From Kineococcus radiotolerans SRS30216 = ATCC BAA-149 (GTDB lineage Bacteria; Actinomycetota; Actinomycetes; Actinomycetales; Kineococcaceae), in the NCBI RefSeq assembly GCF_000017305.1, contig NC_009664.2, positions 1,440,001-1,472,000 on the forward strand: a stretch of DNA of 32,000 bases, read 5' to 3'. Below, one piece after another: positions 1 to 32,000 of this stretch. Positions within the stretch are counted from its first letter, which is position 1; each line of letters starts with the position of its first letter. The notes beneath the pieces were generated by a model that searched no databases, was not told the origin of the DNA, and was given only the letters and a program-made list of their open reading frames with translations. Position numbers and translations under genes: made by a program.

Positions 1-253
1 CGGGATCACCTCGATCCCGACCCTGGTCGCCTACCGCGACGGCATCCCCGTCTTCGGTCAGCCCGGCGCCCTCCCCGCTCCCGCCCTGGAGCAGCTCATC
101 GAGCAGGTGCGCTCGCTGGACATGGACCAGGTGAAGCGCCAGTACGCCCAGGCCCTGGAGCAGGAGCAGGCCAAGCAGCAGGCGCAGGCCGCGCAGGCCC
201 AGGCCGCCCAGCGCCAGGGCGTGCGCGCGGGGACGGACCCCGCCGCGTTCTGA
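1..253 (+). CDS. thioredoxin-family protein, C-terminal part (5' end outside window)
   Basis: Frame 2 reads GITSIPTLVAYRDGIPVFGQPGALPAPALEQLIEQV..., matching the C-terminal strand/helix pattern of the thioredoxin fold. A Q/A-rich tail follows. TGA at 251-253, followed by a strong hairpin. Confidence 0.6.
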   Translation, partial: GITSIPTLVAYRDGIPVFGQPGALPAPALEQLIEQVRSLDMDQVKRQYAQALEQEQAKQQAQAAQAQAAQRQGVRAGTDPAAF

Positions 254-270
254 CCGACCCGTCACCAGGA

Positions 271-297
271 GACCCCGCACCGCTCCGGTGCGGGGTC
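271..297 (+). terminator. intrinsic-terminator-like hairpin after the thioredoxin-like gene
   Basis: gaccccgcaccg (271-282) / ctc / cggtgcggggtc (286-297) forms a perfect 12-bp GC-rich stem, 18 nt after the stop codon. The U-tract is weak (ttcc). Confidence 0.6.
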
Positions 298-375
298 TTC
301 CTGCGTCCGGGGCCGTGGACCCGCGGGCGCGCACTTTCGTCACCCTGATCGGGTCACCCGTGACGGGAACGGCGG

Positions 376-642
376 GTGCCTGCTCCGATCGGTGGCTGGA
401 GGTGCGGCACCGGTGGACCCGGGGCAGCGTGGTCCCCGTTCCACCTCCGTCGTCCCCGGGAAGGACCCCTTCCGGTGCTCACCGTCCTGCTCTGCACCGT
501 CTCCGTCGTCGCCGCCGTCTGCGCCGCGATCCGCATGGAGGCGTGGTTGTCCACCGCCCCGCCCGTCCCCGCCGCGCGTGGGCGGGCCCAGACCGACGCC
601 GCGCGGCGCGACGCCGCCACGGCGGGTCGTCCCGCGCGCTGA
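376..642 (+). CDS. hypothetical small membrane protein (start uncertain; GTG at 475 is plausible)
   Basis: From about 475 onward almost every codon ends in G/C (gtg ctc acc gtc ctg ctc tgc acc gtc tcc gtc gtc gcc...). One hydrophobic helix, LTVLLCTVSVVAAVCAAI. I recognise no homology. Confidence 0.3.
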   Translation: MPAPIGGWRCGTGGPGAAWSPFHLRRPREGPLPVLTVLLCTVSVVAAVCAAIRMEAWLSTAPPVPAARGRAQTDAARRDAATAGRPAR

Positions 643-668
643 CCGAGCAGCGGTCCGCGGAACCGACC

Positions 669-1376
669 TCACGCGGCCAGGGTCACCGTGGGCCGCAGCA
701 GCGAGCGCAGGACGAGGAAGTTCGTGAGGCCCACCAGCCCCGTCACGACGTACACCACGACCAGCCCGCTCGCTCCGCTGGCCCCCGGGACGAGGTGGTG
801 CCAGGCGGCCAGCGCGGCCGTGCTGAGGACCAGCCCCACCACCGCCGCCGCTCCCCCGGCCCCGTGCCCCTTGAACCACGCCGTGGAGCGCCCCCCGGGG
901 AACGTGAACCGGCGGTGCAGCTCGTTGGTCACCAGCGTGGAGAGCACGACCGCCACCACGTTCACCGCCACCACCGGCACCACCGCCCACGCGGACAGGG
1001 CCAGGAACACGGCGGCGTGGGCGACGTTGCCGGTGAGACCCGCCAGCACGAACCGCCCCAGCGTCCACACCCGCGCCACCCGCTCGCGCCGGGCGAGGAC
1101 GGGCGGAGCCGGCGGCGAAGGTGCGGTGCAGGTGATCACCACGCCAGTCTGCCCACCGGGGTAGCGCACCGCGTCGTCCGCGGGGACCGTCTCCGGCTCA
1201 TCCCGCTGCCGTACGTGTCGTCCCGCCGCCTCCCCCGGAGGGTGGACCGCAGGGAACCCACGCGGGGCGAGTTCGGCGGAACGGGAGAGCGCCCGCCGTG
1301 GTCCGGAGGAGGCAGTCGATCCGCGGCGGGGTGCGTCGGGGTGCGGATGCGTCCCCTCGAAAGCGTTGATCTCCAT
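669..1376 (-). CDS. GtrA-family membrane protein with an N-terminal extension (start uncertain)
   Basis: The C-terminal ~135 aa has four hydrophobic helices and GtrA-like motifs (RFVLAGLTGNVAHAAVF...; ...GLVGLTNFLVLRSLL). ATG 1376 is the first start after an in-frame stop. Internal GTGs near 1137 are alternative starts. Confidence 0.6.
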   Translation of the reverse strand: MEINAFEGTHPHPDAPRRGSTASSGPRRALSRSAELAPRGFPAVHPPGEAAGRHVRQRDEPETVPADDAVRYPGGQTGVVITCTAPSPPAPPVLARRERVARVWTLGRFVLAGLTGNVAHAAVFLALSAWAVVPVVAVNVVAVVLSTLVTNELHRRFTFPGGRSTAWFKGHGAGGAAAVVGLVLSTAALAAWHHLVPGASGASGLVVVYVVTGLVGLTNFLVLRSLLRPTVTLAA

Positions 1377-1664
1377 GGCGAACCGTCGGATGTCGTCGTC
1401 ACCGTCGTGGTCGTAGCAGTCGATCAGCCTGCGTCGACACGGCGACCAGCGCCCATCAGTTCGACCACCGGTTCGTGCTGCCCTCGACGGTGCCGGTCAC
1501 GCCGACCACTGCATCGGCTCGACGTCAGCGCGGCGCTGCGTGGTGCCAGCCTTCGGCCGGGCGAGAGGGGACGGAAAATCACTCCGGCGGACAGACGATC
1601 GGAGGCGTCGACCCCGGGGCGGTGACGCCTCGTCGTCCCCGCCGAGATCCAGGATGCGCGGTGA

Positions 1665-1850
1665 TCAGCGGTTGCCCTGCAGGATTCGACGCAAGCGCTC
1701 TCGCCAGCCCGAGGGTGTGTATGCAGGGCAGGCTTCCGGCCCGCACCAGCCGCAGTCAGAACCCTTGCGGTAGTGCTCGTGGGCGTCGGCGGGGTGCCCG
1801 CACCGCGAGCAGAGGCAGTGTCGCGCACCCATGAGGAGAGCTTGACGCAT
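1665..1850 (-). CDS. small Cys/His-rich (zinc-ribbon-like) hypothetical protein
   Basis: 61-aa ORF with CLCSRCGHPADAHEHYRKGSDCGWCGPEAC (7 Cys, 4 His in paired CxxC/CxxxC-like spacing). GC3 is roughly 75-80%, lower than core genes. Confidence 0.4.
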   Translation of the reverse strand: MRQALLMGARHCLCSRCGHPADAHEHYRKGSDCGWCGPEACPAYTPSGWRERLRRILQGNR

Positions 1851-1941
1851 CTGGTCGGTGCAGGCTCGACGAGCGTGTTCGACGCAGGATCACAGGATCA
1901 GTTGCGCTCGCCCCTCGACGGGGGACACGCACGATGGCCCC

Positions 1942-2235
1942 ATGACGGTGGAGACCAGGCCGCGACCGATCGCCACGCCATCGCGCGCTTCGTCGCCGAC
2001 CGCGCCCGGACGAGCCAGCGCCCTCGGCCCCGGAAGGCCAGGAGCGCGGCGGCAGCCACAACGGTTTCCCACCCGCTGCCACCAGGCCGTTCACGAGCAT
2101 CACGAGGTGACGGCTGACAACCTGGCCCACGCTTTGCTGGAGCTCGCCCTGCAGCACCGGGAGCGACTGGACTTCAAGACCGCCTGGCGGGAGTGGCAGC
2201 GGGTCGGCCCTGCGCTCGAGGACGGCGCGACGTAG
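1942..2235 (+). CDS. hypothetical protein (only the C-terminal ~45 codons are well supported)
   Basis: Codons 2101-2232 have near-uniform G/C third positions (HEVTADNLAHALLELALQHRERLDFKTAWREWQRVGPALEDGAT). Upstream, the GC3 signal moves to another frame (1960-2045), so the 5' part is ambiguous or frameshifted. Confidence 0.25.
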   Translation: MTVETRPRPIATPSRASSPTAPGRASALGPGRPGARRQPQRFPTRCHQAVHEHHEVTADNLAHALLELALQHRERLDFKTAWREWQRVGPALEDGAT

Positions 2236-2493
2236 CGCGAGGAGTCAGGCACCCCTGCGATCACCCTGGGTTGGCGGCGGCATGCAGTCAGTGACAGGAC
2301 TTCGCGTGAACCGCCCCACGATCATGCTTTCCCGCTCTAAGGTCCGAATCAGGCCGCCGACGGGGGCTTCCGGTCAGACCAACCTAGGAGAGCACGTGGC
2401 TCATCCGACCCAGCCGATGCCTGCTCCTGCCCCGGGAAGGCGACGCTGGTACCGCCTGCCCGGGTCATCGGCCCGGCTGGCCTCATCCTCGGT

Positions 2494-2841
2494 GTGCTCA
2501 TCGGCAGCGGTTCCGCCGGGGACTCTGAAAGTGCGGTCGCGACAGCGCCCCCTTCGCCCACTTCGACCATCACGGTGACCCAGACCAGCGCCCCCTCGCC
2601 GGCGGTGACCGTGACCGAGCAGGCCCCCGCCCCGGCTCCGACGACCATCACCATCACTACGACCGCCGAGCCGGCCGTAGAGGTCCCGACTGCAGCCGAG
2701 CCCCTTTCCGAGGCACCCAGCTCGGTGTACTACGCCAACTGCAGTGCAGCTCGCGCCGCTGGCGCGGCACCGCTCCGGACGGGGGATCCTGGATACGCCT
2801 CGCACCTCGACCGTGACAGCGACGGCGTCGCTTGCGAGTGA
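2494..2841 (+). CDS. excalibur calcium-binding domain protein (probably frameshifted at its 5' end, see findings)
   Basis: The C-terminus YYANCSAARAAGAAPLRTGDPGYASHLDRDSDGVACE is the excalibur (DxDxDGxxCE) domain. It is preceded by a T/P/A-rich linker. Confidence 0.7.
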   Translation: MLIGSGSAGDSESAVATAPPSPTSTITVTQTSAPSPAVTVTEQAPAPAPTTITITTTAEPAVEVPTAAEPLSEAPSSVYYANCSAARAAGAAPLRTGDPGYASHLDRDSDGVACE

Positions 2842-3056
2842 CGACCTGAGCGGAACGGCCTTGTCGCTCGATGCCCCATCCTGATGGGGATGGAGCTCCT
2901 GGCCGGTCACCCTGACGACTGGTGGGGCGGTCACGACTAGGACCTGTGGTGGACCTACCTCACCCTAGGGCGGCACGGGGCGTCGTCCGTGGCACGAACG
3001 TGGCACGCCCCCCGCTCCGGGAGGGAGCGAGGCCCGTGCATTCCGTTGTCTCAGTT

Positions 3057-3099
3057 GTGGGCCCCCAGGGGATCGAACCCTGAACCCGCGGATTAAAAG
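3057..3099 (-). repeat. displaced 3' fragment of tRNA-Lys (distal att repeat of the islet)
   Basis: gtgggcccccaggggatcgaaccctgaacccgcggattaaaag is identical over 43/43 bp to 6573-6615. The flanking bases differ on both sides. Confidence 0.9.
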
Positions 3100-3181
3100 A
3101 GCGGGGAGAGGTGTCCGGTGGGGTCCGCGGAGGGCGGCTGACCTGGGGTGACGGTGCGCCGGCGTGCGGGGGAGCGGGGCG

Positions 3182-3213
3182 GCTGCCGTCGCGTTGCCGT
3201 CACGGCTGCCGTC
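3182..3213 (+). repeat. three direct copies of GYTGCCGTC (candidate arm-type recombinase sites, left end of islet)
   Basis: gctgccgtc 3182-3190, gttgccgtc 3193-3201, gctgccgtc 3205-3213. The same motif occurs twice at 6502-6524. Confidence 0.4.
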
Positions 3214-3463
3214 AGGACTGGATGCCTGTGCAGTAGCAACTACCCCCAAGTAGGCCATGCCGAAAGCAACGGGCTTGGACGTGGGTCCAAGGTCATGGGC
3301 CTTGGTAGGGGGCAGGGGCCGCCGGCGGTCATGGCGACCGTGGCGCGAGCGTCAAAGGAACGTGACCTACGGACGAGTGGTCAAAGTCTGGAGTGTCAAC
3401 CACATCCACACTCGAAGGGCGCCGAGCCATGGGCTCCCTCAGTGACGTCCTGCACTTAATGCT

Positions 3464-3495
3464 TTGCGGTGCAGAGCATTTGCGGTGCAGAGCAT
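3464..3495 (+). repeat. perfect 16-bp tandem duplication ttgcggtgcagagcat x2, followed by two further TGCGGT copies (to 3532)
   Basis: 3464-3479 equals 3480-3495. ctgcggtag lies at 3496-3504 and ctgcggtgcc at 3522-3531. Confidence 0.7.
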
Positions 3496-3666
3496 CTGCG
3501 GTAGCCGTCACATGTGGGTGACTGCGGTGCCAGCGTTCAGACGGCACGTGCGTCGCCGGCCTGCGAGCTCCGTGTGACGCTGCCCTCTTGCCGGCAAGGT
3601 GACCCGCCGCTTCCCCCTGTGACCCACGACAGCCGAGGTGCACTCGTACCTCTTGACGGCTCGTCC

Positions 3667-3697
3667 TCTTCTTGGAAGACTACGACATCTTGAAGAT
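3667..3697 (+). promoter_or_regulatory. two TCTTG(G)AAGA palindromic elements upstream of the nuclease gene (candidate operator)
   Basis: tcttggaaga 3670-3679 and atcttgaagat 3687-3697, 30-57 nt upstream of GTG 3727. ttgacg at 3652-3657 could be a -35 element. RBS gagga at 3716-3720. Confidence 0.25.
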
Positions 3698-3726
3698 GCG
3701 GGCTTCGATCGCGCAGAGGAGCAGTT

Positions 3727-4167
3727 GTGGCTGATCAGTATGCACACGAGTGCCGCATCCGTGACGCCTACTCGCAACGCCTGAGGGAATTTCGCCCCAA
3801 GGAGCGAATGCTCAATACGGAGCATCCCTATGCCAATGGTCGATTACGTGCAGACCTGCGAACGATCGATGATGAGGGCGTCCGCCGCATATGGGAGTTC
3901 AAAATTTCTGCCGGCTATGGCGCACTGGGTCAGATTCTGACCTATCTGGCGCAAGCCAGAAAGGATGCGCTTTTCGAGTCGACTGTACGCGGAGTTCTTG
4001 CCGCCTTTCACTTCCATCAGGAAGTGTGGACGACGGTTGAAGTACTAAACCTCGGCATTGAATTAGTAGTTATTCCTGAAAAGTTGAGCATGGCCGGTGG
4101 CGTGCTCAGTCCACCGACGGGCTTCCGTGCCCCCCAAATTCCTAAGCTGCCTCCGGCTTCATCCTGA
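3727..4167 (+). CDS. stand-alone NucS/DUF91-like PD-(D/E)xK nuclease
   Basis: 146 aa from a GTG start with RBS gagga 6 nt upstream. Ordered motifs: E8, D43 (RADLRTID), E57-x-K59 (IWEFK), Q69-xxx-Y73 (GQILTY), then VRGVLAA. This matches the pattern ...D(I/L)L..D..G..v.iE.K......v.Q.l.Y......vRGilvA of NucS-type nuclease domains. Confidence 0.65.
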   Translation: MADQYAHECRIRDAYSQRLREFRPKERMLNTEHPYANGRLRADLRTIDDEGVRRIWEFKISAGYGALGQILTYLAQARKDALFESTVRGVLAAFHFHQEVWTTVEVLNLGIELVVIPEKLSMAGGVLSPPTGFRAPQIPKLPPASS

Positions 4168-4190
4168 CCCAAAACCCAAGAAAGGCAATC

Positions 4191-5693
4191 ATGGCGATCC
4201 CATCGATCCCCAAGAACCAACTCATCCCCAATGATCAGATTCCTCGGAGTGACCTTTTCGGTGGACTTCGGATCGTTCGGTATCAGGCTGATCCGGCAGC
4301 ATGCGATGCCTTCAATCAGAACCGGTATGAGTTCCAGTGGGAGCAGGAGGAGCGACATGTCATTCCAGGGGCCACGCTTGCAGTTAAGGGGGCCCCTTCG
4401 AACTATCGGATCACAGCTATGATCCATCCGACCTTGAAGCAATTCATAGATATCGTGAAATATGACCCTTCTGCGCCCCCTATCGAGGACTATGAGGCTC
4501 TCGAGATGAAGGATGCGCACGATCAGACGCAGCAAGATTTCAAGGGGGCCAAGAAGGAGAACCTGGCAAACTTCAAGCAGTACAACGTCGAGGCGGTACG
4601 GGGTGACCGTATTGCCTACCTGCCACCTATTAGTGGGTGGCAATCAAGTGTCGTATTCGATGAAACGATCTTTGTGGCATTCGATGAGCCTAGCGACCTG
4701 GTCCTATATGGGCAGTTGTATCTGCCTAAGAGTCCGGTCATGCAATCGGATGGCCAGACGCAGACGGCGGCCTTGTTTCAGGCGGCTCAGACTGGGATTG
4801 CCATAAAGTCTGGCGCTCTCAAGCGATTCGGCGTCACAATGGAGATCGAACTCAATGTCACGTCCGAAAAGGCCGCGCAGAGCTTCGCCGACCGCAATGG
4901 GCGCGGGTCAAAGAAGAATAAAAACCTCGTGGCAGTCATGGACAGTTCTTCGGCGTTGGCAAAGCTTCGCGGTCAGTCCATTCAGGGAACCATTTTTGAC
5001 AAGCGACTCGCTGACGGGCGGACGGTGGGCGCAACCGAAACTGCCACCAAGAACATCGTGGACTTGTCCACCATGGATCAAATGCTACTGAACGTCGTCT
5101 CGCGCGGAAGTAAGAAGCCCGAGCAGATCAAGCACTACCACGTCCAGCACCTGCTTCCCTTCTGTCGAGATTTCATCGAAATGCTAGAGGGGCAGTTCGG
5201 CAGTGCATGGCTAGACCCGACCCCCAAGGACAGTGAACCCTATCGCCGCATTTATGTTCACGGGTGGGCTTTCGCGCTAAAGGCGTTGGCGCTGGCGTAT
5301 CACGACGTTCGGCGAAGTGAAATCCATCCATATGCCACGTCCATCGGGACGACGGGCATGGACGAGCACACTACGGCCGAGGAGGCCGAGGCGGCTTTCC
5401 TTAAGGCTGTTGCGGATGCACCTTCGGCAACGTCCGTCCTCAGTGTCGCTGAGTTCGAGGACAGGTTGGGGCAGATTGACTGGCTTCGTTACCGGAAGCA
5501 CTGGATTGCGCTGACTGGCTACAAGTTGGATAGGTCGGGAAGTAAGAAGCGTCGCGAGATCAAGGACGGCGCCTCGAAGAAGGTCATCGTTGAAGGAAAG
5601 GCTGAAAATACAGCTGCCGCCATCAACAGTGTCGTGAGAAAGATCCTCTCAGACACTTGGACTGACCTCACGCACCATGAAGACGAGAAGTAG
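4191..5693 (+). CDS. DndB-like DGQHR-domain (ParB/Srx-fold) protein, motif variant DGQTQ
   Basis: 500 aa from an ATG with RBS gaaagg, 23 nt after the nuclease gene. DGQTQ at residues 187-191 (nt 4749-4763), preceded by YGQLYLPKSPVMQS. Downstream AAQSFADRNGRGSKKNKNL resembles the conserved (F)aDlN...v segment of DGQHR/DndB proteins. G+C is roughly 50-55% by eye. Confidence 0.65.
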   Translation: MAIPSIPKNQLIPNDQIPRSDLFGGLRIVRYQADPAACDAFNQNRYEFQWEQEERHVIPGATLAVKGAPSNYRITAMIHPTLKQFIDIVKYDPSAPPIEDYEALEMKDAHDQTQQDFKGAKKENLANFKQYNVEAVRGDRIAYLPPISGWQSSVVFDETIFVAFDEPSDLVLYGQLYLPKSPVMQSDGQTQTAALFQAAQTGIAIKSGALKRFGVTMEIELNVTSEKAAQSFADRNGRGSKKNKNLVAVMDSSSALAKLRGQSIQGTIFDKRLADGRTVGATETATKNIVDLSTMDQMLLNVVSRGSKKPEQIKHYHVQHLLPFCRDFIEMLEGQFGSAWLDPTPKDSEPYRRIYVHGWAFALKALALAYHDVRRSEIHPYATSIGTTGMDEHTTAEEAEAAFLKAVADAPSATSVLSVAEFEDRLGQIDWLRYRKHWIALTGYKLDRSGSKKRREIKDGASKKVIVEGKAENTAAAINSVVRKILSDTWTDLTHHEDEK

Positions 5694-6455
5694 GCGCTCA
5701 TGACGCCTCATTGAGTCGGCATCCTGCGGTGGTGGGGTCGAGACCGGCGCGCCAGCGCCGCAGCTCGGCCCCACCACCGCAGTCTTGAAGGGGTTCCAGA
5801 AGACGCACAGCTCGCGTCCGACCGTTGTGATGCCTTCGGTGGCGTTGCCCGGTGGCAACCCGGCTCGCTTGGCCGTCGCGTGCAACTCGCTGCGGTCGTA
5901 GACGTCCTCAACGACGTACGCGCCATCGGCAGGTACCGGCGCCATGTCGCGCGACTCATCAGCCCCGGAGAGCTGCAGGCGCTGCAGGAAGTGTTTGAGC
6001 GCAGGCGGCTCGCGCATCGTCCGGCACAGCACGTCGATGGCGGACGTGCGGAAGGACGGGTCGTCACGCATCAGGTCGTAGACGTCCGGATGCAGGCCTC
6101 CTCGCAAGTCACCCTTCTTGACGGCGTCACGTGGCCTGCCGGGGGGAAGGGGCTGCCCCTGCAGCTCCCACCACGACGTCGCACGAAGAGCTGCCCAGGG
6201 CAGAGCCGGATCCGGCTGCGTGCTTGCGACCGCGAAGGGACGCAGCAGGCTCTGCAGCTCCGGTGCCGCCGCCGAGTAGCTCTCGAGGCGCGGCAACGCT
6301 TTCACCGCGCGGCTGATCGCTCGCAGCAGGACGACCTGCTGGTATACGGCCGCCACCCCGGTCTGGCGGTCGACGCGGAGGTCGCGCAGCTCAGAGAGGA
6401 GTCTTGCTTGCTTCGAGTGCTCCGCGGCCATGATCCTTTTGTAGCTGAAAGCCAC
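5649..6455 (-). CDS. SBD-like/winged-helix DNA-reader module protein related to the N-termini of ScoMcrA-type HNH restriction enzymes; apparently truncated (no nuclease domain)
   Basis: The N-terminal ~165 aa follow the pattern I recall for this family: L..LR..r..G....(H)KPlLLL.Ai.RA...l.r....a..eL..LL..f.......p..P(F/W)aaLr.d..WeL ... g.L.pdv..l...dP.l...a...L. Observed here: VYQQVVLLRAISRAV, LPWAALRATSWWEL, GGLHPDVYDLMRDDPSFRTSAIDVL. Protein-like sequence ends near FWNPFK (about nt 5785). The remaining ORF runs through the hairpin into the low-GC cassette and overlaps the convergent gene by 45 bp. Confidence 0.5.
   Translation of the reverse strand: MAFSYKRIMAAEHSKQARLLSELRDLRVDRQTGVAAVYQQVVLLRAISRAVKALPRLESYSAAAPELQSLLRPFAVASTQPDPALPWAALRATSWWELQGQPLPPGRPRDAVKKGDLRGGLHPDVYDLMRDDPSFRTSAIDVLCRTMREPPALKHFLQRLQLSGADESRDMAPVPADGAYVVEDVYDRSELHATAKRAGLPPGNATEGITTVGRELCVFWNPFKTAVVGPSCGAGAPVSTPPPQDADSMRRHERLLLVFMVREVSPSV
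5724..5782. terminator. long hairpin (14-bp perfect inverted repeat) just downstream of the DGQHR-type gene
   Basis: ctgcggtggtgggg (5724-5737) and ccccaccaccgcag (5769-5782) are exact reverse complements. The 31-nt spacer contains ggcgcgcc. The hairpin starts 31 nt after the TAG at 5691-5693. Confidence 0.4.
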
Positions 6456-6501
6456 GACATCGATCCCCCCATGAGAGCAGCGCGGGCGGGGCGTCGACGG
6501 G

Positions 6502-6524
6502 CGTTGCCGTCAACCGTTGCCGTC
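6502..6524 (+). repeat. two direct copies of GTTGCCGTCA (candidate arm-type sites, tRNA-proximal end of islet)
   Basis: gttgccgtca at 6502-6511 and 6515-6524, 49-72 bp from the att core at 6573. Confidence 0.4.
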
Positions 6525-6572
6525 AGAGGGAGTGCGGTACAAGATCACGCGACATCGTCGCAGGTCAGGAGG

Positions 6573-6615
6573 GTGGGCCCCCAGGGGATCGAACCCTGAA
6601 CCCGCGGATTAAAAG
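6573..6615 (-). repeat. tRNA-proximal att repeat (within tRNA-Lys)
   Basis: Identical to 3057-3099. It spans from the anticodon loop (cttttaatc) to one base past the discriminator. Confidence 0.9.
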
Positions 6616-6646
6616 TCCGCTGCTCTGCCGATTGAGCTAGAGGCCC
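6574..6646 (-). tRNA. tRNA-Lys (anticodon UUU)
   Basis: The reverse complement GGGCCTCTAGCTCAATCGGCAGAGCAGCGGACTTTTAATCCGCGGGTTCAGGGTTCGATCCCCTGGGGGCCCA folds as a 73-nt cloverleaf. It has a 7-bp acceptor stem with one G-U pair, anticodon loop CT-TTT-AA, and T-arm GGTTCGATCC. CCA is not encoded (CCC follows). Confidence 0.95.
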
Positions 6647-6713
6647 CGGACCCGTGGGGGTCCGGGGCCATCATCGCAGACTGCCCCGTCGGGGCTCCAC
6701 CGACCGAGGCGCC

Positions 6714-8150
6714 TCAGGAGTCGAGGTTGGCCATGACGTGCTTGACGCGGGTGTAGTCCTCGAAGCCGTACATGGACAGGTCCTTGCCGTAGCCGGACTG
6801 CTTGAAGCCGCCGTGGGGCATCTCGGCGACGAGGGGGATGTGGGTGTTGATCCAGACGCAGCCGAAGTCGAGGGCGGCGGAGACGCGCATGGCGCGGCCG
6901 AAGTCCTTGGTCCAGACGCTGGAGGCGAGGCCGTACTTGGTGCCGTTGGCCCAGCGGACCGCTTCGTCCTCGTCGGTGAAGCGCTGGACGGTGATGACGG
7001 GGCCGAAGATCTCCTCCTGGACGGCTTCGTCGTCCTGGCGCAGCCCGGACACGACGGTCGGCTCGTAGTAGAAGCCCGAGGCGAGCTGCCCCGCCGAGCG
7101 GGAGCCGCCGGCGCCGAGGACGGCGTGGTCGGGGAGGCGGTCGACGAAGCCGGAGACGTGGGCGAGCTGGTTGACGTTGTTCACGGGACCCAGGGCGGCG
7201 TCGTCGTCGTCGGGGAGGCCGACCTTGGTGGCGCGGGCCTGCTCGGAGAGGGCGGCGACGAAGTCGTCGTGCAGGCGGGGAGCGACGAGGACGCGGGTGG
7301 CGGCGGTGCAGTCCTGGCCGGCGTTGAAGTACCCGGCGCCGGCGATGGCTTCCGCCGCGGCGGCGACGTCGGCGTCGTCGAAGACGACGACGGGCGCCTT
7401 GCCGCCCAGTTCCAGGTGCACGCGCTTCACGTCCTTGGCCGCGGACCCCGCGACCTGCATCCCGGCGCGGATGGAGCCGGTGATGGCGACGAGCTGGGGG
7501 GTGGGGTGCTCCACCAGCGCCCGGCCCGTGCCGCGGTCGCCGCACACCACGTTCAGGACCCCGGGGGGCAGGACCTCGTTGGCGACCTGCGCGAGCAGCA
7601 CCGTGGAGGCGGGGGTGGTGTCGGAGGGCTTGAGGACGATCGTGTTCCCGGCGGCGAGCGCGGGGCCGATCTTCCAGATCGCCATCATGAACGGGTAGTT
7701 CCACGGCGTGACCTGCCCGACGACCCCGATGGGTTCGCGGCGCACCCAGGAGGTGTGCCCGGCGAGGTACTCCCCCGCCGCGCGTCCCTCCAGGACGCGC
7801 GCGGCGCCGGCGAAGAAGCGGAGCTGGTCCACCGCGGGGGGCAGTTCCTCGCTGCGGGTCAAGCCGACGGGTTTGCCGGTGTTCTCCACCTCGGCGGCGA
7901 TGAACTCCTCGGCGCGGTCCTCGACGGCGTCAGCGAGGTCGAGGAGGAACTTCTGCCGGTCCGCGGGGGTGGTGCGCCGCCAGGAGGTGAAGGCGTCGGA
8001 GGCGGCGGTGTAGGCGGCGTCGACGTCGGCGGCGGAGGACACGGGGGCGGTGGCGTAGACCTGGCCGGTGGCGGGGTTCACGACCTCGCTGGTGGCCCCG
8101 TCGGCCGCGTCCCGCGACGCACCGGCGATGACGTTCTGGAACTGCTTCAC
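6714..8150 (-). CDS. aldehyde dehydrogenase, gamma-aminobutyraldehyde dehydrogenase-like
   Basis: 478 aa. ALDH motifs [15 protein letters not shown] (catalytic Glu), [11 protein letters not shown] (catalytic Cys) and EEIFGPV. GTG start at 8150 overlaps the upstream TGA (GTGA). Confidence 0.9.
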
Positions 8151-9682
8151 GGCGTGACTTCTCCTTCGAGCTCGACGGACGTGGTGCGGCCGCGGGCGAT
8201 GGTCTCGCCCCGGAAGAACCCGGGGCGGGCCCGGTACTGGAACAGCATCACGACGACCCCCAGGGCCAGGACCCCCACCCCGAGCAGGAACACCAGCCCG
8301 ATGCCGAAGAGCTGCGAACCCGACCCGTACTCGGGGTCGGTGGAGTCGACGGCGGTCTGCACGAAGAACACCAGCAGCAGGACGCCCCCGACCAGGGGCG
8401 CGAGGCAGCGGGACAGGAACGTCTTGACGTCCCCGCCCCAGCTGCCGCGGAAGTACCAGACGCAGGCGAGCGCGGTGATGCCGTAGTAGAAGCAGATCAT
8501 CATGCCGAGGGCGGAGATGGTGTCCCACAGCACGTCCTCGGACACGACGCGCATGCCGGCGTAGAAGGCGGAGGCGATGACGCCGGCCACGACGGTGGCG
8601 TACCCCGGCGACTGGAACCGGCGGCTGACCTTCGCGTACCGCGGCGGGAGCGCCCCGTAGTGGCCCATGGCGAGCATGGTGCGGGTCGGGGAGATGAACG
8701 TCGACTGCAGCGACGCGGCGGAGGAGGCGAGCACCGACAGCGACATGAGGACGGCGACGGGTCCCATGACCGGGCCGGCGAGGGCCACGAAGATGTTCTC
8801 CTGGATGTCGGCGTTGCCCAGGCCGAGGCCGGTGTCGCCGGTGCCGGAGTAGGACAGGACGGCGAGCGCGATCGTCAGGTAGAGGACGACGATGGCGACG
8901 ATGGTCCCCACGGCCGCCTTCCCGGGGGTGGTGCGGGCCCCGGAGGTCTCCTCGTTCATGGTGAGGACGACGTCCCAGCCCCAGTAGATGAACACGGACA
9001 GGGAGATGCCGGCGGCGAAGGCGGAGAAGGACTCCACCCCGAGGGGGTTGAACCACTGCGGGTCGACGGCCAGGCCGGCGGGGGCGCTGCCGTCGGCGGT
9101 GTGGACGAACGCGGCGATCGCGAACCACAGCAGCACGACGACCTGGAAGGCGACGAGGACGTACTGGACGACCTTGGTGGCCTCCATGCCGCGGTAGGAG
9201 ATCCAGCAGGCCAGGGCCATGAACACCAGGCACGTCGTGACGTTGACGACGACGTTCGTGGTGAGGTCGGCGATGGATTCGCGGCCGGTGAGCTGGGAGA
9301 GCATGAGGTAGAAGAAGTCGACGGCGACGCCGGCGAGGTTGGAGAGGACGAGGACGGTCGCGGCCAGCAGGCCCCAGCCGCCCATCCACCCGATCCAGGG
9401 CCCGAAGGCGCGCGAGCTCCAGGTGAACGTCGTGCCCGCGTCGGGCATGGCGCTGTTGAGGGCGCGGTAGCCCAGCGCGACGAGCAGCATGGGCACGAAC
9501 CCGACGAGGAAGATGGCGGGCAGGTGCTCCCCCACCTCCGAGGCCGTGGGGCCGAGGGCGCCGGTGAGGGTGTAGGCGGGGGCGATGGTGGAGATGCCGA
9601 TGACGATGGAGCCGAGCAGGCCGATCTGCCCCCGGGCGAGCCCCTTGGACTCCCGGGCCTGCTGCTCGGGCGCGGCGGTCAC
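8147..9682 (-). CDS. APC-family amino acid/polyamine permease
   Basis: 511 aa with about 12 hydrophobic helices ([16 protein letters not shown]..., [18 protein letters not shown]...). GTG 9682 overlaps the stop of the upstream gene. The upstream part of the 627-aa track ORF is Arg/Pro junk. Confidence 0.9.
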
Positions 9683-10527
9683 GACAGGCCCCGCGGCACG
9701 ACGACGACGGGGACGGGCACGTGCCGCAGCATGCGGGCCGCGGTCGGCCCGAGGAACGTCTGCCGGCCCTGGGCGAGTCGTGACGACCCGAGGAGCAGCA
9801 GGCCCTCGGGGGCCCAGTCGATGGAGTCCACTGCCTCTGCCATGGTGCGTCCTCGTCCCATCTCCACGGTGACCTCCGCTGCACGGGAGCGGGTCCGGAC
9901 GTCCTCGACGAGGGCGTCGATGAGCCGGCGCACCTCGGCGACGGCGTCGCCGTCCACTCCCGCGTGCTCGTCGAGCTCGACGAGGCTGACGACGTGCAGG
10001 GGCAGACCGGTCCGGGCCGCCGCCTCCCACGCTTCCTCCAGCACGGCCGGCGCACCCGGGCGGGCGCCGACCGCGACGTACAGCTGATCGATCCGGGCCG
10101 GTGGTTCGCGCCGGGGCACCAGCACCACGGGCAGCGGTGCGGAGTGCAGCAGGGTGCGCGCGACCGGGCCGACCCCGAAGGGGATCGCTCCCCCGCCGGC
10201 CCCGACGACGACGGCGGCGGCGTCGAGCTCCGCGGCCGCGTCGAGGAGGCCCTCGGGCACGGACCCCGCGGTGCGGACGTGGGTCCGGACCGCGACGTCG
10301 CCGGGCAGGGCCGCGACGGCTTCGTCGAGCCAGCCCCGGGCCTGCTCGGCGATGACGCCGGTGACGTCGCCGACGGGCGGGTAGGGGCCGCCGAAGGGGT
10401 CGTCGGTGCGCACGACGACCACGACGTCGAGCTCGACGCCGAGGGAGCGGGCGAGGACGGCGCCCCAGCTGAGGGCGTCCCGCCCGCGGTCGCCGCCGTC
10501 GAAGGCGACGACGTAGCCGCCGCTCAC
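9679..10527 (-). CDS. tandem-domain universal stress protein (UspA family)
   Basis: 282 aa. Two USP-like halves each end in a G-x-x-G...S-containing segment followed by PV(V)VVP ([26 protein letters not shown]; LLLLGSSRL...[19 protein letters not shown]). Confidence 0.85.
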
Positions 10528-11915
10528 GCCGTGGCCCGGGTGAGGGCTCCGGCGACGTCGGCGGCGGCGTCGCGGCCGGAGCGGAGGGCTCCGTCGACGT
10601 GCTGGTAGCCCTCGGCGGCGAGGTCGGAGCAGGCCCAGTGGATGGGGCCGACGGGGGTGCGCTGGTCGGCGCCGTAGCGGGCGAGCCCGCCGAGGTCGAA
10701 GCTGGCGGCGTAGGCGCCGCGGGTCCACTCCTCGCTGGCCCAGTCGGACTCGTAGTAGACGTCCGGTTCGAGGGCGCGCTCGCCGAGGAACGCGGCGATG
10801 GAGGCGAGGACGCGCGCCTTGCGCTCCTCGGCGGGCAGGGCGAACACGGCGTCGGCCTTCTCGTCGGAGACGAAGGCGACGAGGGTGCCGCGGTCGTCGC
10901 CGTGGAAGGTGTTGTCGTAGACCTCCTGCACCAGCGTGGAGGTGCCGAACCCGGTGCCGGACAGCCCGTCCTCGCGCCAGAACGGCGTGGGGTAGACGGC
11001 GTGGACCTTGATGACCAGGCCCATGGAGAGGTGCTGGTGCATCTGGTGCTGGCGGCGCGGCAGGGGCGGGTCGTAGCTGATGCGGGAGAACAGCGGCGGC
11101 GGGACGGCGACGACGACGCGGCGGGCGCGGACGGTGACGCGGTCGGACTCGACGACCACGCCCTCCTCGCCGCCGTCGCCGAGGCGGCGGATCGTGCGGA
11201 CCGGGGTCGACAGGTGGACCCGGTCGCCGAGGTCGGCGGCGAGGCGCTCGGAGACGGACTGCATGCCGCCGACGACGCGGCGGTCGAGGATGAAGCACTC
11301 GTCGGTGAGGTTGGTGAACGACCCCGCCGAGGCGGCCATCAGCACGGCCTGCAGGGTGGAGAACGCGTGGGGGGGTTTCGTCAGCATGGCGCCGGCGATG
11401 AAGAGGGCGATGGTCGTGCACGCCTCCTCGTCGTCGGACTGCTGCCGCAGCCAGTGGTGGAAGGAGATCGTGTCGAGCTCCAGGGCGCGCGGGTGGGCCC
11501 AGGGCTCGCGGGCGCCGACGGAGGCCACGAGGTCGTCCATGAGCTCGGTGAGCCGGTGGATCTCCTTGGCCGTGGAGTCGGCGACGGGGAAGGTGTCGCC
11601 GCGGTAGCGGGTGCGGGTGCCGTCGGGGGCGATGTGGACGGAGTCGCCCTCGCGGTAGCGCTGGTACGTCTGCATCCCGAGCTCGTCGAGCAGGCCGAGG
11701 AGCTCGGTCTGGTCGGGCGAGATCCACTGGCCGCCGATCTCCAGGGGGACGCCGTCGTGCTCCTCGGTGTGGGTGCGGCCGCCCACGCGGTCGCGCGCTT
11801 CGAGGACGACGACGTCGTGGCCGGCGCGGGTGAGGTGGCGGGCGGTGTTGAGCCCCGCGGGTCCGGCCCCCACCACCACGACGTCTGCGGTCAGTTCGGT
11901 TCTTGCGGAGTGCAC
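10524..11915 (-). CDS. flavin-containing amine oxidase, putrescine oxidase-like
   Basis: 463 aa. FAD dinucleotide fold [12 protein letters not shown]...[11 protein letters not shown]. The pattern is typical of actinobacterial putrescine oxidases ([26 protein letters not shown]). GTG start with RBS gggagg. Confidence 0.9.
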
Positions 11916-12016
11916 GGGACCTCCCGGGTCGTCGTCGGCCGAGCCACCACCTAAAGTGATTGGGCTTCATTAATGGCCCGTGCGCAGGTGCTGTCAAGGG
12001 TCCGGGAGGGATTCGC
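11916..12016. promoter_or_regulatory. divergent promoter/operator region between the amine-oxidase operon and a TetR gene
   Basis: The only AT-rich patch is ctaaagtgattgggcttcattaatgg (11951-11977). It contains the perfect 8-bp palindrome cattaatg (11968-11975). Confidence 0.35.
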
Positions 12017-12733
12017 GTGCGTCAGGATGAACCGGTGGCCCCCAGCCGGCAACCGTCACGGCCCGCCCCCCGCCGCCCGCGGGGCCGGCCCAGCAACCCG
12101 CTGCTCACCGTGGACGGCATCACCGCCGCCGCGGTGCGCCTCCTGGAGGAACGCGGCCAGGACGGGCTGACGATGGCCGCGCTGGCCCGGCGCCTCGACG
12201 TCGCCCCCTCCGCGCTCTACAACCACGTCGCGGACAAGCAGGACGTCCTGCGCGCGGTCCAGGACCACGTGAACGCGGGGATCGACTGCTCCGCGTTCGG
12301 CGTCCTGCCCTGGGACGAGGCGCTCGCCGCGTGGGCGCGCTCCTACCGCGACGCCTACGCCCGCCACCCGGCGCTGGTGCCGGTCATGGCGGTGACCCCG
12401 GTGCGCAGCGCCCCGCACACCGTGGCCATGTACGAGCGGGTCAGCGCGGGCCTCACCGCCGCGGGCTGGCCCGGGCACCTGGTGACCAACGTCGTCGTCG
12501 CCGTGGAGTCCTTCGTGCTCGGCTCGGCGCTGGACACCCAGGCGCCCGAGGACATCTTCGACCCCGGTGACCTCGCCGCGGCCGCGCCCGCCTTCGACGC
12601 CGCCAACCGCGCCCGCCCCGGCGGGGACACCGCGCTGGCGGCGTTCGAGGTGGGGCTGCAGGCGCTGCTGACCGGGCTCCGCGTCCTGCGGGCACCCGGT
12701 AGCGTGCCCGGCGAGGAGAGGAGGACGCCGTGA
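12017..12733 (+). CDS. TetR/AcrR-family transcriptional regulator
   Basis: HTH segment LTMAALARRLDVAPSALYNHV. GTG 12017 with RBS gggagg 7 nt upstream is preferred over the TTG at 11960 (same frame). The stop overlaps the next gene (GTGA). Confidence 0.8.
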   Translation: MRQDEPVAPSRQPSRPAPRRPRGRPSNPLLTVDGITAAAVRLLEERGQDGLTMAALARRLDVAPSALYNHVADKQDVLRAVQDHVNAGIDCSAFGVLPWDEALAAWARSYRDAYARHPALVPVMAVTPVRSAPHTVAMYERVSAGLTAAGWPGHLVTNVVVAVESFVLGSALDTQAPEDIFDPGDLAAAAPAFDAANRARPGGDTALAAFEVGLQALLTGLRVLRAPGSVPGEERRTP

Positions 12734-13773
12734 AGGCTGTGACCGTCCACGCCCCCGGGGACCTGCGCGTCGAGGAGGTCGACGCACCGGAACCCGCCCC
12801 CGGCGAGGTGCTCGTCCGGATCGTCTACGGCGGCATCTGCGGCTCGGACCTGCACTACGCCGCCGACGGCCGCAACGGGGCCTACGTCGTCACCGAACCC
12901 CTGGTGCTCGGGCACGAGGTCGTCGGGGTCGTCGAGCGCGCCGGCCCGGACACCCCCGCGGCCCCGCCCGCGGGCACCCGGGTCGCCGTCCACCCCGCGA
13001 CCCCCTGCGCCCCCGCCGGCGCCGCGGCCCCCACCGGGTTGCACCTGCGCCCGGGCGGGACGTACCTCGGCAGCGCCTCCACCCACCCGCACACCCAGGG
13101 CGGGTTCACCGGTCTGCTCGCCGTCGGGGTGGAGCGGCTGCGGGAACTGCCCGCCGCCCTGCCGCTGCGGCGCGCGGTCCTCGCCGAACCCCTCGCGGTG
13201 GCCCTGCACGCGGTCGGGCGGCTGGAGGGGCGCGTCGCCGGGGCGCGGGTCCTGGTCAGCGGCGCCGGGCCCATCGGGGTGCTGGCCGTGGCCGCGCTGA
13301 AGCGGGCGGGCGCGGCGCACGTCACCGCCGCCGACCTCCAGGAACTGCCGCTGCGGGTCGCCACGGCCGTCGGCGCCGACGAGGTCGTCGACCTCTCGCG
13401 CGGCGGGTCGCTGCCCGAGGCCGGGTTCGACGTCGTCGTGGAGGCGGCCGGGGTCGTCCCGTCGCTGCTGGCGGCGATCCGCGCGGTGCGCCCGGGGGGT
13501 TCGATCCTGCAGCTCGGCATCCTGCCCGCCGGTCCGCAGCCCGTCCCGGTCGGTGAGCTGCTGTCCAAGGAGGTCGCGCTGTTCGGGACCCAGCGCTTCG
13601 ACACCGAGCTGGACGCCGCCGTGGAACTGCTCGCCGCCGACGACTCCCTCGACGCCGTCGTCACCGACGTGTTCGGGATCGAGGACGCCGCCGCGGCCTT
13701 CGCCCGGGCCCGGGACTCCGCGAACTCCTCCAAGACCGTCCTGCGGATCACCCCGGACCCCGACGACGCCTGA
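12730..13773 (+). CDS. zinc-binding MDR dehydrogenase (L-idonate 5-dehydrogenase/sorbitol dehydrogenase-like)
   Basis: 347 aa. YGGICGSDLHY, GHEVVGVV and Rossmann segment VLVSGAGPIGVL. Confidence 0.85.
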   Translation: MKAVTVHAPGDLRVEEVDAPEPAPGEVLVRIVYGGICGSDLHYAADGRNGAYVVTEPLVLGHEVVGVVERAGPDTPAAPPAGTRVAVHPATPCAPAGAAAPTGLHLRPGGTYLGSASTHPHTQGGFTGLLAVGVERLRELPAALPLRRAVLAEPLAVALHAVGRLEGRVAGARVLVSGAGPIGVLAVAALKRAGAAHVTAADLQELPLRVATAVGADEVVDLSRGGSLPEAGFDVVVEAAGVVPSLLAAIRAVRPGGSILQLGILPAGPQPVPVGELLSKEVALFGTQRFDTELDAAVELLAADDSLDAVVTDVFGIEDAAAAFARARDSANSSKTVLRITPDPDDA

Positions 13774-13796
13774 TCCCCCTCGGCCCCCGCCCCGCG

Positions 13797-15476
13797 TCAG
13801 AGGAAGTACAACCGGTTCAGCGACGTGGACTCCGCGGGGGCCGAGCTCACGGGTTCCCCGTCGACGGTGACCAGGCCGGCGGGGTCGACGCGCACCGCGG
13901 CGAGGCGGGAGTTGCGCAGCATCGCCGCCGGCCCGATGCCCCGCGTCCCCCGGACCCCGACCCGGCGGCGCCGGGTCGTCATGGCGTCGTTGCCGTCGGC
14001 GGCCGCGGCCTGCGAGGTGAACGCGACCGACAGGTCCGCCGCCGTCGCGCCGTGGGCGCCGAACTGCGGGCCGAGCACCAGCGGCTGCCCGCGGTCGATC
14101 GCCGCGTTCGGGTCACCCGTGACGCCCCAGGCGGGGAAACCCGCCTTGAGGACGAGTTCGGGTTTCGCCCCGAAGAACTCCGGCGCCCACAGCACCACGT
14201 CGGCCAGCTTCCCCACCTCCAGGGTCCCGACCTCGTGGATCAGGCCGTGGGCGATGGCGGGGTTCGCGGTGAGCTTGGCGACGTAGCGCAGGGCGCGGTC
14301 GTTGTCGTGCCGCGGGTGCTCCGCCCCCCGTTCGGCCTTCATCTTGCCCGCCATGGCGAACGTGCGGCGGACGGTCTCCCCCGCCCGCCCCATGCCCTGC
14401 GCGTCGGAGGAGGTGATGGGGATGACGCCCAGGTCGTGCAGGACGTCCTCGGCCCCCATCGTCCCGGCCCGGATCCGGTCGCGGGCCAGCGCCGCGTCCC
14501 CGGGCAGGTCCTCCTTGAGCCCGTGCACCGACATGATCATGTGGTAGTGCTCGGCGACGGCGTCCCGCCCGAAGGGCAGGGTCGGGTTCGTGGAGGAACC
14601 GATGACGTTGGCCTCCCCGGCCAGGCGCAGGACGTTCGGGACGTGCCCGCCCCCGCAGCCCTCGATGTGGAAGGCGTGGATGGTGCGCCCCTCCAGCACG
14701 GCGAGGGTGTCCTCGACGGAGAGGGACTCGTTGATGCCGTCGGTGTGCAGGGCGACCTGGACGTCGTGCTCCTCGGCGACGCGCAGGGCGGTGTCGAGGG
14801 CGCGGGCGTGGGCGCCCATGTCCTCGTGGACCTTGAAACCGCAGGCGCCACCCTCGACGAGGGCCTCCACCGACGACCCGGGGTCGGAGGCCGAACCCCG
14901 GCCGAGGAAACCGATGTTCACCGGCCACGCGTCGAAGGCGTTGAAGGCGTGGCGCAGCGCCCACGGGGAGTTCACCCCGACCCCCCAGACGGGCCCGAAC
15001 TCCTGGCCGATGATCGTGGTGACGCCGGAGGCCAGCGAGGCCTCCATGACGCGCGGGGACAGCAGGTGGACGTGGGTGTCGATCGCGCCGGCCGTCGCGA
15101 TGAGGCCCTCCCCGGAGACGATGGTCGTCCCCGTCCCGACGACGACGTCGACGCCGTCGAGGGTGTCGGGGTTCCCGGCGCGGCCGATCCCGCTGATCCG
15201 GCCCTCGCGGATGCCGATGGACACCTTGCGGATCCCGAGCACCGCGTCGAGGACGACGACGTTGGAGACGACGACGTCGCACGTCTCGGACACCCGGGCG
15301 GCCTTGAGGTGCAGGCCGTCGCGGGCGGTCTTGGCGAACCCGGCGAGGAACTCCTCGCCGGGTTCCTGGGCGTCGTGCTCGACCTCCACGACGAGGCCGG
15401 TGTCGCCGAGGCGGATGCGGTCCCCCGCCCGGGGTCCGTAGGCGCGGGCGTAGTCGGTGCCGCCGAGACGGGCCAT
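13797..15476 (-). CDS. ureC: urease alpha subunit
   Basis: 559 aa. Ni-site motifs AIDTHVHLLSP, GFKVHEDMG (carbamylated Lys), ALHTDGINE, HAFHIEGCGGGH and TSSDAQGMGR. The ATG overlaps the upstream stop (TGATG). Confidence 0.9.
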   Translation of the reverse strand: MARLGGTDYARAYGPRAGDRIRLGDTGLVVEVEHDAQEPGEEFLAGFAKTARDGLHLKAARVSETCDVVVSNVVVLDAVLGIRKVSIGIREGRISGIGRAGNPDTLDGVDVVVGTGTTIVSGEGLIATAGAIDTHVHLLSPRVMEASLASGVTTIIGQEFGPVWGVGVNSPWALRHAFNAFDAWPVNIGFLGRGSASDPGSSVEALVEGGACGFKVHEDMGAHARALDTALRVAEEHDVQVALHTDGINESLSVEDTLAVLEGRTIHAFHIEGCGGGHVPNVLRLAGEANVIGSSTNPTLPFGRDAVAEHYHMIMSVHGLKEDLPGDAALARDRIRAGTMGAEDVLHDLGVIPITSSDAQGMGRAGETVRRTFAMAGKMKAERGAEHPRHDNDRALRYVAKLTANPAIAHGLIHEVGTLEVGKLADVVLWAPEFFGAKPELVLKAGFPAWGVTGDPNAAIDRGQPLVLGPQFGAHGATAADLSVAFTSQAAAADGNDAMTTRRRRVGVRGTRGIGPAAMLRNSRLAAVRVDPAGLVTVDGEPVSSAPAESTSLNRLYFL

Positions 15477-16168
15477 CAGTTCCCCTCCCGGGAGTCGAGG
15501 TACCCGCAGGCGCGGGCCCGTTCCAGCGCGGCCTCGCGCGCGCCGGGCGCGTCCAGCGGCCCGTCCACGAGCCCGGCGAAGCCGATGGCGACGCGCGCGC
15601 CGCCGATGGGGGTGAGGTCGACCTCGCGGGTCTGGCCGGGGTCGAAGCGGACCGTGTCGCCGGCGTCGACCGCGGCGCGGCGGCCGTAGGCGGCGGCGCG
15701 GTCGAAGCGCAGCCGCGGGTTGACCTCGAAGAAGTGGAAGTGGGAACTGACGCTGACCGGGACCGTCGCGGTGTTGGTGACGGCGAGGGTCACGACGTCG
15801 GCGAACTCCACGGGGGCCGCGGGCCCGGGCAGGACCGCCCCCGGGGCCTCCTCCCCCAGCGTCGCGCCGGCGAAGGGGTCGGGGACGACGACGAGGCGGG
15901 TCCCGTCGTCGAAGACGGCCTCGACGTCGACCTGGGTCACGACGTCGGGGACCCCCGGCAGCACGTCCTCGGCGCCGAGGACGGCGCGCCCGGCGGCCAT
16001 GGCCTCGGCCAGCCGGCCCCCGTCGCGGGCGACCTCGCAGACCGTGTCGGCGATGAGGGCGGTGGCCTCGGGGACGTTGAGCCGCAGACCGCGCGCGCGC
16101 CGGGCCCGGGCGAGCTCGGCGGCGGTGAAGATCAGCAGGCGGTCCCGCTCGGTCGGCGTCAGGCGCAT
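15476..16168 (-). CDS. fused urease gamma-beta subunit
   Basis: 230 aa. The N-terminus MRLTPTERDRLLIFTAAELARARRARGLRLNVPEA is UreA-like. The C-terminus VTNTATVPVSVSSHFHFFEVNPRLRFDR is UreB-like. The rest of the 422-aa track ORF upstream is non-coding read-through. Confidence 0.85.
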   Translation of the reverse strand: MRLTPTERDRLLIFTAAELARARRARGLRLNVPEATALIADTVCEVARDGGRLAEAMAAGRAVLGAEDVLPGVPDVVTQVDVEAVFDDGTRLVVVPDPFAGATLGEEAPGAVLPGPAAPVEFADVVTLAVTNTATVPVSVSSHFHFFEVNPRLRFDRAAAYGRRAAVDAGDTVRFDPGQTREVDLTPIGGARVAIGFAGLVDGPLDAPGAREAALERARACGYLDSREGN

Positions 16169-16178
16169 GGGCGCACGA

Positions 16179-16199
16179 TAACCGACACCGCTTCGGTTA
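16179..16199. promoter_or_regulatory. 7-bp inverted repeat TAACCGA-N7-TCGGTTA in the 67-bp urease/agmatine-deiminase divergent intergenic region
   Basis: taaccga at 16179-16185 and tcggtta at 16193-16199 are exact reverse complements. Confidence 0.3.
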
Positions 16200-16235
16200 C
16201 GGTGGTCCCGCGACGGCCGACCGACGGAGGAACCG

Positions 16236-17255
16236 ATGCCCACGCAGCGCATGCCCGCCGAGTGGGAACCCCACCAGCGCACCTGGATGGCGTTCCCCAC
16301 CCCCAACCCCACGTTCGGGGAGGCCGGCGGCCCCGACCTCACCCGGGCCCGCGCCGCGTGGAGCACCGTCGCGAACACCGTGGCCCGGTACGAACCCGTG
16401 ACCGTCCTCGTCTCCCCCGCCGACCGCACCGCGGCGCGGGAGGCCCTCGACCCGCGGATCGAGGTCGTGGAGGTGCCCCTCGACGACGCCTGGCTGCGCG
16501 ACTCCGGGCCGACGTTCGTGCGCGGCGCGCAGGGCCCGGTCGCCGTGGACTGGACGTTCAACGGCTGGGGAGCGCAGTCGTGGTCGCGCTGGGAGGACGA
16601 CGCGCGGGTGGCCCGCTTCGTCGCCGGGCGCACCGGCACCCCGGTCAGCTCCTCCCCCCTCACCCAGGAGGGCGGCGGTTTCCACGTCGACGGCGCCGGC
16701 ACCGTCCTGCTCACCGACACCGTGCAGCTGGACCCCGGCCGCAACCCCGGCTGGACCCGGGAGCAGGTCGAGGCGGAGGTCCACGCCCAGCTCGGGACGA
16801 CGACCGCGATCTGGCTGCCGCGCGGGCTGACCGCCGACTACGGCGAGTTCGGCACCCGCGGCCACGTCGACATCGTCGCCGCGTTCACCCCCTCCGGCGC
16901 CGTCCTCGTCCACACCCAGCCCGACCCCGGTCACCCCGACCACGCCGTGACGCAGGAGGTCACCGAGGTCCTGCGGGGCGCGCGCGACGCCCGCGGGGAA
17001 CGGCTGGAGGTCGTGGAGCTCCTCGCCCCGGAACGGCACGAGGTCGACGGGGAGCTCGTCGACCACTCCTACGTCAACCACTACGTCGCGAACTCCGTCG
17101 TCGTCCTCTGCGCCTTCGACGACCCCCGCGACGCGCGGGCGCGGGCGGTGCTGGCCGCGGCCTACCCGGACCGCGCCGTCGTGCCCGTGGACGCCCGCGA
17201 CGTCTTCGCCTTCGGCGGCGGCATCCACTGCATCACCCAGCAGCAACCCGCCTGA
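16236..17255 (+). CDS. aguA: agmatine deiminase (PAD_porph family)
   Basis: 339 aa. MPAEWEPH..TWMAFP, DDAWLRDSGPTF, EGGGFHVDG, GHVD and a C-terminal GGGIHCITQQQP (catalytic Cys). RBS ggagga. Confidence 0.9.
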   Translation: MPTQRMPAEWEPHQRTWMAFPTPNPTFGEAGGPDLTRARAAWSTVANTVARYEPVTVLVSPADRTAAREALDPRIEVVEVPLDDAWLRDSGPTFVRGAQGPVAVDWTFNGWGAQSWSRWEDDARVARFVAGRTGTPVSSSPLTQEGGGFHVDGAGTVLLTDTVQLDPGRNPGWTREQVEAEVHAQLGTTTAIWLPRGLTADYGEFGTRGHVDIVAAFTPSGAVLVHTQPDPGHPDHAVTQEVTEVLRGARDARGERLEVVELLAPERHEVDGELVDHSYVNHYVANSVVVLCAFDDPRDARARAVLAAAYPDRAVVPVDARDVFAFGGGIHCITQQQPA

Positions 17256-17271
17256 GACCCGAGGACGCCCC

Positions 17272-17886
17272 GTGGCCCGACCCACCACCCCCCTGCTGGC
17301 CCGCGAGCAGGTCCTGCGCGCCGCCCTGGCGCAGATCGACGCCACCGGTTCCCTCGCGCTGCCACGGCTGGCCCGGGACCTCGGGGTCGGCACCTCCTCG
17401 CTGTACCACCACTTCCGGGGCGGGCGCGAGGAGGTCGTCGAGGGCATCCGGGGGCTGCTCTCGACCGACGCGATGCCGACGCAGCGCCTGCCGGGCGAGG
17501 ACTGGCGGGCGTTCACCCGGCGGTGGGCCACCGACTACCGCACCGCCTACGCCGCCCACCCCGCCGCGGTCCCGCTGCTGACCGCCCAGACCGTCAGCCA
17601 CCCCGCGACCCTCGCCTCCTACGAGGTCCTCGCCGACGTCCTGCACGAGGCGGGGTTCGGCGACGAGGACCTCCTGCACGCCGTCACCGTCCTCGACTGC
17701 TTCGTGCTGGGGTCCGCGCTGGACGCCGGCGCCCCGGTGGAGGTGTGGGCCGACACCGGCGCCCCGGGCTCGACGCTCTCGCGCGCCATCGCCGCGACCC
17801 GCGCCCAGCCCGGCGACCGCTCGCGCCGGTCCTTCGAGCTGGGGCTGGAGGGCCTGCTGCGCGGCCTGGCGGACCTGCTGGGCTGA
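17272..17886 (+). CDS. TetR-family transcriptional regulator (paralogue of 12017-12733)
   Basis: HTH LPRLARDLGVGTSSLYHHF. It shares C-terminal motifs with the other TetR (DCFVLGSALDAGAP versus ESFVLGSALDTQAP; FELGLEGLLRGL versus FEVGLQALLTGL). Confidence 0.85.
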   Translation: MARPTTPLLAREQVLRAALAQIDATGSLALPRLARDLGVGTSSLYHHFRGGREEVVEGIRGLLSTDAMPTQRLPGEDWRAFTRRWATDYRTAYAAHPAAVPLLTAQTVSHPATLASYEVLADVLHEAGFGDEDLLHAVTVLDCFVLGSALDAGAPVEVWADTGAPGSTLSRAIAATRAQPGDRSRRSFELGLEGLLRGLADLLG

Positions 17887-17900
17887 GGCGCCGGGCCCGG

Positions 17901-18608
17901 TCAGGCGCGGGGGTCGCCCGGGGTCTCCCCCGTGACCACGACCCGGGTGGCGACCTCGCGCAACCGGACGTTGGTCTCCTGGGAGGACCGGCTGAGCAGC
18001 TGGAACGCCCGGTCCGCGGAGATCTTGTAGCGCTCCATGAGGATGCCCTGGGCCTGGCCGATGACCGTCCGGCCCTCCATGCCCACCCGCAGGCCCTCCA
18101 GCTGGCGCGCGGCGGACAGCGCGAGGGCGACCTGGCCGGCGAGCACCTCCGCCTGCTCCCGCGCGGCCGCGTCGAAGACCCCCGGGCGGGTCGCGTACAC
18201 GTTGATCGAGCCGAGCTGCTCGCGCTGGGTGTGCAGCCGGCACGAGAAGCTGGAGCGCAACCCCGTCCGCTCGGCCACCAGCGGCGCCCAGCGGGGGTAG
18301 CGCTCCACCCCGTCCCGGGCCACGTCCTCCACGAGCACGACCTCCTGCTCGCGGATCGCGTCCACGCAGGGCCCCTCGTCGCTGTCGTACTGCAGCTGGT
18401 CGGCGAGGGAGGCCCACTCGTGGGTGCTCGCCGGCGTCACGACCTGGTGGCGCCGGGAGAGCAGGGAGATGCTCACGCTGTGGGCGTCGGGGAGGTGGGA
18501 GGCGGTGAGGTCCACGCTGCGCTGCAGGGTGTCCCGCAGGTCCGGCTCGACCAGCAGGCCGCGGGCGACGGCGGCCAGGCGGGGAGCGGGGTGGGAGGGA
18601 GACGACAT
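17901..18608 (-). CDS. GAF-ANTAR domain RNA-binding regulator
   Basis: 235 aa from ATG 18608. The GAF-like N-half contains DSDEGPCVDA. The ANTAR C-terminus reads IGQAQGILMERYKISADRAFQLLSRSSQETNVRLREVA. Confidence 0.8.
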   Translation of the reverse strand: MSSPSHPAPRLAAVARGLLVEPDLRDTLQRSVDLTASHLPDAHSVSISLLSRRHQVVTPASTHEWASLADQLQYDSDEGPCVDAIREQEVVLVEDVARDGVERYPRWAPLVAERTGLRSSFSCRLHTQREQLGSINVYATRPGVFDAAAREQAEVLAGQVALALSAARQLEGLRVGMEGRTVIGQAQGILMERYKISADRAFQLLSRSSQETNVRLREVATRVVVTGETPGDPRA

Positions 18609-18761
18609 GGGGGTGGTACCTCGAGGACGAGCGGGGATCGCGCCCGGATGTTCGAGCGGGTGCAGCGTCTCACACCCGCCGCGGTGACCGCGCCCGCCGC
18701 GCCCCAGCGCCACCGCGGTCCCCGGCACCGCCGCGGCGCCCGCCCGGGCAGGATCGGTGCC

Positions 18762-19403
18762 GTGACCGCACAAGGCTTCCTGCTCCTGCTCGAACTCGTC
18801 GGGGTCTTCGCCTTCGCCCTCGACGGGGCGCTGACCGCGATGCGCGCCGCGCACCTGGACCTCTTCGGCGTCGTGACGCTGGGGATCGTCACGGCCGTCG
18901 GCGGGGGGATCCTGCGCGACGTGCTGCTCGGGGAACTGCCCCCGGCCACGTTCAGCACCTGGTACTACCTGGCGACGGCGACCGTCGGGGCGCTGACCGC
19001 GTTCTGGGGGCACCGGCTGGTGTCGCGGATGTCGCGGCCCATCCTCGTCTTCGACACCATCGGGCTCTCGCTGTTCGCGGTGAGCGGGGCCCAGCTCGCC
19101 GTGCACGCGGGAGTCGGTGCGGGGCAGGCGATCCTGCTCGGCGGCCTCACCGCCGTCGGGGGCGGGACGCTGCGCGACGTGCTCGTCCGCCGGGTGCCGA
19201 CCATCCTCACCGGCGGGCTGTACGCCGTCCCCGCCCTGGCCGGGGCGGCGGTGGCCGTCACCGGCCCGCTGCTCGGCCTCGAGGCCGGGGTGGCGGCGTT
19301 CGCCGGCGGTGCGGTGTGCGCGGGCCTGCGGGTGGGCGGGGTGCTGCGCGGCTGGCGGGCCCCGAGCGCCCCCCGCTCCGCCCGCGAGGGCCTCGACGGC
19401 TGA
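18762..19403 (+). CDS. UPF0126 (YadS/TRIC-like) membrane channel protein
   Basis: 213 aa. Two internal repeats each carry G-G-G-x-x-R-D (AVGGGILRDVL and AVGGGTLRDVL). The GTG start is inferred and upstream alternatives are possible. Confidence 0.8.
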   Translation: MTAQGFLLLLELVGVFAFALDGALTAMRAAHLDLFGVVTLGIVTAVGGGILRDVLLGELPPATFSTWYYLATATVGALTAFWGHRLVSRMSRPILVFDTIGLSLFAVSGAQLAVHAGVGAGQAILLGGLTAVGGGTLRDVLVRRVPTILTGGLYAVPALAGAAVAVTGPLLGLEAGVAAFAGGAVCAGLRVGGVLRGWRAPSAPRSAREGLDG

Positions 19404-19442
19404 GGGGCGGGCCCGGGGCCGGGCCGGGCGGGACCGGCGCGG

Positions 19443-21083
19443 CTAGGCCGCCGACCCCGTGGCCGCCTCCGGGTGCAGCAGCCCCTCCCCCACCGCCAGC
19501 GCGAGGGCCAGGGTCCGGTAGCCGACGCCGTCGAAGAGGACGGTCACCCGGTCCGCCTCGTAGTGCATGACCTGACCCGCGCCCCACCGCTCGTGCACGA
19601 CGGTGGAGCCCACCGGGAACGGCACCCGCCCCGCCGAGCGCTCCCCGGCGCTCCCGGCCCGGCAGGTGTCGCAGCTGCCGCAGGGTTCGGTCCGCTCCTC
19701 GCCGAAGTAACCCAGCAGGAACTGCCGGCGGCAGGCCGCGGTCTCGCAGTAGGCCCGCATCATCTCCAGCCGGGAACGTTCCACGCTGCGCTGCTGCTCC
19801 GACACCTCGACCGCCGCCCGCGCGGCCCGCGCCGCGGGCGGGGCGTCCTCGGGCACCACGAGGCGCCCGGTCCCGTCCTCGGCCAGCGCCCCGACCTCCT
19901 GCAGGAGGTTCACCGACCCGGCGAGGCGGGAGGCCGTCACCCCCAGGTCGCGGCGCAGCTCGCCGGCGTCGACGGCCCCGCCGTGGGCCCGCACCGCCGC
20001 CACGGTCTCCCGCAGCGGTTCGACCTTGGCGACCCCGGCGCTGAAGAACGTCCGCAGCCCGAGGTCCTCGGGGCGGTAGAACAGCGTGGCCACGGCCGTC
20101 CCGCCGTCGCGGGCGGCGCGCCCGATCTCCTGGTAGTAGCTGTCCGGGGAGTCCGGGACCGCGGCGTGGACGACGGCGCGGACGTCGGGCTTGTCGATGC
20201 CCATGCCGAAGGCGTTGGTGGCGACCACGACGTCGAGGGCCCCGTCGAGGAACGCGTGCTGGACGCGGTCGCGGTCGGCGCGGGCGCGACCGGCGTGGTA
20301 GTGGTCCGCCTCCCGGCCGGCCGCGCGGAGCTGCGCGGCGATCTCCTCCGCGTCGTGCCGCTTCGCCACGTAGACGAGCACCGCGCCCTCGACCTCCAGC
20401 ACGGCGTCGAGGACGCCGCGGCGCTGGGTCCCGGCGTCGGCGCAGCGCACCACCCGCAGGTCGATCTCGGGCCGGTCGAAACCCTCGACGAGGACGAGGG
20501 GGTCCTGCAGGTCCAGCTGCTCCACGACCTCGTGACGCACCTGCGGGCTGGCCGTCGCGGTGAGGGCCACCACCTGCGGGCGGCCCAGGCGTTCGCGCGC
20601 CGCCCCCAGCCGCAGGTAGAGGGGCCGGAAGTCGTGACCCCAGGAACTCACGCAGTGCGCCTCGTCGACGACCAGCATCCCCGGCCGCAGCCGGGCGAGC
20701 TCGTCCACGACCTCGTCGCGGGCGAGCTGCTCCGGGGCCAGGAACACGAACTTCACGGTGCCCGCGCGCAACTCCTCCCGGGCCTGCTGCCACTCCGCCG
20801 CCGGCAGGGCGGAGTTCAGCATCACCGCCCCGCCCCGGCGGGCGTCCTCGCGGATGCCGTCCACCTGGTCGCGCTGCAGCGCGATGAGCGGGGACACCAC
20901 GACGACCGGCTGCTCCTGCAGCACGGCGGGGACCTGGTAGACCGCCGACTTCCCCGAACCCGTCGGCATGACGGCCAGGACGTCGCGCCCGGCGCGGACG
21001 GCGTCCATGGCCTCCTCCTGTCCGGGCCGCAACTCCTCGAAACCGAACGCCGCCTGCGCGGTGGCGCGCACCTCGTCGCTCAC
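19443..21083 (-). CDS. recQ: RecQ-family ATP-dependent DNA helicase
   Basis: 546 aa. LRPGQEEA, MPTGSGKS, DEAHCVSSWGHDFRP, LTATA and the Zn module CRRQFLLGYFGE...CGSCDTC. The C-terminal ~60 aa is not HRDC-like (see findings). Confidence 0.9.
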   Translation of the reverse strand: MSDEVRATAQAAFGFEELRPGQEEAMDAVRAGRDVLAVMPTGSGKSAVYQVPAVLQEQPVVVVSPLIALQRDQVDGIREDARRGGAVMLNSALPAAEWQQAREELRAGTVKFVFLAPEQLARDEVVDELARLRPGMLVVDEAHCVSSWGHDFRPLYLRLGAARERLGRPQVVALTATASPQVRHEVVEQLDLQDPLVLVEGFDRPEIDLRVVRCADAGTQRRGVLDAVLEVEGAVLVYVAKRHDAEEIAAQLRAAGREADHYHAGRARADRDRVQHAFLDGALDVVVATNAFGMGIDKPDVRAVVHAAVPDSPDSYYQEIGRAARDGGTAVATLFYRPEDLGLRTFFSAGVAKVEPLRETVAAVRAHGGAVDAGELRRDLGVTASRLAGSVNLLQEVGALAEDGTGRLVVPEDAPPAARAARAAVEVSEQQRSVERSRLEMMRAYCETAACRRQFLLGYFGEERTEPCGSCDTCRAGSAGERSAGRVPFPVGSTVVHERWGAGQVMHYEADRVTVLFDGVGYRTLALALAVGEGLLHPEAATGSAA

Positions 21084-21099
21084 GGTGGCCCCGGCCCCC

Positions 21100-21993
21100 T
21101 CAGGGGGTCGGCATCCCGCCGTTGACGTCGAGGACCGCCCCCACGACGTAGCTGGACTCCGCGGAGGCCAGGAACACGTAGGCCGGGGCCATCTCCACGG
21201 GCTGCCCGGCGCGGCCCAGCGGCGTGGACTGCCCGAACTCCGGCATCGCGTCGTCGGGCTGACCGCCGGCGACCTGCAGCGGCGTCCACACCGGGCCCGG
21301 GGCCACGACGTTGACGCGGATGCCCTTGGGGGCCAACTGCTGCGCCAGCGCCTGCGACATGGCGATGATCCCGGCCTTGGTGGTGGCGTAGTCCACCAGG
21401 TTGGGCGAGGGCTGGTACCCCTGGATCGAGGCCGTGTTGACGATCGTCGAACCCGGCGGCAGGTGCGGGACGGCCTCCTGCACGATCCAGAACAACGAGT
21501 TCAGGTTCGTGCGCATCGTCTCCTCGAACTGCCCCGAGGTGAGGTCGGTGATCTCCTCGACGTGCTGCTGCTTGCCGGCGACGTTGGCGACGAGGTCGAT
21601 GCCGCCGAGTTCGCGCACCGTCGTCGCGACCAGGCTGCGGGCGAACGCCTCGTCGGTCAGGTCACCCGGGGCGAGCACCGCCTTGCGGCCGGCCTCCTCG
21701 ACGAGCCGCGCGACCTCCTCGGCGTCGGACTGCTCCGCGGGCAGGTAGTTCAGGACCACGTCGGCCCCCTCGCGGGCGTAGGCGATCGCGGCCGCCCGGC
21801 CGATGCCGGAGTCCGCGCCGGTCACCAGCGCCCGGCGGCCGGTCAGGCGGCCGGTGCCGCGGTACGTGGACTCGCCGTGGTCCGGCGCCGGGGACAGCTC
21901 CCCGGCCAGACCCGGCCCGTCCTGCGGCTGGGGTTCGAAACCCTCCTGGTGGTACCGGGTGACGGGGTTGCTGAAGGTGTACTGGTCGCTCAC
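21100..21993 (-). CDS. SDR-family oxidoreductase (YdaD/general stress protein 39-like)
   Basis: 297 aa. ALVTGADSGIGRA, NVAG and the S...YxxxK region (YATTKAG). It ends 16 nt upstream of recQ on the same strand. Confidence 0.9.
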   Translation of the reverse strand: MSDQYTFSNPVTRYHQEGFEPQPQDGPGLAGELSPAPDHGESTYRGTGRLTGRRALVTGADSGIGRAAAIAYAREGADVVLNYLPAEQSDAEEVARLVEEAGRKAVLAPGDLTDEAFARSLVATTVRELGGIDLVANVAGKQQHVEEITDLTSGQFEETMRTNLNSLFWIVQEAVPHLPPGSTIVNTASIQGYQPSPNLVDYATTKAGIIAMSQALAQQLAPKGIRVNVVAPGPVWTPLQVAGGQPDDAMPEFGQSTPLGRAGQPVEMAPAYVFLASAESSYVVGAVLDVNGGMPTP

Positions 21994-22045
21994 CCGTTCA
22001 CCGTAAGCAGGCTCCGGCGCGTCCGCGCGGCGATCCCGGGGGAGG

Positions 22046-23125
22046 ATGGCTCACGTGACCCAGCAGTCCCGCCAGCTCCTCGACGTCACCCGCATCTACT
22101 ACGAACCCGCGGCCGCCGAGCTCCCCCGGGGGCGGCAGGTGCTGGAGCGCTGGCCCGACGCCACCCTCGTGCCGGTGGAGAGCCACTGGCGCATCCCCGA
22201 GCTGCACGGCGACGAGACCAACGTCGACCGCTGGGTGCGCATCAAGCGGGAGGCGCTCGTCCTGGGGATCAAGAAGTCCCTCACCGCGAAGCCCAACGGC
22301 CGGTCCGCGGACTTCATCGCCCCCTCCACCGCCAACGGCTGCGCCATGGCCTGCGCCTACTGCTACGTCCCGCGGCGCAAGGGCTACAGCAACCCGATCA
22401 CGGTGTTCACGAACATCGAGCAGATCACCGGGTACCTGGAACGCCACGTCCACCGGCAGGGGGTCAAGCCCGAACCCAACCAGTGCGACCCGGCCAGCTG
22501 GGTCTACGACCTCGGGGAGAACAGCGACTGCTCGGTGGACGCGGAGGTCTCCGACAACGTCGACGACCTCATCGCGCTGTTCCGCGGGCTGCCGACGGCC
22601 AAGGCGTCGTTCGCGACCAAGCACGTCAACCGGCGCCTGCTGACCCTGGACCCGCAGGGCCGCACCCGCGTCCGGTTCTCCCTCATGCCCGCCCGGGTCG
22701 CGAAGCTGCTGGACGTCCGGACCTCGCCGGTGCCCGAGCGGCTGGGCGCCCTCGACGACTTCGTGGCCGCCGGGTACGAGGTGCACGTCAACCTCTCCCC
22801 CGTCGTGGTGCACGAGGACTGGCTGCCGGTGTGGGCGGCGCTGCTCGACGAGCTCGGCGACGCGACGAACGACGCGACCAAGGCGCAGCTGCAGGCCGAG
22901 GTCATCTTCCTCACCCACGAGGAGAACCTGCACCGGGTGAACCTCGGGTGGCACCCCAAGGCCGAGGACCTGCTGTGGCGGCCGGCCATGCAGGAGACCA
23001 AGCGGTCCCAGAACGGCGGCGTCAACGTCCGCTACCGCACGGGCGACAAGGGCCGCTACGTCCAGCAGCTGCTCGCGCTGATCGAGGAGCGCGCCCCCTA
23101 CCTCCGGGTGCGCTACGCCTTCTGA
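22046..23125 (+). CDS. spore-photoproduct-lyase-family radical SAM protein (SplB-like)
   Basis: 359 aa. Radical SAM triad CAMACAYC (Cx3Cx2C). The start may instead be GTG 22055, which has better spacing from ggagg. Confidence 0.85.
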   Translation: MAHVTQQSRQLLDVTRIYYEPAAAELPRGRQVLERWPDATLVPVESHWRIPELHGDETNVDRWVRIKREALVLGIKKSLTAKPNGRSADFIAPSTANGCAMACAYCYVPRRKGYSNPITVFTNIEQITGYLERHVHRQGVKPEPNQCDPASWVYDLGENSDCSVDAEVSDNVDDLIALFRGLPTAKASFATKHVNRRLLTLDPQGRTRVRFSLMPARVAKLLDVRTSPVPERLGALDDFVAAGYEVHVNLSPVVVHEDWLPVWAALLDELGDATNDATKAQLQAEVIFLTHEENLHRVNLGWHPKAEDLLWRPAMQETKRSQNGGVNVRYRTGDKGRYVQQLLALIEERAPYLRVRYAF

Positions 23126-23142
23126 GGGGTCAACCTCGGAGC

Positions 23143-23466
23143 ATGGACGAGGAGAAGGACGTGGAGCAGCGCTTCAGCGACGCCGTCAACATGACGCCGA
23201 AGGAGCTGGAGGAGTGGCTGGCCACCGACGAGTCGCAGTCCGTCGGCGTCGGCGAGGGCGAGTCCGTCGGGCACCACTCCGGCCGGCGCATCGTGGAGAT
23301 CCTGCGGACGCGGAAGGCCGACCGCACCGACGAGGACCACGAGCACATGCGGAAGGTCGCCGGCTACGTGGCCCGGCACTCGAAGCAGCGCCCGGACGGC
23401 GACGTCACCGGCACCCGGTGGCGGTACTCGCTGATGAACTGGGGCCACGACCCCCTGAAGGACTGA
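23143..23466 (+). CDS. DUF3140-like small protein
   Basis: 107 aa. FSDAVNMTPKELEEWLATDES..VG......SVGHHSGRRIVEIL..K is the pattern I associate with DUF3140. Confidence 0.7.
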   Translation: MDEEKDVEQRFSDAVNMTPKELEEWLATDESQSVGVGEGESVGHHSGRRIVEILRTRKADRTDEDHEHMRKVAGYVARHSKQRPDGDVTGTRWRYSLMNWGHDPLKD

Positions 23467-23515
23467 CCGCCTTTCGAGATGCGCTCGGCCGGACGGGTGG
23501 GCAGGGTGATCCCAG

Positions 23516-23536
23516 GCACCCGGAGACCCCGGGTGC
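23516..23536 (+). terminator. GC-rich hairpin after the DUF3140 gene
   Basis: gcacccgg (23516-23523) / agacc / ccgggtgc (23529-23536). No U-tract. Confidence 0.35.
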
Positions 23537-23590
23537 AGGCATGGAAACGCGATCACGGCGGCGCCCCGCGCGCCGCGGGAGGAGCACCGC

Positions 23591-24049
23591 ATGAGCAGTG
23601 TCATCGAGACCATCGACGTGTCTGTCCCCGTCCGCACGGTCTACAACCAGTGGACGCAGTTCGAGTCCTTCCCCGAGTTCATGGGCGGGGTGGAGCAGAT
23701 CGTCCAGACCGACGCCACCCACACCCACTGGAAGACCAAGATCGGCGGGGTCGAGCGCGAGTTCGACGCCGAGATCACCGAGCAGCACCCCGACGAGCGG
23801 GTCGCCTGGAAGAGCGTCGACGGCAAGGGCCACGCCGGTGTCGTGACCTTCCACCGCCTCGGCGACACCGAGACCCGGGTCACCGTCCAGCTGGACTGGG
23901 AGCCCGAGGGCCTCGTCGAGAAGGCCGGCGCCGCGGTCGGCGCCGACGACCGCCAGATCAAGGCGGACCTGAAGAAGTTCAAGGCGTTCATCGAGTCCCG
24001 CGGCGCGGAGACCGGCGCCTGGCGCGGGGACGTCGACCCCGCCAAGTAA
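23591..24049 (+). CDS. SRPBCC (cyclase/dehydrase, START-like) family protein
   Basis: 152 aa. VYNQWTQFESFPEFMGGVE...W.......REF.AEI.EQ.P..R.AW is typical of the polyketide_cyc2/SRPBCC family. RBS gggaggag. Confidence 0.85.
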   Translation: MSSVIETIDVSVPVRTVYNQWTQFESFPEFMGGVEQIVQTDATHTHWKTKIGGVEREFDAEITEQHPDERVAWKSVDGKGHAGVVTFHRLGDTETRVTVQLDWEPEGLVEKAGAAVGADDRQIKADLKKFKAFIESRGAETGAWRGDVDPAK

Positions 24050-24063
24050 GTCCTCCTGCTCGC

Positions 24064-24103
24064 GCGAACGGCCCGCCACCCCTCGGGGTGGCGGGCCGTT
24101 CGC
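24064..24103. terminator. bidirectional terminator hairpin
   Basis: gcgaacggcccgccaccc (24064-24081) / ctcg / gggtggcgggccgttcgc (24086-24103) forms a perfect 18-bp stem between convergent genes. Confidence 0.7.
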
Positions 24104-24274
24104 GTGGGCGGGGGACGCGCGGCGGGTGGGTGGGGACGAGGGGCGCAGGACCGGCCGGCTCGTCCCCCGCGTCCCGCGGGAGCCTCCGCTCCGGGTCCGG
24201 CCGGGGACGCACGACGGCCCGGCGGGAGGATCCCGCCGGGCCGTTCACGCGCCCCTGCCGGGGCGGTGTTTCCT

Positions 24275-24628
24275 TCAGTCGGTCACGTCGGTGACCACGT
24301 CCACGTCGGCGACCTCGGTGCGCAGCTCGGCGTGGACGACGTCCTGCCCCTGCACGCTGGTGACGCCGATCCGGACGAGCTCGACGGGCTCGACGCGCAG
24401 GGAGACCTCGGGGACCTCTTCCCGCAGGACGACGACGAGTTCGCCGTCACCCGCGGGCGCGGCGACCTCGTCGAGGTCCCCGACCGGCTCCCGGGTGATG
24501 ACCAGCTCCTCGCGGCGCACCTGGACCTCGAGGGTCCGGGTGCTGGTCACCACGCGCTTGGAGATCCGCACGCGCTCCCGGGGGACCCGGACGGTGGAGA
24601 CCGTCAGCGTCTCCGCCGACAGCACCAC
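24275..24628 (-). CDS. DUF2382 (YsnF/AvaK) domain protein
   Basis: 117 aa. The repeated E..V..E.V.v.KrvV....v-type motif (TVRVPRERVRISKRVVTSTRTLEVQVRREELVITREPV) is characteristic of DUF2382. Confidence 0.75.
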   Translation of the reverse strand: MVLSAETLTVSTVRVPRERVRISKRVVTSTRTLEVQVRREELVITREPVGDLDEVAAPAGDGELVVVLREEVPEVSLRVEPVELVRIGVTSVQGQDVVHAELRTEVADVDVVTDVTD

Positions 24629-24672
24629 CTCCGCCTCGGGTCCCCCGTGACGGTCGTCGAGCGGGTTCTCGC

Positions 24673-25596
24673 TCAGTGCCGGTCGCGGGTGGTGTTCTCC
24701 ACCCGCGCGTCGCCGTCGAGGTCGATGTGCTCCTCGCGGAGCTCGGCCTGGACGGTCTCGGTGCCCTCGACGACCTTCTTGCCGACCTGGACGCGCTCGA
24801 CCGGGACGGTCTCCTTGGCGGCGACGGCGTGCTCCTCGGTGAGCACGACCTCGTGCTCCTCCTCGGTCAGGTCCCCACCGGAGAGGGCCGCACCGCGGTT
24901 GGCCTCGGTGATGGGCTCGCGGGTCACGGTGACCTCTTCGTGGGTCACGGGAACCGTGCGGGACACGGTCTCGCTGGTGATGTACTTGCGCAGGCGAGCA
25001 CGGCCGGCCTCGCGACGCTCGGTGCCCACGTGGAGCTCTTCCTTGGACCGGGTCATCGCGTTGTCGGTGTTCGGGCCGGAGGTGTCGTGCCCCGCGCCAC
25101 CGGTGGTGGTGTCGTGGCCGACGGTCCCGGTGACGTCGCGACCGGTGGTGCTGGTGGCCTCGTAGCCGGCGGTGCCGGTCGTGCCGGTGGTGCCGGTGGT
25201 GCCGGTGGTGCCGGTGGTGCCGGTGGTGCCGGTGGTGCCGGTCGTCCCGGTGGTCCCGGTGGTGGTCGTGGTGCTGGTGCCGCCACCGACGCCGTAGTAG
25301 GCGTACAGCTCCGCCTCGTCGGACTCGCTGAGCTCGTGGCCCGGGTCGTGGTTCGGGGCGTCCTTCACGTGGGACTTGGAGAACGGCACGCGCAGGGTGT
25401 CACCGGCGTGGTCGGCCGCGGCCAGCGGGATCAGCGAGATGTTGGAGCCGAACAGGCCCGTCTTGACCGAGACCCACTCGGGCTCACCGGACTGGTTGTC
25501 CAGGTAGACGTCCTCGACCTTGCCGATCTTGTCACCGTCGTTGTCGGTCACGGTGGTGCCGAACAGCGCGTCAGCGGTGAAGGTGTTGCGAGCCAT
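24673..25596 (-). CDS. PRC-barrel plus DUF2382 (YsnF/AvaK) stress protein with a (GTT)n linker
   Basis: 307 aa from ATG 25596 with RBS gaggaag. N-terminal PRC-barrel pattern (VTDNDGDKIGKVEDVYLDNQSGEPEWVSVKTG). C-terminal DUF2382 pattern (EELHVGTERREAGRARLRKYITSE...EEVTVTREPI). Confidence 0.85.
   Translation of the reverse strand: MARNTFTADALFGTTVTDNDGDKIGKVEDVYLDNQSGEPEWVSVKTGLFGSNISLIPLAAADHAGDTLRVPFSKSHVKDAPNHDPGHELSESDEAELYAYYGVGGGTSTTTTTGTTGTTGTTGTTGTTGTTGTTGTTGTTGTAGYEATSTTGRDVTGTVGHDTTTGGAGHDTSGPNTDNAMTRSKEELHVGTERREAGRARLRKYITSETVSRTVPVTHEEVTVTREPITEANRGAALSGGDLTEEEHEVVLTEEHAVAAKETVPVERVQVGKKVVEGTETVQAELREEHIDLDGDARVENTTRDRH
25171..25260. repeat. 9-bp tandem repeat (ggtgccggt)n, about 10 units, 6 of them identical and consecutive
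   Basis: Identical units run from 25189 to 25242, with degenerate units on each side. On the minus strand the repeat encodes GTTGTTGTT... inside the PRC-barrel gene. Confidence 0.9.
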
Positions 25597-25758
25597 GGTG
25601 GCTTCCTCTCGTCGAAAGTGTTCTGGAATCGTCAGCGGTCTCACCGGACCGGTCCGAGGACCGTGACGGCTTCCTCGTCCCCACCTGCCCACCGCGGTGG
25701 TCTCCGGGTGGGCCGGTGTTCTTCGAACGTGCGGGCCCCGGGGTCGCCGGGACCGGTC

Positions 25759-25893
25759 TCAGTCCTGCGCGTCGCCCGCGGAGTCGGCCTGCTCGGCCTC
25801 TTCCGCGAAACCCGTGTCGTTGCCGTAGCCGTTCAGCGTCGGCGACTCCGCCGCTGCGTCGGTACCGGGGTCTTCTTCGGGCTGTGTCGACAT
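25759..25893 (-). CDS. 44-aa highly acidic hypothetical microprotein
   Basis: ATG 25893 is preceded by a strong RBS, gaggagga (5 nt spacer). Sequence: MSTQPEEDPGTDAAAESPTLNGYGNDTGFAEEAEQADSAGDAQD. High GC3. Confidence 0.45.
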   Translation of the reverse strand: MSTQPEEDPGTDAAAESPTLNGYGNDTGFAEEAEQADSAGDAQD

Positions 25894-26167
25894 GCGTCCT
25901 CCTCTGGCGCCGATCGCGTCGCCCGTCCCGTACCGGTCGAACCGGTGCGGTGCGGGCCCCGCGGCCTTGCGGTACCGACCGTAGGACCTCCACCGGGTGC
26001 GCGCTCGTTCAACTGACGACCGGTTCGCGATCACCCCTCCGGGCCCGCCCGGCCGCCCGGCGGGGGGCACCGGGTTCCGGTTGCCGACCCCTGCGGTCGG
26101 TGTTGGAGTGAGCCCCGCCGGGTGCAGCAGCCGCCCGGGGATCGACGAGGACGGCCGGGAGGCTGCT

Positions 26168-26971
26168 GTGACCACCACCGCCGACACGACGGCCCAGCGC
26201 AGGGCCAGCGTCGAGGACCTGGTGCTCGAGCACCTGCCGCTGGCCCGTTCCGTGGCCGCGCACTACCGCAACCGGGGCGAGCCCTACGACGACCTCGTCC
26301 AGGTCGCCTACCTCGGTCTGGTGAAGGCCGCCCAGCGCTTCGACCCCGACACCGGTCACCGCTTCGCGGCCTACGCCGCCCCCACGATCACCGGGGAGGT
26401 GCGCCGGCACTTCCGCGACCACGGGTGGAACGTCCGCCCCCCGCGCCGGTTGCAGGAGCTGCGGGCCCGCCTGCTGGCCGAGGACGCCGACACCCCCGAG
26501 GAGGTGCTCGCCCAGCGCCTCGACGCGACCGTCGCGGAGGTCCGCGCGGCCCGCCAGGCCTCCAACGCCTACTCCGCGGTGTCCCTCGACGCCGCCCACG
26601 GCCCCGAGGACGTGCCGCTGTGCGAGCTGCTCGCCGACGACGCGGACGACACCGCGGCCGTCGACGACGCGCTCACCCTGCGCCGGATCACCGCCGGCCT
26701 CGACGAGCGGGAGCGGCGGATCCTGCACCTGCGCTTCTACCGCGAGGCCACCCAGTCCGAGATCGCCGCCGAGATCGGGGTGAGCCAGATGCAGGTGTCC
26801 CGCCTGCTGGCCGCGCTGCTGCACCGGCTGCGCGACCAGCTCGACGATCAGATGCCGGTGCGCGACTCCGGCGACACGCTCGAACGGGGCCGCAGCGGGC
26901 TGCTGGCGGCGGAACCCGCGTGGTCGCGCATCCCGTCGAGCAGCTCCACCAGCACGTCCTGGGCGGCGTGA
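26168..26971 (+). CDS. SigB/SigF/SigG-type (group 3) sigma-70 factor
   Basis: 267 aa from GTG with RBS gggagg. Region 2: DDLVQVAYLGLVKAAQRFDP..G..F..YA.PTI.GE.RRHFRD. Region 4 HTH: TQSEIAAEIGVSQMQVSRLL. Confidence 0.85.
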   Translation: MTTTADTTAQRRASVEDLVLEHLPLARSVAAHYRNRGEPYDDLVQVAYLGLVKAAQRFDPDTGHRFAAYAAPTITGEVRRHFRDHGWNVRPPRRLQELRARLLAEDADTPEEVLAQRLDATVAEVRAARQASNAYSAVSLDAAHGPEDVPLCELLADDADDTAAVDDALTLRRITAGLDERERRILHLRFYREATQSEIAAEIGVSQMQVSRLLAALLHRLRDQLDDQMPVRDSGDTLERGRSGLLAAEPAWSRIPSSSSTSTSWAA

Positions 26972-27897
26972 GCGGGCTTCCAGCCCAGCACCTCGCGGGC
27001 GCGGGTGGTGTCCATGACGGGGACGCCGTAGATGAGGTCCAGCCACCCCGGCTGGACCGGGTGGACGTGGGCCCGGAAGGTGAGGTCGGTCGCGGCCCGG
27101 AACACCTTGCGGTTGACGGGGAGGTAGCGGCCCGCCTTGAACGCGGCGGCGACGTCCTCCCCGGTCAGCACCGGGTCGTCGGCGATGTTGAAGGCCCCAC
27201 CGGGAACCCGTTCCAGCATCCGGGCCAGGGCGTCGGCGAGGTCGTCGGCGTGCACGAGCTGGAAGCGCAGCCCCGCCGGCAGCGGGAGCACCGGCAGCGG
27301 GACGCGGCGGACGAGGCGGGCGGGCACGAGGGGCCCGCCGAAGTAGCGGGCGATGGCGCTGCCCGCGTCGCGCTGGAAGACCAGGCCGGGCCGGACGCGG
27401 GTGACGCGCAGCTCGGGGTGGTCGCGCTCGACGTCGTCGAGCTGGGTCTCCACGAACGCCTTCTCGCGGGAGTACTGCGAGGGGCGGATGCCGGTGGCCG
27501 GCCACGCCTCCTGCACGGGGGCGTCGTCGCTGGGGTGGGTCGCGTAGGCGCCGATGGAGGACAGGTGCACCAGGTGCGGGACCCCGGCCTGCAGGACCGC
27601 GTGCACGACCTGCCGGCTGCCGGTGACGCTGACCCGGTTCAGCTCCTGCGGGTCGCGCTGGGGCTGGATCAGCCACGCGGTGTGCACCACGGCGTCCACG
27701 CCGGCGAAGATCGCGGCCATCCTCTCCACGGATCCCGGGGCGGCGATGTCCAGCTGCTCCCACTGGACCCCGGCGTAGGGGCCCACGGGTTCGGGCAGGC
27801 GGCGGCAGATGCCGACGACCTCGACGTCCTCCCCGGCGAGGCGGCGCAGCAGCGCCGTCGAGACGTTGCCGGAGGCTCCGGTGATGGCGATGCGCAT
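26848..27897 (-). CDS. NAD-dependent epimerase/dehydratase family protein
   Basis: 349 aa. MRIAITGASGNVS (Rossmann GxxGxxG variant) and the SxnYxxxK region (PSQYSREK). Confidence 0.85.
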   Translation of the reverse strand: MRIAITGASGNVSTALLRRLAGEDVEVVGICRRLPEPVGPYAGVQWEQLDIAAPGSVERMAAIFAGVDAVVHTAWLIQPQRDPQELNRVSVTGSRQVVHAVLQAGVPHLVHLSSIGAYATHPSDDAPVQEAWPATGIRPSQYSREKAFVETQLDDVERDHPELRVTRVRPGLVFQRDAGSAIARYFGGPLVPARLVRRVPLPVLPLPAGLRFQLVHADDLADALARMLERVPGGAFNIADDPVLTGEDVAAAFKAGRYLPVNRKVFRAATDLTFRAHVHPVQPGWLDLIYGVPVMDTTRAREVLGWKPAHAAQDVLVELLDGMRDHAGSAASSPLRPRSSVSPESRTGI

Positions 27898-28029
27898 GTC
27901 AGCACACTCCCATCGTCACGGCGTCGGGCAACCCGGGGCGGTTCGTCACGGTGTTCAGCTACCCCCGTCCCGGCGGGGGAAACCGTCCTTCCGCGCGCGC
28001 AACGCCCGCCGGGGGCGTAGGACCGGGAC

Positions 28030-28914
28030 ATGCCCTTCTTGAGTTCGCTGTTCGACGCGCCCTCGCGGTGGACGAAGCTCGACCCGCTGGCCTCGCGGGC
28101 CGGGGCCACCGCCGACCGGCTGCTGCCCGGTGGCCGGGTGCGCGGGCTGCTGCACGGCCGCCCCGCCGGTCACCCGCTGCACCCCGCGATGGCGATGCTG
28201 CCGGTCGGCACCTCGGTGTCGGCGCTGCTGCTGGACGCCGCCGCGGTGCTCGTCCCCGGGGGCGCTGCCCTGGGGGCACCCGCGCGCGGGCTGGCCGCCG
28301 CCAGCGTGGCCACGGTCGCCCCGACCGCGCTGGCCGGGTGGGCGGACTACGTGGACCTCCACCGCGACCAGCAGCGCACCGCGATCGTGCACGCCGCCGG
28401 GAACGCGCTGGCCGCGACGCTGTGGACGGCGTCGCTGTTCGCGGGCCGCCGCGCCCGGCTGCTGCGCACGGCGGGGACCCTCGTCGCCGGCGGCGCGGGC
28501 GCGCTCGGCGGGCACCTCGCCTACCGGTGGGCCGCTGGCCCCAACCACGCCGAGCACCTGTTCCACCTCGCCGGCGGCGGGGAGGGGTTCTCCGACGTCG
28601 GCCCCCTGGACGACCTCCCCGAGGGCCGCCCCGCGCAGCGGTGGATCGGCGACGCCCCGCTGTGCGTGCTGCGCCGCGGTGGTTCGGTGATGGCGATCAC
28701 CGACACCTGCACCCACCTCGGGGGTCCGCTGCACGAGGGCGAGGTGGCGGGGACCGGCGAGGGGACGACGATCACCTGCCCCTGGCACGGCAGCGAGTTC
28801 CGCTTCAGCGACGGGGAGGTCCTCGACGGCCCCGCCAGCACCCCCCAGCCCACCGTGGAGACCCGGGTGGCGGACGGGCGGGTCCTGGCCCGCGTCGTCG
28901 GTCCCCCGCGGTGA
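28030..28914 (+). CDS. membrane (DUF2231-like) plus Rieske [2Fe-2S] domain fusion protein
   Basis: 294 aa. N-terminal hydrophobic helices with HPLHPAM. C-terminal Rieske ligand motifs CTHLGGPL and CPWHGSEF. Confidence 0.85.
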   Translation: MPFLSSLFDAPSRWTKLDPLASRAGATADRLLPGGRVRGLLHGRPAGHPLHPAMAMLPVGTSVSALLLDAAAVLVPGGAALGAPARGLAAASVATVAPTALAGWADYVDLHRDQQRTAIVHAAGNALAATLWTASLFAGRRARLLRTAGTLVAGGAGALGGHLAYRWAAGPNHAEHLFHLAGGGEGFSDVGPLDDLPEGRPAQRWIGDAPLCVLRRGGSVMAITDTCTHLGGPLHEGEVAGTGEGTTITCPWHGSEFRFSDGEVLDGPASTPQPTVETRVADGRVLARVVGPPR

Positions 28915-28963
28915 CCCGCACCCGCACCACCCCCACCCACCCCCGGACCGGAAGCAGGACGAC

Positions 28964-30169
28964 GTGAGAGCACTGACGTGGCAGGGCAAGCGATCGGTCA
29001 GCGTGCAGGACGTCCCCGACCCGCGGATCGTCGACCCGACGGACGCGGTCGTGCGGATCACCTCCACCGCGATCTGCGGTTCGGACCTGCACCTCTACGA
29101 GGTGCTGGGCCCGTACATGAGCAAGGGCGACGTGCTGGGCCACGAACCCATGGGCGTCGTCGAGGCCGTCGGTCCCGCCGTCGCGAACCTCCAGGTCGGC
29201 GACCGCGTCGTCATCCCGTTCAACATCTCCTGCGGGCACTGCTTCATGTGCACGCGCGGGCTGCAGAGCCAGTGCGAGACCACCCAGGTCCACGAGCAGG
29301 GTTCCGGCGCGGCGCTCTTCGGGTTTTCCTCCCTCTACGGCTCGGTGCCCGGCGGGCAGGCGGAGTACCTGCGCGTCCCGCACGCCGACTACGGCCCGGT
29401 GAAGGTCGGCCGCGAGGGCGACGGGGGCCTGCCCGACGACCGGTACCTGTTCCTCTCCGACATCGTCCCCACCGCCTGGCAGGGCGTGCAGTACGCCGAC
29501 GTCCCCGACGGCGGCACCCTCGCCGTCCTCGGCCTGGGCCCCGTGGGCCAGTTCGCCGCCCGCATCGGGCGCCACCTCGGCTACGAGGTCATCGGCGTGG
29601 ACCCCGTCGCCGAGCGCCGGCAGATGGCCCAGCGCCACGGGGTGACCGCGATCGACCTCACCGACGGCGACGCCGACGTCGTCACCCAACTGCGCGAGCG
29701 CACCGACGGCCGCGGGCCGGACGCCGTCCTCGACGCCGTCGGGATGGAGGCCCACGGCGGCGCCGAGGGCGCCGTCGCGAAGGCCGCGCAGACCGCGGTG
29801 GGGCTGCTGCCGGACGCGCTGGCGCAGAAGGTCACCGAGACCGCCGGCGTCGACCGCCTGTGGGCAGTGCGCTCGGCGGTGGAGGCGGTCCGCCGCGGCG
29901 GGACGGTCTCGCTCTCCGGGGTGTACGGCGGGGAGGCGGACCCGCTGCCGATGAAGACGATGTTCGACAAGCAGCTGCAGTTCCGCATGGGGCAGTGCAA
30001 CGTGCGGCGCTGGATCGACGACCTGCTGCCGCTGGTGGAGGACCCCGCCGACCCCCTCGGCGTGGAGGACCTCACCACCCACCGGGTGTCCCTGGAGGAC
30101 GCCCCGGACGCCTACGAGATGTTCCAGGAGAAGCGGGACGGGTGCATCAAGGTCGTCATCACCCCCTGA
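28964..30169 (+). CDS. zinc-dependent alcohol dehydrogenase (glutathione-independent formaldehyde dehydrogenase-like)
   Basis: 401 aa. AICGSDLHLY, GHEPMGVV, structural-zinc segment CGHCFMCTRGLQSQC, and GLGPVG. Confidence 0.9.
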   Translation: MRALTWQGKRSVSVQDVPDPRIVDPTDAVVRITSTAICGSDLHLYEVLGPYMSKGDVLGHEPMGVVEAVGPAVANLQVGDRVVIPFNISCGHCFMCTRGLQSQCETTQVHEQGSGAALFGFSSLYGSVPGGQAEYLRVPHADYGPVKVGREGDGGLPDDRYLFLSDIVPTAWQGVQYADVPDGGTLAVLGLGPVGQFAARIGRHLGYEVIGVDPVAERRQMAQRHGVTAIDLTDGDADVVTQLRERTDGRGPDAVLDAVGMEAHGGAEGAVAKAAQTAVGLLPDALAQKVTETAGVDRLWAVRSAVEAVRRGGTVSLSGVYGGEADPLPMKTMFDKQLQFRMGQCNVRRWIDDLLPLVEDPADPLGVEDLTTHRVSLEDAPDAYEMFQEKRDGCIKVVITP

Positions 30170-31323
30170 TGCGCCTGCTGCGCCACCCGCGGGCCGGACT
30201 GGCGGTCCGGACCGCGCTCGCCGCGACCCTCGCCTGGCAGCTGGCCCTGTGGCTGCCGGGCGAGACGGCGGCGACCTACCCGTACTTCGCGCCGCTGGGC
30301 GCCGTCGTCGGGTCGTGGTCGACGGTGCGCAGCTCGGTGCGGAACTCCGCCTCCTCGCTGGCCGGGATCATCCTGGGCGCGCTCCTGGCCCTGACCGCCG
30401 CCGAGGTGCTGGGGCGGGGGTTCCTCGTGGTGCCGGTGGTGGTGTTCCTCGCGACCCTGCTCGCCGGGTGGCGGGTGCTGGGCGAGCAGCGCACGTGGGT
30501 CCTGACCGTCTCGCTGTTCGTCCTCACCGCGGCCGCGGCGCACCCCGTCCGCTACGCCGCGGCGTACTGCGGTCTGACCCTGCTCGGCGGGGTCGTGGCG
30601 ATCGCGGTGAACGCGCTGTTCCCGCGCGTCCCGCTCGCGGAGTCCGAGCAGGCGCTGCAGCAGCTCTCCAGCACCCTCGCCGACCAGCTCGACGACCTCG
30701 CGGAGGGGCTGCGGCGCGACGAGCCCCCGGGCGTGGAGGAGTGGCGCGACCGGGTCCACTCCCTGGCCCCCGTGCGGGAGGCGCTGCGCGCCCGCCGGCT
30801 GGAGACCGAGGAGTCGTTGCTGGGCAACGTGCGCCGGCGCCGGGTGCTCGAACCCGTCCGCCGCCAGCACGTCCGGGGGGTGTCCCTGGCGAACCTGTCG
30901 GCGCGGGTGGAGGAGCTGTCCGAGCTGCTGGTGGAGGTGCAGACCCGTTCCGACCGGGCGGTGTCCCTGCCGGTGGACCTGCGCTGGCCCACCGCGGCCG
31001 TGCTGACCTCCCTGTCCGCCCTGCTGCGCGCCGACGCCGCCGACGAGCAGGCGTTCCGCGACCACCGCGACGCCCTGCGGCAGGAGGTGCAGCGGCTCTC
31101 CGCCGCCCAGGCCGCGGCCGCCTACCCCGACGCCATGGCCCAGCAGACCGCGGGAGCCGTGGTGACGACCCTGCGACGGTGCCTGGGGTCGCTGGGGCCG
31201 GACACCGGCGACGACGGCGAGGCCGTCGCCCCCACCCCGTGGCGCCAGCCGGACCCGGAGCTCCCCCACCGGGGTCCCGGCCGGCGCCGGCGGATCCGTC
31301 TGCCCTCCCGCCCCCGGCGCTGA
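30169..31323 (+). CDS. aromatic-acid-exporter/FUSC-like membrane protein
   Basis: 384 aa. The ATG overlaps the upstream stop (TGATG). N-terminus LAVRTALAATLAWQLALWLPG....PYFAPLGAVV, followed by 4-5 helices and a long helical, Arg/Glu-rich C-terminal domain. Confidence 0.65.
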   Translation: MRLLRHPRAGLAVRTALAATLAWQLALWLPGETAATYPYFAPLGAVVGSWSTVRSSVRNSASSLAGIILGALLALTAAEVLGRGFLVVPVVVFLATLLAGWRVLGEQRTWVLTVSLFVLTAAAAHPVRYAAAYCGLTLLGGVVAIAVNALFPRVPLAESEQALQQLSSTLADQLDDLAEGLRRDEPPGVEEWRDRVHSLAPVREALRARRLETEESLLGNVRRRRVLEPVRRQHVRGVSLANLSARVEELSELLVEVQTRSDRAVSLPVDLRWPTAAVLTSLSALLRADAADEQAFRDHRDALRQEVQRLSAAQAAAAYPDAMAQQTAGAVVTTLRRCLGSLGPDTGDDGEAVAPTPWRQPDPELPHRGPGRRRRIRLPSRPRR

Positions 31324-31350
31324 GCCCGTCGGGGGGCGCGGCGGGCGGGG

Positions 31351-32000
31351 TCAGCCGCCGAACGCCGCCGCGAGCGCCCGCCACTCCCCCGCCCGCAGCG
31401 GCAGGATCCCGCCGTGCTTGGTGTTCGCGGGGAGGGAGAACTCCCCCGCCGGCACCGGGCGCCAGTCCCCGGAGAGCGGGTCGTCGGCGGTCAGCGCGAG
31501 GTAGCCCTGCGGGCGCACGGAGAACTGGTCGACGAGGAGGTACCACCGGTCGCGGCGCTCGTCGTGGACCACGACGGGGGCCTCGACGTCGGGGAACAGG
31601 TCGTCGGCGATGCGTTCGGCCACGACCCGGAAACCGTCGCCGCGGTCGACCTCGGCGAACAGCCTCAGCGAGTCCGGCCGGCGCGAGTCGTCCTTGGAGA
31701 CCCGCAGCACGGCGTCACCGACGCGGTGGACGGTGGTGTCGATGACCGCGACGCCGCGGTCGATCAGCACCTCGACGTCGGTGACGCGGCGGAAGTCGCG
31801 GGTGCGGGCGGTGAGGACACGGCTGTGGCTGTCGCCGGTGCGCCCGGGGTCCGCGGGGTCGAAGAGCGTCGAGGACCACACCAGGGTGAACTCACCGGTG
31901 CCCGGGTCGAACGTCGCCTCCGGGGCCCACGCCATGCCCGCCTCCGGCGGGGCGACCTCCAGCAGCCAGGGCGCGGACCACGTGAGCAGGTCGGTCGAGC
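31351..32000 (-). CDS. glycoside hydrolase family 43-like protein, C-terminal part (5' end outside window)
   Basis: The reading frame stays open to the window edge (..STDLLTWSAPWLLEV....MAWAPEATFDP). The S.DL..W and WAPE motifs and the later five-bladed-propeller-like segments (WYLLVDQF) are typical of GH43. Confidence 0.65.
   Translation of the reverse strand, partial: STDLLTWSAPWLLEVAPPEAGMAWAPEATFDPGTGEFTLVWSSTLFDPADPGRTGDSHSRVLTARTRDFRRVTDVEVLIDRGVAVIDTTVHRVGDAVLRVSKDDSRRPDSLRLFAEVDRGDGFRVVAERIADDLFPDVEAPVVVHDERRDRWYLLVDQFSVRPQGYLALTADDPLSGDWRPVPAGEFSLPANTKHGGILPLRAGEWRALAAAFGG

What the first reader, a model, noticed from the sequence alone, without database searches (positions are those of the whole stretch)
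3057..6615. 3.56-kb integrase-less islet in tRNA-Lys(UUU) bounded by a perfect 43-bp direct repeat
- Segment 6573-6615 covers the tRNA from the anticodon loop to one base past the discriminator. It is repeated 43/43 at 3057-3099.
- The bases immediately outside differ (3056 t versus 6572 g; 3100 a versus 6616 t).
- The intact tRNA's 3' end points into the interval, and the orphan fragment lies at the far end. This is the classic geometry of site-specific integration into a tRNA 3' half.
- I can see no tyrosine- or serine-recombinase-like ORF in any frame inside or beside the interval. The element is therefore either a decayed island, the residue of a tandem array, or a satellite mobilised in trans.
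- The interior is compositionally mosaic. It is high-GC at 3100-3640 and 5790-6570, and low-GC at about 3650-5700.
Basis: seen in the sequence. Interest (0 to 1): 0.7.

Follow-up and report, generated by a model that had tools for sequence, protein, structure and literature searches.

The report
Integrase-less defence islet in tRNA-Lys
A 3.5-kb piece of foreign DNA sits in the lysine-tRNA integration site of Kineococcus radiotolerans, keeps both attachment ends but has no integrase, and carries defence-type genes; this is an ordinary decayed mobile island, though it is delimited here with unusual precision.

Summary
tRNA-Lys(UUU) lies at 6572-6646 on the minus strand, and its 3' 43 nt (6573-6615) recur 43/43 at 3057-3099.

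The window comes from the Kineococcus radiotolerans SRS30216 chromosome. A second strain of the species (GCA_014191015.1) has the same backbone on both sides. Similarity to the window stops exactly at the two repeat copies. Between them that strain carries an unrelated 18.9-kb element with a tyrosine integrase, where the window has the 3,473-bp islet. This shows the interval is a site-specific integration product at a reusable attachment site.

The islet has no recombinase, and none lies within about 10 kb on either side. It does keep short direct repeats (GYTGCCGTC) on both sides of the core. The sister-strain element and a viral contig with the same core place their own repeats in the same layout.

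The cargo has three parts:
- a conserved low-GC gene pair (a small nuclease-like protein and a 500-aa DndB-family protein), found together in 6 of 6 other loci examined, on islands and prophages in other bacteria;
- a sulfur-binding-domain gene that is probably truncated;
- a strong hairpin between the convergent genes.

Verdict: a decayed, CIME-like (cis-mobilizable element) integrative islet. It is a new member of a known kind. Mobility was not tested.

The parts
6572..6646 (-). Intact tRNA-Lys(UUU). Its 3' 43 nt are the proximal copy of the att core (attL-type junction).
   Evidence: ARAGORN. Rfam RF00005, 67.6 bits. The sister-strain backbone matches the window from 6572 rightwards at 98.96%.
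6573..6615 (.). Proximal 43-bp core copy, covering tRNA position 32 to one base past the discriminator.
3057..3099 (.). Distal orphan 43-bp core copy (attR-type junction).
   Evidence: 43/43 identity. The sister strain has the same orphan copy with the same outer flank. Window 1-3099 matches L229 11131-8036, and similarity ends at 3099.
6503..6524 (+). Two direct GTTGCCGTC copies, starting 70 and 57 nt before the first base of the core. Candidate arm-type (P-arm) integrase-binding sites.
   Evidence: 7 matches in the window against 1.6 expected, 5 of them flanking the core. The layout matches L103 and sister element X. Binding is inferred, not shown.
3180..3214 (+). Three direct GYTGCCGTC copies with a 12-nt period, 83-106 nt inside the distal core copy. 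Candidate P'-arm sites.
   Evidence: Tandem Repeats Finder reports 12 nt x 3.0 copies. Layout comparison.
6560..6568 (+). GCAGGTCAG, ending 4 nt before the core. A core-proximal motif shared with the other two elements that use this core.
   Evidence: It is the only copy in the 32 kb on either strand. L103 has GCAGGTCAGCAGG starting 23 nt before its core. Sister element X has GCAGGTCAGC next to its distal core copy.
3137..3148 (+). GCTGACCTGGGG. It contains the inverted copy of CAGGTCAG and lies 38 nt inside the distal core copy.
   Evidence: It is the only exact copy in the window. The same 12-mer sits in the equivalent arm and orientation of sister element X, at L229 7977-7988.
3463..3502 (+). 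Tandem repeat of 16 nt x 2.5 copies (TTTGCGGTGCAGAGCA) in the non-coding GC-rich left end. Function unknown.
   Evidence: It was not found upstream of homologous cassettes elsewhere.
3727..4167 (+). ORF1, 146 aa. A small protein with an invariant D43...E57-x-K59 motif (PD-(D/E)xK-like). First gene of the low-GC cassette.
   Evidence: Aligns at 56% and 45% identity to the partner genes in Kribbella and an enterobacterial island. Weak NucS hits. Lies directly upstream of the ORF2 homologue in 6 of 6 loci. The single-sequence AF2 model was unusable, pLDDT 40.
4191..5693 (+). ORF2, 500 aa, DndB-family (DGQHR/ParB-like superfamily) protein with invariant QSDGQTQTA. Second gene of the cassette (ABS02331).
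   Evidence: Pfam DndB E 3e-5 and TIGR03187 E 2.6e-4, both below the curated cut-offs. All 15 of 15 family members hit PF14072, best E 3.7e-12. Homologues at 50-71% identity occur across phyla. AF2 pLDDT is 80.5 with no PDB fold match.
5724..5782 (.). GC-rich stem-loop with a 19-bp outer stem between the convergent ORF2 and ORF3. It is terminator-like and lies inside the ORF3 reading frame.
   Evidence: The 117-nt fold has a free energy of -70.6 kcal/mol, z = -6.5.
5649..6455 (-). ORF3, 268 aa (ABS02330). It has a ScoMcrA-type DNA sulfur-binding domain at about residues 15-165, then an orphan tail. Probably a 3'-truncated gene with no nuclease domain.
   Evidence: NF045808 E 2e-6, matching profile positions 4-127 of 284 only. 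Precomputed PF26340 hit. The closest relative, P0242 (461 aa), aligns only to residues 19-174. All 133 relatives among 1.84e9 representatives align within residues 14-205.

Best explanation
The interval is the remnant of an integrative element. That element entered the 3' end of tRNA-Lys(UUU) by tyrosine-integrase recombination across a 43-bp core, and later lost its integrase and any transfer or replication genes. It kept both junctions. In mobile-element terms this is a CIME-like element (cis-mobilizable element: attL and attR retained, integration and transfer genes lost).

Shown:
- The site is a real, reusable attB.
- The islet's limits coincide exactly with the two core copies.
- The islet is absent from a conspecific strain.
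- It carries no recombinase.
- It keeps element-specific short direct repeats on both sides of the core, in the same layout as two integrase-bearing elements that use the same core.

Inferred:
- The GYTGCCGTC repeats are arm-type binding sites of a lost or distant cognate integrase.
- The sulfur-binding-domain gene (ORF3) was truncated when the low-GC two-gene cassette (ORF1-ORF2) was acquired or rearranged.
- The element is now immobile on its own. It could move only if a compatible integrase acts in trans, or if an incoming element integrates next to it and the composite excises.
- Its present role for the host is most likely defence-related: a PD-(D/E)xK-like protein with a DndB-family ParB-like protein, plus a remnant of a phosphorothioate-DNA reader.
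For: **Identity of the genome.**
- ORF2, ORF3, the aldehyde dehydrogenase and GtrA are the SRS30216 proteins ABS02331, ABS02330, ABS02329 and ABS02334.

**Site polymorphism.** The comparison strain is GCA_014191015.1, contig JACHVY010000001.1.
- Window 6572-18149 matches L090 at 98.96%, and similarity ends at the tRNA 3' end.
- Window 1-3099 matches L229 at 95.4%, and similarity ends at the inner edge of the orphan copy.
- Between these two points that strain has 18,866 nt. The genes include a tyrosine integrase, HTH, HTH_17, Prim-Pol, AIPR and SRA-HNH.
- That element has no blastn or tblastx similarity to the islet.
- No islet protein has a cluster member at 90% identity or above from that strain.

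**A third user of the same core.**
- The viral contig L103 has an integrase gene ending 3 nt before an exact copy of the 43-bp core.

**Arm-type layout** (0 = first base of the core).
- Islet, GYTGCCGTC: -70, -57 | +125, +136, +148.
- L103, CTGCCCCA: -89, -78 | +160, +171. That is 4 matches against 0.23 expected, all flanking the core.
- Element X, GCGGAC: -113, -92, -68, -57 | +152, +163, +174.

**No recombinase.**
- for the interval and window.
- for the flanks.

**Decay and mosaic structure.**
- GC content is 0.67 / 0.55 / 0.68 across the islet against a backbone of 0.75.
- ORF3 homology stops at or before residue 205, and the closest relatives are 461-734 aa.
- A -70.6 kcal/mol hairpin lies inside the ORF3 frame.

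**Cargo is itself mobile.**
- The ORF1-ORF2 pair is conserved in Kribbella, in an enterobacterial island at tRNA-Leu next to its integrase, and in four IMG/VR contigs.
- One of those contigs places it next to P2-type tail genes. Another places it next to T5orf172/DUF4041 and DUF4145 genes.

**Definition of CIME.**
- PMC5704250 and PMC6323972.
Against: - No remnant of an integrase, excisionase, relaxase or replication gene was detected in the islet, so descent from an integrase-bearing ancestor is inferred rather than seen.
- In the two comparison elements the left arm repeats lie inside the 3' end of the integrase gene. In the islet the same position is non-coding, with only about 117 nt before the divergent ORF3. 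A deletion would therefore have had to be very tidy.
- The two core copies are still 43/43 identical, and the arm repeats are intact. This fits recent or still functional att sites as well as it fits decay.
- Stand-alone sulfur-binding-domain proteins of 150-170 aa exist, so truncation of ORF3 is likely but not proven.
- No empty attB allele was recovered.
Confidence: 0.72

Rival explanations
1. The islet is a functional integrase-less satellite. It was never autonomous, or it has been streamlined. It is integrated and excised in trans by a helper integrase that recognises the GYTGCCGTC arm sites and the tRNA-Lys core, encoded on a phage or integrative element elsewhere in the genome or arriving transiently.
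For: - The core copies are perfect 43/43.
- Both sets of arm-like repeats are intact and in the same orientation.
- The core-proximal CAGGTCAG motifs are shared with integrase-bearing elements that use the same core.
- There is no trace of a decayed integrase gene.
- The size is very compact at 3.5 kb.
Against: - No helper was identified. The two integrase-bearing elements found at this core use different arm motifs, GCGGAC and CTGCCCCA.
- No second copy or relative of the islet ends was found in viral contigs, metagenome contigs, plasmids or phages.
- ORF3 looks truncated and the centre is a foreign cassette, which points to decay rather than streamlining.
Confidence: 0.15
2. The islet is the residue of a tandem array. 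Two elements once sat head to tail at tRNA-Lys, the integrase-bearing one excised precisely, and the non-autonomous neighbour was left between two core copies.
For: - The site is demonstrably reused by different elements.
- Tandem accretion at tRNA genes, including tRNA-Lys, is described for IMEs and CIMEs (PMC5704250).
Against: - The only other strain examined has a single occupant, not a tandem.
- The same arm motif occurs at both ends of the islet. Both ends therefore derive from one attP, and the islet is a complete att-to-att unit rather than a leftover half.
- This scenario also still needs the islet to have been an integrase-less or decayed unit, so it overlaps the main explanation.
Confidence: 0.1
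3. The islet is not a mobile element. The 43-bp fragment is a conserved tRNA pseudogene or a local duplication, and the interval is ordinary chromosome.
For: There is no integrase, and no empty site was recovered.
Against: - A conspecific strain replaces exactly this interval with an integrase-bearing element bounded by the same 43-bp copies.
- GC content is 0.55-0.68 against 0.75 for the backbone.
- The cargo genes have their nearest relatives in other phyla and on mobile elements.
Confidence: 0.02

Closest known systems
CIMEs (cis-mobilizable elements), e.g. those accreted with ICESt3 in Streptococcus thermophilus. Definition taken from PMC5704250 and PMC6323972.
   Same: The islet is flanked by attL and attR at the 3' end of a target gene. 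It has no integration or transfer genes. It sits at a site that autonomous elements also use.
   Different: The host is a high-GC actinobacterium. No related autonomous parent element was identified. The incoming elements seen at the same core use different arm repeats, so mobilisation in cis is uncertain. No transfer experiment exists.
tRNA-targeting actinobacterial integrative elements and temperate phages with lambda/L5/pSAM2-type attP, meaning a core flanked by arm-type integrase sites. This comparison rests on my own knowledge of these systems.
   Same: The core equals the 3' part of a tRNA, so the gene is restored on integration. Short direct repeats lie 50-130 nt on both sides of the core. 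The same design is seen here in sister element X and in viral contig L103.
   Different: The islet has no int or xis gene. In X and L103 the left arm repeats lie within the 3' end of int, whereas in the islet that stretch is non-coding.
Defence cargo at the variable ends of prophages and islands, such as the P2-type hot spots. This comparison rests on my own knowledge; the context is seen in L225.
   Same: The ORF1-ORF2 pair sits next to an integrase at an island end in enterobacteria. It sits next to tail gene gpD in a P2-like prophage. In another viral contig it sits beside T5orf172/DUF4041 and DUF4145 genes.
   Different: The pair matches no PADLOC v2 model at E <= 1 for ORF2. No phenotype is known.
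ScoMcrA-type type IV restriction enzymes (SBD-SRA-HNH) and Dnd phosphorothioation systems with DndB.
   Same: ORF3 has the sulfur-binding domain. ORF2 belongs to the DndB superfamily.
   Different: ORF3 lacks SRA and HNH domains. ORF2 has DGQTQ in place of DGQHR and is 500 aa. No dndCDE or dndFGH genes accompany it.

Membership tests
Site-specific (tyrosine-integrase type) genomic island in a tRNA gene | Bounded by a direct repeat that duplicates the 3' part of the tRNA, with the intact gene at one end | tested here: met
   43/43 repeat, with the intact tRNA-Lys at the right end.
Site-specific (tyrosine-integrase type) genomic island in a tRNA gene | Presence/absence or alternative occupancy among close relatives, with breakpoints exactly at the repeats | tested here: met
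   The sister strain has the same flanks and repeats but a different 18,866-nt occupant. An empty allele was not found.
Site-specific (tyrosine-integrase type) genomic island in a tRNA gene | Encodes its own integrase next to one att site | tested here: not met
   No recombinase domain in any ORF tested. No tblastn hit with two integrases that use this site.
Site-specific (tyrosine-integrase type) genomic island in a tRNA gene | Composition differs from the backbone | tested here: met
   GC content is 0.55-0.68 against 0.744-0.751.
CIME (cis-mobilizable element) | Retains attL and attR | tested here: met
   The core copies are identical, and arm-like repeats lie on both sides in the layout of functional relatives. 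Recombination competence was not tested.
CIME (cis-mobilizable element) | Lacks integration and transfer genes | tested here: met
CIME (cis-mobilizable element) | Derived by decay from an ICE, IME or prophage | tested here: inconclusive
   ORF3 truncation and the mosaic GC content suggest decay. No relic of int, xis, relaxase or rep was found, and no parent element was identified.
CIME (cis-mobilizable element) | Can be excised or transferred together with an element integrated next to it | not testable with these tools
   This needs mating or excision assays.
Phage satellite (PICI/P4-like) | Own integrase, replication/primase module and helper-exploitation genes | tested here: not met
   None of these is in the islet. 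The sister-strain element X, by contrast, has int, Prim-Pol and a weak Terminase_7 hit.
Dnd phosphorothioation system (DndB as its regulator) | DndB-family protein encoded with dndCDE (and dndA, dndFGH) | tested here: not met
   ORF2 hits DndB and DGQHR only below the curated cut-offs. No dnd genes appear in the islet or in the annotated 10-kb flanks. In 6 of 6 loci its partner is the small ORF1 protein instead.
ScoMcrA-type type IV restriction endonuclease | Sulfur-binding domain | tested here: met
   NF045808 E 2e-6 at profile positions 4-127. Precomputed PF26340 hit.
ScoMcrA-type type IV restriction endonuclease | HNH (or other) nuclease domain C-terminal to the reader domain | tested here: not met
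   Residues 206-268 match nothing in 1.84e9 representatives. There is no HNH hit.

The most novel reading that the evidence does not exclude
The islet may be a live, minimal, integrase-less hitchhiker whose intact core, arm repeats and CAGGTCAG sites let a helper integrase move it between tRNA-Lys sites. In that case its ORF1-ORF2 pair (a PD-(D/E)xK-like protein with a 500-aa DGQTQ DndB-family protein) would be a so far unnamed anti-phage system. The pair is conserved from Actinobacteria to Enterobacteria and sits in prophage and island hot spots. The probability given is for both parts being true together. The defence role of the gene pair taken alone is more likely, roughly 0.4.
Probability: 0.12. 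Interest if true: 0.55.

Novelty: new member of a known kind. Interest (0 to 1): 0.3.

Why it matters
It gives a cleanly delimited attachment site (attB/attP) for Kineococcus: a 43-bp tRNA-Lys core used by at least three unrelated elements, each with its own arm repeats. That is useful for annotating islands in high-GC actinobacteria, and possibly for integration vectors. It also shows how a defence-type gene pair can persist in an integration hot spot after the vehicle has lost its integrase. Finally, it flags an uncharacterised two-gene module that is widely transferred and worth a phage-challenge test. None of this overturns current understanding.

Tried and rejected
**Searches for relatives and an empty site**
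- A genome-contig scan with the adjacent aldehyde dehydrogenase returned only paralogues or orthologues at 76% identity or less, with no tRNA-Lys nearby.
- Other Kineococcus species (L092, L093) have the dehydrogenase in a different context, so they give no empty site.
- A metagenome scan for the predicted empty-site junction found nothing, and so did a scan for arm-plus-core.
- Scans of viral contigs with the full core and with a shorter core found only L103.

**Arm motif and islet ends**
- The arm-pair pattern is too unspecific in viral contigs. Most hits are coding repeats with spacings that are multiples of 3.
- blastn of the whole islet against plasmids and phages gave only a Sinorhizobium ORF2 homologue and a tRNA match.

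**Cargo proteins**
- The AF2 model of ORF2 (pLDDT 80.5) has no PDB fold match at E below 1, and its profile has no PDB sequence match.
- The single-sequence AF2 model of ORF1 was unusable.

**Other checks**
- The plus-strand ORF 5880-6599, which ends in the core, was considered as a possible integrase relic and rejected. It has no domain hit, and the minus-strand frame carries the real homology.
- The Kineococcus radiotolerans plasmids could not be retrieved from the plasmid collection under four accession numbers guessed from memory.
- Exact-protein look-ups for the left flank in the sister strain failed three times. A cluster member, P0249, then gave access to it.

Full report
**1. The observation**

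ARAGORN finds one tRNA in the window, tRNA-Lys(UUU) at 6572-6646 on the minus strand. Rfam agrees. The repeat finder reports 3057-3099 and 6573-6615 as 43/43 identical. The repeated segment runs from tRNA position 32 to one base past the discriminator. No further tRNA fragment is present in the 32 kb.

The compositional mosaic is real. The backbone is 0.744-0.751 GC. Segment 3100-3650 is 0.672, 3651-5700 is 0.550, and 5701-6572 is 0.679. Even the 'high-GC' ends are therefore below the backbone.

**2. Where the window comes from**

The interior and flanking proteins are identical to Kineococcus radiotolerans SRS30216 proteins:
- ORF2 = ABS02331
- ORF3 = ABS02330
- aldehyde dehydrogenase = ABS02329
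- GtrA = Krad_0846

These lie on the 4.76-Mb chromosome. Short-read assemblies of 20 or more runs contain the islet as a 3,533-nt contig. That length equals the 3,473-nt interior plus 30 nt of each repeat, which is what a k=31 graph gives at a repeat.

**3. The decisive comparison**

A second K. radiotolerans assembly, GCA_014191015.1, carries both flanks on one contig.
- Window 6572-18149 aligns to L090 at 98.96%, and the alignment stops at the tRNA 3' end.
- Window 1-3099 aligns to L229 at 95.4%, and the alignment stops at the inner edge of an identical orphan 43-bp copy.

Between these two points that strain has 18,866 nt, counted from the record coordinates. This segment encodes a tyrosine integrase reading towards the tRNA. 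It also encodes an HTH regulator, an HTH_17 protein, an 891-aa Prim-Pol, an AIPR protein, a DDE transposase fragment and an SRA-HNH enzyme.

This element, called X here, has no nucleotide or translated similarity to the islet. The sister strain has no protein at 90% identity or above to ORF1, ORF2 or ORF3.

So the same attB, with the same 43-bp duplication, holds alternative occupants in two strains. The islet's limits are exactly those of an integration product. A truly empty allele was not recovered.

**4. No recombinase**

Pfam, NCBIfam, PADLOC and PHROGs scans of the islet ORFs tested give no integrase, excisionase, relaxase or replication hit. The scans covered the frames in the GC-rich ends and the plus-strand ORF that ends in the core. 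tblastn with the X integrase and with the L103 integrase finds nothing in the window.

Annotated flanks show housekeeping genes only:
- Left: pta-ackA, thiamine genes, aldo-keto reductase, LmeA, thioredoxin and GtrA.
- Right: aldehyde dehydrogenase, permease, Usp, amine oxidase, TetR, urease genes and others.

**5. The ends look like a real attP split in two**

GYTGCCGTC occurs 7 times in the window against 1.6 expected. Five of these copies sit next to the core copies.

One IMG/VR contig, L103, has the exact 43-bp core 3 nt after the stop codon of a tyrosine integrase gene. That integrase is 28% identical to the X integrase.

The table puts all three elements in the same orientation, with 0 as the first base of the core:

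| Element | Motif | Left of core | Right of core |
|---|---|---|---|
| Islet | GYTGCCGTC | -70, -57 | +125, +136, +148 |
| L103 | CTGCCCCA | -89, -78 | +160, +171 |
| X | GCGGAC | -113, -92, -68, -57 | +152, +163, +174 |

For L103 all four copies flank the core, against 0.23 expected. The design is the same in all three: 2-4 direct copies on each side, mostly 11-13 nt apart (up to 24 nt in X's left arm), with a different word in each element. This is the pattern expected of arm-type integrase sites. That reading is an inference from layout and from general knowledge of lambda/L5-type attP sites; binding was not tested.

In X and L103 the left copies lie inside the 3' end of int. In the islet the same stretch is non-coding.

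A second shared feature is the word CAGGTCAG.
- GCAGGTCAG lies at 6560-6568, ending 4 nt before the core, and is the only copy in the window.
- Its inverted form lies within GCTGACCTGGGG at 3137-3148, the only exact copy in the window.
- The same 12-mer occupies the equivalent arm of X, which also has GCAGGTCAGC next to its distal core copy.
- L103 has GCAGGTCAGCAGG starting 23 nt before its core.
- In L103 the word lies in the integrase reading frame. The corresponding frame in the islet is different, so what is conserved is the DNA word and not a coding relic.

**6. Cargo**

*The ORF1-ORF2 pair.* ORF1 (3727-4167, 146 aa) and ORF2 (4191-5693, 500 aa) form the low-GC centre.
- ORF2 belongs to a tightly conserved family of about 500 aa, with 50-71% identity across Actinobacteria, Bacillus, Pseudomonas and Edwardsiella.
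- The family has invariant QSDGQTQTA and QSFADRNGRGSKKNKN motifs.
- All 15 members tested hit Pfam DndB, best E 3.7e-12. The window protein itself is below the curated cut-off.
- The AF2 model (pLDDT 80.5) has no PDB neighbour.
- ORF1 has an invariant D...ExK pattern and weak NucS-type hits.
- An ORF1 homologue lies directly upstream of the ORF2 homologue in 6 of 6 other loci examined.

Those loci include:
- a low-GC island in Kribbella;
- an enterobacterial island at tRNA-Leu, where the pair abuts the integrase and an SBD-HNH gene lies 8 kb away;
- a P2-like prophage next to gpD and the sheath gene;
- a contig beside T5orf172/DUF4041 and DUF4145 genes.

PADLOC has no model for ORF2. A defence role is therefore a contextual inference. 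DndB-family proteins are ParB-like NTP-binding proteins (PMC3632139, PMC4619093 and bioRxiv 10.1101/2025.10.10.680097).

*ORF3.* ORF3 (5649-6455, minus strand) has a ScoMcrA-type sulfur-binding domain.
- Its nearest relative is 461 aa and aligns only to residues 19-174.
- All 133 relatives among 1.84 billion representatives align within residues 14-205.
- The frame then runs through a -70.6 kcal/mol hairpin at 5724-5782 and into the antisense of ORF2.

ORF3 is probably a truncated gene. Stand-alone domains of 150-170 aa do exist, so this is not certain.

**7. Interpretation**

[quoted passage not shown] It carries defence-type cargo at a hot spot. In the sister strain the same hot spot also holds defence-type genes (AIPR, SRA-HNH).

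An active satellite served by an unseen integrase cannot be excluded. The intact core, intact arms and lack of any int relic speak for it. The truncated ORF3, the foreign cassette and the absence of any relative or helper speak against it.

A tandem-array residue is possible, but the one comparison available does not support it.

**8. Verdict**

It is a new member of a known kind. Interest is modest. The useful by-products are a precisely defined tRNA-Lys attB/attP family in Kineococcus and an uncharacterised, widely transferred two-gene module.

Noticed in passing
L090 11580-21437 and L229 1-8035 (K. radiotolerans GCA_014191015.1, JACHVY010000001.1 1349753-1368618): An 18.9-kb integrase-bearing element occupies the same tRNA-Lys site in the sister strain. 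Its genes include int, HTH, HTH_17, an 891-aa Prim-Pol, a weak Terminase_7 hit, AIPR, a DDE_Tnp_4 fragment and a split SRA-HNH gene. It looks like a satellite or IME carrying defence cargo. A perfect hairpin (CATCCGTGCAGGTC AGC GACCTGCACGGATG) abuts its distal core copy.
   Followed up: partly
window 6560-6568 and 3137-3148; L229 7977-7988 and 8009-8018; L103 about 3568-3580: The word CAGGTCAG, extended to a shared 12-mer CCCCAGGTCAGC in the islet and element X, lies within about 60 nt of the core in all three elements that use this tRNA-Lys core, although their arm repeats differ. It may be a shared core-type or accessory-factor site. It remains unexplained.
   Followed up: partly
L100 1727-4697 (MAG contig JALYFR010003839.1): The only close homologue of ORF3 (P0242, 461 aa) sits directly downstream of a 504-aa protein with a Cas1 Pfam hit and near an HTH_17 gene. 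A solo Cas1-like gene in such a context might indicate a casposon-like or other mobile element.
   Followed up: no
window 1-3056 versus L229 8079-11131: The left flank is much more diverged between the two strains than the right flank: 95.4% overall, and 85.8% with indels at 501-750, against about 99% on the right. GtrA is annotated as 235 aa in the original record but 156 aa in RefSeq and in the sister strain.
   Followed up: partly
window 1377-3056: This 1.7-kb stretch next to the orphan repeat has few called genes and a GC content of 0.696 (backbone 0.75). It contains an Excalibur-domain ORF at 2494-2841 (Pfam E 4.7e-17) that the gene caller skipped in the Logan contigs but that was called as 141 aa in the sister strain (L229 8295-8720). 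The stretch is shared by both strains, so it is not part of the islet.
   Followed up: partly
L225 326-3573; L226 1335-7898; L097 7489-11747: The ORF1-ORF2 pair recurs at classic variable spots of mobile elements. In L225 it lies next to gpD and sheath genes of a P2-like prophage. In L226 it lies between a T5orf172/DUF4041 gene and a DUF4145 gene. In L097 it abuts a P4-type integrase at tRNA-Leu(CAA) in an enterobacterial island that also carries ArdC, TraI_2, Fic and an SBD-HNH gene.
   Followed up: partly
window 3463-3502: A 16-nt tandem repeat (TTTGCGGTGCAGAGCA, 2.5 copies, 95% matches) lies in the non-coding left end of the islet, 225 nt upstream of ORF1. It is not found upstream of homologous cassettes elsewhere. 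It could be an operator or an iteron relic.
   Followed up: partly

Follow-up and report, generated by a model that had tools for sequence, protein, structure and literature searches.

What does a low-G+C cassette of two genes, coding for a small nuclease and a DndB-like protein, do in Kineococcus radiotolerans SRS30216, and to which known system, if any, is it related? We analysed this locus within a stretch of 32,000 nucleotides of the genome, referred to below as the window. A preliminary description of the same DNA had read the two genes as a stand-alone NucS-like nuclease and an orphan DndB-like DNA sensor or NTPase, which together would resemble a split GmrSD enzyme.

The cassette and its tRNA-bounded islet

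The first gene, G1 (3727..4167, + strand), has a GTG start and encodes 146 aa, and the second, G2 (4191..5693, + strand), has an ATG start and encodes 500 aa. Both open reading frames were confirmed to be intact, and the layout given in the preliminary description was found to be accurate: the two co-oriented genes lie exactly 23 nt apart, each has its own ribosome-binding site (GAGGAG 5 nt before the G1 GTG, and GAAAGG before the G2 ATG), the G+C counts of 25/60, 37/60 and 41/60 are exact, and the residues E8, D43, E57, K59, Q69 and Y73 and the motif VRGVLAA (87-93) of G1, as well as DGQTQ (187-191) of G2, are at the positions named. Over the two genes the G+C content is 55.1%, versus 72-74% in the flanks.

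The pair is contained in a 3.5-kb islet, tRNA-bounded as had been proposed, the limits of which are an intact tRNA-Lys(UUU) gene on one side (6572..6646, - strand; ARAGORN, Rfam tRNA 67.6 bits), serving as integration target, and a perfect direct repeat on the other. The repeat search showed that the 43 nt of the tRNA 3' end (6573-6615) are duplicated with 100% identity at 3057..3099, with no strand assigned, forming the distal att-like boundary. No integrase was found inside the islet, and its G+C content is uneven, 55% across the pair and 66-67% elsewhere. The islet is a small, horizontally acquired segment of foreign DNA in K. radiotolerans. In the 627-nt stretch from the 43-nt repeat to G1, two ORFs searched against Pfam and two against PHROGs gave no significant domain match; this stretch includes a tandem 16-mer (TTTGCGGTGCAGAGCA x2; 3463..3494, + strand), found in the repeat search and possibly with a regulatory role. 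The same search identified an inverted repeat with 19-nt arms, 95% complementary, and a 21-nt loop (5724..5782, no strand assigned), which starts 31 nt past the G2 stop codon within the 3' part of the convergent ORF3, and may stop transcription between these convergent genes; a scan for T-run terminators did not report it. Matches to promoter and terminator consensus sequences were no more numerous in the islet than in shuffled sequence. Besides the tRNA, only sub-threshold Rfam matches were obtained, such as Guanidine-II inside ORF3 (23.5 bits versus 32), and these were taken as chance.

ORF3 (5649..6455, - strand) encodes 268 aa with a ScoMcrA-type sulfur (phosphorothioate-DNA) binding domain, to which NF045808 aligns in the N-terminal half only (E 2e-6), and which has a precomputed PF26340 (DNA-SBD_ScoMcrA) assignment. 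It has no HNH domain, is convergent to the pair, and keeps a GC3 of ~0.8 up to codon 250. We considered ORF3 as a third component of the cassette and rejected it, since a homologue stands beside the pair in 0 of ~100 other loci; ORF3 is an islet neighbour outside the conserved pair. The earlier statement that no dnd or dpd genes are present here stands for dpd and que genes, none of which was found in the 32-kb window by tblastn with DpdA, DpdB, QueC, QueD and QueE, but it has to be qualified by the phosphorothioate-DNA-binding domain of ORF3.

The two protein families

G1 is a member of the PD-(D/E)xK superfamily, having a restriction-endonuclease-like core and the D...(D/E)xK arrangement. 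Its AF2 model (pLDDT 86.7) contains the nuclease domain only, and the best Foldseek matches are the NucS/EndoMS structures 2vld_A and 5gke_A (E 1.3e-6, TMq 0.64, rmsd 1.9 Å), followed by MspJI, with the nuclease domains of AspBHI and Card1 also present, in agreement with the earlier reading of G1 as a minimal NucS-type nuclease. The residues D43, E57, K59, Q69 and Y73 are invariant across 19 homologues, and D43 together with E57-x-K59 are the candidate catalytic residues, Q69 and Y73 being also conserved. G1 shares with NucS/EndoMS the fold of the C-terminal PD-(D/E)xK domain and the D-x13-E-x-K and Q-x3-Y spacing, whereas the two-domain architecture of these proteins is not present in its 146 aa, which lack the N-terminal DNA-binding/dimerisation domain. 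The score of G1 with the NCBIfam NucS model NF003270 is low (16.5 bits versus an equivalog cut-off of 216, over profile positions 150-225 of 250 only); Pfam NucS_C does not match the window protein and matches 10/19 homologues weakly. Matches to G1 with E<=1e-10 are nearly all of 65-200 aa, apart from two fragmentary ones of 231-255 aa, and two-domain proteins of ~220-260 aa emerge only from E~1e-9 upward. No fusion of G1 to G2, to another sensor or to any further domain was found among 92 matches in 1.84 billion representative proteins, and a sequence search of the PDB with the G1 and G2 family profiles returned nothing.

G2 is a divergent protein of the DndB/DpdB superfamily (ParB/Srx-like), to be considered a superfamily relative and not a curated member. 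The Pfam DndB profile PF14072 aligns residues 186-377 of G2 to positions 103-283 of 338 with 23.7 bits (cut-off 29.1), and TIGR03187 gives 20.8 bits (cut-off 58.85). A DndB match along the whole length of the protein, as first described, is thus not upheld, and of the expected matches to these two profiles, neither reaches its cut-off in the window protein, although 18/20 family members match PF14072 at E<=0.01 (best 3.7e-12). Membership of the DndB/DUF262/ParB-like superfamily is sustained by these family matches and by fold matches in BFVD to viral DndB, GmrSD-N and ParB-like proteins. The ParB/Srx-like core comprises residues ~150-380 only, while the ~150 N-terminal and ~120 C-terminal residues form extra, family-specific domains that distinguish G2 from DndB/DGQHR proteins and DpdB. 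The DpdB model (NF041060; PADLOC DpdB) matches neither the window G2 nor the G2 of a dpd-linked metagenome locus, L047. No Pfam match to DUF262 or DUF1524, which would place G2 with GmrSD-type enzymes, was found in G2 or its family, and the likeness to GmrSD is at the fold level only, through the viral GmrSD-N models. A Foldseek search of the PDB with the full G2 model gave nothing significant (best E 0.87; Fpg/MutM with a probability below 0.1).

The core of G2 is collinear with DndB/DGQHR proteins and DpdB in the elements FVAFDE, DGQ.., QxFxxxN and R..HG, but has Thr-Gln in place of His/Gln-Arg. The sequence DGQTQT (187-192) is invariant in 20/20 homologues, which means that the conserved Arg of DGQHR/DGQQR is missing; QSFADRNGRGSKKNxNLV (230-247) and R352..H357-G-W are likewise invariant. 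An hhalign comparison with the DpdB profile places DGQTQ over DGQQR and QSFADRN over QFILINN, as a weak match (E 0.005, probability 6.7%). SspE, GrwAB and DpdB depend on the Arg of DGQ(H/Q)R for their NTPase activity (PMC10164549, PMC12137116), and the idea of G2 as an NTPase sensor is weakened because this residue is invariantly Gln in the family. Its loss defines a variant of the ParB/DndB fold. Unlike DndB, G2 was not found in dnd clusters: DndC, DndD and DndE are absent among the genes annotated around the pair in the window and in ~50 loci whose neighbouring genes were annotated or searched with profiles.

Distribution of the pair and its dpd-linked loci

The pair is strictly conserved as a unit, as had been anticipated. 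The gene immediately upstream of G2 is G1 in 33 of the 34 genome loci, which span six or more phyla, in all four viral contigs (from IMG/VR), and in most of the metagenome contigs reaching far enough upstream of G2, and the spacing is always <=26 nt or the genes overlap. In this constant pairing, as in its location on mobile DNA and outside a repair context, G1 further differs from NucS/EndoMS. The two-gene form is the commonest across phyla, and a four-gene form, in which G1-G2 is followed by genes for a UvrD-like helicase and a PD-(D/E)xK nuclease, is found among the nearest relatives of the window G2 (62-65% identity); the window does not have the two additional genes. In about two-thirds of the loci the pair is alone, often as cargo of mobile elements, such as a Pseudomonas prophage, where it stands between int/xis and cI, the end of a Bacillus prophage, and an enterobacterial ICE, where it is beside the integrase, and which also carries SBD-HNH and Mrr_cat genes; the four IMG/VR contigs are further examples. 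The pair is absent from complete E. coli genomes and from GenBank phages, and a plasmid search gave one match only. PADLOC, PHROGs and NCBIfam provide sub-threshold matches (PDC-S11 E 0.003, NucS E 0.003) or none, and the pair is described in no catalogue or paper among those searched, in line with the initial impression of a pairing without a name.

About one-third of the informative loci hold the pair within, or immediately next to, a compact dpd cluster (queC/D/E, folE2, dpdC, dpdA, dpdB). The preliminary description had regarded the DndB-like gene as an orphan apart from dpd, a view that is not supported or is incomplete, and would have counted it as a refutation of its proposal if relatives carried the pair as part of a larger dnd, dpd or ssp cluster; such an arrangement is what the neighbourhoods of this third of the loci show. 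DpdA or que genes are located <=8-10 kb from the pair in 9/34 species genomes, and near it in the metagenome loci L047 and L048 and in 9 further metagenome contigs, and for the single plasmid match RefSeq names DpdA, two DpdB copies and QueC/D/E close to the pair. DpdA and DpdB are encoded with the pair in ~20 relative loci, but not in the window. The dpd neighbours score above the equivalog cut-offs of NCBIfam (DpdA 551 bits versus 200; DpdB 371-471 versus 300). Several DndB-like paralogues, for example two DpdB copies plus G2, often occur in one dpd cluster, and in the G2 tree the Dpd-linked members are dispersed among the deep branches.

The co-directional order queC-queE-queD-folE2-dpdC'-dpdA-dpdB-G1-G2 is shared by L047, L048 and L067, and a 12-gene co-directional cluster (L062), where at several junctions the stop codon of one gene overlaps or touches the start codon of the next, has G1-G2-UvrD-PDDEXK as its 3' end. 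Among five operons that share 70-92% identity, the only difference is at the 3' end, where the slot is occupied by G1-G2 in two, by an HNH and a DGQHR protein in one, and by nothing in two. This swapping indicates that modification does not require the pair, and that the pair is exchangeable with another pair of a nuclease and a DndB-like protein. The HNH + DGQHR pair, present in L056 and also in L022, is similar to G1-G2 in combining a small nuclease with a DndB-like protein and in occupying the identical slot after dpdB in an orthologous operon, whereas its HNH fold is unrelated to G1, and its canonical DGQHR partner has no BLASTP similarity to G2.

The Dpd system was reportedly described by Thiaville in 2016, as dpdA-K of Salmonella Montevideo. 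This set of genes is the reference for Dpd restriction-modification (Gedara 2023, PMC10164549). The relatives of our pair resemble it in clustering with bona fide DpdA, DpdB, DpdC-like and preQ0-synthesis genes, in G2 being a paralogue within the DpdB/DndB superfamily, and in that the host species is cited among the validated Dpd-modified organisms. They differ in that the canonical dpdD-K restriction genes, coding for DpdD, the helicases DpdE/F/J, DpdG/H/I and the PLD nuclease DpdK, were not found in a non-systematic look at the DpdA-containing pair loci; their position holds a 146-aa NucS_C nuclease and a DndB-like protein lacking the Arg, accompanied or not by the UvrD helicase and PDDEXK nuclease. 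Conversely, the one dpdE-G-type cluster sampled (Tautonia) has no pair. The window pair also differs in being physically apart from any dpd gene.

Possible functions of the pair

We favour the interpretation, with a confidence that falls a little short of even, that G1-G2 is an alternative restriction module of 7-deazaguanine (Dpd-type) restriction-modification, present in K. radiotolerans as an orphan cassette. Somewhat more tentatively, the pair may be the core of an undescribed minimal module that replaces dpdD-K in a distinct and widespread class of 7-deazaguanine restriction-modification, and also circulates alone, in prophages, ICEs and tRNA islets; in K. radiotolerans it would read the documented deazaguanine marks of the host in trans. 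In such a mechanism G2, a DpdB/DndB paralogue without the NTPase Arg, would bind DNA and read the 7-deazaguanine mark, present or absent, at Dpd target sites, and would recruit or license G1, presumably through a physical complex, to cut unmarked DNA, so that the mark would protect. The UvrD-like helicase and second PD-(D/E)xK nuclease would extend the module in some lineages, while in K. radiotolerans the lone pair in the tRNA-Lys islet would work in trans with a host Dpd modification encoded elsewhere. K. radiotolerans SRS30216 is reported to encode a DpdA, ABS05840 (PMC5699537), and a preprint cites experimental validation of 7-deazapurine derivatives in its DNA (bioRxiv 10.1101/2025.02.24.639861); the pair is therefore tolerated by a host that carries the modification. 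Our DpdA profile search gave 6265 matches, and the K. radiotolerans protein is absent among the 120 listed, which are mostly metagenomic. According to GATOR-GC, dpd islands of Actinomycetota are mostly complete, and if this host has a complete island, the pair is not needed as its restriction arm. Against this interpretation also stands the occurrence of the pair alone in most loci, often as mobile cargo: an unprotected restriction nuclease on mobile elements would be toxic, and those hosts would therefore need dpd too. A firm role for G2 is further opposed by the missing NTPase Arg and by the lack of a similar solved structure in the PDB sequence and Foldseek searches.

The solitary location in classic defence-cargo spots of mobile elements (prophages, ICEs), away from modification genes, speaks for a type IV restriction system, in which G2 senses hypermodified (e.g. 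7-deazaguanine) phage DNA and G1 cuts it, as a split analogue of GmrSD/GrwAB/TgvAB armed with a PD-(D/E)xK nuclease. Genes of type IV kind are indeed found near the pair (SBD-HNH and Mrr_cat on the ICE, SRA_ScoMcrA in L047, and the SBD-only ORF3 in the window), G1 has structural matches to the nuclease domains of MspJI and AspBHI, and two-gene DUF262 systems against 7-deazaguanine DNA exist, such as GrwAB (PMC12137116). The GmrSD-type enzymes, including GrwAB/TgvAB and SspE, likewise couple a sensor of the ParB/DUF262 superfamily to a nuclease, in some cases encoded by two separate genes. However, their nuclease is of the His-Me/DUF1524 type, G2 has neither DUF262 nor the Arg of NTPase-coupled sensing, and at many loci genes for preQ0 synthesis and insertion into self DNA run in the same direction as the pair and often immediately precede it, an arrangement that points to the opposite polarity, with the mark protecting. 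The proposed split-GmrSD analogy is hard to square with such co-transcription, and a simple deazaguanine-dependent nuclease would attack this host, given the 7-deazapurines cited for its DNA (bioRxiv 10.1101/2025.02.24.639861). The type IV interpretation is thus weaker than that of a Dpd restriction module, and we consider it unlikely.

Even less probable, in our view, is a role of the pair as Dpd accessory or regulator, in which G2 would control, for instance, dpd expression or the choice of sites by DpdA, with G1 processing DNA intermediates. In dnd systems, DndB has a regulatory role (PMC4507180), and the accumulation of DndB-like paralogues in dpd clusters and the loss of the ATPase Arg in G2 would suit such a function, but near-identical modification operons occur without the pair or with the HNH + DGQHR pair instead, the pair is often found away from any dpd gene, including on phages and ICEs, the catalytic residues of G1 are invariant, and the four-gene form adds a helicase and a nuclease. 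We regard as similarly doubtful that the cassette is inert in this genome, the leftover of a larger element that has lost its integrase and helicase-nuclease partners and has no current function. The integrase-less islet of uneven G+C content and the four-gene forms among the closest G2 relatives are consistent with this possibility, whereas the intact ORFs with their ribosome-binding sites, the retention of every family-invariant residue, and the prevalence of the two-gene form argue against it.

Should the pair instead be a deazaguanine-dependent type IV enzyme, it would provide a new anti-phage tool against Queuovirinae-type phages, and under either interpretation its absence from the PADLOC, PHROGs and NCBIfam libraries is a possible catalogue correction. 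If G1-G2 is a Dpd restriction module, the way in which Dpd systems restrict unmarked DNA becomes a tractable question, as an arm of 146 + 500 aa acting on the same DpdA/DpdB chemistry is far easier to handle than the canonical arm of eight large proteins, and would open the reading of the mark and its coupling to cleavage to study in two proteins. Many dpd islands considered as modification-only may also carry or exchange small cassettes of a nuclease and a DndB-like protein.

Gene layout and islet context

The preliminary description claimed two co-oriented genes, each with its own ribosome-binding site, inside a tRNA-bounded islet, and this layout is borne out. G1 (3727-4167, +; 146 aa) and G2 (4191-5693, +; 500 aa) are separated by 23 nt and each is preceded by a purine-rich ribosome-binding site, while tRNA-Lys(UUU) (6572-6646, −) and a perfect repeat of its 3′ 43 nt (3057-3099) delimit 3.5 kb. 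The G+C counts given earlier (25/60, 37/60 and 41/60) are all exact, and overall G+C is 55.1% in both genes versus 72-74% in the flanks, which carry housekeeping genes (for a GtrA-like protein, an aldehyde dehydrogenase and an amine oxidase). The islet is of the type that tRNA-targeting integrases leave behind, and no integrase remains within its 3.5 kb.

A third gene, ORF3 (5649-6455, −), is convergent with G2, overlaps it by 45 nt, and encodes a ScoMcrA-type phosphorothioate-DNA-binding (SBD) domain without the HNH nuclease domain. Since its homologues were never found beside the pair at the other loci compared, ORF3 was rejected as a component and is considered merely an islet neighbour. 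A sub-threshold Rfam match to the Guanidine-II riboswitch inside its coding region (6286-6339, +; 23.5 bits versus 32, E 0.12) was judged to be due to chance.

A perfect tandem 16-mer (TTTGCGGTGCAGAGCA x2, 3463-3494) lies about 230 nt 5′ of G1, in a 627-nt stretch without a recognisable gene, and may be an operator or a repeat remnant. In addition, a 3533-bp Logan contig (L035/L036; L numbers denote loci or contigs compared with this pair) is present in short-read assemblies of K. radiotolerans runs from at least 20 samples. Its length equals the unique part of the islet (3473 bp) plus 2 x 30 nt, from which we infer a break of the assembly graph at the 43-nt repeat (k=31 assumed); the contig is no evidence for an excised circle.

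Pairing and fold of the two proteins

Conservation of the pair is extensive: a G1 relative lies immediately 5′ of the G2 relative, on the same strand, in 33 of the 34 species genomes encoding the latter, the sole unpaired case being the most distant G2 (33% identity). The same pairing is found in all four IMG/VR contigs and in most metagenome contigs long enough upstream of G2. Spacing between the two genes never exceeds 26 nt, with overlaps of 1-4 nt in some cases, which suggests coupled translation and a G1-G2 complex.

G1 is a stand-alone predicted NucS_C-type PD-(D/E)xK nuclease, as had been proposed. The window protein has no significant match in the Pfam, NCBIfam or PADLOC libraries, its best being NCBIfam NucS (E 0.003, profile positions 150-225 of 250 only). 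It has 79 homologues with 45-61% identity. The assignment rests on residues invariant in 19 homologues, namely D43, W56-E57-F58-K59, Q69 and Y73, on matches to Pfam NucS_C in 10 of 19 homologues, and on the AlphaFold model (pLDDT 86.7). The latter fits best onto two nuclease domains, those of NucS from P. abyssi and EndoMS from T. kodakarensis (E 1.3e-6, TMq 0.64, rmsd 1.9 Å over 110 columns), with MspJI and Card1 next. A search of 1.84 billion representative proteins returned 92 matches, 33 with E ≤ 1e-30; nearly all strong matches have 65-200 aa, with no fusion to other domains among them, and the weaker ones are DUF91/NucS_C-type proteins of ~220-260 aa. The family is real and tight. G1 was rejected as a NucS orthologue, as it lacks the N-terminal domain of NucS and falls far short of the cut-off.

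Homologues of G2 number over 240, have ~500 aa with 50-71% identity, and come from Actinomycetota, Bacillota, Pseudomonadota, Acidobacteriota, Bacteroidota and Gemmatimonadota. The blocks invariant in 20 of them are QSDGQTQTAALF, QSFADRNGRGSKKNxNLV, DLSTxxQxLL and YRRxYVHGW. Its kinship with DndB, previously thought to extend along the whole protein, is genuine but partial: the window protein matches PF14072 over residues 186-377 only, at a sub-threshold score (23.7 bits, cut-off 29.1), and it also scores below the cut-off with TIGR03187 (20.8 bits versus 58.85). PF14072 is matched by 18 of 20 family members (best 3.7e-12). Profile-profile comparison with DpdB is collinear over residues 152-359, placing DGQTQ onto DGQQR, at a weak E of 0.005, and the DpdB equivalog models match true DpdB neighbours but not G2. 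No solved structure resembling G2 was found by sequence or by model, and the model (pLDDT 86) matches predicted viral DndB, GmrSD-N and ParB-like proteins (E 1e-5 to 1e-3). In SspE, GrwAB and DpdB, NTPase activity depends on the Arg of DGQ(H/Q)R (PMC10164549, PMC12137116). This position is invariantly Gln in G2, which makes the NTPase part of the earlier proposal doubtful. In alignment, the invariant R352-x4-H357-G-W of G2 (residues 352-359) falls on DpdB's invariant SRLxHG. It is similar to Rx4-6H, the signature of the domain (HEPN) that Makarova et al. (2013) placed at the DndB C-terminus.

Linkage to 7-deazaguanine modification genes

Flanking ORFs of all loci were clustered, and the clusters named by Pfam, NCBIfam, PADLOC and RefSeq. 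The gene set recurring beside the pair comprises QueC, QueD, QueE, FolE2, a YhhQ/VUT transporter, DpdC, DpdA (551 bits versus a cut-off of 200) and one or two copies of DpdB (371-471 bits versus 300), with DpdC being either DUF6884 (bioRxiv 10.1101/2025.02.24.639861) or a short DpdC-like protein. Of the 34 genomes, 9 have DpdA or que genes no more than 8-10 kb from the pair, as do the only plasmid match (Sinorhizobium), two long contigs from the exact-protein look-up and nine more metagenome contigs; most contigs lacking them are too short to tell. Operonic layouts are frequent, including queC-queE-queD-folE2-dpdC'-dpdA-dpdB-G1-G2 (L047, L048, L067), G1-G2-dpdC-dpdA-dpdB-queE-queD-queC (L024), and 12 co-directional genes running from queC to dpdB-dpdA-dpdB, and on through G1-G2 to a UvrD-like helicase and a PDDEXK_1 nuclease (L062, L064), where stop and start codons overlap or abut at several junctions. 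No dpdD-K-type genes were found among the annotated neighbours of these dpd loci, and a canonical dpdE-F-G cluster in Tautonia lacks the pair. Dpd-linked sequences are spread across deep branches of the G2 tree, indicating that the linkage is old or repeatedly re-formed, and not a single inherited accident.

A conserved 221-aa protein between folE2 and dpdA (L047 6419-7084; also L048, L055-L057, L067) resembles DpdC weakly (PADLOC E 7e-5) and is matched by neither Pfam nor NCBIfam; in Hymenobacter (L027 9546-11648) it is fused to the DpdA N-terminus, giving 700 aa. In one Nocardia and one Streptomyces genome (L009 3397-3963, L010 15180-15713), pairs that otherwise stand alone have an ORF of the VUT/YhhQ family (queuosine-precursor transporters) at a distance of 4-6 kb, which may reflect a leftover connection to deazaguanine or be coincidental.

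Dpd restriction-modification is a known system, to which the pair would add, judging from sequence, a compact alternative effector module for modification-based defence. Among the dpd islands already catalogued are some 'lacking the restriction operon' (bioRxiv 10.1101/2025.02.24.639861), and variants such as BRIGADE are described (PMC12458937). The pair is named neither in the literature searched nor in PADLOC v2, PHROGs or NCBIfam, though an older figure or supplement may mention it; RefSeq labels both proteins 'hypothetical protein', even beside annotated dpdA/dpdB.

Proposed polarity and exchangeable candidate effector genes

What we propose on function derives from fold, conservation and gene context. 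The preliminary description envisaged a pair analogous to a split GmrSD, of type IV. Two observations agree with that reading. The pair does occur by itself as cargo of mobile elements, between int/xis and cI of a Pseudomonas prophage, at one end of a Bacillus prophage and beside the integrase of an enterobacterial ICE, and a further such copy adjoins a type I-C CRISPR locus; type IV-type genes also occur near it (SBD-HNH, Mrr_cat and SRA_ScoMcrA, on the enterobacterial ICE, L038-L041, and at L047). However, a nuclease that 7-deazaguanine triggers would not be expected in one transcript with the enzymes installing that base, and K. radiotolerans has DpdA and 7-deazapurine-modified DNA (PMC5699537; bioRxiv 10.1101/2025.02.24.639861), yet keeps both ORFs intact. 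On these grounds we consider the type IV reading unlikely and tentatively favour the opposite, modification-protected (R-M) polarity, under which stand-alone copies would be orphan restriction cassettes relying on dpd genes at another site in the genome.

A modification operon of seven genes, orthologous at 70-92% amino-acid identity, is found on five contigs that differ solely after dpdB, where the slot holds G1-G2 in two, an HNH nuclease with a canonical DGQHR protein in one (L056 12527-14577), and nothing in two; the DGQHR protein is unrelated to G2 by BLASTP. From these differing contents we conclude that the pair is dispensable for modification and is an exchangeable nuclease and DndB-like cassette, most simply the effector (restriction) half of the system. 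A similar HNH and DGQHR pair adjoins G1-G2 elsewhere (L022 870-2815), and the HNH-DGQHR combination looks like a second undescribed cassette of this kind.

A four-gene form, in which genes for a UvrD/GajB-like helicase and for a Cas4-like nuclease (PDDEXK_1) come after G1-G2, occurs both beside dpd genes and without them (L007 9679-13138, L032 2920-6365, and L059-L064, e.g. L062 11593-15179), and mirrors the helicase/nuclease content of canonical dpdD-K. The Hymenobacter locus L027 carries a different UvrD and a giant NERD-PDDEXK protein.
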